Assembly (NCBI GenBank): GCA_963771885.1
Contig: CAVYVF010000023.1
Span: 928,001 to 992,000 of the forward strand
Length of the DNA: 64,000 nt
Source: Candidatus Bathyarchaeota archaeon
GTDB taxonomy: Archaea > Thermoproteota > Bathyarchaeia > TCS64
Direction: 5' to 3'
Shown: positions 1-64,000 of the stretch, in pieces
Numbering within the stretch: position 1 is the first letter of the stretch
How the letters are laid out: every line of letters starts with the position of its first letter
Program-made: the position numbers and the translations under genes
Notes under the pieces: generated by a model
Database searches by the model: none
Told to the model about the DNA's origin: nothing
What the model saw: only the letters and a program-made list of their open reading frames with translations

Positions 1-60
1 CCAGCAACCCCCGCAGAGCCGCAACTAGAATCGCAGCCTCCGGAAACAGCCACTGCCTAG
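1..60 (+). CDS. 3' end of an upstream gene (Pro/Ala/Glu-rich low-complexity tail), truncated by window edge
   Basis: Frame 1 reads PATPAEPQLESQPPETATA then TAG at 58-60. Confidence 0.4.
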   Translation, partial: PATPAEPQLESQPPETATA

Positions 61-136
61 CCAGCCTCAGAAGCTGAAGCGCCGGAAAACGCGCAAGGGC
101 TATAACGGTGACCCCTTCCATCTAACACGATCCAAT

Positions 137-1168
137 TTGGAGAACGTCAAGGTCGTCTCATACGGCATCGGCGTCATCGGACAGAAGCTTGTGACACACC
201 TCCTGGAGAAGGAGGGCGTCGAGATAGTCGGCGCCATCGACATCAACCCCAAGATAATTGGCAAGGACCTCGGCGAGGTCATGGGCACGAAAAAGCTCGG
301 CGTCAAGATCAGCAACGACGTCGACACGATCCTCAAGGAGACACAACCCGACATTGTCTGCCACACGACCATGAGCTACCTCAAAAACACCTACGACCAG
401 TTCGAAGGAATCCTCAAGAATGGCGTCAACGTCGTCTCGACCTGCGAGGAACTTAGCTACCCCTACGCGACGCCGGAGGGCAAGAAATACGCTGAAAAGC
501 TCGACAAGGTGGCGAAGAAGGGCAAGGCGACCATCCTCGGGACTGGAGTCAACCCCGGATTCGTCATGGACACGCTCCCCATCTTCCTCACGGGCGTCTG
601 CCAGAAGGTCGAAGACATCTACGTCGCCCGCCAGATGGACGCCGCGACACGCCGCATACCCTTCCAGACCAAGATCGGCGCAGGTCTTACCGTCGACGAG
701 TTCAACAAGAAGATCGCCAGCCACGAGATCACCGGACACGTTGGCCTCGAGCAGAGCATACAGATGATCGCAGACGCCCTCGGTTGGGACCTTGACAAGA
801 TCGAGGTCGAGAAGCCGCAGCCAGTCGTCCTCAAGAAGGACGTGGCGAGCGACGCGATCAAGGTGCCGAAGGGCAGTAACGCAGGCTCGGTCCAGTACGC
901 TTACGGCATCGTGAAAGGCAAGAAGCTGATCACGATGGACTTCAAGGCGTACATCGGAGCACCTGAGGAGTTCGACAGCGTCACCATCAAGGGCGTGCCG
1001 CCGATCAACGAGAAGATCAGCCCATGCACCCATGGCGACTACGCAACCATCGCCATAACGGCAAATATGATCCCGCACGTAATCAACTCGCCGCCCGGCT
1101 TCAAGACGATGATCGACCTGCCGGTGCCCCACGCTACGCCGAAGCACATGCGAAAGTACATTAAGTAA
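137..1168 (+). CDS. NAD(P)-dependent amine dehydrogenase, 2,4-diaminopentanoate dehydrogenase (Ord)/DapB-like family
   Basis: N-terminal Rossmann GxGxxG (YGIGVIG); NVVSTCEELSYP and LGTGVNPGFVMD motifs typical of the family. Confidence 0.8.
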   Translation: MENVKVVSYGIGVIGQKLVTHLLEKEGVEIVGAIDINPKIIGKDLGEVMGTKKLGVKISNDVDTILKETQPDIVCHTTMSYLKNTYDQFEGILKNGVNVVSTCEELSYPYATPEGKKYAEKLDKVAKKGKATILGTGVNPGFVMDTLPIFLTGVCQKVEDIYVARQMDAATRRIPFQTKIGAGLTVDEFNKKIASHEITGHVGLEQSIQMIADALGWDLDKIEVEKPQPVVLKKDVASDAIKVPKGSNAGSVQYAYGIVKGKKLITMDFKAYIGAPEEFDSVTIKGVPPINEKISPCTHGDYATIAITANMIPHVINSPPGFKTMIDLPVPHATPKHMRKYIK

Positions 1169-1319
1169 ACCGCAATCCACCCCTTTTTTAACAGATTTTC
1201 TAGCCCAAACACGTTTTAAACGTTCAAGAAAACATATGTTTAAAAGCCCCGCGCGCAAACGTAGTGGGGTATATCGGAAACCTAACGGTTGCCCGTGTAC
1301 AAAAGGAGAATAGAAAAAA

Positions 1320-1481
1320 ATGGGTTATAGAGACAGAAGCAGCAGTGGTCCCCGCGAGATGCACAAAGTAACGTGCTCTGACTGCGGTAAGGAGACAGAG
1401 GTCCCCTTCAAGCCGACAGAGGGTCGCCCGGTCTACTGCCAAGAATGCTTCGCTAAGCACAGGCCACCGAGAAGGTTCTAA
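1320..1481 (+). CDS. Small CxxC-x17-CxxC zinc-ribbon protein (53 aa, not in ORF track)
   Basis: Manual translation MGYRDRSSSGPREMHKVTCSDCGKETEVPFKPTEGRPVYCQECFAKHRPPRRF; AAGGAG upstream; hallmark VPFKP..GRPVYC. Confidence 0.92.
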   Translation: MGYRDRSSSGPREMHKVTCSDCGKETEVPFKPTEGRPVYCQECFAKHRPPRRF

Positions 1482-1500
1482 GCCGTATCAAGTGACCGAT

Positions 1501-1540
1501 AAGCGGAGAGATCCGCTTCGATAATTTTTTTAATTTTTCT
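1501..1540 (+). terminator. Hairpin plus oligo-T terminator after the CxxC-x17-CxxC gene
   Basis: aagcgga-gaga-tccgctt 7-bp stem followed by T7/T5 tracts. Confidence 0.6.
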
Positions 1541-1820
1541 CATTCAACAACCGAAAGCGAGAAACACGTTTTCACGCCTCTCGGTGATTTTATGTTTTCG
1601 GAGACGAGACCATTGAACGCCAATTATCTGTGCGGTCAACGCTCCAAGTGAAATCTACCTGCTCATGGCAGTAACTATCCAGGCACATTGTGAACCCGAC
1701 CGCATAAACATCGGACACTCAGAACTGGGTACAGTTTGAGAGACTGGAGGCTGAGTTAGCTAAACATCCCCGGGCGTAGGTGAATATTGGCAACCGCGCG
1801 CAGGGTGAAAAAGAAGGAGA

Positions 1821-3440
1821 TCAGCGTTTTCTCAGCGTCTTCCCGGCTAGTACTCTCCTGTACTTCCCGTTGTCGACTGTGATCTTGCCGTTTACAACGA
1901 CATAGGGGATGCCTTCGGGGTATTGGTGGGGGTTCTCGAAGGTCGCCTTGTCTATGACTTTGTCGGGGTCTATGACGGCGACGTCGGCGTACATGCCGGG
2001 GCGGAGGATGCCGCGATCTAGGATGCCGAAGCGTTGAGCGGGGAAGCTCGTCATCTTCCTTATCGCCTCCTCGAAGCGCATGACGCCCTCCTCGCGAACG
2101 TACTTACCGAGTATGCGCGGGTATGTGCCGAAGAAGCGGGGATGAGGCTTGCCGAGACCGAAGGGGCCAGCGTTGCAGACACTACTCGCATCGGTGCCCA
2201 CCATCTGGTAGGGGTTCGCCATGATGCGCTTTATATCGCCCTCGTCCATGCTGAAGATTATCATGCCGGGTGTTCCCTCCTCGGCGAGGATGAGCTTCCA
2301 TAGAGCGTCGAAGACGTCCTTCTCCTTCATCTCCCTCGCGATGAAGTCCATAGTCTTCCCCTCGAAGCGTTTGTTCTTATCCCCCTTGATGCTGGAGACC
2401 ATAACGTTCTCCCAGCCGAGCTCGCCGGCGAAGTTTTCCCAGCCTGGGATGCCGTTCTTGAGGTCGGCGCGCATCTTCTCACGCTGCTTGGGGTCGGCTA
2501 GACGCTCGAGAAGCTTGTCCATGCCACCGTCGTGCGCCCATGGAGGCAACAGCGTAACGAGGCTCGTCGCGCCGGCGCAGTATGGGTACTGGTCGACGGT
2601 GACATCGATGCCCTTGGCGCGAGCATTCTCGATGAGCCTAAGAGTGGTTCTGCTCTTACCCCAAACCGCCTTATTCGCAGCCTTGTGGTGGCTTATCTGG
2701 ACGGGGATACCCGCCTTCTCGCCGATAGTGATTGCCTCCCTGACGGACTTTATGAGAGCGCGTCCCTCGCCTCGGATGTGGGTGTCGTAGATTCCACCGA
2801 ACTCGGCTGCAACCTTGGAAACCTCGATGAGCTCGCGGGTCTTGGCGAAGATGCCCGGCGGGTAGATGAGACCGCTGCTGATCCCGTAGGCGCCTGCTTT
2901 CATCGCCTCCGCTGTGAGCTCCCTCATGAGCCTTAGCTCCTTCGCGGTTGGGGCGCGAGCATCGGGGCCCATGCCTGCCTCGCGGATGGTACCGTGGCCG
3001 ACCATGTGAGCGACGTTGGCGCCGAGACCCTCCTTCTCCTCCTCGCGGAGGTACTCGTCGAATGTGCTCCAAGTGACCTTCAGGTTGACCCCCTTGGGTA
3101 GCGAGCCGTTTACGTCCTTTTGGAACGCCTCAAGTCTATCAGGGTTGACTGGCGCCGCGGTTGAACCGCACTGCCCGGCCACTACCGTCGAGATGCCTTG
3201 CATGACGGTGCTCTCCATCTCTCTGTAAACGAGAGTGTTGAAGTCGCTGTGGCTGTGTGCGTCAACGAAGCCGGGGACGACGACGTGGTCCTTCGCATCG
3301 ATGACCTTCTCCGCCTTCGCCTCGCCAAGTTTCCCTATCGCTGCTATCCTATCGCCGGTGACGGCGACGTCCCCCCAGTACCAGGGGTTGCCCGCCCCGT
3401 CGACAACCTTCCCATTCTTTATTAAAAGATCGTATGACAA
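1821..3440 (-). CDS. N-acyl-D-amino-acid deacylase (D-aminoacylase, amidohydrolase superfamily)
   Basis: PGFVDAHSHSD metal motif, GQCG, HIRGEG, ISHHK, HPRFFGTYPR. Confidence 0.9.
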   Translation of the reverse strand: MSYDLLIKNGKVVDGAGNPWYWGDVAVTGDRIAAIGKLGEAKAEKVIDAKDHVVVPGFVDAHSHSDFNTLVYREMESTVMQGISTVVAGQCGSTAAPVNPDRLEAFQKDVNGSLPKGVNLKVTWSTFDEYLREEEKEGLGANVAHMVGHGTIREAGMGPDARAPTAKELRLMRELTAEAMKAGAYGISSGLIYPPGIFAKTRELIEVSKVAAEFGGIYDTHIRGEGRALIKSVREAITIGEKAGIPVQISHHKAANKAVWGKSRTTLRLIENARAKGIDVTVDQYPYCAGATSLVTLLPPWAHDGGMDKLLERLADPKQREKMRADLKNGIPGWENFAGELGWENVMVSSIKGDKNKRFEGKTMDFIAREMKEKDVFDALWKLILAEEGTPGMIIFSMDEGDIKRIMANPYQMVGTDASSVCNAGPFGLGKPHPRFFGTYPRILGKYVREEGVMRFEEAIRKMTSFPAQRFGILDRGILRPGMYADVAVIDPDKVIDKATFENPHQYPEGIPYVVVNGKITVDNGKYRRVLAGKTLRKR

Positions 3441-3491
3441 ACCAGTCTCACTGGCTGGAAAAGTGGGCGAATTGGGGATTTAACAGCTTCC

Positions 3492-4301
3492 TTACCCGCG
3501 CTTCTCCCACTTGTAACGCATGTCCTCGCTCTTCTTCGTCGCGGCGACGACTGCGTTCATGAGGGCGGTTCTGAGTTTTCCATCCTCGATCTCATAGATG
3601 CCCTCGATAGTCGTACCGCCGGGCGTGGTCACCATCTCCGCGATCTCGTTCGGCTTCATCGTTCCGTCGAGGACGAGCTTCGCCGCGCCGAGAACCGACT
3701 GGGCGGAACTCCTCAAACTCAGTTCACGTGGGAGCCCGACTTTGAGCCCCGCAAACATTAGAGCGTCGATGACTATGGCGACGAAGGCAGGGCTGCTACC
3801 GCTGAGACCGGTGACGGCGTCCATGTACTTCTCCTCGACCTCCATGCACGTCCCCATTGTGTCAAGGAGGGTCTTCACAGTCGATTTATCTTCGGCTGTT
3901 ACGCCGGGGCCGCATGCGTAGGCGGTGAAGCTCGCCTTGGCGAGGGCGGCGATGTTCGGCATGCTGCGCACATACCTAGCGCCGGGCACGACGTCTTCGT
4001 AGTATTCGATTGGGATGATGGCGGCGGTGCTTATCACAAGCTTGCCCTGCACCTCTTTCTCGATGCCCGTGAGGACGGAGCCGACGTCACCGGGTTTGAC
4101 GCATAGGATGACGAGTTCAGCCTTTCTAGCCGCCGCCTTGTTGTCAGTCGTAACCTCAGCGCCTAGCGCCTTGAGCTCCTTTAGTGCCTCGAGGCTCCGG
4201 CGTGTCGCTATGACCTTGCCGACCTCATCCGACTCCTGCAGGCACTTGACTATAGCTCCACCTATGACGCCCGCACCGATGACCGCAACCGTGCCGACCA
4301 A
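3492..4301 (-). CDS. proC: Pyrroline-5-carboxylate reductase
   Basis: IGAGVIG, LCVKP, RSMPN, VTGLSGSSPAF, VTTPGGTTIEG. Confidence 0.93.
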   Translation of the reverse strand: MVGTVAVIGAGVIGGAIVKCLQESDEVGKVIATRRSLEALKELKALGAEVTTDNKAAARKAELVILCVKPGDVGSVLTGIEKEVQGKLVISTAAIIPIEYYEDVVPGARYVRSMPNIAALAKASFTAYACGPGVTAEDKSTVKTLLDTMGTCMEVEEKYMDAVTGLSGSSPAFVAIVIDALMFAGLKVGLPRELSLRSSAQSVLGAAKLVLDGTMKPNEIAEMVTTPGGTTIEGIYEIEDGKLRTALMNAVVAATKKSEDMRYKWEKRG

Positions 4302-4401
4302 TTCGCTTCACACGGCGGGGGGACGATCTGACTAAAAAGTATATTGAAGAAAAACGCCGTTTGAATGATCGAACGTATGTTTGTAAAGATAGCTGGGGTG
4401 C

Positions 4402-5160
4402 TTACTTCTGCTTAATCCCCAGTTCCTTGAACTGGTTCTGGACGCCCATCTTCATGTAGACGAGGTCGTTGCCGCATGTAACCATGTTGTAGCCCTTTGC
4501 TATACGCTCCTTGAGAGGCTTGCCGCAGCCCTCGTGTATGCCCGCTGCGATGCCGTGTGCCCTGCATGCGTCGAAGACCTTGTCGATGGCATCCTGCTCG
4601 TCCTTCTTGGTGAAGTCACCTATGTGACCTAGGCTCGCGGAGAGGTCCGCTGGGCCGATGTAGGCGCAGTCGACGCCCTCGACAGAGCATATAGCGTCGA
4701 TATTCTTCACCGCTTCCTTCGTCTCGATCTGGACGGCGACGTAGATCTCATCATCGGCGGTCTTGAGGTAGTCTGGGTCGAACATCGCAGCGCGACGAGG
4801 CCCGCATCCGCGCAGTCCCTTAGGGCCGTAGCGCGTGTAGCTGACCGCCGCCTTCGCCTGCTCAGGGGTGTTGATCCATGGGATGAGCAATCCCTCGGCG
4901 CCTATGTCTAAGGCGCGCTTTATCGCCACCATGTCGTTCCACCACGGGCGGACGATGGGGCTCGTCTTCGAGTCCTTACGGAAGGCCTGCATGAGGGTCT
5001 GGATGTGGAGCATGTCGAGCGGGCTGTGCTCGTTATCGAGCACGAAGTAGTCGAATCCCATGCTGCTCATCATCTCAGCGCACATGGGGCTCTCGACCGT
5101 GATCCAAGTGCCGAAGCCCTGCTTTCCAGCCTTCATCATCCTCTTGAACTCGTTCTTCAT
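4402..5160 (-). CDS. HpcH/HpaI (GarL/RhmA-like) class II pyruvate aldolase
   Basis: LDNEHSP, KRALDIGA, GLRG, VQIET, IGPADLS; start placed at MKNEFKR. Confidence 0.88.
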   Translation of the reverse strand: MKNEFKRMMKAGKQGFGTWITVESPMCAEMMSSMGFDYFVLDNEHSPLDMLHIQTLMQAFRKDSKTSPIVRPWWNDMVAIKRALDIGAEGLLIPWINTPEQAKAAVSYTRYGPKGLRGCGPRRAAMFDPDYLKTADDEIYVAVQIETKEAVKNIDAICSVEGVDCAYIGPADLSASLGHIGDFTKKDEQDAIDKVFDACRAHGIAAGIHEGCGKPLKERIAKGYNMVTCGNDLVYMKMGVQNQFKELGIKQK

Positions 5161-5219
5161 AATAGTCACCGGTTCAAGTAGGGTAATCCAGAATGTATTT
5201 AGGGTTTGGGAGGTGGGGC

Positions 5220-6434
5220 TCACTTCTTCGCTTTGTCGAAGGCTCCACTGATCTCGGCGCGGAGCTTCGCGTCGGAGAGTATGTCGACGCCTGCGAAGGC
5301 GAGGACCTTGGCGCCTATCTCGATACCCTTATGCCCCTCCTCGGTCATCGTTGCAGCGCATAGCTCCCTGCTGTGCCCTGTTATCTCCGCCTTAGTGAAG
5401 CCCACCATCGCGTGCATGCCTGGGGCGAAGTGGCTTAGATCCGTAAAGTCCGTGCTACCGCCCGGCGGCTGAGCCGCCGAATAGTCGGGGTCCTCCACCT
5501 CGATACCGAGCTCCTTGAACTCCTTGACGAAGAGCTTCTCGAGCGGTGGGTTCCTGACGTTGGACTTTAGTCCTGGGCTGACGGTGATCTTGACCTCGCA
5601 CCCCGTGGCGATTGCCGCGCCCTTCGCCGAGTTCTCCACCATCTCGACGAGGGTAGGGATGTAGGAGTCATCGCTGCTTCGAACGCCGAACTGCATGACG
5701 GCACGGTCTGGTATAATATTGCTGGCTAGGCCACCCTCGGTTATGATACCATGGACGACGGGGTTCGCCCCACGCTTGAACTGCTGCCTGTTGGCGTGTA
5801 TCGCCATAAAGCAGAGGACGGCGGCGTTAAGCGCGTTAAGCCCGTTATAAGGGTCGGCTGCGGCATGCGCTGTCTTCCCGGTGAAGACGAGGTTGATGCC
5901 CGTGATGGCGAGGAAGCCTGTGGCGACAGTCATCTTGCTGTTACCCATCGGGTGGATCATCATCACCGCGTCGACGCCCTTGAAGAAGCCGGCCTCTGCC
6001 ATCTTCTTCTTGGCGCTGTTGCTCGGGCCGTGACCCTCCTCGGCGGGTGTACCGACGACCCAGAGCTCACCGGGCAACTCCTTCATTAGCTTGGAGACGG
6101 CTATCCCCGCGCCTAGTCCGGATGTTCCTATCATGTTGTGCCCGCAGCCGTGTCCAATGCCTGGGAGTGCGTCATACTCGCAGAGGAAGGCGATTGTAGG
6201 CCCCTTCTCCTTGCCCTTCATCACAGCCTTGAAGGCGGTCGGCATACCCTGAACACCCATCTCGACCTTGAAGCCATGCTTCTTCAGCTCAGCCGCGAGC
6301 AGCTTCGAGGACTCTACCTCTTCACTGCCAAGCTCGGGGTGCTTCCCTATCCAGTCGCTCATCTCGACGAGGCGCGGCAGAACCGCGTCGACCTCGCCCT
6401 TAACCTTCGTCTTTAGAACCTTGACGTCGATCAT
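5220..6434 (-). CDS. M20D family amidohydrolase (AbgB/PM20D2-like)
   Basis: HPELG, EYDALPGIGHGCGHN, GTPAEEG, GGSTD. Confidence 0.9.
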   Translation of the reverse strand: MIDVKVLKTKVKGEVDAVLPRLVEMSDWIGKHPELGSEEVESSKLLAAELKKHGFKVEMGVQGMPTAFKAVMKGKEKGPTIAFLCEYDALPGIGHGCGHNMIGTSGLGAGIAVSKLMKELPGELWVVGTPAEEGHGPSNSAKKKMAEAGFFKGVDAVMMIHPMGNSKMTVATGFLAITGINLVFTGKTAHAAADPYNGLNALNAAVLCFMAIHANRQQFKRGANPVVHGIITEGGLASNIIPDRAVMQFGVRSSDDSYIPTLVEMVENSAKGAAIATGCEVKITVSPGLKSNVRNPPLEKLFVKEFKELGIEVEDPDYSAAQPPGGSTDFTDLSHFAPGMHAMVGFTKAEITGHSRELCAATMTEEGHKGIEIGAKVLAFAGVDILSDAKLRAEISGAFDKAKK

Positions 6435-6478
6435 CTCGATCTATGCAACGTTGTGTGTTGAAGTTATGAAATGTTGGG

Positions 6479-6850
6479 TCACAATCGTCTCGAAGAGCGC
6501 CAGAGGGGGATCCCAGCGAATGCAAGTATTGCTAGATTGAGGGCGACATTGAACCACGCCCCGTAATAGACGGAAACCGCTAGATCGACAGGTGCCCATA
6601 CCAAGATTCCGTAAAAAAGAAGCCGCAGCAGCTCGGGCTTTCCCTCAGCAAAGGAGTATCGAGCGACGAGCAGTATAGTCACACCCCAACCTATCATAGT
6701 CGCCCCCAGAACTCCCTGTACTAATCTGGGTATAAGACTTGAATCAACTGGGTAGACACCCGGATCGATGAAGATAATGCTAAGCCCCGCGAGTGTGACG
6801 ATGCCAGACATCGCCAATACCCACATACGAAGGAGAGAACCTGATGACAT
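6479..6850 (-). CDS. Hypothetical small membrane protein (about 4 TM)
   Basis: 123-aa ORF with four hydrophobic segments filling the gap. Confidence 0.65.
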   Translation of the reverse strand: MSSGSLLRMWVLAMSGIVTLAGLSIIFIDPGVYPVDSSLIPRLVQGVLGATMIGWGVTILLVARYSFAEGKPELLRLLFYGILVWAPVDLAVSVYYGAWFNVALNLAILAFAGIPLWRSSRRL

Positions 6851-6972
6851 TGATGAAAAGATGATCGATTATGACTTAAAAGGAGATTCTTAGGGTCACG
6901 ACCACTTAGTATTAGAACGATCTAAGGAAAGAGGCGCTAATTAAGAGGCATCATCCCGAATCGCCTTAAATT

Positions 6973-8031
6973 GTGGAAAGGAATGATCGAATCATGACTC
7001 TCGACGCCCACCAGTTCGGATCGACGACAATCGCCAAGACCAAGACTGCCGGGGACTTCAAGAACATTCTCAGAGACCCGATTCTCCAATTGGATCCGAT
7101 CATCATAAAGCCCAACTGGGTCACGGATGACGAGGGCACATTCACGACCGCCGAGACTATGAGGAGGGTGTTCGAGGCGATCCCCGGGAAGATAGTCGTC
7201 ATCGAGAGTTACCAACTCGGAAGATCATGGAACCAGAAGCCATGCGGCGAGAGATTCAGAGCCGAAGACGGTGAGCATGACTGGTACTGGTTCAGGGGGA
7301 AGGGTTGGAACTGGCTCCACACCCACCCGGACTGGGATTGGTTCTGCGGAGGCTCCCATTGGGGGAGGATCAGGAGCGAAGATAGGCTGTTCCTCGACAG
7401 ACACGGGTTCAGCGACCTACTTGCTGAGTTCGGCGCCGAGTACATCAATATCACGGAGGAAGTCTGGAGCGGCAGAGCCGTGGACCCTAAAGTCGTGCGC
7501 GGAGCAGTCGAGTCAAGGTATCCACCATGTTTTACAGATAAACTCTACGGTATCGTCCCAGAGCGCCTTATGAGGCTTAGAGGCGCCACGCTGGTCAGTC
7601 TCACAAGGCTGAAGGAGTATAACAGCTTCACGCTCAAGAACCTCTTCGGGCTGATACCCGATCCCATCAGGGCGTGGTGGCATGGTCCCAAGGATAGTAG
7701 GCTCTCACAAAGCATCGTTGACGCCGCGAAGGTCTACGGGAGTCTCTTCAATCTCCACGGAATGTGGGAGTATGGTAAGGAGACACGCCTGAGAAAACCA
7801 GATGGGAGGCTGGGCGACCCCGGATTCAAGTATGATATCGTCAACGGTCCGGGCATCCTCGCCCACGGGAGTAACCTCGTGGAGATGGACGCCCTACTGC
7901 ACCGCCTGTCTGGATATGATGAAGATGGCTCGGATCATATCAAGCTAGCCCGCGGCGTCCTCGGCGAATACGACGACGGGCTCTTAAAAGATGCGGAGAA
8001 TACTGTCGGAAACTGGTTTAGAATGGTTTAA
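6973..8031 (+). CDS. DUF362-like protein
   Basis: IIIKPNWV, FTT, VIES, and TLKNLFGLIP motifs resemble DUF362. Confidence 0.6.
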   Translation: MERNDRIMTLDAHQFGSTTIAKTKTAGDFKNILRDPILQLDPIIIKPNWVTDDEGTFTTAETMRRVFEAIPGKIVVIESYQLGRSWNQKPCGERFRAEDGEHDWYWFRGKGWNWLHTHPDWDWFCGGSHWGRIRSEDRLFLDRHGFSDLLAEFGAEYINITEEVWSGRAVDPKVVRGAVESRYPPCFTDKLYGIVPERLMRLRGATLVSLTRLKEYNSFTLKNLFGLIPDPIRAWWHGPKDSRLSQSIVDAAKVYGSLFNLHGMWEYGKETRLRKPDGRLGDPGFKYDIVNGPGILAHGSNLVEMDALLHRLSGYDEDGSDHIKLARGVLGEYDDGLLKDAENTVGNWFRMV

Positions 8032-8954
8032 CCCCTGAACCAAGTCTTCTCGATGTCCAGCTTCAAGAACTCGGGAGCAGCCTTCTCGAGCTGTTCGGGG
8101 GTCACCGAAGTGCACGGGGCGCGAACGTCTAGCTCCATGTCTACGCCCCTTAGCCTCCAGATCGCCTTGTACCTGCCCCAGAAGCTCGCCGTACCGAAGT
8201 TCGCGTCGATGATGTTGAACATCTTAACGACCAGCTCGTGGTAGTGAAGCGCCTTCTTCATGTCCTTCGCCTCCCACGCGTTTTTAAGCCCCAGCATTAT
8301 ATGGGGGAATGCCTGGAACTCAGCGATGAGGGCACCCGCGGCGCCTTGAGTGAGGAAGGCTAGGTAGGCGGAGGGGCTGCCAGTGTATATGCCGATCTTG
8401 TCCCGTGTGCGGCAGATGATGTCGTTGTAGCGGAGGCTGAAGAAGTCGTCCTCCTTGTAGCCGACGACGTTGTCGAAGTTCTCCGCGAGGCGTGCCACTA
8501 CGCTAGGGCTTATTGATGCGCCGAACTGGGGATTGTTGTAGAGAATAATGGGCTCGTCCACCTTTGTCGCGATGTGCTCGAAGTGGGCGTAGGTCTCGTG
8601 GTCGTTATGGCGGAGCATCATCGGGTGGCTGAGGAGGACGCCCTCGCAGCCCACGTCCTTAGCGTACTGCGTGAACATCCTGGCCTCCATCGTCGACAGC
8701 GCGCCGGTGCCCGCGATGACGGGGACGCGACCGTTCGCCTGGTCGACGGTGATGTCGATGACCCTCTTCCTCTCCTCGTGAAGCAGGTAGAGGAACTCGC
8801 CCGTCGCACCCACGGGGACGAGCGCGTCGGCGCCGTCCTCGATGATTATGTCGATGATACGACGGTACGCCTCCTCATCGATCCCCTCGCCACCCTTCAC
8901 GAACGGGGTGACAGGCAGACACAGTATGCCATTGAACTTGCCCTTGAACACCAT
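8028..8954 (-). CDS. Dihydrodipicolinate synthase/N-acetylneuraminate lyase family aldolase
   Basis: VTPF, GATGEF, GRVPVIAGTG, LYNNP, catalytic Lys in VGYKE. Confidence 0.88.
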   Translation of the reverse strand: MVFKGKFNGILCLPVTPFVKGGEGIDEEAYRRIIDIIIEDGADALVPVGATGEFLYLLHEERKRVIDITVDQANGRVPVIAGTGALSTMEARMFTQYAKDVGCEGVLLSHPMMLRHNDHETYAHFEHIATKVDEPIILYNNPQFGASISPSVVARLAENFDNVVGYKEDDFFSLRYNDIICRTRDKIGIYTGSPSAYLAFLTQGAAGALIAEFQAFPHIMLGLKNAWEAKDMKKALHYHELVVKMFNIIDANFGTASFWGRYKAIWRLRGVDMELDVRAPCTSVTPEQLEKAAPEFLKLDIEKTWFRG

Positions 8955-9020
8955 GAACGATCGAGAAAGGAAGAACCAACGGGGTTTATTTCAGTTGCCT
9001 TCCGGAGATAAGGCGAATAC

Positions 9021-9914
9021 TTACCTACTCGTCGGCTGGTAGGCGCAGACGAGTATCCCGACGAGGGTCACGGCACCGCCGAGTAGAGCGATTGGACTCG
9101 GAGACTCGTTAAGGACGATGAACGCCAGCAATGAGGCTCCGACGGGCTCGCCGAGGAGACTGATGCTAACAACGGGTGCCGATATCCACCTCAACGCCCA
9201 GTTGTACAGGGTATGCCCGAATATCATCGGTACAAGCGCGATGGCGGAGAACATGAGGAATACACCGGGGTCATAGCCGAGGAGCGGGGCACCCACCGCT
9301 AAGCTACCTGCGGCGAGGACCGCGGCGGAGACGGCGTAGACCGGAGTGACGTAGGTCGTCAAGTCGAGTCTCTGCCTCAGTTTCCTCCCCGCAAGGATGT
9401 AGATCCCTAAGGCGATCGCGCCTATCAGCGAAAGGGCGTCGCCGATGAGGTTCTCGGTGCTGGTGCCGAGGTCGCCAAAGGCGATTATCGAAGCGCCAAC
9501 GAAGGCGACTCCAATTCCTAGTGCCACGCGCCTGCTTACCCTCTCTCCGAGGACGAAGTGGCTGACAAGTGCTACGAAAATTGGATCAACGTGAACGAAG
9601 ATGACTGAGCTCGCGACCGACGTGTAGGCTAGGCTCGTTATCCAAGTTGCGAAGTGGACGGCGAGGACGATGCCGACACCCGCAAGCGTGAGAAGCTCAC
9701 GCCCCCTCATTGCACGGAGCTTTGGTACCCCGCCCCGGCTCAGAAAGAAAGGCAGCAGTATCAACGTCGACAGTAAGAGGCGCCATGTCGCGATCGCCAT
9801 CGGTGGTGCATTAGTGAGCCGGATCAAGATAGAAGCCGTTGAGACGGCGACTATGCTCAAAAGCAGTACCAAATTCGGCGGGACACCGGGCTTCTCACCC
9901 AATATAATCCCCAT
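9021..9914 (-). CDS. DMT/EamA family transporter
   Basis: About 10 TM segments, HFATWITSL, GHTLYNWAL, LGEPVGA. Confidence 0.88.
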   Translation of the reverse strand: MGIILGEKPGVPPNLVLLLSIVAVSTASILIRLTNAPPMAIATWRLLLSTLILLPFFLSRGGVPKLRAMRGRELLTLAGVGIVLAVHFATWITSLAYTSVASSVIFVHVDPIFVALVSHFVLGERVSRRVALGIGVAFVGASIIAFGDLGTSTENLIGDALSLIGAIALGIYILAGRKLRQRLDLTTYVTPVYAVSAAVLAAGSLAVGAPLLGYDPGVFLMFSAIALVPMIFGHTLYNWALRWISAPVVSISLLGEPVGASLLAFIVLNESPSPIALLGGAVTLVGILVCAYQPTSR

Positions 9915-9961
9915 GATATTGCGCCAAGACCTATAAAAGACGGCGACGAATACCCACAACC

Positions 9962-10477
9962 ATGCCCCGCCCAGTCGTCATTGTCCCCTACGACCCGGAG
10001 TGGCCCAGGATATTCGAGGACGAGAAGAGGCGCGTACAGGCAGCGATCGGCGGCATAATCCGCTCCCTCGAGCACTGCGGGAGCACGAGCGTCCCCGGGC
10101 TCTGGGCGAAGCCGATTATCGACATGATAGCCGGTGTGAATAGGGCAGACGACGCGGATGTGTGTAAGGAGTCGCTCCATAGTATCGGCTACGATGACGT
10201 GTCTCCCGGGGATAACCCCGACTGGTACTACTGCCTCGGCAAGGGACCGCACAGCCCCGGCTTCCACCTTCACCTCGTCAGGGAGGGTAGTCCACACCAC
10301 ACGAAGCACATACTCTTCCGAGACTGGCTTCGCACCCATCCAGCCGACGTGGATGCCTATAAGGAGCTGAAGATCATGTTATCCGAAAAATACAGAGAGG
10401 ATAGGGTTACCTACACCGGGAGCAAGACAGCCTTCATCAACGAAATCGTAGAGAAGGCGAAGAAATCTAGGATTTAA
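9962..10477 (+). CDS. GrpB family (UPF0157) nucleotidyltransferase-like protein
   Basis: YDPEWP, EHCGSTSVPGLWAKPIID, FRDWLR, YKELK. Confidence 0.9.
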   Translation: MPRPVVIVPYDPEWPRIFEDEKRRVQAAIGGIIRSLEHCGSTSVPGLWAKPIIDMIAGVNRADDADVCKESLHSIGYDDVSPGDNPDWYYCLGKGPHSPGFHLHLVREGSPHHTKHILFRDWLRTHPADVDAYKELKIMLSEKYREDRVTYTGSKTAFINEIVEKAKKSRI

Positions 10478-12128
10478 CTATCCTTCGGAGTAAGTCTACA
10501 TTCATCTCTAAAGCGGCGACCGGCATCTCGAGCCCCCAAGCCTCGAGCGACTCGGGGCGCACCTCACCGGCCCAGCAGAGCGGTTCACCGTTAACTTTGG
10601 CAACAAGCCGCCTGCCGTCTATGAAGCAGTCCCAGCCACCCGCCTCCACCTCCGTCTTGACCTCAAGGTTCTCGAGGATTGCGTTCATCGTCGCCTTTAT
10701 GTCGCTGAAGCTCGCCTTCGCGTGACACTGAACAACAGCTAGGCGACGCTCGCTCCGCGCGCCGATGTCCGTACCCTCGTCGAGGAGCACAACATCGTCA
10801 ACCTCGTAGAGGCTCTGCGGGTACGGGTGATGCTTGTTGACACTGAGCACCTCCATGAGGCTGGGAAGCAGCCTGTTGCGGAGGACGTTATATCCCTCCA
10901 TCTTGGGGTTCTCCACCTCAGCCACAGCCTCCTCGGGAATGCTCATCTTGGCGAAGAGCTTCTCCTTGTTGCTGAGCATGAAGGTGACGACCTCCATGTG
11001 GCCGAAGCCGACGAGGAAGTTGCGCATGTACCTGCTGAATATCTCCAGCTCGTCCTCTCCCGCCTTGGTGTGGATTGGGGGTATGTTTGGAACAATTTTA
11101 TCGTAGCCGTAGGCTATGGCGACGTCCTCGACTAGGTCGATCGGGTGCATGATGTCGGTGCGGTAGCAGGGAACCTGGACGTCTATGTCGTCGCCGAAGA
11201 CCTCGGCTCCATGCCCCATCTTCCCGAGGAGGAGCTCCGTCTCCGTGTGTCCTAGGGTGAGCCCCAGCGTCTTGTTGACGTATGTGTTGCTCAGCTTCCA
11301 CATCTTCGGCGAGAGGTCGGGGGTCTTGACAGTTTTATCGGGGTACCTCACCTCGACGGAGTAGATCTCCGCGCCCCTGTCAGCGAAGGTCGTGCAGATG
11401 ATGTTGAGTGTCTCCGTGATCGCTTTGAGGTCCGTGCCCGTGATGTCTATGAAGATGTCCCTGGTGGCCTCGTCGATGCGTGTGTACTCACCGTTGATGA
11501 TGGGCGGCATCGAGAGCACCATGTCCTTCGCGTCGAGGATCATCGGGTACTCGTTCGCGCCTTCGAGTATCCACGCGTACTCTACGCCGGTCTTCATCTC
11601 AGTGAGCATCCAGTGGAGGTCCTTGTCGAACCTCTCCCCCAATGGGCGGAACTTGAACTCGGGGGGCTTCGTTGTGTAGGTGACCGGGAACTGGACTGGC
11701 TTGAGGTTGTGCAATCCTATGGCTACCTTGCGTCTCTTCCTCCCATGAGTTATGTGTAGCTTCTCCTGCAGCTGGATTATGCTGCGGATGAGTGAGTCGC
11801 TGAAGTCCACACCCTTGGCGACGGCGCAGACGAAGAAAGGACGTACCACCTGCGTCTTCTCGTCGACGACGGCGACGTAGTCTGAAGCCTTGACCCTATA
11901 GCGGCGTGGCCCAGGGTTCTCACCCGTGAAACTCGCGTAGGCACGCGCCAGCCCCTCTGTACTCATCAGGTCAGGTCGGTTGGGGAAGACCTCTAAGGCG
12001 AAGCCCTCCTCATGTGGCCCCTCCCAACTCGTCCCCATCATGGGAAGCTTCTCCTGAAGCTCCTCGATAGTGACCTTCCTTCCGAGTATCTCTTGGAGGT
12101 CAGCTAGGTTGACATTTATCACCGGCAT
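10467..12128 (-). CDS. pheT: Phenylalanine--tRNA ligase beta subunit (archaeal type)
   Basis: PNRPDL, QEKLH, SMPPIING, YRTDIMHPIDLVEDVAIAYGY. Confidence 0.96.
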   Translation of the reverse strand: MPVINVNLADLQEILGRKVTIEELQEKLPMMGTSWEGPHEEGFALEVFPNRPDLMSTEGLARAYASFTGENPGPRRYRVKASDYVAVVDEKTQVVRPFFVCAVAKGVDFSDSLIRSIIQLQEKLHITHGRKRRKVAIGLHNLKPVQFPVTYTTKPPEFKFRPLGERFDKDLHWMLTEMKTGVEYAWILEGANEYPMILDAKDMVLSMPPIINGEYTRIDEATRDIFIDITGTDLKAITETLNIICTTFADRGAEIYSVEVRYPDKTVKTPDLSPKMWKLSNTYVNKTLGLTLGHTETELLLGKMGHGAEVFGDDIDVQVPCYRTDIMHPIDLVEDVAIAYGYDKIVPNIPPIHTKAGEDELEIFSRYMRNFLVGFGHMEVVTFMLSNKEKLFAKMSIPEEAVAEVENPKMEGYNVLRNRLLPSLMEVLSVNKHHPYPQSLYEVDDVVLLDEGTDIGARSERRLAVVQCHAKASFSDIKATMNAILENLEVKTEVEAGGWDCFIDGRRLVAKVNGEPLCWAGEVRPESLEAWGLEMPVAALEMNVDLLRRIVKS

Positions 12129-12134
12129 TCATAC

Positions 12135-13673
12135 TCACCTCGTCCAGAGCTTCGCCTTGCGGAGAAGCCCTATGTCGTTGCCGTATAGCTCCTTGATCGT
12201 GTTAACGTGGTAGCTCTGCATGACAAGCCTGTCGAATCCAGGACCCCACGCGAGCACCGGCACGTCGACTCCGATGAGGGGCTTTACCACCTCTGGACGG
12301 AACATACCGGCACCGAATAGCTCCATCCAGCCGCCGCGCTCCTCGATCCAAACCTCGGCCTCCATGCTCATCTCCGTGTAAGGGAAGTAGCCGGGGCGGA
12401 ACCTGAACTTCTTCAAGCCGAGACCCTCGAGGTAGGCCTTGAGGTATCCCTGCATGTCGCGGAAGGTCACGTCATCACCGACTACTATTCCATCGGTCTG
12501 GTAGAACTCGGCGAGGTGGTTCCAGTCGATAGCCTCGTTGCGGAAGACGCGGCCGACGCTGAAGAACTTGCCAGGCAGGTCCTCGGGCTTGAGCTGCGCG
12601 AGCTGTAGTACGCTGAGGCTTGTGGTGTGCGTGCGTAGGCAGCAGCGGCTTGCGAACTCCGGGCTCCACTTGTACTGCCAGCCCGTAGAGCCCGTCGTCC
12701 AGCCAGTCTCATGCGTCGCCTTCACCTGCTCAACAAGCCTCTCCTCGGGGAGTTTGCCCTTGTATGGTGTCTTCATGTAGAAGGTGTCAGCGAGGTCCCT
12801 AGCGGGGTGGTCCTGCGGCTGATAAAGGGCGTCGAAGTTCCAAAAGCTGAGCTCGAGGTAGTGGCCCTTCATCTCCTTGAAGCCTAACTCGACCCAGAAC
12901 CTGCGTATATAGTCGATGATCTGGCTGATGAAGTGGCGTTTGCCAGGCGTAAGTGTTGGTACTGGGAGGGATACATCGTAGTGCTGTATCACGGCGTCGC
13001 GCCATTGCCTCGACTGGAGCACCTCTGGCGTGATCTGCGTGATGACGGGTTTCAATGCGATCGCCTCCACAAAAGGCAGCACCTCGACACCGAAGGGGGT
13101 GAGCTCGACGAACCTCTCAGTCTCCTCCTTGACCTCGACGAGCCCGCGCTTCACGAGCGCAGGGATACGGTCGGCGAGCTCCTTGCCGAGTTTTCCCTCG
13201 GGGACGACTCCCTGTGCTAGACGTTTGAGTATCTTCTCATCTACTGTCTCGGATTTGGCAGCTTTGGCGCCCTCAGGGGTCGCCTCGACTTTCCCGCCTC
13301 TTATGGTCGCCCAGCCGTTGCTGCGGACCCAGACGAGCGCGATATTGATGGCAGGGATATCTCCCTTGAGGTGGCTGAGCTCGTTGTCGCCGCCCGCAGC
13401 TGCTTCGATGAGCTGCTTCTCCGGCAGACCTTCTTCGGCGTACTTTTGCCCCTCTTTAGTGAGCTTGAAGAACCGTGAGACCTCTTCCCTGAAGCTGACA
13501 ACGCCCTTGGTCTCCGCCCATGCTGATGCCTTTTCAACGGCGTCCCTGCCAAGACCTATGGTCTGGCTGAGTGTGGCTGTGGAGAACGCGCCGCCGCCAC
13601 GGAGGGCGACGAGCAGCCTCCTCTCGTTTTCGTTAAGCCTGGATGCAACTTCCTCGGGGTTCAAAGGTCTCAC
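12135..13673 (-). CDS. pheS: Phenylalanine--tRNA ligase alpha subunit (archaeal, N-terminal wHTH extension)
   Basis: WNFDAL, QDHPARD, LRTHTT, RVFRNE, YFPYTE, GMFRPE; probable GTG start at 13673. Confidence 0.96.
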   Translation of the reverse strand: MRPLNPEEVASRLNENERRLLVALRGGGAFSTATLSQTIGLGRDAVEKASAWAETKGVVSFREEVSRFFKLTKEGQKYAEEGLPEKQLIEAAAGGDNELSHLKGDIPAINIALVWVRSNGWATIRGGKVEATPEGAKAAKSETVDEKILKRLAQGVVPEGKLGKELADRIPALVKRGLVEVKEETERFVELTPFGVEVLPFVEAIALKPVITQITPEVLQSRQWRDAVIQHYDVSLPVPTLTPGKRHFISQIIDYIRRFWVELGFKEMKGHYLELSFWNFDALYQPQDHPARDLADTFYMKTPYKGKLPEERLVEQVKATHETGWTTGSTGWQYKWSPEFASRCCLRTHTTSLSVLQLAQLKPEDLPGKFFSVGRVFRNEAIDWNHLAEFYQTDGIVVGDDVTFRDMQGYLKAYLEGLGLKKFRFRPGYFPYTEMSMEAEVWIEERGGWMELFGAGMFRPEVVKPLIGVDVPVLAWGPGFDRLVMQSYHVNTIKELYGNDIGLLRKAKLWTR

Positions 13674-13736
13674 TAGCCCACCATAACGGCTAGGTTGGGT
13701 GTTTAAAAATACACGGGACAGGGTCACTTGGCTATG

Positions 13737-15081
13737 TCACGCGTACTCAGTTATTTTCCTCTGTGTAAGCGTCTGTTTGAGTAGTGGTCCTGCCTCTATC
13801 CACTTCTCGAGAGGGATCGTGAGTCTGCTCATGACGTGTTTAAGAGCCGTGTCCATGTTGGTGAAGAGTCGGGGTGTCTGCTTCATCGCGTTCCTGCAGT
13901 TTTCCCTGACCTGCCAGACCCCGACGGGAAGTATGTAGTCGGGGTAAGCCTCGCGGAAAATGAAAACCTTCGCCTGTCGGCGGACCTTTGTAAGATGCTC
14001 CATAACTGCTAAGCGTCCCGAGTAGTAACAACCCCCCATCGAGGCGTATGTAGTACGCCCATTGTAGCCCTCCCAGTCGGTGACGATGTTGACGTTCGTC
14101 TCCGAGGGGTTCCAGAGGGTCCTGGGATACCACGCCTCATAAGCTTCATAGCTCCAAGCATCCGGGACGAGCAGTATCTCAAAGCGGTTTCCCAGGTATT
14201 CAGACTCATAGACCTCGTGCATGCTAATGAGAGGATAGTCCTTCGTTTGCTTCGCCATGTCCTTGCTGAGCAGGTCATCAATTGCCGTGATGCTCCACCT
14301 GGTGGGAACGAGGCGCCGGTTCTTCTCGATTCCGAAGCTACCGGTGCTAAAGGCCTTAACTATGCTGCTGACCGGCACACCGTCTTTGTATAGGGTCTTC
14401 GCCGCCTGCCCCGCCTTAAGGTCTGTGTCGTAGTGGGCTTTCTCCATCCAGTGGTTCCACTTAATGAAGCCGATGGAGACGCGTTCGAGAGGCGCTGTGG
14501 GGCCGATAGGCTGGAGGTCGTTGTCCATGTAGAGGCGCTTAACCGGCGCCTTCTGGAGCTTCATTTCGGTCTCGACGTAGTGCTCCGAGAGGCTGATTCT
14601 CGCGTGTCGCGTCGAGTATCCTGCCCGCCTTCTCTGGCTTGTTGACGTTGATGGGGGTCATGCCCCTGACGAGTTGGCTACGGAATCCTATGATCTCGTC
14701 CATGCTCCTGCCGAACCACTTCTCGGTGTCGTCGAGGAGGGCTGTATCGCCGTAGAAACCCGGCGCCATCGGACCGACCTGCACGTAAGGGTAGCCGAAT
14801 CGCCCGACGAAGACGCTTGGGGGTGAACTGCCCTCAATGTTTGTGCCGTGAACGCTCCTGAACATACGGGTGTGGGCTGCTACCTGCTCGATGATGGGGC
14901 ATCGGGTCTTTCCACAGAGCATCTTGCTGCCCTTGCAGACGGTGCAGAGGTTGTCGCGCGCCTGCAGTTTGAGCTGGTCACTCGTGTAGTCGAGGGAGGC
15001 GCCTATTTCGGGGTCCTGCCCCACAATCTCTCGGACCCATGTGTTGCTGGGCTTGAAGCTCTTGGCGATCCTCTTCCCCAA
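13737..15081 (-). CDS. nreA: Archaeal DNA repair protein Nre (frameshifted near 14597)
   Basis: N-terminal CxxCKG..LCG..CP zinc motif, GSSPPSVFVG, RRLVPTRWSITA, VGVWQVRE, C-terminal PIP box QRKITEY; the two ORFs join by removing one base. Confidence 0.92.
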
Positions 15082-15167
15082 TCTAGTTCTCCTTCTACCT
15101 TCGGCGGTTAAAGGGGTATCGAGGCGCAGGTGTTATGGGGAGGTGGGCGGAGGTGAAAGTGGTTACC

Positions 15168-15915
15168 ATGGTAAAGTTTGAGAACGTCGAGTTCACAAGT
15201 GGAGGCAACACTCTCCTCGGAAGGATATACAAGCCCGAGGGGAGAGTTGAGGAAGCCCGCGGTGGCGATCTGCCACGGCTTCCCCGGCGACACGAAGAAC
15301 ATGGACCTCGCCGAGGAACTCGCATTGAACGGGTTCGTCGCATTCGTCTTCTATTACCAGGGCGCCTGGGGCAGCGGAGGTAGCTACAGCCTCACTAAAC
15401 TGGAGGTTGGAGCGAAGGACGCCGTTGTCTGGCTTAGGAAGCAGGTATTCGTCGACCCAAATAGGGTCGGTTTAGTAAGCCACAGTATGGGTGCTCTCCC
15501 CCTAACGAAGGTGATGGCGGGTGACCACACGGTTAAGACGGGGGTGCTCATGAGCCCCGCTACTGATTATAAGGAGATCATAGCGACGCGCGGTGTCGAG
15601 GGCTTCGCTGACGCCTTGATGGGCAACTGCGCTGGTAAGCTCGCCGGAGTCTCCAAGGAGAAGATGATGAAGGACATCTCAAAAGTCGCGGAGGCGACCA
15701 ACCCCATTGATCTCGTCAAGAAGATCAGTGCGCCGACTATGGTTATCGTTGGCTCCAAGGATAGTATTACGCCTCCGGCGTCCTGCAGGAGGCTCTACGA
15801 GGCTGCGAATGAGCCGAAGAAGTGGCTTGAGATCGAGGGTGCCGACCACGGCTTCTCCGAGCACAGGATACCGCTTATCTGCGCCGTGATTGACAGGCTT
15901 AAGGAGACGCTGTGA
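15168..15915 (+). CDS. Alpha/beta hydrolase, paralog 1 (frameshifted near 15243)
   Basis: CHGFPG oxyanion region, SHSMG nucleophile, GSKD, GADH; N-terminus MVKFENVEF in a different frame. Confidence 0.85.
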
Positions 15916-15977
15916 CTGGCAAGTGGCAGTCGAGCGGTTACTTTAAGTCGGTTGACTGCAAGTATGGCTCTGGTTCT

Positions 15978-16727
15978 ATGCATATAGTCGTCGAGAACAT
16001 ATCTTTCACTAGTGAGGGCGTCCCGCTCCTCGGTAGACTCTACCGCCCGGCGCCTGAGGGGAGGTATCCCAGTGTCGCCATCTGCCACGGCTACCCGGGG
16101 GACACGAAGAACACCGACCTCGCCGAGGAGCTCGCCCTAAACGGCATAGTCACACTAGTTTTCTATTACCAAGGCGCGTGGGGGAGCAAGGGGACATACA
16201 GGTTCACGAAGCTCGAGCCGAGCACGAGGGACGCGGTCGCCTATCTTAGGAGCCAGCCGTGCGTCGACCCGGAGAGAGTGGGGCTCGTCAGCCACAGCAT
16301 GGGAGCACTGCCCCTTGTGAAGAGGCTGAGCCTCGACCCGACGATCAAGTCCGCGGTGCTCATGTCGCCGGTGAGCGACATCGGTCTCTGGACGACAGGG
16401 GACGCTATTGAGACTGTTATCCCCCACTTCATAGAGTCGGCGAAGGGGAAGTTAGAGGGACTGACGGCTAAGCAGCTCCGAGTTGATCTGCGTGAGTTAA
16501 CGGAGGCGGGGAACCCAATTGATCTTATGGGGGCGGTGAAGGCGCCAATACTGCTAGTCGTTGGGTCGGAGGACGACGTTACGCCGCCGGATCTATGCAA
16601 GCTCCTCTACGAGAAGGCGCGAGAACCGAAGAGGTGGGATCTAATCGATAAGGCGGACCACAGTTTCTCCGAGCACCGGATACCACTGATGCGCGCCGTC
16701 CTCGACTGGCTCAAGACTACTCTCTAA
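15978..16727 (+). CDS. Alpha/beta hydrolase, paralog 2
   Basis: CHGYPG, SHSMG, GSEDD, KADH; clearly homologous to the upstream gene. Confidence 0.88.
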   Translation: MHIVVENISFTSEGVPLLGRLYRPAPEGRYPSVAICHGYPGDTKNTDLAEELALNGIVTLVFYYQGAWGSKGTYRFTKLEPSTRDAVAYLRSQPCVDPERVGLVSHSMGALPLVKRLSLDPTIKSAVLMSPVSDIGLWTTGDAIETVIPHFIESAKGKLEGLTAKQLRVDLRELTEAGNPIDLMGAVKAPILLVVGSEDDVTPPDLCKLLYEKAREPKRWDLIDKADHSFSEHRIPLMRAVLDWLKTTL

Positions 16728-16763
16728 GCGAACCTTTTAAGCGCCCTGTGGTGAGTCTCTGGG

Positions 16764-17435
16764 ATGCCCATACACTCCGGGAACCTTCGCAGCTTCGCCG
16801 CTAAGCTACCCTCACTCTACTTCGGGCTATTCCTATTCGCCGCCGGATCGGTGTCGAACCTGTACTCGGGGCTCGGGATGAATCCGTGGGGCGTCTTCCA
16901 TGTGGGACTCATGGCTCCCCTAGGGCTGACGCTCGGGCAAGTGGCTCAGGTAGTTGGCTTAATCGTGCTGCTCGGCGGGTGGGCGCTCGGCTTCGCCCCG
17001 GGCTTCGGCACCGTGATGAACATGATCTTCATCGGCTGGTTCACAGACAGGATCATGGAGTGGAACATCGTCCCCAGACCCACCGATGTTGTGGGGCAGT
17101 ACGCGCTACTAATCACAAGCATACTATGCGTCGGAACGGGTAGCCTCTTCTATATGCGTGTGCAGCTCGGGGCAGGCCCCCGCGACGGACTCATGGTGGG
17201 GCTCGTAAGGAAGCTGAACAAACCGATCAGCATCGTAAGGGGGAGCATCGAAGTCACGGTTCTCGTCCTCGGGTACCTGATGGGCGGACCCGTCGGTGTA
17301 GGAACCATAGTCACCGCCCTCGCCATCGGATACTCAGTGCAGTATGCATTCAGGCTCGGCAAGTTCGAGGGCAAGTCCCCCCAGATGAACCTCTGGGAGC
17401 TCTACGGCCATCTAACCAAAAGCGACTCATCGTAA
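16764..17435 (+). CDS. YczE/YyaS/YitT family membrane protein
   Basis: GLGMNPW, GFGTVMN, LGAGPRDGLM, GGPVGVGT. Confidence 0.88.
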   Translation: MPIHSGNLRSFAAKLPSLYFGLFLFAAGSVSNLYSGLGMNPWGVFHVGLMAPLGLTLGQVAQVVGLIVLLGGWALGFAPGFGTVMNMIFIGWFTDRIMEWNIVPRPTDVVGQYALLITSILCVGTGSLFYMRVQLGAGPRDGLMVGLVRKLNKPISIVRGSIEVTVLVLGYLMGGPVGVGTIVTALAIGYSVQYAFRLGKFEGKSPQMNLWELYGHLTKSDSS

Positions 17436-17486
17436 GTCACCGATCATTTCATAACAAGTTCTCCACGTATTGACACCCGGTGTAAA

Positions 17487-17816
17487 ATGATCTACGAGTG
17501 GCGCGAATACTACGTCTACCCGGGCAGAATGGAGGCGCTCAACGAGCGCTTCTCCAAGATCACCCTAAAGTACTTCGAAAAGCACGGCATCAAGGTCGTC
17601 GGCTTCTGGACAGCGGTCGTCGGAACGACGAACGTCCTTTACTACATGCTCGCATATGATGACCTCGCACACAGGGAGAGGGTGTGGAACGCCTTCAGCA
17701 CCGACCCCGGTTGGGTCAAGGCGAGGACCGAGACGGAGCAGAGAGCAGGCGGCCCTCTGACTGAGAAAATCGTGAATATGATCCTCAAGCCGACCGACTA
17801 CTCCCCGATGAAGTAG
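17487..17816 (+). CDS. NIPSNAP family protein
   Basis: IYEWREY, HGIKVVGFW, AFSTDPGW, LKPTDYSP. Confidence 0.9.
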   Translation: MIYEWREYYVYPGRMEALNERFSKITLKYFEKHGIKVVGFWTAVVGTTNVLYYMLAYDDLAHRERVWNAFSTDPGWVKARTETEQRAGGPLTEKIVNMILKPTDYSPMK

Positions 17817-18740
17817 CTAGGCAAATCTTGACGCGACTTCCTCGGCGAATATCCTCGCCTGCTTCTCGAAGTCGTCGCCCATGAAGCGGATTATGAAGAA
17901 GTCGACGCCCACAGCGATGTATCGTTTTATCTGCAGGGTAACCTGCTCGGGCGTCCCGGCGAGTGGCGGCGGTTTCGGTTGCTTCGCAGTGTACTTGGCG
18001 ATCTTTGCTTCGGCTTCCCCAGCGTCCTCGCCTATTAGGCAGTAAGCTGCCCAGGATCTCCTGATCTCTTTTGGGTTCTTCCCGACCTTGGAGCAGTGGG
18101 CGTCGAGGGCATCGTTCTTCACCTTGAACTCCTCAGGTGTTCCCGTCCAGGCTGAGAAGTTGCTAATGTCTGCGTGGCGCGCCACAGTGCGTAGGGTGAG
18201 CTGTTCTCCTCCACCGGCGATCATTAGTGGGGGGTGTTTCTGGGCAGACTTCGGAGCATTCCACGCCTTCTCTATCCGATAATATTTACCCTCGAAGCTC
18301 GGCGCCTCCTCACTCCACATCCTCCTTATTATCTCAGCAGCCTCGTCGAGACGCCTCACACGGGTTGAGTTGCCCTCGAAGGGGTACCCGTAGGCCTTGA
18401 ACTCGCCTTCATGCCAGCCGGTGCCGAGCCCGAGGATGAGCCTGCCCCCGCTAATAGAGTCGAGGGTCGCCGCCATCTTCGCGAGCAGGGGCGGGTGGCG
18501 GAAGGGGTTGCAAAGGACGAGCTGCCCGAGCTTGATTCTGCCCGTGTTCGCCAGCAACGCAGTTGACGTCGTCCAGCACTCATAGCGAGGATCCCCGGGG
18601 TTCTCATACATCCCGATGACGTGGTCCGCAACCCAGATGCTGTGGTAGCCGAGCCCTTCGCAGTACAGGGCGTCGTTAAGAATCGAGGCGTAACTAGGGC
18701 GCTCTAGGCCGAGGAAGACGCCGAAGTCTAAGGAACCCAT
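17817..18740 (-). CDS. LLM-class (luciferase-like) flavin/F420-dependent oxidoreductase
   Basis: IWVADH, RHPPLLAKMAATLD..SGGR, LGTGW, IAGGG. Confidence 0.9.
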   Translation of the reverse strand: MGSLDFGVFLGLERPSYASILNDALYCEGLGYHSIWVADHVIGMYENPGDPRYECWTTSTALLANTGRIKLGQLVLCNPFRHPPLLAKMAATLDSISGGRLILGLGTGWHEGEFKAYGYPFEGNSTRVRRLDEAAEIIRRMWSEEAPSFEGKYYRIEKAWNAPKSAQKHPPLMIAGGGEQLTLRTVARHADISNFSAWTGTPEEFKVKNDALDAHCSKVGKNPKEIRRSWAAYCLIGEDAGEAEAKIAKYTAKQPKPPPLAGTPEQVTLQIKRYIAVGVDFFIIRFMGDDFEKQARIFAEEVASRFA

Positions 18741-18875
18741 GCGAGATAGTCGCGCCTATACGTTAAGACCTTATCCAGCGCCGACGGGATTATCCAGAGT
18801 TACTTTCCCGAAGTTTTATCGCGTCGTGCTACAATTGGATTAATGTTTTATCCGTCAGGAATAGTCTGTAACCAT

Positions 18876-19805
18876 ATGCCTGATTTCGGAGTAACACATG
18901 AGTCCGCCGACCTGAAGAGGGTCATGGTACATCATCCGGGGAACGAGCTCAATGAGGCCAACCGTGACCCCGTCGCGCACCACTTCGAATGCGCCGTTGA
19001 CGTAAAGCAGTTCCAACACGATCACCAGCTACTCATGGACGCGCTCCGCGAGGCAGGTGTCGAGGTCCTCGACGTTGGGACACTGCTCGCCGACGACAAG
19101 CAGATGCAAGGGCTGATCAAGCACGCGCCGAACCTCGTCTTCACACGCGACTCCAGCACAGTCACGGAGGCAGGGGCTATCCTGTTCCGCATGGGGCTAC
19201 CTAGCAGACGCGCCGAGACGCCTATCATAAGAGCAGCGCACGAGGCGGCGGGGACTCCCATCGCCCACCAGATGAAGGAACCGATGACATTCGAAGGCGG
19301 AGGCTTCGCTCTCCTCGAGGGAAAGGTCGCCGTCGCGGGTAAATGCGACAGATCCAACCAGAGCGCCCTCGACGACCTCCGCAGCTTCCTCCTCAACGAG
19401 CAGATAGTCGACCAGTTCATACAACTCAACATGCCGAAGGGCTGCGTCCACATCGACGGAGAGTTCGCGGAGCTACCCGGGAAGAGAGCTATAGCACTCA
19501 GGGAGGCGCTCCAGATGTACTCGGCCAACTTCTACACGAGGGGCGAGCAGTGGGACGGTGACTACGTCGAGTGGCTTATCGACGACGGATACGACATCAT
19601 AGAGATCACTAAGCAGGAGGCCCTCGACGCGGCGGCGAACTTCCTCACCGTCCATCAGGACCTCGTCATCCAGTACACGGGGAACGATCGCGTCATGAAG
19701 GAGGTCCGGGAGAGGGGGATCGAGGTGGTACAGATACCCGGCGACGAGATGAAGAGGGGCTGCGGCGGCATCCACTGCATGACCTGCCCCGTCCTCAGGG
19801 TATAA
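18876..19805 (+). CDS. Arginine deiminase/amidinotransferase (pentein) family protein
   Basis: PNLVFTRD, FEGG, HIDG, GCGGIHCMTCPV catalytic Cys. Confidence 0.85.
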   Translation: MPDFGVTHESADLKRVMVHHPGNELNEANRDPVAHHFECAVDVKQFQHDHQLLMDALREAGVEVLDVGTLLADDKQMQGLIKHAPNLVFTRDSSTVTEAGAILFRMGLPSRRAETPIIRAAHEAAGTPIAHQMKEPMTFEGGGFALLEGKVAVAGKCDRSNQSALDDLRSFLLNEQIVDQFIQLNMPKGCVHIDGEFAELPGKRAIALREALQMYSANFYTRGEQWDGDYVEWLIDDGYDIIEITKQEALDAAANFLTVHQDLVIQYTGNDRVMKEVRERGIEVVQIPGDEMKRGCGGIHCMTCPVLRV

Positions 19806-20048
19806 CTCGATTCAAGTAAAAATAGGGTCGTTGACCACTTTCCACGTTCAAAAACGATGATTTTTCAGGTTCATTTTCGTGATTTATGCTTCACTTAGCG
19901 TGCATTTTTCGTATCCCGCTCAACATGAATGGGGCCGTTTTAATTCATCTTTATAGAGACTGACCAAATTTCGAGTTTGAAAAAATACCCTCCTCCCCTC
20001 TTCTCCTGTAATCGGTCCACTCAGGGTATCCGAACAGTAATGATTTTA

Positions 20049-20065
20049 TATAATACTATATTATA
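20049..20065. promoter_or_regulatory. Inverted repeat overlapping the TATA region of the MarR gene (putative operator)
   Basis: TATAATA-cta-TATTATA perfect 7-3-7 palindrome ending 23 bp before the ATG at 20088. Confidence 0.5.
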
Positions 20066-20087
20066 GGGTACCACTCCGGTATACACT

Positions 20088-20531
20088 ATGAAGAAAACGC
20101 AGGGCGGTTACCTCATCTCCAAAATACACCAGACCAGCGACAGGGTGTTCAACCGCCTCCTCAGGGAGGCGGGGATAGAGGAAATCAACCCAGCGCAGGG
20201 CAGGATACTCTTCGCCCTCTGGAAGAGAGATGACGTGCCCATCACCGAGTTGGCGAGGGAGACGCTACTACACAAGTCAACCCTAACGAAGATGCTAGAT
20301 CATCTAGAAACCTCAGGACACATCAGCAGGGTTCAGCCCCCGGGCGACAGGAGGGCGACGCACATACGCCTCACGGAGAAGAACCGGCGCCTGAAGGCGA
20401 AGTACGACGCCGTATCCAATGAGATGAGGGTGATCTACTACCAAGGTTTCACCGACGAGGAGATAGCACTACTCGGTACCCTTCTGGAACGGGTCCTAGA
20501 CAACCTCATGGAGCAAGCCGGAGAGGAGTGA
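20088..20531 (+). CDS. MarR family transcriptional regulator
   Basis: QGRILFAL, ITELA, KSTLTKMLD.LE..G.I.R, DRR....LT. Confidence 0.92.
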   Translation: MKKTQGGYLISKIHQTSDRVFNRLLREAGIEEINPAQGRILFALWKRDDVPITELARETLLHKSTLTKMLDHLETSGHISRVQPPGDRRATHIRLTEKNRRLKAKYDAVSNEMRVIYYQGFTDEEIALLGTLLERVLDNLMEQAGEE

Positions 20532-20537
20532 ATAATT

Positions 20538-21155
20538 TTGGAGTTTTACGAAGCAGTACGTAGAAGAAGAACGGTACGAGAATACAGCAGCAGGCCGGTC
20601 GAGGAAGAGAAGATACGCAGAGTTCTCACCGCGGGGCTCAGAGCGCCCGCGAACGCTCACCTGAAGGAGTGGCAGTTTATCCTCCTCAGGAACCCCGAGA
20701 ACAGGCGCAGAGCACTCGTCGATGCCCTGCACGCCCGTGACCTAAAGGACAAGAAGGGCATAGAGGACATCATCGAGACGATGCCTTACGAGGAGTTGAA
20801 GGAGGTCTATAGGAAGAGCCTCCCCTTACAACTCACGATGATGCTGGAGGCGCCTGAGCTACTCCTCGTTTGTTACAGGATGAGGAGGCCGCTCGCCGAG
20901 GTGAAGACGCTGTTTGAGCTGAACAACCTCGCGTCTGTGTGGTGCTGCGTGGAGAACATCGTCCTCGCTATGGCGGCGGAGGGGCTCTACGGGTGCACAT
21001 ACTCACCTTACAACACGGCGGATCTGAAAAAGTACCTCGGGCTGCCCCATGATATGGAGGTCGCCGTACTCATACCTATTGGCTACCCGAGGGCAGAGCC
21101 GGAGGAGAGGATATCAGAGGATCTGGACGCCCGGCTGCACATCGACAGGTGGTAG
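20538..21155 (+). CDS. Nitroreductase family protein
   Basis: RRRTVREY, AP, WQFI, ENIVLAMAAEGL, IPIGYP. Confidence 0.9.
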   Translation: MEFYEAVRRRRTVREYSSRPVEEEKIRRVLTAGLRAPANAHLKEWQFILLRNPENRRRALVDALHARDLKDKKGIEDIIETMPYEELKEVYRKSLPLQLTMMLEAPELLLVCYRMRRPLAEVKTLFELNNLASVWCCVENIVLAMAAEGLYGCTYSPYNTADLKKYLGLPHDMEVAVLIPIGYPRAEPEERISEDLDARLHIDRW

Positions 21156-22796
21156 CTACACGAAAGGGAGCGTGGCCCTCTTCGCCTTCCACCCTTCGGG
21201 CTTCGTTCCGTCAATGCCCAGGCCACCGTTTTGCATTGTGAAGTCGTCCCCCGGCTGGAATCGGGTCGCCATGCCCCAGACGACTTGGCGTAGATCGGAG
21301 GCGTCTACATCGTCGTCGACGCATATCGTCACCCCGGGGCCCTTCACGAGCCTCCTTAGCGCGTCCTTTGCGTCGGAGCCTGGGTGCATCCTGAGTACGG
21401 TGAGGCGCCCGTCGCCGAGAGGTTGCACCACCTCGTCTACGCCGGGCCAGTCGATCCCCGAAGGATTTCTGCCCTTCACGACCTTCACCGGCCCGGTGGC
21501 GACCATGATCGCCTTCGACGCGGTTCCGTCTGGGGACGAGGATGGGTCGAGCCTGTGGCAGAAGACGTCGTGGAGCATCTCTATCCCCGAACCAGTAGTC
21601 ATGTCGCACCTCTCCGCCGCCGCCCCAAGGCACGCGCCAAGGTCATCGACATCAACACCAGAGGGTAGGAGCAGAACCAGCTTCAGGTAGGGGTCGAGGC
21701 CCAGCACCAGCGTGCCTAGCTGCTTGGCATACCCCGGCACCTTCGACGCCGCCTCATCCATCGAGACGAGGCAGACGTAATGCGTCCCTGAGACGGGCCA
21801 GGACATGTCCCTGACAGCGGGAATCGGTGAGAAGGCAGAGACGGCGCCGAATATCCTCGCCTGCTTCGGCAGCCCGCTGAGGAGGAGATGCTCATCCGAG
21901 TTACTCGGCATAATCGTCTGGTAGATGGCGTCCCGCCGCATCGATACGCAGTCGACCTCGAGTACGTTCCTCGTCGACCTCCCGCTCAGATAGCCGCTGT
22001 ACTCGGTGAATGGGCCCTCGTCCTCCTCGGCGAGGGTTATTCTGCCCTCGAGCACGATCTCGGCGTCGGCGGGGACGGGGACATCTATCGTCTCAGCCTT
22101 TACGAGGCGCAGGGGCTCTCCAATTAGCGACCCGGTGACGGCGTACTCGCCTGTTATCTTCGCAGCCGCGGCGAGGTAGAGGGCCGGGTGGGCGCCAATG
22201 ATGACCGCTACCTCCAACGGCTTTCCCTTCGCCTTTGACTTCTCGAAGTAGCTCCACATGTTCCCCCTGCTGTGCAGCGTCGTCCCGATCTTCGCTCTGC
22301 CCTTGAGCTGCATCCGGGCGTAAGATAGGTTGACGACCTCGGGTCTGTCTGGGTCACGCGCAGCGACGAGGCCGCTCGTGATGTACCTGCCGGCGTCCTG
22401 CTCGTAGAACCTGAGTATCGGGAGCTTTGTCAGGTCGACGTATGACCCCCGTTGTATAACGTCCTTCACGGGTCCTATGGGGACCGTCGTGGGTTCGATG
22501 GTCTTCGCCATGAGGGATCCCCACTCCCTATACATGTCGGGACGCGTTGCGACGGGGTTCCTCGCCCCCTCGAGTGCGAGCTTTATCCTGTTCACGTGCC
22601 CGAAGACGTTGACGAGGACGGGCTGGCTGAAGCCCTTCACGTTCTCGAGGATGAGGGCTGGGTTCCCCGGCATCCGCGCCATCTCCTCGATCCTCCTGGT
22701 GACATCATATTCATGGCTCAGAGGCTCCTTGACCTTGACGAGTTGATCGGGCAGGAAGCGCTCGACCTTTTCGAGGTACGATCTTAGGTCGCGCAT
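21156..22796 (-). CDS. UbiD family (prFMN-dependent) decarboxylase
   Basis: LPIL..DAGRYIT, VPADAEIVLEG, EGPFTEYSGY, LDPSS, VDDDVD....VVWGMATR. Confidence 0.9.
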   Translation of the reverse strand: MRDLRSYLEKVERFLPDQLVKVKEPLSHEYDVTRRIEEMARMPGNPALILENVKGFSQPVLVNVFGHVNRIKLALEGARNPVATRPDMYREWGSLMAKTIEPTTVPIGPVKDVIQRGSYVDLTKLPILRFYEQDAGRYITSGLVAARDPDRPEVVNLSYARMQLKGRAKIGTTLHSRGNMWSYFEKSKAKGKPLEVAVIIGAHPALYLAAAAKITGEYAVTGSLIGEPLRLVKAETIDVPVPADAEIVLEGRITLAEEDEGPFTEYSGYLSGRSTRNVLEVDCVSMRRDAIYQTIMPSNSDEHLLLSGLPKQARIFGAVSAFSPIPAVRDMSWPVSGTHYVCLVSMDEAASKVPGYAKQLGTLVLGLDPYLKLVLLLPSGVDVDDLGACLGAAAERCDMTTGSGIEMLHDVFCHRLDPSSSPDGTASKAIMVATGPVKVVKGRNPSGIDWPGVDEVVQPLGDGRLTVLRMHPGSDAKDALRRLVKGPGVTICVDDDVDASDLRQVVWGMATRFQPGDDFTMQNGGLGIDGTKPEGWKAKRATLPFV

Positions 22797-22835
22797 GAAG
22801 GTAGGTTGGGTGCACGGGATAAAAGACCGTCGAGG

Positions 22836-24524
22836 TCACTTGAAGAGGTCGGGTTGGAACTCCTTGAAGCCCTCTGGGAAGTCCCAGGGGTCTACGTCGA
22901 ACTGGACCATGGCGGGGACGCCGCGGTCGTTCTCCTTCTTCGCCCTCTTCAACGCCTTCTTTATGTCCTCGGGGTCCGTGACCCGTGTACCGTAGCACCC
23001 CGAAGCCTCCGCAATCTTCACAAAGTCGGGCTGCGCCTCAAAGTCTACGGCGATATATCGCCCCTTATTCGCCTTCTCGTGGAGCTTTATCCAACCGAGG
23101 CTATCATTGTTGAGCACGATCCACGTGACTGGCGCCTTGTACTGTACGGCAGTGGGCATCTCCTTCATGAACATCTGGAACGCGCCATCCCCCGTCGTAC
23201 AGACGACGGGTCTCTCCGGTGCGGCGAGCTTCGCGCCTATGCAGCCAGCGACTGCGAGTCCCATGCAGGTCTGCTCTGCGGGCGCCACGCATCCGTCCAG
23301 TGCGCCGACCGCCCAGTAAGGCCAATAGTAGCTCCACAGGTCCTGGCTACCGTTCTCGTTGACGAGCACGGTCTTCGCCCCGAAGACGCGACACGCCTCG
23401 TAGACGACCCTCTTCGTCTTGATGAGCTTCGACGAGTCATTGCACTCCTCAGCGACCTCGGCGATGTAGGCTGCCGTGGCGTCGATGATCGTCTTGACGC
23501 GGGGCATTTTTAACAGGGGTGTCTTCTTCACTCTGCTACTCGTGTATGCGAGCAAATCCTGCAGGAAGAGTTTAGCGTCAGCTGCGATTGCTATGGCGGG
23601 CGTGAAGTTCCGCCCAAGCTCGTCTGCGTCGATGTCGACCTGCACGAACGCTGCTCCTTGCGGGTAATAGCGCCACCCCGCGGTCTGGAACTCCTCGTTC
23701 TTACTGCCGAGTGAGATGACTAGGTCCGCCGACTGGTACGCTTCCCGGCTGAGCCGTGTCCTGTAAAGTCCTACCTGTCCAAGATAGAGCGGATGGTCCT
23801 CGGGGATGACCCCGCGCCCGCTCGGCGTAGTAAGAACCGGTACCCCGAAGAGCTCTGCTAACATGCTAAGCTCCGCTGAGCACCCACTGTAGAGAGCACC
23901 ACCACCGGAAACGATTACCGGCTTCTCGGCGACGAGCAGCAGCTCTGCTGCGCGCTTCAACGCCTCAGGATCCGGCCTCATCCTTGTGAAGGGTATCGAG
24001 TGTGTGTAGCGGTTCTCCTTCACCTTCTCCTGCCCAACGTCGAAGGGGACTTCAAGATAAACGGGTCCCGGTTTCCCGTTAACGGCTAGGCTGAAGGCGC
24101 GCCTCGTTGCCCACGATGCACGATCCGCCCTCGGCACCCTGAAGCCCCATTTCGTAATGCCCCTGAAGACCTCCATCTGGGGGGCCTCTTGGAACGCGCC
24201 TTCTCCCTCATGGCAAAGCGCCGCCGAGCCTCCGAGCGCTAGCATGGGGACACAGCCGCTCCATGCCTCGAGAACCCCCGGTACGAGGTTCAAGACCCCG
24301 GGGCCGGGGCTCGCGAAGCAGACTCCGGGGCTCCGCCTCATTTTCCCGTAGGCGTAAGCCATGAACGCACCCGAGGCCTCGTGGCGCACAAGGACGGGCT
24401 TAATATCCGAATCATAAAGCGAATCATAGAGGGCGTCGGGGTGCCCTGGGAGGCCGAAGACGTAGCCTACCTTCTCCTCAGACAAACCCCTGACGATGAC
24501 GTCCCAAGCACGCACATCAACCAA
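22836..24524 (-). CDS. Thiamine-pyrophosphate-dependent enzyme (acetolactate synthase/benzaldehyde lyase-like)
   Basis: VFGLPG, VRHE, SPGPG, GPVY, GDGAF...LNN TPP motif. Confidence 0.9.
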   Translation of the reverse strand: MVDVRAWDVIVRGLSEEKVGYVFGLPGHPDALYDSLYDSDIKPVLVRHEASGAFMAYAYGKMRRSPGVCFASPGPGVLNLVPGVLEAWSGCVPMLALGGSAALCHEGEGAFQEAPQMEVFRGITKWGFRVPRADRASWATRRAFSLAVNGKPGPVYLEVPFDVGQEKVKENRYTHSIPFTRMRPDPEALKRAAELLLVAEKPVIVSGGGALYSGCSAELSMLAELFGVPVLTTPSGRGVIPEDHPLYLGQVGLYRTRLSREAYQSADLVISLGSKNEEFQTAGWRYYPQGAAFVQVDIDADELGRNFTPAIAIAADAKLFLQDLLAYTSSRVKKTPLLKMPRVKTIIDATAAYIAEVAEECNDSSKLIKTKRVVYEACRVFGAKTVLVNENGSQDLWSYYWPYWAVGALDGCVAPAEQTCMGLAVAGCIGAKLAAPERPVVCTTGDGAFQMFMKEMPTAVQYKAPVTWIVLNNDSLGWIKLHEKANKGRYIAVDFEAQPDFVKIAEASGCYGTRVTDPEDIKKALKRAKKENDRGVPAMVQFDVDPWDFPEGFKEFQPDLFK

Positions 24525-24639
24525 AACCGTGACCCAGAGAAAATACCTATGGATAAGAAGATAAAACCTAGTCTCGAAGAGTCAGAACCAACGGAAAAAA
24601 CTATCCCGTCAGACATCAAACTATACCCGGTGTAGGAAG

Positions 24640-25110
24640 ACGAGCAATGTAGTCTACGAGGACAAGTTCTTCATCGTCGAGAGCCCTGATCACCCCCTGA
24701 ACTGCAGGGACGACGGAGGCCACCTCATCATGAGCAAGAAGGAGAGGGTCTTCGACCGCTCCGACATGACCGCTGAGGAGGCGATCGACTTCATGCGAAT
24801 ATCGATGATGGTAGGTAAATCCATGTACAGAGTCCTCGGCATCGAAAGGATGAACTACGAGGACCTCGCCAACTGGGGGCTGGACACCCCAGGTGGCCCG
24901 AAGATGCACCTCCATTTCTTCGGCAGGGCGAAGAGGCAGATACACCAGATCCGGGGGCAGCACATCGCCCTCTTCCCCAAGGGTCACCCCATCTACGAGG
25001 GCCACCTCAAGCCATTCACGGCGGAGGAGATCATGAATCTTAGGACAGAGATAGATAAGATCTCCCGCGAAGAGAAATACGTGAAAATGGCCGAGTTGGC
25101 CGGCCTTTAG
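24640..25110 (+). CDS. HIT-like protein (start uncertain)
   Basis: In-frame VVYEDKFF...DGGHLI upstream of the 24730 ATG; NYEDLANW, HLH motif (KMHLHFFGR). Confidence 0.7.
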   Translation, partial: TSNVVYEDKFFIVESPDHPLNCRDDGGHLIMSKKERVFDRSDMTAEEAIDFMRISMMVGKSMYRVLGIERMNYEDLANWGLDTPGGPKMHLHFFGRAKRQIHQIRGQHIALFPKGHPIYEGHLKPFTAEEIMNLRTEIDKISREEKYVKMAELAGL

Positions 25111-25113
25111 AAC

Positions 25114-26044
25114 CTACTTCTTCTGGGAATGAGGCTTGGGTGAGGACTCTTCATCGTCCTCATCATCGTCATCGCCCCTGCCGCCGTAGATGAACTGGAG
25201 GTCGTCGAAGCTGAGCTTCTCTCCCGCCGCCATCTTGCGTTGAGCCTCCGTGCGTAGCGCCTCGACGCGTGCGTTGACCTTCGCCATCTTGTCACGCTCG
25301 ACCTTTATATCGTCGGCGCGGAGACCATCCCTGATGCCGCGTACCTGCGAGCCATAAGCCGTCGAGTTCCTGCTCAACCTTCTTGACCTCCCCAAGGTAC
25401 TCGACGAACTTGGCGTGTGCCTGGTTCGCCTTCTCCCTTTCATCGTCCGCCTTGCGGTGGAGGAGGAGCATCGACTCGTGGTGTTTCTGGCTCTCCTCGC
25501 GGAGCGTGTTCATCTCGTCGCGTATCTGGCGGATGTTCATCTCCGTCGCCTTGGCTTCGGCGGTCGCCTCCATGGTGGCCTCCGTGCGCTTCGGCGGCTT
25601 CTTGAATGTGCTCAGCCTTCGGCGAAGTGAGTTGGCGCGCTCGACGAGCTCGAGTTCCCTCTCCTTGTCGAGCATGTCGCGCGTAGGAGTCGTCATGACC
25701 TCCCACTCTACTGTGTTGAGGTCGCGCTCGACGCGCTTCTTCTTCGGCATCTCCCTGTAGCCCTGCTGGACCTGCTGTTCAATGCCGGCGAGCTTCTTCC
25801 GCTTCTCGTCGAGTTGGTCGTAGAGTGGTTGTAGCTTCGCCTTTATCTCGGCGACGCGGGCGTTGATCTTGTCCCGCTCCTCCTTATGCTTTATCGCCTC
25901 CTCGCGCATCTTCCGGGCGGACTCGTTTATCCTGTCCCGCTCATCGCGCCAGCGATTGACGTGTTCGAAAAGTTCGCTCCGCTTCCTGCGGAGATCGGAA
26001 GTCATGTTCTCAAGCTGGTCGAGCTTGAGGTCGTTACCGGCCAT
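25114..26044 (-). CDS. Archaeal coiled-coil protein (COG1340-like), frameshifted near 25350
   Basis: Long E/K/R heptad coiled coil; RD.IN, EWEVMTTP...ERELVE, C-terminal GEKLSFDDLQ. Confidence 0.8.
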
Positions 26045-26265
26045 CAGCAAATTACACCGCTTAGGGGTCTCAGACCTACGCCTACTATTGACCTCGCATC
26101 CTATTCAAAAAGGAATCGGCTCCCAGAAGGGTTCGTAGCGGACACAACGAGTTGCATGGGGTGTTTTCAAAGCTTTTTCGGGGTATTTTACGTTTTCATA
26201 TGGTTTAACTTATATGTAAAAATACCTAAATATTAAACTGTCCGGCTGTTGAAGCTTTACATTGC

Positions 26266-26520
26266 TTGGAGTCAACATTCGGCTTAATCTCGTCACTCGT
26301 GACGCTCGCATGCATGCTTATTTTCTTCGTCTATGCAATGAAGTATTACGACTCCAGAACATTACCTTGGCAACGCTCGGGGGGAAGAGGCAGCAGGTTA
26401 ACGAAGAAAGGAATGAAGGTCCCGGCGACTGGAGGGATGCATCTCTCGTCTCGCGCGCTAAGCCTGCGCCGTTCCCCCACACCAAGTGACCACGTTACTC
26501 GTTCCCGAGAACATCGCTGA
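26266..26520 (+). CDS. Possible small membrane-anchored protein
   Basis: TTG start after an AT-rich promoter-like region; N-terminal hydrophobic helix. Confidence 0.3.
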   Translation: MESTFGLISSLVTLACMLIFFVYAMKYYDSRTLPWQRSGGRGSRLTKKGMKVPATGGMHLSSRALSLRRSPTPSDHVTRSREHR

Positions 26521-26715
26521 CATTTCCATGGTCACCCCCTTAACCTCTAAAAGCTCCTTGATCTAAAGATAGTAATTAAGTTGAAAGGGGTGCCTTAAAC
26601 GCTCCTTTCAACCAACGAAGCCGTTTTCGCTCTTATGTTTATTATCTTTAATTGGGTAGATTTTGGACTTACCTCGCTTAGTCTAGGCGAATCAGATTTA
26701 TCCCTGATACATATC

Positions 26716-28254
26716 ATGGAATTCATGGCCCTCTTAAAGAGGCTGTTAACCGGTCTACTAATCACGGCTGTCATCGCCGTCCTCGTTCTCGGCTACTTCG
26801 GTTTCATCCCCGGCGTCTCCGACCTGATGGGGGCGAACACCCCGCGTGACCTTGGCGTCCAACCCACATCGGCTGTGCTCGCCTCAGTGAACGCGAAGCT
26901 CGGTGTCTCCTACTCGACGCTCCCGTCAAGCGCAACGGGCGCGGCTTCCCTCCAGGAGTCGGGGAGCCAACAGATCAGCGTCCAGCTCACCTCGGAGGAG
27001 GTGACGGCGCTCATCAACGACCACGCCAAGAGGTGGAAGTACTACCCCATCACGGATGTCCAGGTTAAGATAAACGCCGACAACACAATCGAGCTCTCAG
27101 GGAGGCTGCGCGTCGATAGATGGAGCGGATACGCCGACGCTATCGGGCTAACAGAGGAGATCCGGGATCAGTTACGCCCATATCTGGGCTACGTTAAGAC
27201 GAGCCCATCCATCTACATGAGAGGGTCGCTGACCCTGCAGGGCTACGCTTCAATTATGACGGAGGAATTACAACTCGGCAGGGTTCCGGTGCCTGCTGAC
27301 CAGATCAACGAGTACGACGGCATCCTTGAGTACTTCGTAGAGGAGGTATCGAACCTATACCAACTACAAATAAGCCAACTCTATGCCTCTGGTGGATCAC
27401 TAACAGTCACGGGTAGTATCCCGACGAGTGTGGCTCTTGCGCCACCAGTGGAGGAGCAGGCAGTCATACGCCAGTCAGCGTTCTGGGCTCCCGACCCTGA
27501 GAAGGCTATACAAGCCTTCGGCCTCGTAACCCTCGTCTATGTCGTTGGCAATCTGCTGCGCGCCCAGCTGAGCAACTTAGGCGAGAAGCTTGGGAGCATG
27601 CTCCCAAGCGGTATCCAGATGTGGATTGAGAACTACCTCGGCTCTAAAGGAGAATTATCCGTACAAGCGGGTTTGGGTTCGGTGTTCAAGCTTACCAGGG
27701 TCGAGCTGATAGCTTACGCAATTGCTTTGGTTACGCTGACAGTGGCGTTCGCTTACTCTAGCGCGGCGACGCTGGAGGAGGTTCTTATCGGTATCCCTAT
27801 CATCCTTGGTACGAGTATTCTCATCGAGTTCCTAAAGAATTACCTGCTCAACGTCTTCTCGCGTCGTAAGGGGGCGTGGGTGGAGTATCGCATTTGGGCC
27901 CCCGGCTGGTTAATGTTCGCCGTCTCAAGTTTCTTCTTCAAGACCCCCTTCTCCTCTCCGAGTAAGACCGCGAAGCACGCGTGTCCCGAGTCAGAGCAGA
28001 TATGTGGACTCATGGCGGTCTCCTCCGTGGTGCTCGTTCTCCTCTTCGGTGCGGGTTTCTACTATGTGAGCACTCAGGGAATCTCCGAGATAGGCAACAT
28101 CGGCCTCGGCATGTGCCTGCTGGCCGCGTTCTTTGATAGTATACCCATCCCACCGCTAAACGGTAAGGACATATGGGACTGGAACAAGACTGCGTCGATC
28201 CTCCTGCTCGTAGCGACGTTCGCCGCGAACCTCTACTGGCTCATGATGATGTAA
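26716..28254 (+). CDS. Membrane protein with extracellular domain and C-terminal degenerate M50 (S2P)-like domain
   Basis: N-terminal TM/signal, soluble region, multi-TM C-terminus ending FDSIPIPPLNGKDIWDWNK. Confidence 0.7.
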   Translation: MEFMALLKRLLTGLLITAVIAVLVLGYFGFIPGVSDLMGANTPRDLGVQPTSAVLASVNAKLGVSYSTLPSSATGAASLQESGSQQISVQLTSEEVTALINDHAKRWKYYPITDVQVKINADNTIELSGRLRVDRWSGYADAIGLTEEIRDQLRPYLGYVKTSPSIYMRGSLTLQGYASIMTEELQLGRVPVPADQINEYDGILEYFVEEVSNLYQLQISQLYASGGSLTVTGSIPTSVALAPPVEEQAVIRQSAFWAPDPEKAIQAFGLVTLVYVVGNLLRAQLSNLGEKLGSMLPSGIQMWIENYLGSKGELSVQAGLGSVFKLTRVELIAYAIALVTLTVAFAYSSAATLEEVLIGIPIILGTSILIEFLKNYLLNVFSRRKGAWVEYRIWAPGWLMFAVSSFFFKTPFSSPSKTAKHACPESEQICGLMAVSSVVLVLLFGAGFYYVSTQGISEIGNIGLGMCLLAAFFDSIPIPPLNGKDIWDWNKTASILLLVATFAANLYWLMMM

Positions 28255-28358
28255 CCCGCCGGTCAAACTATACTAGTTTTTATCAGCAAATACAATGCTC
28301 CGGGTACACCTCACCATAAAGTTAAACTTCATAATCCGTGCAAATCTATACGAATATC

Positions 28359-28613
28359 ATGAAAGAGGAAAAACAAGGAACAAAGGTTCCCAAAAAAGAA
28401 AAAGAGGCACCGGATAAGAAGGCGAACAAGAAGAGAGCCGACTATCTCGTAACATACGAGGTGGAGGGGGCCAGATCCAAGAAACAGAAAGCGAGCGCCT
28501 ACTCTGAGGAAGAGGCGGAGGAGATAGTGACTAAGAAACTAAACGGGCAGATTGCGAAGGGAGAGATCAACGGCTTCAAGATCCTCTCAATAGAGATAGA
28601 TAGTCAGAAGTGA
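28359..28613 (+). CDS. Small Lys/Glu-rich hypothetical protein
   Basis: 84-aa ORF in an AT-richer region, followed by a cccgtacggg hairpin and T-run. Confidence 0.6.
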   Translation: MKEEKQGTKVPKKEKEAPDKKANKKRADYLVTYEVEGARSKKQKASAYSEEEAEEIVTKKLNGQIAKGEINGFKILSIEIDSQK

Positions 28614-28911
28614 CTCGTTCACCGAGCCCGTACGGGGGCGTTTTTACAATTCGCGCCCCGATTTATGCCTATTAAAGCCATCCTTTTTATGCTAACCTTC
28701 CCCTATTGATATGGCGAAAGTTTTTGTGTATTTTAAGAGTAAGTACTGTAACGAATTGTAATAAGTGCAAGTCCTCAATCAGAACCTATTGTTCGATAAA
28801 AAAGAAGGGACACAGTAGGAAGGTTTTCAAGTAGTACATATAGTCTGGGGTTCACACTACGGATTAGATTTAACAACCCGCTGCCCCACTCCTAGGCATC
28901 CGGTGCAGGAT

Positions 28912-29733
28912 ATGGGTAAGATTGGGATAACCCTCGCGACGACCGACCAGGCCGCCGCGAACATATTCGAGATATTCAAGGAACGAGGCTTCTTCGCTAT
29001 TCGTGAGGGCGTCTACGCGAAAGGTGACCTGCTCCTTATCCCCATTCCGAGAGAGATCGTACCCGTGGAGGATGAGTCGGCCCCAATGGTGCCCGACCCA
29101 TACCCCATCGACTATGACGCCCTCGCTGTTGAACTCGGTATCGACTACTTCGTCGTGGCGAGCCGCCACTGGGCACGTAGCGGGCAACCAAGCCTCACGG
29201 CGCACGCGACGGGCAACTTCGGCGAGGCACTTTTAGGTGGGAGGCCCCACGAGCTCCAGCCCGTTCCCGCAGAGGCTATGAGGAACGTCTATGTCGCCTT
29301 GAAGAGAAGCCCCCCCGTAGGATTCACTGTCAGCCTAGAGGCAACACACCACAGCCCGACGCAGTTCAGCGTGCCAATGTTCTTCGCCGAGGTGGGGAGT
29401 AGTGAAGCGCAGTGGGGAGATATCGCCGCCTGCGAGTACCTCGTCGACGCCATACTCGAAGGTGCCGCGTCAAAGGAGAGGGCTCCTCGGGCGATAGGCT
29501 TCGGCGGCGGCCACTACTGCCCCAAGTTCAGCGTCATGGAGGGGGAGTACGCCTTCGGCCACGTCGCCGCCAAGTACGCCATTCCGAGCCTTAACGACGA
29601 TTTAATTCGGCAGATGGTAGATAAAACGGGGGGCGTCGAAAGGGCCTTCGTCGAGAGCGGCCTTAAAGGCTCAGAGAAGCAGATGCTCAAGACAGCGCTT
29701 GCCCGCCTCAGCGTCGAGTGCGTTATCGTCTAG
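28912..29733 (+). CDS. dtdA: D-aminoacyl-tRNA deacylase (archaeal DTD2)
   Basis: SRH...PSLTAHATGN, SLEATHHSP, FAEVGS...W, GFGGGHY. Confidence 0.93.
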   Translation: MGKIGITLATTDQAAANIFEIFKERGFFAIREGVYAKGDLLLIPIPREIVPVEDESAPMVPDPYPIDYDALAVELGIDYFVVASRHWARSGQPSLTAHATGNFGEALLGGRPHELQPVPAEAMRNVYVALKRSPPVGFTVSLEATHHSPTQFSVPMFFAEVGSSEAQWGDIAACEYLVDAILEGAASKERAPRAIGFGGGHYCPKFSVMEGEYAFGHVAAKYAIPSLNDDLIRQMVDKTGGVERAFVESGLKGSEKQMLKTALARLSVECVIV

Positions 29734-30983
29734 CGCCGCTTCGATTGGACCGCTTTTTCGTACTTTCTGATCTCCGTCATCCACTCGCGGTCACTCGACA
29801 CGCCTTGCTCCTCGCAGAACATGTTCCAGACAGCTCCGACGGGTAACGCCTTCGTCTCCTCAAGCAGTGCGAGCCGACCCGTGTAGTCCCCCGCCTCCTC
29901 GAGCCCTACTAAAATCTGATGTGGCTCAAGTAGGGCAGCTAGTAGTGCCTTCTGCGTGGCGCGGGCGCCTATGACCCAGGCGGCTACCCTGTTAATGCTT
30001 GCGTCGAAGTAGTCGAGGGCGAGGTGTACCCTGTTGAGTGCGCCGCATCTGACGACCTCTAGCATCGTGTCGCGTATCTGGTCGTCGACTACGGGGACGT
30101 GGTCACTGTCCCAGCGGACGCCGCGGCTGACATGCAGCATCATCTCGGGCATGTTGAGGAGTATGGAGCTGAGTTTGTCGCCTATCGACTCGGTTGGGTG
30201 GTAGTGGCCCATGTCAATGCAGACCATGAGGTTGTGCCTCAGGGCGTAGGCTAGGTAGAAGTCGTGGCTACCGACGACATAGCACTCGCTGCCGAGTCCG
30301 AAGAGCTTCGATTCAACGGTGTCCTTCAGGTGATCGGTGGGGTATTGCTCGGCGTATATCTCGTCGAGCGACTCCATCAAGAGTTTCCTATACCCGATCC
30401 TATCGACGGTGCTGTCCTTCATGCCGTCGGGTATCCATAGGTCGTGTATGCACGGCGAGCCGAGACTCTCGCCAATGTGCGCGGAGATTCGGCGCGTCTG
30501 CTTGACGTGCTCGACCCAGTATCGGCGTATCGCAGGATCCTTGCTGCTGAGGGTGAAGCCGGCATCGGACTTGGGGTGGCTGAAGACGGTGGCGTTGAAG
30601 TCGAGTCCCAGCTTCTTCTCCCTCGCCCAGCCTATCCAGTCTTCGAAGTGCTTGGGGGCGACACTGTTCCTCTCGATCTTCTCCTCGAAGTCACCGTAGG
30701 TGGCGTGGAGATTAACCCTGTGGGGGCCGGGTATGAGGCTCATCGCCTCCTCGAGGTCGGAGCGGAGCTCGGCGGCGTTCCTCGCCTTCCCGGGGAAGTT
30801 GCCAGTCGCCATGATGCCGCCGGTGAGTGCTGCGCCGGGGCTCTCAAAGCCCGAGACGTCGTCCCCCTGCCAGCACTGGAGGCAGATACTCTTCGCCGCC
30901 AGCCTCCTCATCGCTTCCCTCACGTCTACGCCAAGGTCGGCGTATTCCTCAACGGCGAGGTCGAATGCCTTCTCGTTTTTCAA
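29730..30983 (-). CDS. rhaA: L-rhamnose isomerase
   Basis: CWQGDDVSGFE, ATGNFPGKAR, VESKLFGLGSE, GHYHPTE, HVSRGVRWDSDHV, FDASINR. Confidence 0.95.
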   Translation of the reverse strand: MKNEKAFDLAVEEYADLGVDVREAMRRLAAKSICLQCWQGDDVSGFESPGAALTGGIMATGNFPGKARNAAELRSDLEEAMSLIPGPHRVNLHATYGDFEEKIERNSVAPKHFEDWIGWAREKKLGLDFNATVFSHPKSDAGFTLSSKDPAIRRYWVEHVKQTRRISAHIGESLGSPCIHDLWIPDGMKDSTVDRIGYRKLLMESLDEIYAEQYPTDHLKDTVESKLFGLGSECYVVGSHDFYLAYALRHNLMVCIDMGHYHPTESIGDKLSSILLNMPEMMLHVSRGVRWDSDHVPVVDDQIRDTMLEVVRCGALNRVHLALDYFDASINRVAAWVIGARATQKALLAALLEPHQILVGLEEAGDYTGRLALLEETKALPVGAVWNMFCEEQGVSSDREWMTEIRKYEKAVQSKRR

Positions 30984-32437
30984 GACATCTTCTCCTTCAA
31001 CTCAGTGAACTTATCGTATGCCTCGTCCCACGGCGATGTGTCGCTGGGCGAGTACTCCTCCACCTCAGTGGAGTCCCTGACTATTTTCCGTATGTGGCGT
31101 AGGTCTTTGACCCTTCCGCCAGCCATGGACTGGACGAGGACGTTTCCTATGGCAGTTGCCTCGGAGGGACCCGCGTAGACTCGCCTCCCCGTCGAGTCGG
31201 CTGCGAGCTGGCTCAGCAACCGGTTGCGCGCCCCGCCGCCCACGATGTGAATTTTGGCAATCCTCCTGCCCGACGCCTCCTCAAGCTGCGCGAGAGTATG
31301 TCTATAAGCCAAGGCGAGTCCTTCGAGGGAGACCCTTATCATCTCGCCCCAGCTACTCGGCGGTTTCTGACCCGTTTTAGTGCAGAAATCGGTGATCGCC
31401 TCAGGCATCGAGGGTGGATTCAGGAAGCCTTGCCAGTCGGGGTCAATTACCGCAACATGTGGCTCCGCCGCCTCCGCGAGCCTCGTCAGCTCGTCGTAGC
31501 TGTAACCTTCACCCCACGCCCTGCGGCACTCTTGAACCAGCCAGAGCCCTGCGATGTTCTTAAGCACCCTGTATGTGTTGCCGACGCCGCCCTCGTTCGT
31601 AATGTTATACTTGTAGGACGCCGTGTTGATGATTGGGCGGGGAGACTCTATCCCTATCAGGCTCCACGTCCCTGAGCTAATGTATGCGAAGTCGCTGCCC
31701 TCAGCGGGGACGGCTGCGACGGCGGAGCCAGTGTCGTGGCAGGCGACGGCGACAACGGGCACCCTCCCTAATCCTGTGGTGTCGCGCGCCTCCTTCGTCA
31801 GGTCGCCGAGGAGAGTCCCCGGTTTGACTATCTCCCCGAAAAGCCGCCTAGGTGCTCCGACCGCGGCGACTATCTCTTCGTCCCACCCACCAGTATGTGG
31901 GTTATAGAGGTGACTCGTCGTGGCGAGCGTGAATTCGTTGGACGCGGCGCCGATGAGCCGGTTGTTGAACAGGTCCCCAATCATGAGCAGGCGGCTCGCC
32001 GAGCCGAACGCCTCGGGCTCGTCCCTCGCCGCGGCGACCAGCTGGAAGAGGGTGTCGAATGTGAGTAACTGTATCCCGGTTCGACGGTAGAGTTCATCGA
32101 GCGGCATCTTCTCGGCGAATGCCTTGACGGCGCCTTCGGTTCGCCTGTCACGGTACGCGTAAGGGGGCGCTAACAAGGCACTGTTACTGTCCAGGAGCGC
32201 GTAGTCGACGCCCCACGTGTCAATCCCAATCGTGTCTGGTTTCCCGCACCTACGCATTCCTTCATGGATCTCGAAGAGCAGCTTTCCAACATCCCAGCGA
32301 AGGTGTCCGCCCGCCTCGACCATCCCGTTAGGGAACCTATGCACCTCGGAGACGGTGAGCCTATCGTCGTCGCCCAGCTCGCCAAGAATACCTCTCCCAC
32401 TAGAGGCGCCAAGGTCGAATGCGAGGTGGCGAGACAC
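30980..32437 (-). CDS. rhaB: Rhamnulokinase (FGGY family)
   Basis: DLGASSGR, IDTWGVDY, YRD.RT, HDTGSAV, ISSGTWSL, TNEGG, KNIAGLW, EATAIGN. Confidence 0.93.
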   Translation of the reverse strand: MSRHLAFDLGASSGRGILGELGDDDRLTVSEVHRFPNGMVEAGGHLRWDVGKLLFEIHEGMRRCGKPDTIGIDTWGVDYALLDSNSALLAPPYAYRDRRTEGAVKAFAEKMPLDELYRRTGIQLLTFDTLFQLVAAARDEPEAFGSASRLLMIGDLFNNRLIGAASNEFTLATTSHLYNPHTGGWDEEIVAAVGAPRRLFGEIVKPGTLLGDLTKEARDTTGLGRVPVVAVACHDTGSAVAAVPAEGSDFAYISSGTWSLIGIESPRPIINTASYKYNITNEGGVGNTYRVLKNIAGLWLVQECRRAWGEGYSYDELTRLAEAAEPHVAVIDPDWQGFLNPPSMPEAITDFCTKTGQKPPSSWGEMIRVSLEGLALAYRHTLAQLEEASGRRIAKIHIVGGGARNRLLSQLAADSTGRRVYAGPSEATAIGNVLVQSMAGGRVKDLRHIRKIVRDSTEVEEYSPSDTSPWDEAYDKFTELKEKMS

Positions 32438-32470
32438 GTGGAAGAAAACGCCGGATCAGTATTTAACGCG

Positions 32471-33625
32471 TCACTCGAAGGTCCAGTCGTCCTTCTCCAT
32501 CCATATCTTCTCAAGAATCTTCCGCGCCTGCCCGGGGGGGAGACTGAGGAAGAACTTGTCTACGTGCTTGCACATGCGCTTCCTGTCCGTTGTCTTCTTC
32601 CAGTCGTCGCAGTCGTGGCGTAGGATCTTGCCAGCGAGGTCTACCTCGATGGCGTAGTCCTTGATCTTTGCCTTGACTAGGTCCTTCGTGTTAAGGGTGA
32701 CCTTTACCTCCTCGGGCATCTGCTCGGCTCGTGCGAGGCGCCCGTTGTCTGTGAAGTGGGTGAGCAGATCGGCGACGCTGAGACCCTCCTCCTGCTCCTT
32801 ATAGGACTCTAGGGGCTGGACGCCGCCGGGGCGCAGCGCGCCCGCCCTGTGCTCCTTGATCTTTGCGAGTGCGGACTCCTGCTCCGGCGTAGCGCCGCCC
32901 ATACCTTGCAGTAGCTCGATCGCGTTCTTTACTGCCGAGGCGTTGAAGTGGTTGTTGAAGTAGCCGTAGGTCCTCTTCGCCTTCTTTGTCACCTCTTCGA
33001 TCTTCGGCTTCCACTCCTCGAGCTGGGGCTTGGTGTACTCGTAGTCGTACCAGAGGCGTTTGCCGTGTCCGTGCCAGCGGATGTAGGCGAAGTCGGCAGT
33101 GATGTGTGTCTCCGGTGGGAGAAGTGGCTCGTCTACGATGGTGTAGGCGACGTTGTTCTTCTCCAGCATCTTAAATGTCTCCTTCCTGAGCCAGCTGTCG
33201 TGGCGGAACTCGATGGCCCACTCGTGGTTCTTCGGGAGTATTTCGAGGAACTTTTCGAGGTCGCCGGCGCTCTCCTTGTATGTGAACATGGGGCGCGTCT
33301 GAATGAGTATCGGCCCAAGCTTCTCCGCGAGTGGCTGTATGAGGTGTATGAAGCGCCACATGTCGTCCTCGACGCCCTCGCTGAGCTTGAGCCACTTATC
33401 GTGGGTAATGAGTTGAGGGAGCTTCGCGGCGAATACAAAGCCCGGTGGCGCGGTACGCGTCCAGCCCTCGATGAGACGCTCAGTCGGGTAGCTATAGAAG
33501 GTGCTGTTGATCTCAGACGTGCGGAAAACCTTTGTGTAGTTGGTGAACATGCCCTGCTTCTTGTCGTAGAAAGGGCCTATCCACTCGTCGTAGCTCCACC
33601 CCGAGGTGCCTATGAGGAGACTCAT
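32471..33625 (-). CDS. DUF72 domain protein with C-terminal SWIM-like Zn finger
   Basis: IGTSGWSY, EINSTFY, EFRHDSW, YIRWHG, YFNNH; tail HDCDDW...MCKH. Confidence 0.88.
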   Translation of the reverse strand: MSLLIGTSGWSYDEWIGPFYDKKQGMFTNYTKVFRTSEINSTFYSYPTERLIEGWTRTAPPGFVFAAKLPQLITHDKWLKLSEGVEDDMWRFIHLIQPLAEKLGPILIQTRPMFTYKESAGDLEKFLEILPKNHEWAIEFRHDSWLRKETFKMLEKNNVAYTIVDEPLLPPETHITADFAYIRWHGHGKRLWYDYEYTKPQLEEWKPKIEEVTKKAKRTYGYFNNHFNASAVKNAIELLQGMGGATPEQESALAKIKEHRAGALRPGGVQPLESYKEQEEGLSVADLLTHFTDNGRLARAEQMPEEVKVTLNTKDLVKAKIKDYAIEVDLAGKILRHDCDDWKKTTDRKRMCKHVDKFFLSLPPGQARKILEKIWMEKDDWTFE

Positions 33626-33725
33626 GCCGCTCACCAACTCCTCCTCCCCACGACGGCGGTAAAAGGCTTCACCCAAAGTATGAAATGCGCGCCACCCTCA
33701 TGCTTCTCCATCGGTGTCATTTGGC

Positions 33726-34112
33726 ATGATCAGGGTTAGGAGACTCAGCGAGGAGCCGGGCGCCCCCGAGGCGGAGAGCGGGGCGCAGGGCGTAAACTCA
33801 ATCGACCTAGTCCTCAAGAGGGCGGACCTCAAAGCATTCAGCAGCAGGGTACTCCGAATAGCGCCGGGAGGCCATACGGCGTTTCACAGCCACGCCCGCG
33901 AGCACCTCGCCGTCGTCCTCAGCGGCCGCTGCAGGGTAGAGACAAAGGACGCCAACCAGGAGATCAGGGGTGGAATGGTCGTCTCCATCCCAACTAATGA
34001 GGGGCACAGGTTCTTCAACCCGGGCAGCGACCGACTAGCCCTCCTCGTCCTCAACTTCTTCACAGAGGAAGACAAGCCCAAGGATCCCGCGCCGGAGGAG
34101 CCCCGCCCATGA
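33726..34112 (+). CDS. Cupin domain protein
   Basis: PGG...HSH..EH....LSG and IP....H.F.N cupin motifs. Confidence 0.85.
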   Translation: MIRVRRLSEEPGAPEAESGAQGVNSIDLVLKRADLKAFSSRVLRIAPGGHTAFHSHAREHLAVVLSGRCRVETKDANQEIRGGMVVSIPTNEGHRFFNPGSDRLALLVLNFFTEEDKPKDPAPEEPRP

Positions 34113-35125
34113 ATGTACTAGAAGAGGGCAGAGGCGAGCTACTCGCCTGGATGGACCCCGATGACGCCCGTGACTGGATGGCGACGAGGAAGAGCAGGAA
34201 TCCGACTGACAAGTTGATGCCTCTTAGGGAGGCGGTGTCAAAGTTCACCTTCGACGGCGGCTACCTCGCCATGGGCGGCTTCGGCCACGTCCGAGTTAGC
34301 ATGGCGGGCATCTACGAGATGATAAGGCAGGGCAGGAAGAACCTCGCCATCGCAGGCAAGACGGCTGTTCACGACGTCGATGTCCTCATTGCCTCCGGCG
34401 TTGTCGACCGCGTTGAGTGCGCCTATTCTTTCGGCCACGAGCTACGAGGCCTCAGCCCCGCCGGGCGCAGGGCCGTCGAAACGGGTAAGGTTAAGGTGCT
34501 CGCTGAGTTGAGCAACGCGGCTTTTCAGTGGAGGTTCAAGGCAGCTTCCATGGGGCTCCCCTGGCTCCCGGCACGCGTCATGATGGGCACTGATACGTTC
34601 AGGCACAGCAGCTCGAAGACCGTCGAGGACCCCTACACGGGGAAGCCGATCTGCCTAATCCCCGCCTGCTACCCCGACTTCGCGTTCATACATGTGCACC
34701 GATGCGACAAGTTCGGGAATGCCCAGATCGACGGCACCGTCATCGAGGACAGGGAGCTCGCCATGGCGGCCAAGAGGCTCATAATAACAACGGAGGAGGT
34801 CGTATCCGAGGACGAGATCAGGGACGCCCCTGATCGCACAGTCATCCCATTCTTTATGGTGGACGCTGTCTGCGAGGTTCCGTATGGGTGTCACCCCGGC
34901 AATATGCCCCTCATCTACTACAGCGACGAGGAGCACATGGCGGAGTGGCTTAGCCTCAGCAGGAGCGAGGAAGGCGTCAGGAAATACCTCGATAAGTACG
35001 TGTTCCCCGTCAGCGACTTCGCCGAGTACGTTGCCCTCGTCGGCGGTGAGAAGAGGATGGATTATCTGCGCCGTCTTGAGAGGCTTGAGGAGCCTCTGAC
35101 GGCGCCGTGGGCGAGGAGGGGCTGA
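34109..35125 (+). CDS. CoA-transferase subunit A (glutaconate/3-oxoadipate CoA-transferase-like)
   Basis: GGFG..R, AASMGLPWLP, GTD, PDFAFIH...D.FGN, PYGCHP. Confidence 0.9.
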   Translation: MNVLEEGRGELLAWMDPDDARDWMATRKSRNPTDKLMPLREAVSKFTFDGGYLAMGGFGHVRVSMAGIYEMIRQGRKNLAIAGKTAVHDVDVLIASGVVDRVECAYSFGHELRGLSPAGRRAVETGKVKVLAELSNAAFQWRFKAASMGLPWLPARVMMGTDTFRHSSSKTVEDPYTGKPICLIPACYPDFAFIHVHRCDKFGNAQIDGTVIEDRELAMAAKRLIITTEEVVSEDEIRDAPDRTVIPFFMVDAVCEVPYGCHPGNMPLIYYSDEEHMAEWLSLSRSEEGVRKYLDKYVFPVSDFAEYVALVGGEKRMDYLRRLERLEEPLTAPWARRG

Positions 35126-35127
35126 CT

Positions 35128-35889
35128 ATGGCATACAATCCCACCGAGCTAATGGCGTGTGCCGCCTCTCGCGTGCTGGAAGACGGTAAGTCCGTTTTCG
35201 TCGGCACCGGATTACCAATCATCGTCTCGATGCTCGCGCAGAGGACGCATGCCCCCAACTTGCTCGTCGTATTCGAAGCTGGCGGTGTAGGGCCAAAGAT
35301 ACCTGCCATCCCCATCAGCGTCGGGGACAGCCGCACATTCCACAAGGCTATCATGGCTGCGAGCATGGACTATGTAATGAGCTGCGCCCAGCTCGGCCAC
35401 ATAGACTTCGGCTTCCTCGGCGCCGCCCAGATAGACGCCTACGGCAACCTAAACACCACCTGTATAGGACAGCACGAGTCGCCGAAGACTCGCCTCCCCG
35501 GTAGCGGCGGCGCGAACGACCTCGGCAGTCTTTGCTGGCGTAACATCGTCCTCATGCGTCAGGATACTCGCAAGTTCGTCGAGAAGCTCGACTACCTCAC
35601 CACACCCGGTTACCTGAATGGCCCCGGCGCACGGGAGAAGGTGGGGCTTCCACGCAACACGGGCCCTTACCGGGTCATAACCCAACTCGGCGTCATGGGA
35701 TTCGATCCCGAATCGAAGCGGATGACGCTCGTCTCCACCCATCCCAGCATATCGGTGAAGGATGTGGTAGACAACACGGGGTTCAAGCTCATAATCCCCG
35801 ATAACGTTCCAACGACGGACATGCCGACTGGCGAGGAGCTACGCCTCCTACGCGAGGAGCTCGATCCCAACAAGATTGTGATCGGCTAG
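35128..35889 (+). CDS. CoA-transferase subunit B
   Basis: FVGTGLP, catalytic Glu in FEAGG, GAAQID.YGNLN, RLPGSGGAND. Confidence 0.92.
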   Translation: MAYNPTELMACAASRVLEDGKSVFVGTGLPIIVSMLAQRTHAPNLLVVFEAGGVGPKIPAIPISVGDSRTFHKAIMAASMDYVMSCAQLGHIDFGFLGAAQIDAYGNLNTTCIGQHESPKTRLPGSGGANDLGSLCWRNIVLMRQDTRKFVEKLDYLTTPGYLNGPGAREKVGLPRNTGPYRVITQLGVMGFDPESKRMTLVSTHPSISVKDVVDNTGFKLIIPDNVPTTDMPTGEELRLLREELDPNKIVIG

Positions 35890-36833
35890 AGGCGAGGCTT
35901 CACTTTCTCATTGAAGAGCCTTATTCCCTCTATTTCTTCGCCGAAATGGAATCTGAGGATGAAGTGGTCGACGCCAATCGCCTTATATTCCTCGATGCGG
36001 GCTGCGACCTGTTCGGTTGTACCGACGAGGTTCGGGGGTTGCTTAGCCAGGTACTTCGCGTATGGGGTGTTTTTGTTCGCCTCGCGTTTCTTAAGAATGG
36101 CACTCAGAGCATCCTCGTCCTCCGCCATTGTGATCATGAGTCCGGCGGACTTACGTATGCTTGTGTAGTTTCTGCCGCGTACATCGCAGTAGCGCCTCAG
36201 CTCCTCGAGCTTTGTCTCGAACTTCGGTGGCGGTATGGTCCAGGCAAAGTTGACGGCGTCTGCGTGGCGCGCTGCTATTTTCAGGGTGAAGCTGCCTGTG
36301 CCTCCGATCCATATGGGTGGGTGGGGCTTCTGTAGGGGCTTCGGGGCGCAGACCGCGTCATGGACGCCGTAGAACCTTCCCTCGTATGTGGCCTTCTCAT
36401 CCGTCCACATCCTCTTCGCGATCTCGAGGGCGTCGCCGAGCTGCCTTATCCTTGTGTCGGGTGAGGGGAAGGGGTAACCGTAGGCCGCGTACTCGACGTC
36501 CTTCCATCCCGCGCCAAGGCCGTAGTTGAAGCGGCCGCCGCTGATGTTGTCGACTGTGGCCGCCATCTTCGCCGCGAGGGCGGGGTTCCTGTAGCTTTGG
36601 GAGGCGACCATTGCGCCGAGGCGCAGCCGCCTCGTATCCCGGGCGAGGGCTGCAAGGGTCATCCAGCACTCGAGGCAAGGCGTATCCACCGACTCCGGCG
36701 TCATGAAGAAGTGATCCGAGACCCAGAGCGACTCGAAGCCGAGGCGCTCCGCCTCCGCTGCGATCCCCCTGATTCCTTCGTAGCTGAAGCCGTACTGGGG
36801 CTCGATCTGTAGCCCGAAGTCGAGGCGAGCCAT
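35886..36833 (-). CDS. LLM-class F420-dependent oxidoreductase
   Basis: LWVSDH, YRNPALAAKMAATVD..SGGR, GLGAGW, PKPLQKPHPPIWIGG. Confidence 0.9.
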   Translation of the reverse strand: MARLDFGLQIEPQYGFSYEGIRGIAAEAERLGFESLWVSDHFFMTPESVDTPCLECWMTLAALARDTRRLRLGAMVASQSYRNPALAAKMAATVDNISGGRFNYGLGAGWKDVEYAAYGYPFPSPDTRIRQLGDALEIAKRMWTDEKATYEGRFYGVHDAVCAPKPLQKPHPPIWIGGTGSFTLKIAARHADAVNFAWTIPPPKFETKLEELRRYCDVRGRNYTSIRKSAGLMITMAEDEDALSAILKKREANKNTPYAKYLAKQPPNLVGTTEQVAARIEEYKAIGVDHFILRFHFGEEIEGIRLFNEKVKPRL

Positions 36834-36928
36834 GTAGGCAGATCGTCGCCGCGGCGATATAACCCATAACGCCTAAACCGGCGATAAGAGATAAACGTTA
36901 ATTGCGGGACACCCGACTGTTTGTTCGA

Positions 36929-37465
36929 ATGGTCGACTACTGGCGCGACTTCCCCGCTGGCCCTGACGTGCCGAGTCAGGTGTACGTCGTTACCGAGATC
37001 ACCCGCGGGGGGCGCAATAAGTACGAGTACAAAGCGAAGCAGGGCGTCTTCATGCTCGACCGCGTCCTTTACACTTACTACCCCTGCGACTACGGCTTCA
37101 TCCCCCAGACACTTGACGACGACGGCGACCCCCTGGATGCAGTGCTCCTCATAAACGAGCACACATTCACAGGTTGCGTCACAGTGGCGAGGCCCGTCGC
37201 CAACATAAAGATGTGGGACGACGGCGTACTCGACGATAAGATAGTAACCGTGAGCACGACAGACCCCTTTTACAAGCATATAACGAGTCTCGCCGATATA
37301 CCGAGAAGTGTCATCGACGAGATCAACTACTTCTACAACAACTACAAGAGGCCGGAGAACAAGGAGACGAAGGTCGAGGCGTGGAACGACGTGGGTGAGG
37401 CGAAGGCCCTCATCGAGACGTGTCAGAAGCGTTTTTGGGAGAACTACGCCAAGCTCAAGGCTTGA
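36929..37465 (+). CDS. ppa: Inorganic pyrophosphatase (family I)
   Basis: NKYEY, LDRVL, YP.DYGFIPQT..DDGDPLD, DDKI. Confidence 0.95.
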   Translation: MVDYWRDFPAGPDVPSQVYVVTEITRGGRNKYEYKAKQGVFMLDRVLYTYYPCDYGFIPQTLDDDGDPLDAVLLINEHTFTGCVTVARPVANIKMWDDGVLDDKIVTVSTTDPFYKHITSLADIPRSVIDEINYFYNNYKRPENKETKVEAWNDVGEAKALIETCQKRFWENYAKLKA

Positions 37466-37507
37466 CCTCAGAAAGATATTAATCGCATAGCGCGGCTATG
37501 GTGCTAG

Positions 37508-38668
37508 GTGCGCGTTTTGGACCACGAGCGCGAGTTACTCATGATTCCGGGACCGACGATGGTCTCACCCAGGGTCCTTAGGGCACTCGCTAAGCCGATT
37601 TTAAGTCACGGCGCGGCGGAGTTCACCGAGGCATACACGGAGACATTAAAGCTACAGAAGAGCCTCTTTGTGTCGAACGGAACGCCCTTCCTCTTAGCGG
37701 GGAGTGGGACGCTCGGCATGGAGGCGGCTGCTGCGAACCTTGTCGAGAAGGGTGATAAAGTCCTCACCATTGAGAACGGCTTCTTTGGCGAGAAGTGGCA
37801 GGAAATAGTCCCTGCTCATGGAGGTGTAGCTGACCGCCTCACCTTCGAGTGGGGTAAGGCCGTCGACCTCGGGCTGGTCAAGGAAAGGATCGCCAAGGGT
37901 GGCTACAAGGCCGTCTGTGTCGAGCATGTCGACACGAGCACAGGCATCGCTAATCCCATCGAGGAGATAGGGAGGCTCGTAAAGGGCACCGACGCCCTCT
38001 ATGTGGTTGACAGTGTCTGCGGACTCGGTGGCATGCCACTCAAGATGGATGATTGGAGCATCGACTTCTGCCTCAGTGGAAGCCAGAAGGCGATAGGTGC
38101 GCCTCCGGGTCTCAGCCTCTTCTGCGTAAACGAGAAAGCGTGGAAGGCGATAGAGGCTAGGAAGACACCTATTGCTGACTACTACACCAACCTCAAGAGG
38201 TGGCGCCCTATCATGGACGACCCCAAGAAGTACTTCGCCACACCCGCAACGGGTATGGTCCTCGGGATGCTCGAGGCATATAGGATCATACACGAGGAGG
38301 GGCTGGAGGCGCGCTGGAAGAGGCACGCACTCTTCAGCAAGGCGTTCCAGGCAGGCATCAAGGCAATGGGGCTAACTAGCTTCCCTGACGAGAAGAGTCT
38401 CGCCCACACACTCAGCGTCCCTAAGCTCCCTGACACGGTCAAGGGCAGCGAGTTCCGAGCCGCCATTGGCAAGTTCAACGTAATCACTGCTGGTGGACTC
38501 GGGGCAGTAGCTGACAAGACGATACGCGTTGGCCACATGGGCAGCGACATGGTGAACGACATCACCGCCACTCTTGCCGCTATGGAGATGAGTCTCCACC
38601 AGCTCGGCGCGGTTAAGGAGCCGGGCGCCGGCGTAGGTGCAGCGATGAAGGTCTTCGCTAAGGCATAG
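37508..38668 (+). CDS. Class V PLP aminotransferase (alanine-glyoxylate/serine-pyruvate type)
   Basis: LMIPGPT, GSGTLGME, HVDTSTG, VDSV, GSQKA PLP lysine, RVGHMG. Confidence 0.92.
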   Translation: MRVLDHERELLMIPGPTMVSPRVLRALAKPILSHGAAEFTEAYTETLKLQKSLFVSNGTPFLLAGSGTLGMEAAAANLVEKGDKVLTIENGFFGEKWQEIVPAHGGVADRLTFEWGKAVDLGLVKERIAKGGYKAVCVEHVDTSTGIANPIEEIGRLVKGTDALYVVDSVCGLGGMPLKMDDWSIDFCLSGSQKAIGAPPGLSLFCVNEKAWKAIEARKTPIADYYTNLKRWRPIMDDPKKYFATPATGMVLGMLEAYRIIHEEGLEARWKRHALFSKAFQAGIKAMGLTSFPDEKSLAHTLSVPKLPDTVKGSEFRAAIGKFNVITAGGLGAVADKTIRVGHMGSDMVNDITATLAAMEMSLHQLGAVKEPGAGVGAAMKVFAKA

Positions 38669-38703
38669 AATCCACATTTTCGTGGGCTCGACCACCAAAC
38701 TTT

Positions 38704-39183
38704 TTACACTCCTGCCAGTAGAACGGGCATCTCTGCTTCGGCTTCATCCTGCACAATCAAATTTTCCCACTCCCTGCTGTAGTCGCGGACGAAGCAGATC
38801 GTCGGGTCGCCCCTGATCGTTCCTCTCTTGAAGTCGACGTCGTACTCGTTCATCACATCGCAGACGTCCCACTGGTCCTTGAACATAATATCTGATACGA
38901 CGAGCGGCGTCTTCTCGAAGCCGAAGGCGTTCAGGGTCAGTCTCCTTCTCTTCCCGTACTGGAAGAGGTCCTCTCCACTCTTGATATATATGGGATGGTG
39001 TTCCCAGAATACCCTCCCACGTGGGAAGAAGTCGAAGCTCCACCGCCCCACCTGATACTCATGCCCCATCTCATCCATGGAAAGCCCGAGCCATTGGAGA
39101 TAGCGGAAGCACTGAACCTCCTGGTAGCTGACGAACCTCTCTCCCCTTATCACGAAGCCTAGGTCGTCCCTGAGTATCTTCAT
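38704..39183 (-). CDS. Hypothetical protein, possible PD-(D/E)XK (Vsr/DUF559-like) nuclease fold
   Basis: S..E...L...G....EY......DF......FWE pattern. Confidence 0.45.
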   Translation of the reverse strand: MKILRDDLGFVIRGERFVSYQEVQCFRYLQWLGLSMDEMGHEYQVGRWSFDFFPRGRVFWEHHPIYIKSGEDLFQYGKRRRLTLNAFGFEKTPLVVSDIMFKDQWDVCDVMNEYDVDFKRGTIRGDPTICFVRDYSREWENLIVQDEAEAEMPVLLAGV

Positions 39184-39393
39184 GCACTTACCCCTGTCTG
39201 GCTTCGTGGGATGCGCGGGGATGGCAGGGTTGTGTCTATAATGCGTCGCTGGGGGTTCCCGCTCCTTGGCAGAGTGGATTGTCCTCCCGACTCAAATGAA
39301 TAGTTCCCGGAGCCGAGATAACGTTTGCCACCCCGCGAAGGCGACACGGATGATTATTAAGGAGTAAAAACGTCCATCGACGCCCTGCACTTC

Positions 39394-39455
39394 TTTATAC
39401 AGGCGGTAAAAAACGGGTATTGTTCAGAATGGTTGGGACATTATTTATACAGGCG
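39394..39455. repeat. 12-bp direct repeat TTTATACAGGCG x2
   Basis: Copies start at 39394 and 39444 (50-bp period). Confidence 0.7.
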
Positions 39456-39549
39456 TGTCAATAACCGAGCTTGAAAACCACCTCAACCCCCATCTCTTGC
39501 TTCGCCTATGCATAGAAACTGTAAATACTTTACATACTCATGTTAAGTC

Positions 39550-39681
39550 TGCCCAAGCAACAGCAACCGGGGAACGAAAAGGCTCGAAGTACCCCGACAC
39601 TGACTCAGAACGGTGGGCCAAAAGGCTCAAGGGGCTTAGGCTCCTCGGGACCTCACCGCGACGAGGAGAAATGCTTGGGTA
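39550..39681 (+). ncRNA. Candidate structured small RNA of unknown family
   Basis: 10-bp closing stem, three internal hairpins, G-U pairs favour the + strand, BRE/TATA-like element ~25-30 nt upstream, T-rich end. Confidence 0.5.
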
Positions 39682-39755
39682 CCTCCATTTTATTAAAAAA
39701 CAGATCACCCCGCTTCTAGCAATCGTTAAAGCTCCGCCATGCTCCACTAGAAACC

Positions 39756-40208
39756 ATGTCCATAGAGGAGAAACTGAAGAATTTGGGCCTCGAGCTTCCC
39801 TCCCCGCCGAACTACAAGGGGAACTACGTAGGCGCCAAGTTCACAGATAGCATCGCCTTCAGCTGCGGTCAGGGTCCGTTCGCTTCAACGAAGAGGGGAA
39901 TGGTTGGTAAGGACCTCACAATCGAGGAGGGGTACAAGGCGGCCCAGGAGACATGCCTCAACTGCCTCGCTCAACTCAAGAGACAGCTCGGTAGCCTCGA
40001 CAGGATCAAGCAGGTGCTTCAGGTCATCGGCTTCATCAACAGCGCCGAGGGCTTTATGGACCAGCCCAAGGTCCTCAACGGTTACACAGACCTACTCGTG
40101 AACCTCTGGGGCGACCCAGCGGGGAAGCCGGCGCGCGCGGCGCTGCCTCTCCACCATCCCGGCTGGATCGCCGTCGAGGCGTGGATGGTCGTCGAGCTTA
40201 AGGAGTAG
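39756..40208 (+). CDS. Rid (YjgF/YER057c/UK114) family protein
   Basis: GQGP, G.VG.DLT.EEG..AA, GFINS..GF.DQP.VLNG, ARAA. Confidence 0.9.
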   Translation: MSIEEKLKNLGLELPSPPNYKGNYVGAKFTDSIAFSCGQGPFASTKRGMVGKDLTIEEGYKAAQETCLNCLAQLKRQLGSLDRIKQVLQVIGFINSAEGFMDQPKVLNGYTDLLVNLWGDPAGKPARAALPLHHPGWIAVEAWMVVELKE

Positions 40209-40608
40209 GCTTATTTCCGTCCCTTATCTTTTCGCTAAGGTTTTTGAGCTCCAGTTCCGCATTCTGGAGTATCGTCTGGAGCTTATCGAGGCGCCAGTCT
40301 ACGCGCGCCTCAATATAGGCGTCCGCGTCCGGGTAGTTCGCCTTGAGGGGGCAGTCGAGCATCGACGAGCTGTTCAGCAGCTTCTCGGGGAGGTCGACGG
40401 AGAAGAGTTCTTCGAGTTCGTCGGCGGGGTTCCTTTCGCCTGAGTGGATGAGCCTGAGCTTCTTCTTGCAGTCGTCGCAACCGCGTACGTGGCGGAGGAG
40501 GCGTGCCTCGGACTCGACGCTCACCATGAAGCCGATGTACTCCGCCTCCATATGGAGGAGCCAGAGGGGCTCGCAGTCCTCGGCGAGAGCTGAGAACTTC
40601 TTGCCCAT
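40198..40608 (-). CDS. Hypothetical protein with HxxxCxxC zinc motif
   Basis: RHVRGCDDC motif, C-terminal helical tail; start placed at MGKKFS. Confidence 0.6.
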   Translation of the reverse strand: MGKKFSALAEDCEPLWLLHMEAEYIGFMVSVESEARLLRHVRGCDDCKKKLRLIHSGERNPADELEELFSVDLPEKLLNSSSMLDCPLKANYPDADAYIEARVDWRLDKLQTILQNAELELKNLSEKIRDGNKPTP

Positions 40609-40711
40609 GTGTTGGCTAGCCATGCACCACCAAGCCGTGAGCCTGTTTAAAACCCATCCGCCCTGCACGGGGAAAGGTCATTAACCCGACGCGTGGTGGT
40701 GGTTTCGATGC

Positions 40712-40972
40712 GTGTTGAGTGTCGAAGATGCCCTTGGTCTCATCGCCGACTCTAAAAAGTTCCTAGAACCCTATAAGGCGTACGGGAAGATGATCACGGA
40801 TGGTGTGGCCCAGCTTGATAAGCTGGAGGAGCTCGTGCGGGGAAGATCCTATGCGGATGCTTACAGGATAGTCTGCGGGATGTGCGATCAGATCTCGACC
40901 TACCGAGGCTTTGTCCCCAAGTTAGCGGAGAACCTTGAGAAGACGCGGGAGATACTCAGGGGGCTCTGTTGA
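40712..40972 (+). CDS. Hypothetical protein (86 aa)
   Basis: Helical ORF filling the gap between convergent neighbours. Confidence 0.55.
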   Translation: MLSVEDALGLIADSKKFLEPYKAYGKMITDGVAQLDKLEELVRGRSYADAYRIVCGMCDQISTYRGFVPKLAENLEKTREILRGLC

Positions 40973-40974
40973 GC

Positions 40975-41265
40975 CTACCATCGTCCCCTCGATACCGTGC
41001 CGAAGATTATAGCGAGCCCAATTAGTATTAGGAATCCTGGCCAGAGCCAGTCCCAGAAGCTCCAACCCAAGAGGCTGGAGACACCGATCGCCAATATGAA
41101 GAGCCCTATCATTATCCCCCAGATGCTTCCGTGCCTGTGGTAGCTGTAGGATCGCCTATATGCCCACGGCTCATGGGGCTGAGACGCGCTCAGAGGCGCA
41201 CCGCATTTGGAGCAGTTCGCCGAGTCATCCAGGTCCTGTGTCCCACACTTGGTGCAGTATACCAT
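40975..41265 (-). CDS. Zinc-ribbon plus two-TM membrane protein
   Basis: YCTKCG...CSKCG followed by GIMIGLFILAIG...WPGFLILIG. Confidence 0.85.
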   Translation of the reverse strand: MVYCTKCGTQDLDDSANCSKCGAPLSASQPHEPWAYRRSYSYHRHGSIWGIMIGLFILAIGVSSLLGWSFWDWLWPGFLILIGLAIIFGTVSRGRW

Positions 41266-41320
41266 GCTCCTCGCCGATCTGAGTTCGACGAGAGAATTAT
41301 AGAAATGTTACGATAGCGGA

Positions 41321-42195
41321 TCAGGCGCTTCTGTCTATCTTGACGCCGCCACGTGGACCTATTGTTGCTTTCGCGTGGCGGAGCGCCCAGCACCCGATCA
41401 CAATGCCGACTGGTAAGCTGGCTGGGTGCCTCGCAGCCATCTCTATGTGTATATCGAGCGCCGTCGGTCCCTCACCGAGCCCCATAGCACCGATACCGAG
41501 CTCGTTTATCTTCTCCAGTAACTCCTCCTCAATCGCGGCTATCTTGGGGTTTGGGTTCCTGACCTTGAAGGGCTTTAAGAGCGCCTTCTTTGCTAGGACC
41601 ATGCACATGTCCTCGCTGGCGCCGATTCCGACGCCGACGAAGTAGGGTGGGCAGCCTTGCGAGCCCGCGGCGGCGACCGCCTCAATGACGAACTGCTTCA
41701 CTCCCTTCAGCCCGAGCCCCGGCTTGAGCATCTTGTGGTTAGCAACGTTGCTACTACCGCCACCCTTGGGCATGGCGATGATCTCCAGATTCGTTGCCGG
41801 GGATCAAGCTCCCAGTAGATGATTGGGACGTGTGCGCCTGTGTTATCGTTCGTGTTGCCCTTGAGCATATCCACCGCATTTGGGCGTATGGGTATCTCGT
41901 CCGTCGCGCGCCTTGTCGCCTTTACGAGTATCTCATTCAGCTCCGACCTAAGGGGGAACTTATCTCCAACCTTAACCATGAAGGCGACGACGCCTGTGTC
42001 CTGGCACATGGGCCAGGAGTTCTCCCGAGCGATGGAGATATTGTCAAGTATACTCTTTAGCTGGGATTTGCCCGTGGCGCCTTTCGTTTTCTTCGCCAGC
42101 TTGTCCATCTCCCTGACGTACTCGACAGGGAGCTCGGTGGCCGAGATCCTTAGGAGCTCGACCGCCGTATCTTCGACTATTTTGCTGAGTGTCAT
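41321..42195 (-). CDS. Class I fumarate hydratase/tartrate dehydratase alpha subunit (frameshifted near 41790)
   Basis: PMCQDTG, RPN, PKGGGSSN, CPP..VGVGIG, GIGAMGLG, RHPASLPV, CWA.R. Confidence 0.92.
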
Positions 42196-42196
42196 C

Positions 42197-42793
42197 TTAC
42201 TTCATCTCCGCGACTATCCTATCCCTGTTGGCATTGACTTTCTTTCCGACGTCAGCAGTAAGGTTGGCACCATGAGTATCTATGGTGACGATGAGTGGGC
42301 CGAAGTCCTGCGTATCGTAGACCCAGAGGCACTCGGGCATGCCGAGCTCCTCAAGCCAGTAGACGTCCTTGACCTTTTTTATACCCGCGGCGCCGAGGAG
42401 GGCGGCCCCGCCGGTGAAACTTGTGTAGACGCAGCCATACTTCTGGCACGCCTTGGCGGTGCGGTCGCCCATCCCTCCCTTACCTATGATGACTGAAGGG
42501 CGGAACGCCTCGATGAAATTATCCTCAAATATCTCCATGCGGGTGCTCGTCGTAGGGCCGGCGGCTACTACCTCCCAACCCTTTCCCTTCTTCCTCATGA
42601 TTGGCCCGCAGTGGAAGACGCCGATGCCCTTGAAGTCGACTGGTAGCTTCTCACCTTTCTCGTGGAGCTCAAGCGCCTTATGGTGCGCCTCGTCACGCGC
42701 CGTGATGACCGTGCCGGTTAGGTAGACGACGTCCCCAGCCTTCAGCTTCCTTACATCCGCTTCGGGCACGGGCGTCTTCAGGTGGTACTCCAT
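42197..42793 (-). CDS. Class I fumarate hydratase/tartrate dehydratase beta subunit
   Basis: TARDEAH, HCGP, AGPTTS.RM, IGKGGM, LGMPE, FGPL. Confidence 0.93.
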   Translation of the reverse strand: MEYHLKTPVPEADVRKLKAGDVVYLTGTVITARDEAHHKALELHEKGEKLPVDFKGIGVFHCGPIMRKKGKGWEVVAAGPTTSTRMEIFEDNFIEAFRPSVIIGKGGMGDRTAKACQKYGCVYTSFTGGAALLGAAGIKKVKDVYWLEELGMPECLWVYDTQDFGPLIVTIDTHGANLTADVGKKVNANRDRIVAEMK

Positions 42794-42899
42794 AACCTTT
42801 CACTCCCACTATCTCAACCCTTCACAATTTAAAACCTGAGACTCCCGTGATTGACTCTTTTTTTACAGGTTCTGTGAATCCGAGTCGATTTCTAGAAAA

Positions 42900-42914
42900 A
42901 GTATAATATATACT
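42900..42914. promoter_or_regulatory. Palindrome in the divergent promoter between fumarase and hdrC
   Basis: AGTATA-ata-TATACT overlapping a TATA-like element upstream of the ATG at 42932. Confidence 0.35.
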
Positions 42915-42931
42915 GCGACTAGGATTGTGAG

Positions 42932-43351
42932 ATGTCTTCGGAGAAACAGGGGCTCGTCCTCCACCCCTCACCCGCAAACAAGGTTTTCCGTGATCGGGTG
43001 AAGGAGTTGAGTGGCGAGAAGGTAGAGCTGTGCTTCCAATGCGGGGCGTGCAGCTCAGGTTGCCCCATGACGCAGGAGATGGACTACCTACCTAGCAAGA
43101 TCATCAGAATGGTCCAGCTTGGCCTCGAGGAGGCGCTGGACTCAAAGACCATCTGGGTGTGTACAACTTGTTTCAACTGCGAGGTCAGGTGCCCTAGGGG
43201 CATCGACATCGCCAACGTCATGGAGGCGCTCCGCCAACTCGTGCTCAGGAAGAAGTACGACAGGGTGGCGCTGGATCAGCTAAGCGACGAGCAGCTGAGG
43301 GAGCTGCCCCAGGTCGCGATAATCAGCAGTTTGAGGAAGCTCACGGCGTGA
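42932..43351 (+). CDS. hdrC: Heterodisulfide reductase subunit C-like (2x[4Fe-4S])
   Basis: CFQCGACSSGCP and WVCTTCFNCEVRCP. Confidence 0.9.
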   Translation: MSSEKQGLVLHPSPANKVFRDRVKELSGEKVELCFQCGACSSGCPMTQEMDYLPSKIIRMVQLGLEEALDSKTIWVCTTCFNCEVRCPRGIDIANVMEALRQLVLRKKYDRVALDQLSDEQLRELPQVAIISSLRKLTA

Positions 43352-43355
43352 TCCT

Positions 43356-44250
43356 ATGAACATCGCATATTATCCAGGTTGTACGTTGAAGACGACGGCG
43401 AAGGAGTTCGATATAAGCACCAAGGCGTCGGCCAAGGCGCTAGGTATCAACCTCGTCGAGCTCCCACGCTGGAACTGCTGCGGAACCGTTCACGCCCTCG
43501 CGAAGGACGATGTGATGCACCACCTCGCCCCTCTCCGCAACCTGCTCCGGGTTGAAGAAGCGCAACAGAGCGGAATCGTGGACGAAAAGAAGGTCGTCGC
43601 CCTATGCGCAATGTGCTACAACACGCTCAAGCGGAGCAATCAAGCATTCAACTCCGATTCCGACAAGGCGAGCAAGGTCAAGGAGAATATGAACAACGAG
43701 GCGAGCGTCTACAGTGGGCAGGTCGAGGTCGAGCATCTGCTCGAGACGCTCCGTACGCATGGCTGGGACAAGGTCGAGGCGCGTGTCTCGAAGCCCCTGA
43801 AGGGGCTCAAGGTAGCGCCTTACTACGGGTGCCTCCTGCTCCGCCCGCGCGGAATCGGCGTGGACAACGCTGATAACCCCCGCATCTTTGAGGACCTTTT
43901 AAATGCACTTGGGGCGGAGGTCATCGACTTCGGCTACAAGCAGAAGTGCTGCGGCAGCTACCACACCGTCCACATGGTGGACGTAGTAGCAGATCTGAGC
44001 AACAAGATATTGACTCAGGCTCAGGCTGCAGGCGCTGACGTAGTCGCGACGGCTTGCCCCCTTTGCGAGTACAACCTAGGGAACAGGCAAATTGCAGGTC
44101 GCGAAGAAGTATCCCAAGTTCAACGGTATCCCAATCGTTTATTTTACCCAGCTGATGGCGCTTGCCTTCGGGCTCGGTGAGGATGATACGGCTCTCGGGA
44201 TGAACAAACCCGACCCGAGGCCAGTGCTCAGGGAGAAGGGGCTGATCTAG
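43356..44250 (+). CDS. hdrB: Heterodisulfide reductase subunit B-like (frameshifted near 44095)
   Basis: Two CCG domains: YYPGC..CCG..CAMC and YYGC..CCG..CPLC; tail YFTQLMALA in a shifted frame. Confidence 0.9.
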
Positions 44251-44251
44251 A

Positions 44252-44942
44252 ATGACTGAGAACGGCAACAACATGGTCACCATCTACGTGATGGGTAAGA
44301 AGCAGAGCGTACCCGCCGACCTGACAATAATGAAGGCGATGGAGTACGTCGGACACCAGTTCAGGAGGGGCGCAGGCTGCAGGGGAGGATACTGCGGCGC
44401 CTGCGCCACCGTCTACAGAAAGAAGGGCAGCTACAAGCTACAGGGAGCCCTAGCCTGCCAGAAGATAGTAGAAGATGGCATGATCATAGCCCAGATACCC
44501 TTCAGTCCCCAGGAGAAGAAGACCTACAACGTCAACGAGCTCAAGGCAGAGGCAAACACCTTCCTCGAGCACTACCCCGAGATAGCCCGATGCCTTGCCT
44601 GCAACACTTGTACCAAGGCCTGCCCACAGGACATAATGGTCATGGACTACGTCCAGGCAGCCCTACGCGGCGACGTTGCCCAGGCAGCGAAGATCAGCTT
44701 CGACTGCCTAGGCTGCGGGCTCTGCGCTATGAGGTGCCCAGCCGAGATAGTGCCCTACAACGTGGGTCAGCTCGCGCGGCGCCTAGAGTCCAAGTACGTC
44801 GAGGGGCCGACGGAGCACGTCCTCAAGAGGTGTGATGAGATCAGCATCGGGCAAGTACGACGCCGAAATTGAGGAACTGAAGAAGATGGACAAGCCGACT
44901 CTTCAGAAGAAGTACAATACGAGGGAGATGAAGATCAAATGA
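44252..44942 (+). CDS. SdhB/FrdB-like iron-sulfur protein ([2Fe-2S] + 2x[4Fe-4S]), frameshifted near 44848
   Basis: GCRGGYCGAC...LACQ, CLACNTCTKACP, CLGCGLCAMRCP; ATGA overlap with the next gene. Confidence 0.85.
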
Positions 44943-46593
44943 GCGACTACAAGAGCGGCTACCCCGAGTACATGCAGGAGAGCCTCAGACTCGTCGCCGA
45001 GACGCGGGCGGGGAGGTTCGGCAAGGACTTCATCCCTATGACGGCGGAGCAGAGGCAGCAGATACTTGAAAAGTTCCACCCCGACTGGAAGCCGGCAGGT
45101 GAAGAGAACGCTCGCCATCGGGCCTAGCAAGGGCATGATAATCCCCCACGAGGTCGCCGACATCCTCGAGGCCCACCCGATGGTGAAGCCAAAGGAGATC
45201 GACCTCAGCAAGGTCGACTACGACGTTGACGTGTTGATCATCGGCGCAGGCGGCGCTGGCATGAGCGCCGGTATCCTCGCAAATGAAAACGGAATCCCCG
45301 CCGATAGGATACTCATGGTTCAGAAGCTGCGCCTTGGCGATGCCAACTCGAAGATGGCGCAGGGAGGCATACAGGCAGCGGATAAGCCGGATGACAGCCC
45401 ACCCATCCACTACCTCGATATCATCGGCGGTGGACACTATGCGAACAAGCCCGAGCTCGTCGAGGCAATGGTAAGGGACGCGCCCGATGTCATCAAGTGG
45501 CACGAGAACCTTGGCGTAATGTACGACAAGCTCGCCGACGGCACCATGATGGAGATCGCTGGTGGAGGCACGAGTAGGCGTAGAATGCACAGCTGCAAGG
45601 ACTACACTGGTTTGGAGCTTACACGCGTCGTGCTTGATGAGTTCATAAACAAGGGCATTGGATATGTCGAGTTCACATGCGCCGTCGACCTGCTAATGGA
45701 CGATAAGGACCAGGTCGCGGGTGCAGTGCTCTACGACCTCGACTCGAACGAGTACAAGATCGCGAGAGCGAAGTCAACTATTCTCGCAACGGGTGGCTTC
45801 GGAAGGCTCCACATTCAGGGATTCGCGACTACGAACCACTATGGTGCGACTGGCGATGGAATAGTGATGGCTTACCGCACGGGCGCGGTCCTCAGGGACC
45901 TCGACTCGACGCAGTACCACCCGACAGGTGCTGCCTACCCCGAGCAGATAGTGGGTCAGCTCGCCACCGAAAAGCTCAGGGGGCGCGGAGCACAACCCGT
46001 CAATAAGAACGGGGAGCTCTTCGTCTACCACCTCGAGCCACGCGACATAGAGTCCTCCAGCTACATCAGGGAGTGCTACGAGAGGGAGATGGGCATAACC
46101 ACCCCGACTGGGATGCGCGCCGTCTGGCTCGACACACCCCAGATCGAGGCCGTCAACGGACCTGGCACGATAGAGCGCGAGTTCGCCGCAATGTTCCGTA
46201 CTCTTCAAGAAATTCGGCATCGACATCCGCAAGGAGCCGATGGCAGTCTTCCCGACCCTCCACTACCAGAACGGGGGCGTCGAGATAAATGCGAAGACCG
46301 AGACAAGTGTCCCCGGACTCTTCTGCGCCGGCGAGGTCTGCGGAGGCGTACACGGCAAGAACCGCCTAATGGGAAACAGCCAGCTTGACATCTACGTTTT
46401 CGGCCGCAGGGCGGGCAAGTACGCTGCCGAGAGGGCGAAGACCGCGACAGTCGGTAAACTGACTCTCGCTCACCTCGACCGCTACGACAGGTGGCTAGAC
46501 GAGGCGGGCATCAAGACGGACCGGAAGGCTCCGCTCCTGCTCCCCGAGTATAGGGGACAGAAGACACTCGAGCATAAGCTGAAGCTGCTGTGA
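44939..46593 (+). CDS. SdhA/FrdA/TfrA-like FAD flavoprotein (frameshifts near 45090 and 46200)
   Basis: IGAGGAG, SKMAQGG, ATGG.G, QYHPTG, EKLRGRG, PRD, HYQNGG, HGKNRLMGNS. Confidence 0.88.
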
Positions 46594-46598
46594 TTGAC

Positions 46599-48958
46599 AT
46601 GACTGACACGCCTAGGATCGGCGTCTGGCTCTGCGAATGCGGAGGCAACATCGGCGACGTCGTCGAGACAGACACGGTAGTCGAGACGTTGAAGCCCGAA
46701 GTCGCCTTCGTCAAGAAGGAGAGGTACCTCTGCAGCAAGCCTAGCGTCGACGCAATCAAGGAAGCTGTCGAGAAACAGAAGCTCGACCGGGTAGTACTCG
46801 CCTGCTGCACCCCAAAGATGCACAGAGAGACGTTCCTCAGCAACCTCGCGGAGAAGGGGGTCAACCCCGCCTATCTCGAGATGGTGAACGTCAGGGAGCA
46901 ATGCAGCTGGGTCCACAAGGAGGACCACGAAGGCGCAACACTGAAGACGATGGACCTGATACGCGGTGCGATTGCACGCGCCAAAGAGTCAGTCGCCCTT
47001 GAGTCGAAGAGGATGAAGGTCATCCCCGAGGCACTCGTCATCGGCGGAGGCGTCGCGGGCATCACGACAAGCCTTCGCCTCAGCGAGTTCGGGATGAAAG
47101 TCCATCTCGTCGAGAAGCGTCCAAGCATCGGGGGGCACATGATTCAGTACCCAAGGTCTTCCCGACCCTCGACTGCAGCCAGTGCATACTAACCCCGAAG
47201 ATGGCTTCGGTGAGCCAGAGCAGGAACATCGATCTCCTCACATACGCTGAGGTCGAGGATGTCTCCGGTGTCCCCGGCGACTTTAAGGCAAAGGTCCGGC
47301 TCAATCCGCGCGGCGTTGATGTTTCGAAGTGTATCGGTTGTGGCGCATGTAGCCGGGTCTGCCCGACGAAGGTGCCCGCAGAGCACGATCAGGGTCTCGG
47401 TACACGCAAGGCAGCATACATACCGTTCCCGCAGAGCGTCCCAAGCGTCTACACGATCGACTTCGAGCACTGCATCCGCTGCGGCGCATGCGCGAAGGTC
47501 TGTCCGCGCCAGTGTATCGACCTCGACGACCCCGGCTCCTCGAAGGAGCTGAAGGTCGGTGCGATCGTGATGGCGACAGGCTTCGAGCTATTCGACCTCT
47601 CGGGCTTAGTCCAGTACGGCTACGGGAAGTACCCGAACGTGGTGACGAGCCTCGAGATGGAGAGGATACTCGACGTCAACGGGCCGACGGGCAGCCAGCT
47701 CATTGTGCCGAAGACTGGGAGACCAGTGAAGACCGTGACCTTCGTCCTCTGCGCGGGTAGCCGAGATACGGAGGTCGGTAGGGCTCACTGCAGCCGTGTC
47801 TGTTGCCTCTACAGCATGAAGCAGGCTCAGCTCCTCAGGGACAGGGGCGTCGAGGTCTGGATCCACTACATCGACATCAGGTCGCCGGGGAGGCGATACG
47901 AGGAGTTCTATAGGACGACGCAGGAGAAAGGCGCCAACTTCGTGAAGGGAAAGGTGACGGAGATCGTCCCCGACGGCGAGCAGGTGCTCGTGCGCAGCGA
48001 GGACATGATGCTCAACAAGATGATCGAGTACCAGAGCGACCTCGTCGTGCTAGCGCCACCAATCGTGACGACGCCTGAGACGCTAAAGCTCGCGGAGATG
48101 CTGCGTGTTCCTGTTGACGAGGATCAGTTCGTCCTCGAGAGGCACCCAAAGCTCGACCCGATGTCGACGAAGCGAGACGGAATCTTCGCGGCGGGCACAG
48201 TTGTCGGCCCGAAGGACATCCAGTCAACGACGGCAGAGGCTGAAGGCGCCGCAATGAAGGTGGTCAACTTCCTCCACGTCGACAGGGTCATCGAGCCCAA
48301 CAAGGCTTGGCTCGCCCACCCCGAGCTGTGCGATGGCTGTGGTAAATGCGTTGAGCCGTGTCCCGAGTCGGCGATCACGATGGCCGACGGTAAGCCGGTC
48401 GTGAACGAGATTATGTGCACCGGCTGCGGAGCATGCATTCCCTCTTGTCCCAAGAACGCGCTTGACCAGCAAGGGCTTAGCGAGGCCCAGATCAAGGCCC
48501 AGATCAGAGGCGCACTCGAGGGCTCTAAGGCTGAGCTGAAGATACTCGCCTTCGTGGAGAAGGAGGTCGCGTACACGGCGGTGGACCTCGCGGGGCTCGC
48601 ACGCCTACCTTACCCGAGCAGCATCAGGATAATCCCGATGCCCTCACTGGCGAGGCTCAAGCTGGAGCATCTCCTCTACGCGTTCGCCTACGGTGCGGAC
48701 GGTGTGATGCTGCTGGAGGCCCCCGCGCATGAGGGTCCATATGGCCACGCCCACGTCCTCGCTGAGGAGAGGGCGGACGAGTACAGGTGGGCCCTCGAGG
48801 ACCACGGCGTCGACAGCAGCAGGATGTGGTTCAGCAGGGTCTACGTACCTGACTGGAGGAAGCTGGAGAGGGTCTTCAAGACCTTCAATGACATCATCGA
48901 CGGTGAGGGACCGATCGATGAAGGCGCGAGGAAGAAGCTCCTCGAGGAACTCTCCTAG
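46599..48958 (+). CDS. hdrA: HdrA fused to a C-terminal MvhD-like domain (frameshifted near 47152)
   Basis: CECGGNI, CCTP..H, NVREQCSWVH, IGGGVAG, FPTLDC..C, SLEMER, CAGSR, CSRVCC..SMKQA, two ferredoxin inserts. Confidence 0.92.
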
Positions 48959-49044
48959 GCCTCAAGTCGGCGCATGAGGTCGTTTTATTTTTTCATCGGT
49001 CTCGTTCTCACTGGCACTCGGGTTTTCGAAGTCCTCGACGAGTG

Positions 49045-49518
49045 TTAATAAGTAGCCTTAATCTTCTCGACAAACGTCTTCGTAGTCTCCTTAAATGCCC
49101 CGGATTTAGCGTCCCCCGTCGTTATCTCTTTTGTAGCGACGGGCGCCTTGCCCACGAGTCCCTCCATCACCTTGAAGGTCTCGCCCGCCTTGCTGCCCAT
49201 CGTGCAGAAGAAGGCGACGCGCGGGAATTTGCTCTTCATTGCGGCTAGGTAGCTGCGGACTGGGCTTGAGACGTTCCACGCCCAGATAGGGGTACCGACG
49301 ATGATGATGTCGTATGTCGACGGGTCCGCCTTCGGCGGGTTGATGGGCACGATGGCTCCATCGGATCCCTCCTTGCCTGACCTTATCCAGCCGAGCGGGC
49401 CGCCACGTCCCTTTGGCTCTGTGATCTCCTCGATGTCTGCCCCAAGCTGTGCTTTCAGCTCCTCGGCGACCTTACGGGTGGCCCCGTCGCGTGAGTAGTA
49501 GACGATGAGTATCTTCAT
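49045..49518 (-). CDS. Flavodoxin
   Basis: YYSRDGAT..VA, VGTPIW, FFCTMG. Confidence 0.9.
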   Translation of the reverse strand: MKILIVYYSRDGATRKVAEELKAQLGADIEEITEPKGRGGPLGWIRSGKEGSDGAIVPINPPKADPSTYDIIIVGTPIWAWNVSSPVRSYLAAMKSKFPRVAFFCTMGSKAGETFKVMEGLVGKAPVATKEITTGDAKSGAFKETTKTFVEKIKATY

Positions 49519-49557
49519 GGAGCTGAGTCCCTGGATCGATGATAAAAACGTGCCCGT

Positions 49558-50806
49558 TTACTTGCAGAAGCGCAGAATAGTGCGTGCGAGTGTCTTTGTT
49601 GCGGTGACTAGTTCACTTATCGGCACGTGCTCGTCTGGTCTGTGGCAGAGCCGGACGTCGCCAGGGCCGAAGAGGACGCTCGGGGTCTTGCCCACTCTCA
49701 CGATGTGGCGCATGTCCGAGCCGTAAGTCATTCCCTCGTAGATGGGCTCTGACCTAGTCGTGTCCCGATAGGCGACTGCTACCGTCTCAACTATCGGGTC
49801 GTTAGTTGGCGTTCTGACGGGGGTGAATTGGCCTCCCCGCCACTCTACAGTTGGGGGATGCTCGCGCAGCCACGCATCCGCAGCGACGGCGTTAGCGACG
49901 GCATTCTCAAATGCGATGTGGGCAGAAGTCACGTTCTCATCCACCCCTATTCCGTATCGACCCTCTAGGATGAGCTCCTCTGGGACCGATGAGGGCCAGT
50001 TCCCGCATCTGACGACGCCGAGATTGAGGGGAATTGGGAGCCTGTACCTGGAGTAGAGTGGGTCCTTGACGGCAGCGTTTCGTGTCTTTTCAAGGTTCAT
50101 GAGAGCGTTGTAGATTGGCATGAACTTCTCGAGAGCGCTTACACCCTCTTCCCTGACACAGGCGTGGGCGGATTGTCCCTTGATAGTGATCTTGAAGACG
50201 TGGCTGCCCGCCTGGGCGGGGGCGACCTTGAGTTCTGTGGGCTCGACGACGACCGCGCCGTCCGCCTTATAACCCTTCAGCGCCGTCGCGAGGGCGCCTA
50301 TGCCCCCGTCCTCCTCCCCGACGACACTTTCGACGAAGACATTTCCCTTGAAGTCGACGCCCGAGTCAATTATCGCCTTAACCGCGTTTATGGCGCAGCT
50401 TAGGCCGCCCTTCATGTCGACGGAGCCGCGTCCGTAGAGCATGCCGTTTTTGACGGTGCCCCTCCAGGGCGGAAAGCTCCAGTTCGTTTCGTCCCCAGGG
50501 GAAACGACGTCAATATGGCCGTTGAGTATTAGGCTCCTCCCCTCCCCTGCACAGAGGCATCCGACGACGCCGAGGCCCTCCTTCCTATCCACCCCCATGC
50601 TGAAGTCGGGGTGCTTCCTCACCTCGGGTATGTCTATCACCCAAACGTCTGTCTCGAGGCCGATACCCTTCATTATTTTTGCCACATGCCTCTGCGCCTC
50701 TGACTCGTCCCCAGTCACGCTGGGGATCTCGAATGAGCTCGCTCGTGGTCTTCACGATGGCGTCCTTGTCGACTTTTTTCAGAACCTTTCTCTCGATGTC
50801 CGTCAT
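49558..50806 (-). CDS. ArgE/DapE family M20 deacylase (frameshifted near 50730)
   Basis: LNGHIDVV, GRGSVDMKGG, VGEEDGG, EPT, YGSD, FGPG...H.PDE. Confidence 0.9.
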
Positions 50807-50874
50807 ATCAGCCCTCGCTAGCCTGTTTAGGACAGATTGGGCGTGTTTCGGATATAAGGTGACGAGGTCTAAGG

Positions 50875-52975
50875 CTACGCACGTGCGGGTTTGACCTGCA
50901 CGTTGATGGAGTGTGTGCGGGACGCCATGCTGGGGCGCGTCGGCTCGGTTGATGTCAGTACATTCACGGCGCCGACCCTGTCTACACCCGCCGCGTCGAG
51001 CTCTGGCCACACCCCCTCCTGCAGGCAGACAACACCACGCATTATGTCCACAGTTAAATAGACTCGGACAGTCGCCTCCCCCTCAGGGCTCGTGACGAGC
51101 GCAACGTCGCTGTTCGTCAGTTCCCTCAATACCGCGTCTTCGGGGTGAATCCAAAGTCTGTGAGGCTCCCTCTCCCTGAACCAGGGAATGTTGGAGTTCT
51201 GCGAGTGGACTCTGTACCGGGACTTTGGCGAGACGAGCCTCAGCGGGTATCCTTGGATGGTCTGCAGGAACCTCGCCTCTGGTATGGGCGTTCCCCCCGC
51301 TGCCGCGTAGGGCTCTGAGAGCAGTTGAACCTTCCCTGAAGGGGTGTTAAGTGGATTCTTGGCGGGGTCCGCAATGAAGTCGCTGAAGGCAACTCTCGGA
51401 TTCGTGGCTCCGAAGTATATTCCTCTCCTCCTGAACTCGTCGAAGTCGCCAATCTCCGACTCCGCCGCGAAGTGGCGGAGCCACGCCTCCTCATCCCTCC
51501 CCTCCGAGAATAGCGTCGAGGAACTCGAGCCTCTCAGCGAGGCCGCAGAATATGTCGTAGTCGTTCCGCGACTCCCCGACTGGCTCAGCCACCCTATTCG
51601 AAAAGAGCATGTGTCTGCCGCTGCTCGGCGTGACGATGTCGTTACGTTCAAGGAATGTGGTCGCCGGGAGGACGACGTCGCAGTACCTTGCTGTGGGTGT
51701 AAGGAAACGGTCGTGGCACACCGAGAACTCGACGCTCTCGTAGGCGCGTATCACCTTCTTCGTGTCTGAGCTTTGCGCCACGTAGTCGCCGCCGACGTTG
51801 TAGATCGCCTTGACGTCTGTGGGGAATCCGCCCCTCCTCCCCTCCAGCACGACGTCTGCCCAGAGGTAGACGGGTATCGACGCCTTGGCCGGGTTGGGTG
51901 GGACGCCAATCTGAGGCATCTTTGGGAAGGGCAGGGTGCCGAAGGCGAGTGCCCCCGATGAGCCGCCGGGGACCCCGAGGTTTCCAGTCGCCGTCTGCAG
52001 GGCGATCGCCATTCTGATTGCGTCTTCGCCGCCGATGGTCCTCTGTATCGAGAGACCGGGTATGAGCGCCGTCGGGTGAGTGGCTCCGTATCTCTCGGCG
52101 AGCCCAATGATTACACTTGCAGGGACCCCGCAGACTTCCTCCGCCCACCCCGGCGTCTTAGGCACGCCGTCGCTGCGCCCCATGATGTATGCCTCAAGCT
52201 CGCCAAAGCCATGGCTGTACTTCTCGACGAAGTCCCTGTTGACGAGCCCGCGGTTTATGAGAGTGTGCAGGATCGCCGCCATCATAGCGGAGTCCGTGCC
52301 GGGGTAGATGGGTATCCACTCGGTAGCGAGATTCTTCACTGTGAGTGTCCTGCGCGGGTCGATCGCCACAATATCGACGCCACGCCTCTTCGCCTCCCTG
52401 ACGTGCGCCTCCAGCCCGCACTCCATCTTCACGTCGGAGACGTTTGCCCCCCAGAGGATAATCATCTTCGAGTCGCGGATGTTCGCAGCATCCATCCCCG
52501 CCGCGTATGTTCCGAGGACGTACGGCGTGACGAACAGTGCAGCACCTATACTGTAGCTTGAGTGTCTCTCCGTATAGCCGCCGAGCATGGCGAGGAACCT
52601 CTTTGTCAGGCGGTGTGTGTTGTGAAGCGAGCCCCTGTTTGAACCGGAGCCGCCTAGGTGGATTATCGACTGAGCGCCGTACTTTCTCTTGGTCTCGGTG
52701 AGTCTCTGCGCCACGAGGTCGAGCGCCTCATCCCAGTTCGCCTCCCTGAACTCGCCGCTCCCCCGAGGGCCGACGCGAATGAGAGGTTTCTTGAGTCTGT
52801 CGGGGGCGTAAAGGACCCTGTGCATCTGGAACCCCTTAACACATCCCGTCATGTAAGGCGCACCGAGTGGGTTGTCAATGATCCGGGCTATAACGCCGTC
52901 TTCGACGATTGCGAGTAGCGGGCAGCCGCCCCCACAGTCGAGGTTGCACGAGACTGGTAGGTGAACGTGGCTCAA
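50875..52975 (-). CDS. DMSO reductase family molybdopterin oxidoreductase, catalytic subunit (frameshifted near 51500)
   Basis: CNLDCGGGC...C FS0 motif, PDRLKKPL, ILWGAN, PGTD.A, DVVLPATT..ER, TPSGK, RVHSQ, IHPEDA. Confidence 0.9.
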
Positions 52976-53019
52976 GGGAATCAGTCTGGATAATGTCCTG
53001 CTGTCTATAATGATTGTCT

Positions 53020-53484
53020 TCAAGCGAGGCGCTTCGCCATATGAACCAGCGTGGAACCGCGGAAGGGCTCGCGCTTAGTCTCTTCGTAACCGAACCATGT
53101 GTAGAGGGCGACGTTTTCCTCGAAGAGGGAGTTCGTGTATAGGCGTATGCTCATGAAGCCCCGATTGCGTGCTTCGTCCTCCGCGAGCCTGAGGAGGAGG
53201 AGTCCGAACCCCCGCCCCTGATAGTCGGGGTGGACGGCTACGCTCCAGATGAGTGTCTGCCCATCCTCATGCTTCAGGACGAGTACTGCTGCGGGTTTAC
53301 CCTCGAAGGAGAGGATGTGAATTGGGTGCAAAGTGATCATATCAACGTAATTGACGGTCATGGGCTCGGGCTTGCGCCCAATGAGGGATATCCACTTTGA
53401 ATAGGCAGCGTCTGTAATAGCGGACACGATGGCTGAGTCTTCCCGATTGGCCAACCTTATGGTTACGCCGTCTCCTCTCGACAT
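53020..53484 (-). CDS. GNAT family N-acetyltransferase
   Basis: VAVHPDYQGRGFG acetyl-CoA motif, LYTN, N.ALY..FGY. Confidence 0.9.
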   Translation of the reverse strand: MSRGDGVTIRLANREDSAIVSAITDAAYSKWISLIGRKPEPMTVNYVDMITLHPIHILSFEGKPAAVLVLKHEDGQTLIWSVAVHPDYQGRGFGLLLLRLAEDEARNRGFMSIRLYTNSLFEENVALYTWFGYEETKREPFRGSTLVHMAKRLA

Positions 53485-53679
53485 ACCTCTGAATTCCCCA
53501 AGGTGCCCTATAATCGTCGCGCATCGAGTCCCATTTCGAGCTGTTCTGAAAATATCTGCTTCTCACGAATATTGATGGTAAGTATACCCGGTGTGTAGCC
53601 GTTCGGCGCCTAGCGCGTATTTTGCTTACTCATTTCTGTCCTCGTAAGTGTTATCCTTACTTCCCGCACCTTATTTTCC

Positions 53680-55020
53680 ATGCCCGTCACAAAGGAAGAG
53701 CTACTCAAGGAAGCCCAGAAGTGGAGTAAGATCGCGCCACCCTACCACGCCTTCTACCACGGCAAGGTCGAGGTGATGCCAAAGTGCGCCATACGCACAC
53801 TTCAGGACTTCAGCATCTGGTACACCCCCGGCGTCGCCCAGGTCTGCAAGGACATTGAGAAGGACAAGGAACTCGCCTACGAGGGGACGAGCAAGTGGAA
53901 CTACGTCGGCGTCGTATCCGATGGGACTCGCGTCCTCGGCCTCGGAGACATCGGCGGCCAGGCCGGCATGCCCGTCATGGAGGGCAAGGCCCTCATCTTC
54001 AAGTACCTGGGAGGCGTCGACGCCTTCCCCATCTGCCTCGCCACGAAGGACCCCGAGGAGATCATACAGGCGGTCAAGTGGATCGAGCCCACCTTCGGAG
54101 GAATCAACCTCGAAGACTTCTCAAGCCCCAAGTGCTTCTACATACTCGAGAAACTCCGTAAAGAGATGCCCATCCCCGTCTGGCATGACGACCAGCAGGG
54201 AACCGCTGCCGTCATACTCGCGGGCACATATAATGCCCTCAAGGTGGCAGGTAAAAAGCTCAACACGGCAAAGATCGCCATAGTCGGTGTCGGCGCCGCG
54301 AACACACGCACCTACTACGTCCTCAAGTCGGCGGGAGTCAACCCCAAGAACATCCTCATGACAGACTCTACGGGAATCCTCAGCGCCACTCGCAAGGACT
54401 TGGAGGGCAGCTACAAGTGGCAGATCGCTAAGGAGACAAACCCCGACGGCGTCGAGGGTGGCATCAAGGAGGCGCTCGAGGGCGCCGATATGTGTATCGC
54501 CGCCTCAAAGCCGGGGCCGGGCATCATCACGAAGGACGACGTCAGGGGCATGGCGAGCAACTCGATAATCTTCGCATGCGCCAACCCTATCCCCGAGATA
54601 TGGCCCTGGGAGGCTAAGGAGGCAGGGGCGAAAGTCGTCGCCACAGGGCGCAGCGACTTCCCTAACCAAGTCAACAACAGTCTCGTCTTCCCCGCCATCT
54701 TCCGTGGAGCGCTCGACGTGCGCGCTAAGACGATCACAGATGAGATGTGCATTGCATCCGCGAAGGCGCTGGCCAAGTACGCCGAGGATAAGGGACTTAA
54801 CGAGAGCTACATTCTCCCCGGCATGGATGAGTGGGAGATCTACCCACTGCAGGCCACAGAGGTCGCGATGAAGTGCATGGAGCAGGGACTAGCGAGGAAG
54901 AAGATGACGCGGCAGGAGATACACGACGGTGCAGCCGCCATAATTGAGAGGACGCAGAAGATCGTGAAGCTCCTCATGGCGCAGGGATTCATTGCCTCGC
55001 CGCCCCCGGAGCCTAAATAG
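53680..55020 (+). CDS. NAD(P)-dependent malic enzyme
   Basis: YTPGVA, DGTRVLGLGDIG, MPVMEGK, GGINLED, HDDQQGTA, ANPIPEI, ATGRSDFPNQVNN. Confidence 0.95.
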   Translation: MPVTKEELLKEAQKWSKIAPPYHAFYHGKVEVMPKCAIRTLQDFSIWYTPGVAQVCKDIEKDKELAYEGTSKWNYVGVVSDGTRVLGLGDIGGQAGMPVMEGKALIFKYLGGVDAFPICLATKDPEEIIQAVKWIEPTFGGINLEDFSSPKCFYILEKLRKEMPIPVWHDDQQGTAAVILAGTYNALKVAGKKLNTAKIAIVGVGAANTRTYYVLKSAGVNPKNILMTDSTGILSATRKDLEGSYKWQIAKETNPDGVEGGIKEALEGADMCIAASKPGPGIITKDDVRGMASNSIIFACANPIPEIWPWEAKEAGAKVVATGRSDFPNQVNNSLVFPAIFRGALDVRAKTITDEMCIASAKALAKYAEDKGLNESYILPGMDEWEIYPLQATEVAMKCMEQGLARKKMTRQEIHDGAAAIIERTQKIVKLLMAQGFIASPPPEPK

Positions 55021-55152
55021 GTCTCCTTAATCAAACGCCCCTTTTTCCCAGTAATTATAGTCAATTGTATACATAGTGATAAATGGTAAATACCGCGGGG
55101 TAGAGGGTAGTAGGATTGGCTCCCCCCGGTATGTTCTCTGGAGGCGTCTAAA

Positions 55153-55632
55153 TTGACAAGGCAGAGTCTACACGAAACAGTCAGAAGGATGAACGCCGAG
55201 GTATGCGATCAATGCGGCAAGTGCCCTTCGGCGTGTCCCGTCACAGCCCACATCGAGGGCTTCAATCCCCGCCAGATAATCGCAAAGGTCAGCCTTGGCA
55301 GGGAGGACGATCTCATGGACTCCGGCGTTATTTGGACATGCACTAGCTGCCTCAAGTGCCGCGAGAGGTGCCCCGAGGAGATCAGTCCATACGACGTCAT
55401 CCTCGAACTCCGCCGCGAGGCCATTGCCGAGGGGAGACAGCACCCCGCGAGCTATGACGAGGCGGAGAGGGCAGTCACGGAGACAGGCGCCGTCCAGCAG
55501 CCTCAGCCCGCGAGGACACGCAACAGGGATAGAAAGGATCGCGAAGCCCTAGGTCTACCGCCCGCGCAGAAGCCGAAAGACCAGGCAAAGTTTACACAAG
55601 CCATCAAGGAACTCAAGGAGGCCGAGAAATGA
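55153..55632 (+). CDS. hdrC: HdrC-like 2x[4Fe-4S] protein
   Basis: CDQCGKCPSACP and WTCTSCLKCRERCP. Confidence 0.88.
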   Translation: MTRQSLHETVRRMNAEVCDQCGKCPSACPVTAHIEGFNPRQIIAKVSLGREDDLMDSGVIWTCTSCLKCRERCPEEISPYDVILELRREAIAEGRQHPASYDEAERAVTETGAVQQPQPARTRNRDRKDREALGLPPAQKPKDQAKFTQAIKELKEAEK

Positions 55633-56512
55633 AGGTCGCATTCTTCCCCGGCTGCACCGCGCAGGCGGACCAGATAGGCTACGAGGCAAGCGTCAGGGTC
55701 ATTATGCCTAAGCTCGGCGTAGAGCTCGCCGAGATGGAAGGCGCCGCCTGCTGTGGTTACCCTCCATACAGCAGTGTCAGCGAGGCTGCGTGGTTCTACT
55801 CCAGCGCACGCGATATGGCGATCGCTGAGGGCATGGGGCTACCCCTATTCACCCTCTGCAACGGTTGCCATCTCAGCTTCACCGAGACTAAGCACGCACT
55901 AGCCAAAGACGCCCCCCTCAAAGTCGAAGATCAACGAAAAGCTCGCACGCGAGGGCTTCCACTATGAAGGCAAAGCTGAGCTTCTCCACATCTTCGAGCT
56001 CCTCCACGACAGACTTGGGAAGGAGAAGATCACCGCGGCGGTCACCAAGCCATTGACAGGATTCAGGTTTGGCGCACACCCCGGTTGTCACAGCATACGC
56101 CCCAGCCGCCTCGGCCGCCCAGATGACGCCGAGAACCCCGTCAAGCTCGACGACCTCATCAACTGGATCGGCGCACAGGCCGTCGACTATCCCGGGAAGA
56201 TCGACTGCTGCGGCTCAAGCCTCGCGTCGGCAAGCGGTAAGACCGTCATGGAGATCGCGGGGGATAAACTCAAAACCGTCAAAGGCACTCGGCCTCGACG
56301 GCCTCGTCACGACCTGCCCCTTCTGCTTCAAAGTCTACGACAACAGGCAGAGGGCAATCGCGTCAACGATCGGAGACAGGACCCTAGAGGTCCCAGTCTT
56401 CTACTACACCCAGCTCCTCGGCCTCGCCATGGGGCTCAAACAGGAGCAGCTGGGCCTCGAACTCAACCAGAGCCCCATCGACCCGGTGCTCGCACGAATA
56501 GGAGGAGCTTAA
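55629..56512 (+). CDS. hdrB: HdrB-like protein (frameshifts near 55925 and 56285)
   Basis: FFPGC..CCG..CNGC, HPGCH..RP, DCCG, TCPFC, YYTQLLGLAMG. Confidence 0.88.
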
Positions 56513-56513
56513 G

Positions 56514-57821
56514 TTGAAGCCAGTTCTAGTCATAGGTGGCGGAATCGCCGGAATACAGGCGTCGCTCGACCTCGCCGACAGGGGGACGAAGGTCCACCTC
56601 GTGGAGCGCACCCCGAGCATCGGCGGCGTCATGGCGCAACTCGACAAGACCTTCCCAACGATGGACTGCAGCATCTGCATCCTCGCCCCAAAGATGATTG
56701 AGTGTTACAGGCACCCGAACATCACCATCCATACTCAGAGTGAGGTCATAGGGTTGGAGGGGTCAGTCGGCGACTTTAAGATCAAGGTCCTAGAGCACCC
56801 ACGCAGCGTAGACTCCTCGAAGTGCACGGGCTGCGGACTATGCTCCGAGAAGTGTCCGGTGAAGAAGCCGAGCGTATTCCAGGCGGGCCTCGGGCAGCGC
56901 AAAGCCATCTACCTCGCCTTCCCGCAGGCAGTCCCACTTATAGCAACAATCGACCGCGAAGCATGCCTCTGGTTCACCAAGGGTATCTGCAAGACCTGCG
57001 AGAAGGTCTGCCCCGCAAAGGCCGTGGACTACGAGCAGAAGGAGAACATCGTCGAGCTGAACGTCTCCAGCGTCATCGCCGCGACCGGCTTCGAGCAGTA
57101 CAATCCAAAGGACATCGGCGAGTATGGCTACGGGCGATACAAGAACGTGCTCACAGCGCTTGAGTTCGAGCGCCTCGTCTGCGCCTCAGGCCCAACCGGC
57201 GGCGTCCTCAATCGCCCCAGTGACGGAAAGGTGAGCCACAACATCGCATTCATCCAGTGCGTAGGTAGCAGGACGCAGACGACTGGTTACCCCTACTGCA
57301 GTGCAAGCTGCTGCATGTACGCTACTAAGGAGGCGGTACTCATCAAGGAGCATGAGCCCAGCAGCCACGTAACCATATTCTATATGGACCTCCGCACATT
57401 CGGCAAAGGATTCCAGGGTTTCGTCGACCGCGCCCAGAGCCACTGGGGAGTCAACTACATCAGGGGACGCCCAGGCGAGATCAGGGAGGACCCAATCACA
57501 AAGGACCTCACCATCCTCTACGAGAACACCGAGGTAGGCAAGGTCGAGCAGATGAAGGTCGACCTCGTCGTCCTTTGCACTGCCGCGGTGCCCCACAGGG
57601 ACAATAGAAAGCTCGGAAGCGTCCTCGGCGTAAAGCTCGACGAGTTCGGATTCTTCGAGGACAAGGACATGCTCACCGCTCCAGTGGAGTCGAGCAAGCC
57701 TGGGATCTACGTCTGCGGCAGCTGCCACGGACCCCGGGACATACCCGAGTCCGTCGCCGAGGCTAGCGCCACCGCGGCCAAGGCTGCGGAGGACGCCGTG
57801 CGCGCGGAGGTGAAGCAGTGA
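56514..57821 (+). CDS. hdrA: HdrA-like FAD/FeS subunit lacking the N-terminal domain (module 1)
   Basis: IGGGIAG, DKTFPTMDCSIC, ferredoxin insert, LEFER, QCVGSR, CSASCCMYATKEA. Confidence 0.9.
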   Translation: MKPVLVIGGGIAGIQASLDLADRGTKVHLVERTPSIGGVMAQLDKTFPTMDCSICILAPKMIECYRHPNITIHTQSEVIGLEGSVGDFKIKVLEHPRSVDSSKCTGCGLCSEKCPVKKPSVFQAGLGQRKAIYLAFPQAVPLIATIDREACLWFTKGICKTCEKVCPAKAVDYEQKENIVELNVSSVIAATGFEQYNPKDIGEYGYGRYKNVLTALEFERLVCASGPTGGVLNRPSDGKVSHNIAFIQCVGSRTQTTGYPYCSASCCMYATKEAVLIKEHEPSSHVTIFYMDLRTFGKGFQGFVDRAQSHWGVNYIRGRPGEIREDPITKDLTILYENTEVGKVEQMKVDLVVLCTAAVPHRDNRKLGSVLGVKLDEFGFFEDKDMLTAPVESSKPGIYVCGSCHGPRDIPESVAEASATAAKAAEDAVRAEVKQ

Positions 57822-59489
57822 TGGCTCCCCGCATAGGCGTCTTCGTCTGCCGCTGCGGCATCAACATCGGCGCATACGTCGACGTCCCCAAGGTCGTTGA
57901 GTACGCAAAGACTCTCCCCGGCGTCGCATATGCGGAGGAGAACATGTACACCTGCAGCAGTGATGGCCTCAATAAGATCAAGGAGGCCATCAAGAAGCAC
58001 AGCCTCGAAGGAGTAGTCGTCGCCTCGTGCACGCCTCGCACACACGAGCCTCTCTTCCAAGCCACATGTGAGGAGGCGGGCGTCAATAAGTACCTCTTCG
58101 AGATGGCGAACATACGCGACCAGTGCAGCTGGGTTCACATGAAGGAGCCCGAGAAGGCAACGGAGAAGGCTAAGGACATCGTCAGGATGGCGGTCGCCAA
58201 AGCCGCGCTCCTAGAGCCCGGAGAGGAGCCCGAAATAGATGTCAATCCGAGCTACACTCGTCATCGGTGGAGGCGTCGCCGGTATGCGTGCAGCCCTCAG
58301 CCTCGCAGAGCAGGGATTCACTGTCACTATAGTTGAGAAGCAGAAGCAGCTCGGCGGTATGCTTAGGACATTCGATACCCTCTTCCCACACAACCAGAAG
58401 GCGTCAGATGTCCTCGAGCCACTAGTCAAACAGGTCAAAGGCAACCCGCGGATACGCGTCCTCACAGATTCGAAGGTGTCCAGCGTCTACGGCTTCATCG
58501 GCAACTTCGACATAGGGGTCGAGTCCGCGGGGAAGGAAGAGAAGTTCAACGTCGGCACGATAATAGTAGCCGTCGGCGCTGAGGCACTCGAGCCGAAGGG
58601 TCTCTACCTCTACGGCGAGGACCCGCGCGTCGTTACGCAGGCACAGCTCGAGGAGCTTGTAAAGGTGGGCAGGCGTCGACGCTAAGAGGATCGTGATGAT
58701 CCAGTGCGTCGGCTCCCGCAACGAGGAGCGCCCATATTGCAGCCGCATCTGCTGCAACGAGGCGCTCAAGAACGCCCTAAACATCGCACCCGGGGAGGGA
58801 GGTCTACGTCCTCTACCGCGACCTCCAGACCTACGGCATCCAGTACTCGAAGCTGGAGCAGGAGACGAAGAGGAAAGGCGTCAGGTTCCTCAAGTATCAG
58901 GCGGAGAAGCCGCCGAAGGTCACCGCCGAGGCGGATGCGCTCAACGTCAGCATTCTACAGCCCAACCGTCAACGAGGAGATGACACTCAAGGCGGACCTC
59001 CTCGTCCTCAGCACACCCCTAGTCCCAGTCACGGACGCGAAGGAGCTAAGCCAGATGCTAAAGGTGCCGCTCGACTCGAACGGCTTCTTCATGGAGGCAC
59101 ACGTTAAGCTGCGCCCCATAGACTTCGCCACGGACGGCATCTTCGTCTGCGGGACGGCACACAGCCCGAAGGACATCGGTGAGAGCGTTGCTCAGGCGCT
59201 CGGCGTCGCGAGCAGGGCGTCCATACCCATGGCGAAGAAGAGGGTACGGACAGCAGCCATCATGAGTCAGGTGGACCAGACGCGGTGCAGCGGCTGCGGC
59301 ACATGCATAGACGTCTGCCCATACAACGCCCTCCGCAAGAACGAGAAGGGTCTCGCTGAGACCATCGCCGCCGTATGTAAGGGCTGCGGAGTCTGCGGTG
59401 CAACATGCCCCGAGAAGGCGATAACTATGCACCACTTCACAGACGAGCAGATACAGGCACAGGGCCTAGCCGCCCTCAAGGAGGACTAA
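57821..59489 (+). CDS. hdrA: HdrA-like subunit (module 2), several frameshifts
   Basis: [53 protein letters not shown]-terminal ferredoxin. Confidence 0.88.
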
Positions 59490-59491
59490 AC

Positions 59492-60261
59492 ATGAGCACA
59501 TTCGAGCCAAATATAGTCGGCTTCCTCTGCAACTGGTGCAGCTACGCCGGCGCCGACCTCGCGGGGGTCAGCCGGATCCAGTATCCAACAAACATGCGCG
59601 TCATCAAGGTCATGTGCAGCGGCCGCGTTGAGCCAGGGATGGTCCTCGAGCTTACTCGAGGCGGGCGCGGACGGCGTCATGGTCACCGGATGCCACATAG
59701 GAGACTGCCACTACATCACCGGTAACCTCCACACGAAGCGAAAGTACACACTACTCCAGAAGCTGCTCGCAAAGACGGGACTAGAGCCCCAGCGCATACA
59801 GGCTTGAGTGGAACAGCGCCGCAGAGGGGCAACACTTCGCAAACCTCGTCAAGGAGTTCACCGAGCAGGTGCGCGCTGTAGGCCCAACTCCACTCAAAGC
59901 GCCGACACCTGACGTGGCGAAGCTACTCAATATCCGTGCTGCTAAAGCAGCCGCGGACGGCTTCAGGCTCCGTGCCCTAGTCGGAAAGGAGGAGAAGCTC
60001 GTCACAGAGGGCAACGTCTACGGCGACAAAGTCGCGCAGAACGAGTTCACAAAGGCGATGGACGAGGCCGTCGAGACGGAGTTCCAGATTCACCGAATAC
60101 ACATCATGCTACAGGAGAGGCCCAGATCCGTGAAGGACATGGCACGCAAATCGGGCTCACGCCGAAGGCGGTGCTAGGCTACGTAGTCGCCCTTAGGCAG
60201 ACGGGGGTGGGTCGACGTAAAGGAGGCCGTGGAGGGTACGCCCCTCTACGCGGCGCAGTGA
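59492..60261 (+). CDS. mvhD: MvhD-like [2Fe-2S] protein with long C-terminal extension (frameshifted)
   Basis: [26 protein letters not shown]; extension [14 protein letters not shown]. Confidence 0.85.
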
Positions 60262-60273
60262 GGCTGATCAATC

Positions 60274-63200
60274 ATGGAAAAGACAGGCAGCGTACTGGTC
60301 GTCGGCGGAGGAATAGCGGGTATACAGGCTGCCCTCGACCTCGCCGACAGTGGGTTCAAGGTCTACATGGTGGAGAGGGAGCCGAGCATCGGCGGCGTGA
60401 TGACGCAGCTCGACAAGACGTTCCCCACGAACGACTGCGCCATGTGCATACTCGCCCCCAAACTAGTCGGCGCGGGTCGCCACCCAAACATTAAACTCCT
60501 CACCTACAGCGAGGTCAAGTCCCTCGAGGGGGAGGAGGGCAATTTCACCGCCACCATCCTCAAGAAGGCGCGCCGAGTCGACCCCGCCAAGTGTAAGGGC
60601 TGCGGCGACTGCGCCGCAAAGTGCCCCGCATCCGCCATAGACACCTATAACGCCGATCTCAACGACCGGAAGGCGGTCTACATTCGCTTCAGCCAAGCCG
60701 TCCCACTCACATACGCGATTGACAAGGACAAGTGCCTCGGCTGCGGGATCTGCAGCGAGGTCTGCAAGGCCGACGCCATCAAATACGATGATGTCGACGA
60801 GGAGCTGAAGCTCAACGTCGGTTCTGTCATTCTCGCCCCCGGCTTCGAGGCATTCGACCCGAGCAAACTCTCGGAGCTCGGCTACGGCAGGTACCCGAAC
60901 GTTGTGAGTAGCGTCGAGTTCGAGCGCATACTCAGCGCCACAGGGCCATACAGCGGCGTCGTTCTCCGCCCAAGCGACGGAGACATGCCGAAGAGGGTCG
61001 CGTTCCTCCAATGCGTCGGCAGCCGAGACGCCCGCGTGGGCAACCCATACTGCAGCGGCGTCTGCTGCATGTACGCCATAAAGGAGGCGGTCATTGCCCA
61101 GGAGCACAACCCTGGCCTCGAGGCGAGCGTCTTCTTCATGGATATACGCGCCTTCGGTAAGGAGTTCGACGACTACTATACGCGAGCCGAGCACGAGCAC
61201 GGCATCAAGTTCATAAGGAGCAGAGTAGGGCACGTCGAGCAGGACCCCGAGTCGGCTGGCCTCTACCTCACCTACGAGGAGGGTGGCGACGTCAAGCGTG
61301 ACCGCTACGATATGGTGGTCCTCGGCGTCGGCCTTAACCCGCCGAAAGGCGCCGAGCAGCTCAGCAAAGCGATGGGATTCACACTAAACAAGTACGGCTT
61401 CGCCGAGACCAAGCTCTTCAGCCCACTCGAGACGAGCAGGAAAGGAGTCTACGTCTGCGGGGCTTTCAGCAGCCCTAAGGACATCCCTGACAGCGTCGCG
61501 CAAGCAAGTGGCGCAGCCGCTAAGGCGGCAAAAGCAATCTCAAGCGTCCGGGGGACGCAGATCAAACCCGTCGAGTTCCCAGTGGAGCGTGACGTCGCTA
61601 ACGAGGATCCTCGCGTCGGTGTCTTCGTCTGCTGGTGTGGAATAAACATCGGTGGAGTAGTTAACGTTCCCAGCGTCGCCGAGTACGCGAAGAAGCTCCC
61701 TAACGTCGCCTACGCCGAGGAGAACCTCTACACCTGCAGCCAGGACACACAGGATAGGATTAAAGAACACTATAATCGAGCACAAGCTCAACCGCGTCGT
61801 CGTCGCTTCATGCACGCCTCGCACACACGAGCCTCTTTTTAGGGCCACTCTACGCGAGGCGGGGCTTAACGAGTACCTCTTCGAGATGGCGAACATACGC
61901 GACCAGTGCAGCTGGGTGCACATGCACGAGAGGGAGGCCGCTACTAGGAAGGCGGAGGACCTAGTCAGGATGGCCGTCGCTAAGGCGAGCCTCCTCCAAC
62001 CTCTGGAGAAGCATAAGATACACGTCACCCCCGGCGCATTAGTCGTCGGCGGAGGCGTCAGTGGCATGACCGCCGCCTTAGAGATAGCAGACCAGGGCTT
62101 CGAGGTCCACCTCGTCGAGAAGGAGGAGGAGCTCGGAGGCAACATGAAGAGGATTAAGTTCCTCCCCTCTGGTGAGGACCCCGCCGCGGAGCTAGCGAAG
62201 CTAGAGGCGCGAGTCAAGACCAACCCAAAGATCAGTCTCTACACCGGCACTCAGGTGGCGGAGGTCGACGGATACGTCGGCAACTTCGAGACCACCCTAG
62301 CAAGCCCAACGAAGGAGACGCAGATTAAGCACGGCGTCGTCGTCGTCGCCACGGGCGGCGTCGAGTACACGCCTAAGGAGTACGCCTACGGAAAGACACC
62401 CCGACGTCATGACCCAGTTCCAGCTAGAGGAGAAGCTCCACGCACGGCTACAAGCCCGACACTGTGGTGATGATCCAATGTGTGGGCAGCCGTAACGAGG
62501 AGCACCCGAACTGCAGCCGTGTCTGTTGCACTGGCGCCGTCAACAACGCCTTAAAGGTCAAGGAGGTGAACCCACGCGGCCGACGTCTACATACTCTACA
62601 AGGACATGAGGACATACGGATTCAAGGAGGACTACTACCGCGCAGCGGCGGACAGGGGCGTCGTCTTCATCAGGTATGATGACGAGCACAAGCCCGAGGT
62701 CACAGCTGAGGGCGGGCTGAAGGTCAGAGTCCTTGACCCTGTACTCAATGAGAACGTGGTTATCGAGCCCGACGCCTTCGTCCTCAGCGCGGGCGTGCTG
62801 CCTGCCGCCGATAACAAGCGCCTAGCTGGGATGCTCAAGGTCCCCATAAGCAAGGATGGATTCTTCCTCGAGGCGCACATGAAGTTGCGCCCGCTTGACT
62901 TCGCGACGGAGGGTGTCTACCTCTGCGGGTTGGCACACGGCCCGAAGACCATCGATGAGTGCATAAGCCAGGCGTGTGGAGCAGCGTCGAGGGCGCTGAC
63001 GATCCTGAGCCACGACGAGATCGAGGCAGAGGGAGCAATCGCCAGTCGTAGACGAGGACGCCTGCAGTGGATGCCAGATGTGCGCCGCTGTTTGCGAGTT
63101 CAAGGCGATAGAGATGGTGAAGAAGGGTGACAAGACCCACAGTCACGTCATCTCCGAGGTCTGCAAGGGTTGCGGAGTCTGCGCGGCGACATGCCCGAGC

Positions 63201-63278
63201 GGGGCGATCACGGTTGGTCACTTCACCGACCAGGAGATACTTAGCCAGGTCAAGGCAGCACTGGAGGCGAGACGATGA
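60274..63278 (+). CDS. hdrA: Large tandem-module HdrA (module 1 + module 2 fused), several frameshifts
   Basis: Two FAD Rossmann motifs, DKTFPTNDCAMC, CSGVCC, internal CWCGINI and [17 protein letters not shown]-terminal ferredoxin. Confidence 0.88.
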
Positions 63279-63707
63279 GCGAATACGAGCCAAAGCTCGT
63301 CGGCTTCCTCTGCAACTGGTGCAGCTACGCCGGCGCCGACCTCGCGGGGGTGAGCAGGTTCCAGTACCCGACCAACCTGCGCGTAATACGCGTCATGTGC
63401 AGCGGCAGGGTACACCCCGCCCACATTCTTGAGGCTTTCAAGGACGGCGCTGACGGCGTACTAGTCGCCGGGTGCCACATCCCGACGGACTGCCACTACA
63501 TCTCGGGCAACTTCAAGGCGCAGCGCCGAGTCGCCATGGTCAAGAAACTCATGGAGCAGCTCGGTATAGAGCCCGAGCGCCTCCGCCTAGAGTGGATAAG
63601 CGCAGCGGAAGGCGACAAGTTCGCAAAGACGATACGCGAGATGACGGAGGACTCTGAAGAAGCTGGGCCCGAGCCCCGTGGCGAAGGTCCTCAAGGAGGC
63701 CAACTGA
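63275..63707 (+). CDS. mvhD: MvhD [2Fe-2S] subunit (frameshift near 63652)
   Basis: [34 protein letters not shown]. Confidence 0.92.
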
Positions 63708-63708
63708 C

Positions 63709-64000
63709 ATGGCACAAACAGAGATCAGGATCACAACCGAGGGCAAGGAGTTCCGCAACGAGGTCATGGCGACCCACGGCGCGGACAAGCTCATGCACTG
63801 CTACCAGTGCGGCACATGTACCAGCGACTGCCCCGTCGCCAAGCGCGTCCCTGAGTTCCGCCCACGAAACATCGCCCGCCTTGCCATTTACGGTCAGAAG
63901 GATCGCCTCCTAGACGGAGACCTCGTCTGGCTCTGCGCTGGTTGCTACACATGCTACGAGAGGTGCCCACAGAAGGTCCACGTCAGCGAGATAGTAAGCG
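63709..64000 (+). CDS. hdrC: HdrC-like protein, truncated by window end
   Basis: CYQCGTCTSDCP and (shifted frame) WLCAGCYTCYERCP. Confidence 0.85.
   Translation, partial: MAQTEIRITTEGKEFRNEVMATHGADKLMHCYQCGTCTSDCPVAKRVPEFRPRNIARLAIYGQKDRLLDGDLVWLCAGCYTCYERCPQKVHVSEIVS

Follow-up and report, generated by a model that had tools for sequence, protein, structure and literature searches.

An Hdr-linked, fumarate-reductase-type operon in a Bathyarchaeia genome and a candidate thiol-free route from ferredoxin to fumarate

The window analysed here, a 64,000-nucleotide stretch of a Bathyarchaeia genome (G000, the host genome), contains a real operon of seven genes at 41321..48958, in the order fumAB <> hdrC-hdrB-FeS-flavoprotein-hdrA::mvhD. 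The host, an archaeon from sediment, does not produce methane. The features are listed below, with intact subunit sizes taken from the relative L011, which shares 95.7% nucleotide identity with the window.

41321..42195, minus strand: fumA, class I Fe-S fumarate hydratase alpha (290 aa in L011)
42197..42793, minus strand: fumB, fumarate hydratase beta subunit (198 aa; TIGR00723 above cut-off)
42794..42931, no strand: divergent intergenic region of 138 bp with TATA-like runs (putative promoter)
42932..43351, plus strand: hdrC, HdrC-like, two [4Fe-4S] motifs (139 aa; best profile match TIGR03290, under cut-off)
43356..44250, plus strand: hdrB, HdrB-like CCG protein (297 aa)
44252..44942, plus strand: FeS subunit, FrdB-like (229 aa; Pfam)
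44939..46593, plus strand: fumarate-reductase-type flavoprotein (550 aa; residue mapping, trees, fold)
46590..48958, plus strand: hdrA::mvhD (789 aa; PF02662 match, E 2e-24)
53680..55020, plus strand: malic enzyme (446 aa; PF00390 and PF03949)

Seven indels of one base each disrupt the coding sequences in the window, at about 41788 and 41799 (two inserted bases in fumA), 44096 (an inserted base in hdrB), 44843 (FeS), 45101 and 46199 (both in the flavoprotein gene) and 47150 (hdrA). None of the seven is present in L011. Six are missing in short-read contigs of public run X1 and the one at 46199 is missing in X15; the X1 contig 45830-46313 also has one gap. As the frameshifts are absent from L011 and from the short-read contigs of other runs, they are assembly errors. 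An earlier note on this DNA had described the genes as tightly coupled, and this holds in L011: fumA and fumB are 1 bp apart, hdrC and hdrB 4 bp, and hdrB and FeS 1 bp, while FeS and the flavoprotein overlap by ATGA, and the flavoprotein and hdrA by GTGA. The divergent gap between fumB and hdrC measures 137 bp in L011, and the divergent layout is retained in most close relatives. Judged by the archaeal TATA consensus, TATA-like AT-rich runs are present on both strands of the 138-bp gap in the window, and a sigma-70 scan of this gap gave nothing beyond chance. The divergent layout that had been claimed stands, and a promoter shared by fumAB and the hdr genes is suggested by these runs. Transmembrane-like segments are absent from all subunits (their 19-residue Kyte-Doolittle maxima are 0.62-1.70, compared with 2.42 for E. 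coli FrdC and 2.37 for SdhC), in agreement with the claim that a membrane anchor is absent.

Of 301 Bathyarchaeia genomes 84 contain the flavoprotein family, as do 43 of 401 genomes of Bacillota. Close relatives keep the gene order of the window, usually followed by the malic enzyme, which is present at 23/33 loci; this enzyme, which had been noted downstream, lies ~4.7 kb away here and adjoins hdrA directly in many relatives. The proposed linkage to fumarate-producing enzymes recurs, with fumA or fumB at 25 of the 33 close-relative loci, 2/13 other Bathyarchaeia loci and 6/16 Bacillota loci; fumarase was found at none of 16 loci of other archaea and non-Bacillota bacteria. Elsewhere SucC, MDH or Kor adjoin the family, and in one Bacillota locus (L127) an aspartase lies immediately upstream. 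Family members from Thiomargarita are 52-55% identical, and some loci have kor genes as neighbours. Six of the 16 Bacillota loci show no Hdr gene beside the FeS-flavoprotein pair within the fetched stretch, and three of these six have other Fe-S or cytochrome genes. This makes the pair a plug-in module, which favours a direct wire between it and its partners.

In our trees the flavoprotein forms its own clade (100/100), separate from TfrA, SdhA/FrdA and NadB, on a long stem of 1.0 substitutions per site. No NCBIfam family reaches its cut-off for this protein; the best is TfrA (315 bits vs 718), a label that does not fit the clade. The fold is nearest to that of E. coli FrdA (TM 0.68), with an N-terminal extension of ~85 aa and without the C-terminal helical domain. 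In all 14 family rows H327, T343, E344, R347, R368, H441 and R475 correspond to E. coli FrdA H232, T244, E245, R248, R287, H355 and R390, residues that are catalytic in FrdA. Among 34 sequences six of the seven never vary, and T343 shows conservation of at least 90%. The earlier proposal of a soluble enzyme of the fumarate-reductase type with a link to Hdr is supported. The FAD is predicted to be non-covalent, with Asn136 where FrdA has its covalent-FAD His44. Non-covalent FAD favours the direction of reduction, and the enzyme probably works reductively.

Could the flavoprotein instead act on another unsaturated dicarboxylate or on L-aspartate, with the hydratase using a related acid? The long stem and low TfrA score would be compatible with this, as would FumB, whose best equivalog, fumarate hydratase NF004708, scores 237 bits, under its cut-off of 269. 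The family also has Gly at the FrdA F116 column, which makes a related dicarboxylate possible. However, the flavoprotein lies outside the NadB clade (100/99), as had been expected of an enzyme other than L-aspartate oxidase. The Glu typical of NadB, which we take to have a role in that enzyme, is absent at the same column, and nadA was not found in the host genome. Three different enzymes linked to fumarate recur among the neighbours, namely class I fumarase, aspartase, and malic enzyme or MDH. L011 FumA passes fumarate hydratase NF004885 (310 bits vs cut-off 276) but stays under the cut-off of tartrate dehydratase NF006084 (226 vs 365). We consider fumarate very probably the substrate, and a different substrate unlikely.

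The FeS subunit (FrdB below, with the flavoprotein as FrdA) carries a [2Fe-2S] motif (C43, C48, C51, C69) and two [4Fe-4S] motifs (C114-C124, C152-C162); its 12 cysteines are invariant in 30/30 aligned homologues, and it has no thiol-oxidising CCG domain. HdrB retains the ten cysteines of the non-cubane clusters, as do 65 of 67 linked HdrB copies, the other two missing the first through a short N-terminus call. The equivalent of His154 is Leu160 here, and the His is missing in all 67 linked copies; it is retained in 8/8 other Bathyarchaeia HdrB-like proteins. The host genome encodes five further HdrB-like proteins, all with the His. His154 has been proposed for proton transfer during disulfide reduction, and DsrK functions without it (bioRxiv 10.64898/2026.08.25.746951).

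These features bear on a thiol shuttle resembling a split Tfr, in which HdrB/HdrC would oxidise a diffusible thiol (a lipoyl carrier or other) and pass electrons to FrdAB, with HdrA or other Hdr complexes re-reducing the disulfide. As all ten cysteines are retained, HdrB could still handle a disulfide. The FeS subunit and CCG protein together match the TfrB architecture (NF004898 matches both), a GcvH-family gene follows soon after the neighbouring Hdr-Mvh cluster (G000:C23:997581-997928), and the five His-bearing proteins could serve such a shuttle. The His is nevertheless lost specifically in linked HdrB, and an HdrB that binds HdrC and FrdB together, as predicted below, needs no diffusible carrier. 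The CoM/CoB route of the earlier note is not supported, given the missing CCG domain of the FeS subunit, the lost His of HdrB and a host genome in which searches gave no comA, comD, cysteate synthase or mcrA; at 92% completeness (6.7% contamination), its gene absences count only as 'not found'. A thiol shuttle is, in our estimate, rather unlikely.

The complex with Hdr subunits that had been proposed was predicted in part, for the FeS subunit, HdrB and HdrC. FrdB is predicted to dock at the distal-cluster side of HdrB with a score of 0.74 (best control 0.00), for which the mark was attained by 116/157 solved and 2/215 mismatched pairs; runs share at least 94% of contacts, with partner pLDDT of at least 78. 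The predicted contacts join the C114-C117 cluster loop of FrdB to HdrB 8-14, 38-43 and 54-61, and FrdB also touches the C-terminal helices of HdrC (114-138). The prediction may owe its score to known structures, since the dicluster domain of the FeS subunit is similar to HdrC, and solved complexes of HdrB with HdrC exist. The contacted HdrB region contains C9/C41 of the N-terminal CCG domain. According to bioRxiv 10.64898/2026.08.18.745454, C42/C81 of this domain ligate the distal cluster in 5ODR, and non-cubane clusters can serve as pure relays.

The CCG protein might also be the monotopic membrane anchor of a type E complex II (SdhABE/MfrABE-like) with a quinone partner, possibly running toward succinate oxidation. 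Among NCBIfam profiles MFR_anch_SdhE matches it best (166 bits) and HdrB comes second (155); the two [4Fe-4S] motifs of the FeS subunit also fit. Both matches are, however, far under their cut-offs of 500 and 345. Neither mqnA/D nor menA was found in the host genome; mqnA/D occur in 0/41 family genomes and menA above cut-off in one other. HdrC and HdrA are predicted to be co-transcribed, and the flavoprotein lies outside the SdhA/FrdA clade and lacks the covalent-FAD His. This makes a type E complex highly improbable.

The earlier note had read the last gene as hdrA::mvhD. The fusion is present, but the fused domain has no cysteines in the window and at most one in the 28/28 close-relative loci that reach it. 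As the [2Fe-2S] ligands are lost, the canonical bifurcation input is dead, which leaves hydrogenase or NADH modules without their usual way into this HdrA. With no donor module (Mvh, Flx, Fdh) inside the operon either, canonical HdrA-MvhD bifurcation is not supported, and bifurcation is possible only through a non-canonical entry. HdrA K411/E358 (equivalent to K409/E356), C196/C199 and all Fe-S cluster motifs are invariant among 21 aligned proteins. A ligand-less MvhD fusion also occurs in the Methanobacteriaceae HdrA closest to NF041891 (2/2 examined; 1205 and 1182 bits, under the cut-off of 1300), which NCBI names 'ferredoxin:CoB-CoM heterodisulfide reductase'. As these have Ala at the E356 position, unlike the HdrA studied here, bifurcation chemistry may still be selected in our family.

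The loss of an electron-entry site in MvhD and of a disulfide-cleavage residue in HdrB suggests a direct iron-sulfur wire to fumarate, which we consider likely. Our best reading, with a probability of roughly 0.45, is a thiol-free, direct-wired ferredoxin:fumarate oxidoreductase. The products of the five plus-strand genes would assemble into a single complex in the cytoplasm, HdrA(MvhD*)-HdrC-HdrB-FrdB-FrdA, and reduce fumarate to succinate with neither a quinone nor a free thiol. In the simplest mode, reduced ferredoxin would enter via the ferredoxin-type clusters of HdrA; ferredoxin as donor would account for about half of what remains. Electrons would then pass from the HdrA flavin through HA4 and HdrC to the proximal and then the distal non-cubane cluster of HdrB, which would relay electrons instead of reducing a disulfide, and on through the [4Fe-4S], [4Fe-4S] and [2Fe-2S] clusters of FrdB to the FrdA flavin and fumarate. 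Malate would yield fumarate via the divergently encoded fumarase and be linked to pyruvate via malic enzyme, so that the complex may be the ferredoxin:fumarate electron sink of a fermenter. Against this, fumarase adjoins the family only in some lineages. Uncoupled transfer from ferredoxin (-520 mV; PMC6019823) to fumarate (+33 mV; PMC5861303) would also waste much energy.

A close rival, although still a tentative one, is that this direct-wired complex carries out bifurcation, fumarate being the high-potential and ferredoxin the low-potential acceptor. Mid-potential electrons could enter as F420H2 at the HdrA flavin, or through a mixed dimer with a partner HdrA that has an intact MvhD and an MvhAG hydrogenase. 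PMC12054007 reports that an MvhD-fused HdrA alone can use F420H2 without a recognisable site; 39 of the 41 family genomes, the host among them, have CofE, and an F420-type LLM oxidoreductase scores above cut-off at 35886-36833 of the window. The mixed dimer fits solved complexes in which, according to PMC13580544, the MvhD arm serves the flavin of the other protomer (primed FAD, Cys202'/Cys205'). Canonical hdrA/mvhD genes come after the cluster in the window and in L013, L014 and L087, and MvhGA in sister clusters (L039, L052, L091, L092) makes the donor module look ancestral. The invariant HdrA residues also fit bifurcation. However, the kept K409/E356 and arm clusters do not discriminate, as they would also serve ferredoxin-to-flavin transfer, and the operon has neither a donor gene nor a recognisable F420 site.

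Hdr-linked bifurcating fumarate reductases have already been proposed for bacteria, which makes the concept less novel; what is new here is a lineage variant with a ligand-less fused MvhD and an HdrB without His154. A 2019 preprint by Koendjbiharie and van Kranenburg is reportedly the source for the Pseudoclostridium thermosuccinogenes fumarate reductase. PMC7282089 describes the succinate operon of this species, in which fumarate hydratase, HdrABC and a two-gene 'novel fumarate reductase' are clustered and succinate formation is proposed to be coupled to ferredoxin through Hdr. There FlxABCD supplies NADH electrons, unlike the donor-less operon with a ligand-less MvhD fusion studied here. As the family occurs in 43/401 Bacillota, that reductase is likely in the same clade. 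According to bioRxiv 10.1101/363564, tubeworm symbionts and Thioflavicoccus mobilis carry a korABCD-tfrAB-flxABCD-hdrABC cluster, also with an anchor-free fumarate reductase pair among hdr genes and a hypothesised direct complex; together with Flx and Kor it works in the reductive TCA cycle, whereas the Bathyarchaeia operon has fumarase and malic enzyme.

Methanogen TfrAB, the best-scoring profile for the flavoprotein, is likewise soluble, with non-covalent FAD and an FeS subunit plus CCG domain. Here, by contrast, the clade is separate, the CCG domain stands on its own as an HdrB that lacks His154, and HdrC and HdrA are added. MvhAGD-HdrABC (PDB 5ODC, 8RVU) and MvhD-fused type Ia HdrA2 share the HdrA flavin site, clusters, HdrC and ten-Cys HdrB, and the NF041891-like HdrA share the ligand-less fusion. 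Unlike MvhAGD-HdrABC, the operon lacks a hydrogenase, the MvhD [2Fe-2S] site and HdrB His154, and carries an additional fumarate reductase pair. Complex II (E. coli FrdABCD/SdhCDAB; SdhABE, MfrABE) resembles the flavoprotein in fold and dicarboxylate-site residues, and differs in its transmembrane anchor, covalent FAD and C-terminal helical domain; the N-terminal extension is extra here.

The ORF list and the NCBIfam and Pfam scans recovered the seven-gene operon of the earlier note in its place, and two further claims, that it lacks a membrane anchor subunit and that its genes are tightly coupled, were borne out by hydropathy and gene spacing. The operon and its downstream flank contain:

41321-42793, minus strand: fumarate hydratase alpha and beta
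42932-48958, plus strand: HdrC-like, HdrB-like, FeS, SdhA/FrdA-like and HdrA::MvhD genes, in this order
49045-53484, between hdrA and the malic enzyme: flavodoxin, M20 deacylase, DMSO-reductase-family molybdoenzyme and a small gene
53680-55020: malic enzyme

The intergenic spacings are 4, 1, -4 (ATGA) and -4 (GTGA) bp, the divergent gap measures 137-138 bp, and no operon subunit has a transmembrane-like stretch. The interior holds no extra genes, so neither FlxABCD nor another donor module is found there. Five of the seven operon genes are frameshifted in the window. Compared by blastn with L011, a Bathyarchaeota contig (95.7% identity) that carries the operon without frameshifts, the window shows seven single-base coding indels, every one specific to it, and the same seven are also absent from short-read contigs of other runs. 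This shows that the operon genes are intact in nature and rules out a pseudogene reading; protein analyses were done on the L011 copies. A tartrate dehydratase identity of the hydratase was rejected because its score fell under the cut-off. RNA-library contigs from two public runs (X15 and X16; 90-99% identity, with no silent control) span much of the operon in relatives, and a sigma-70 promoter and terminator scan gave a signal at chance level. The source genome (G000) has 2.46 Mb and is 92% complete and 6.7% contaminated; the nearest loci are titled Bathyarchaeota or Bathyarchaeia.

The operon is conserved. At E <= 1e-100, 84 of the 301 genomes searched in the class have a match to the flavoprotein; the family to which G000 belongs contributes 58 of these, from 70 genomes. 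A search at E <= 1e-110 in the phylum that contains an Anaerobacillus genome (Bacillota) matched 43 of 401 genomes, about 11% of those sampled. The 33 loci of close relatives contained the FeS gene in 32 cases, hdrB in 30, hdrC in 29, hdrA in 31 and the malic enzyme in 23. Most of the missing genes reflect contig ends, although L036 and L100 lack fumAB despite a complete flank. In most relatives the malic enzyme directly follows hdrA, so the 4.7-kb gap in the window reflects inserted genes. The M20 deacylase in this gap is largely absent from L011, and the molybdoenzyme is frameshifted in the window and 697 aa long in L011. The proposed linkage to fumarase holds among the close relatives, where fumA or fumB was found at 25 of 33 loci; fumarase occurs at 2/13 loci of other Bathyarchaeia families (Hdr genes at 13/13) and at 0/16 loci of other archaea and bacteria (Hdr genes at 15/16). 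From 46 matches in Bacillota we sampled 16 loci, each with an upstream flank of about 13 kb and a downstream flank of 3 kb; ten carry Hdr genes, a count that leaves out L133 with its Hdr match of 21%, and six carry fumarase. Five of the six Hdr-free Bacillota loci contain fumAB.

Other neighbours of the flavoprotein include MvhGA (L039, L052, L091, L092), 2-oxoacid:ferredoxin oxidoreductase (L038, L048, L084, L090, L091, L096, L121, L122), SucC (L118, L120, L123), MDH (L133), aspartase (L127), and cytochromes or other Fe-S proteins (L119, L123, L130). Fumarate-linked enzymes recur beside this flavoprotein in both domains in varied arrangements, and kin are not independent. Flx genes were confirmed in no locus, and several neighbours in L041, L045, L047, L119, L122 and L123 had no family match; the fumarase-flx-hdr-frd order described for P. 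thermosuccinogenes was seen in none of the 16 Bacillota loci. The 120 matches listed by a homologous-protein search were all close relatives. Six Bacillota loci (L121, L122, L124, L125, L126, L132) share a repeated cluster of hdrC, hdrB, hdrA, a long hdrA, (mvhD), an unassigned protein of ~370-470 aa, the FeS-flavoprotein pair and kor-like genes, with the malic enzyme mostly upstream. In three others (L119:6091-14445, L123:3281-11814, L130:2427-5748) the pair occurs without Hdr and adjoins multiheme cytochromes, FMN-binding Fe-S proteins or a cytochrome-b-Fe-S protein; these pairs are possibly a membrane-linked fumarate reductase that has not yet been described. On two contigs titled Patescibacteria and Krumholzibacteriaceae (L018 and L034) the genes of the Bathyarchaeia-type operon keep their order and the flavoprotein is 73-78% identical; both contigs are probably misbinned.

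An alignment with the FrdA, SdhA and NadB proteins of E. coli shows that the flavoprotein keeps H327, T343, E344, R347, R368, H441 and R475, which correspond to FrdA H232, T244, E245, R248, R287, H355 and R390. It thus shares with SdhA/FrdA all of the dicarboxylate-site residues H232, T244, E245, R287, H355 and R390. The covalent-FAD His44 of FrdA is replaced by Asn136, and Gly208 occupies a column that holds Phe in FrdA, SdhA and TfrA and Glu in NadB. The protein has an N-terminal extension of ~85 residues and ends ahead of the C-terminal helical domain. Its only Pfam match is PF00890, in an alignment that stops early, and no NCBIfam family reached its cut-off, the best being TfrA (NF004900, 315 vs 718 bits). 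The AlphaFold model (pLDDT 87.7) has E. coli FrdA as its closest fold (TM 0.68). A substrate other than fumarate would suit a protein that falls short of every NCBIfam cut-off; we regard it as quite improbable.

After a quick search with a 47-row tree, a careful tree (LG+G4, 36 rows) was built from which the long-branch L078 and L081 and several redundant rows were left out. Twenty members of the family formed one clade (100/100), separate from verified TfrA (100/100; its reference rows L056 and L061 pass the NF004900 cut-off), SdhA/FrdA (99/99) and NadB (100/99). Grouping with L-aspartate oxidase, the earlier note's test of its own proposal, was thus not observed. Membership of NadB was also rejected on the missing Glu, the TIGR00551 score (265 bits, cut-off 453) and its partner NadA, whose gene was not found in G000; membership of TfrA on score and clade; and membership of SdhA/FrdA on clade, Asn136 and the lack of the helical domain. 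Support for the deep branching among these clades is weak (82/75), so we claim no sister group or donor lineage. The family is commonly mislabelled SdhA or TfrA. Two stand-alone TfrA-like flavoproteins on contig C23 of G000 (L001:1030-2613, at ~49 kb, and L002:1483-3021, at ~265 kb; 368 bits, under the cut-off) form their own long branch, lack H232, T244 and E245 and keep R287, H355 and R390. They must act on another substrate.

The FeS subunit (229 aa) has one [2Fe-2S] and two [4Fe-4S] motifs, invariant in 30/30 aligned copies. None of these 30 copies has a CCG domain, unlike TfrAB, where FeS and CCG parts are fused and the host makes CoM and CoB. The operon's own CCG protein, HdrB, matches the SdhE profile best (166 bits, cut-off 500), ahead of the HdrB profile (155, cut-off 345), and both scores are far under. 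A type E complex II would account for this order of scores. Complex II of the SdhA/FrdA kind has a transmembrane anchor and uses quinone; mqnA/D were found in 0/41 family genomes and menA exceeded its cut-off in one of the 41, not G000. We consider a type E complex II very improbable.

HdrB keeps its ten cluster cysteines, but His154 (numbering of the HdrABC-MvhAGD structure 5ODC) is replaced by Leu160. His was found at this position in 0/67 linked HdrB copies, and in 8/8 other Bathyarchaeia HdrB-like proteins; four more unlinked rows have Tyr or Leu. In the accessible text of one preprint, His154 is proposed as proton carrier in disulfide reduction (bioRxiv 10.64898/2026.08.25.746951), and in that of another the non-cubane clusters are plain relays in EMO (bioRxiv 10.64898/2026.08.18.745454). 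A thiol shuttle, in which fumarate reduction would reoxidise thiols recycled by Hdr, is compatible with the ten cysteines and was one route of the earlier note. Its CoM/CoB form gained no support from four CoM-related markers: comA, mcrA, comD and cysteate synthase were not found in G000, comD exceeded its cut-off in 3/41 family genomes and cysteate synthase in none. With the linked copies also devoid of His154, a thiol shuttle appears improbable.

ESMFold2 docked the FeS subunit onto HdrC and HdrB with a score of 0.74 (best control 0.00), above a mark reached by 116/157 solved pairs and 2/215 mismatched pairs. Runs shared at least 94% of contacts, with a partner pLDDT of at least 78. The pass may stem from likeness to solved HdrBC, and the run is unlike the calibration. 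In the prediction, the FeS C114-C117 loop packs on HdrB 8-14, 38-43 and 54-61 and against helices at the HdrC C-terminus; the touched part of HdrB is its N-terminal CCG domain, the site of the distal cluster. The predicted geometry is that of a continuous wire from HdrC through the non-cubane clusters HB1 and HB2 to the FeS subunit (FrdB). Complex formation between the FeS and Hdr subunits, as envisaged earlier, is therefore predicted for this trio.

HdrA retains K411 and E358, which map to K409 and E356 of 5ODC chain A. These residues, the C196/C199 pair and all HdrA cluster motifs are invariant in 21/21 proteins. This resembles the bifurcating HdrABC-MvhD enzyme, as do the HdrB cysteines; the loss of the MvhD [2Fe-2S] ligands and of HdrB His154 sets the operon apart. 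In the window copy, the MvhD-like domain fused to HdrA (PF02662, E 2e-24) is devoid of Cys, and 28/28 close relatives have one Cys there or none; the canonical MvhD domains of the dataset carry five or six. In PMC6019823 and PMC13580544, the MvhD [2Fe-2S] is where electrons enter on their way to the bifurcating flavin, so the canonical input is dead. Two Methanobacteriaceae HdrA closest to NF041891 ('ferredoxin:CoB-CoM heterodisulfide reductase') have the same ligand-less fusion, with Ala at E356. Searching the domain against cluster representatives gave 33 stretches with at most one Cys among 137 scorable, of 150 matches listed; without names or context, all that follows is that MvhD domains poor in ligands exist elsewhere too.

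Bifurcation with a non-canonical donor, either F420H2 or a partner Hdr-Mvh, would fit the intact flavin site. It is an unlikely but substantial alternative. More specifically, and doubtfully, the enzyme could be an HdrABC-derived flavin-bifurcating one without disulfide chemistry. The two non-cubane HdrB clusters would then conduct electrons to a docked fumarate reductase, and fumarate would be the high-potential acceptor. As the MvhD port is dead, the flavin would receive its electrons either directly from F420H2 or from the other protein in a mixed HdrA dimer. In that case fumarate would be a new high-potential acceptor for HdrA, and a quinone-free, CoM-free archaeon would gain reduced ferredoxin from fumarate reduction. 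cofE is present in 39/41 family genomes, among them G000, and an F420-dependent LLM-class oxidoreductase at 35886-36833 of the window (TIGR03560, over cut-off) is consistent with F420 use by the host.

Our best reading, to which we give a probability of about 45%, is a soluble fumarate reductase that is wired directly to Hdr and takes its electrons from reduced ferredoxin. It builds on gene order, residues and clade, which the data establish, and on the predicted docking; we infer which substrate, direction and donor apply. Electrons would pass from reduced ferredoxin through Hdr and FrdB to the flavoprotein and fumarate, with no free thiol. The enzyme might serve as electron sink for a pyruvate-malate-fumarate-succinate branch or for malate dismutation. 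G000 contains SucC-like and KorA-like genes, other Hdr clusters, NiFe hydrogenase large subunits and three GcvH-family genes; MDH gave no match by tblastn with one query, which is not proof of absence.

The kind of enzyme has been proposed before. The available text of PMC7282089 describes, for Pseudoclostridium thermosuccinogenes, a proposed Hdr-linked 'novel fumarate reductase' of anchor-free frdAB, hdrABC and fumarate hydratase; the clustering is the same here, with FlxABCD absent. The cluster described in PMC8671834 is an ordinary SdhABCD one, and the accessible part of 10.1101/2024.09.26.615249 gives HdrA-succinate dehydrogenase STRING links in some bacteria only. Further sources, likewise available in part, are PMC5861303, PMC12054007, PMC5947623 and PMC13261682. 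The literature, with subscription journals thinly covered, yielded no paper evidently on the Bathyarchaeia case or a purified enzyme, and 'bifurcating fumarate reductase' gave no matches; the enzyme is apparently unpurified. Our sequence comparisons and models add that the MvhD cluster is lost throughout the lineage, that HdrB His154 is lost throughout the family, and that a specific docking site is predicted; together these points make the direct-wire model sharply testable. The model makes three predictions: FrdB docks at the distal HdrB cluster, a thiol is unneeded, and MvhD carries no cluster. The family is common, and succinate formation through it could be widespread in sediments and digesters yet have gone unrecognised. 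Non-methanogenic archaea and bacteria have many Hdr complexes, and to the question of what replaces CoM-S-S-CoB in them the operon would be a compact, testable answer, with five genes and fumarate as acceptor.

G000 contains further Hdr genes. A second large, heavily frameshifted Hdr cluster (window 55153-64000, continuing at G000:C23:992000-999080) comprises hdrC, hdrB, several hdrA pieces, two canonical mvhD, hdrC, hdrB and mvhG-/mvhA-like genes, soon followed by a hydrogenase-protease-like gene and a GcvH-family gene (PF01597). A gene beyond it is presumably a lipoate-protein ligase, and the Hdr of this cluster could use a lipoyl protein as its carrier of thiols. On contig C2 (119994-130123), three 2-oxoacid oxidoreductase-like genes and mvhG/mvhA-like genes accompany two tandem hdrA::mvhD fusions (774 and 804 aa) that keep their cysteines and have no adjoining hdrBC; the first has a degenerate N-terminus. 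On contig C7 (75591-79674), three genes, which we take to be NuoE, NuoF and a NuoG N-terminal Fe-S protein, immediately precede an HdrB that keeps His154, and this set is possibly an NADH-fed disulfide reductase without HdrA.
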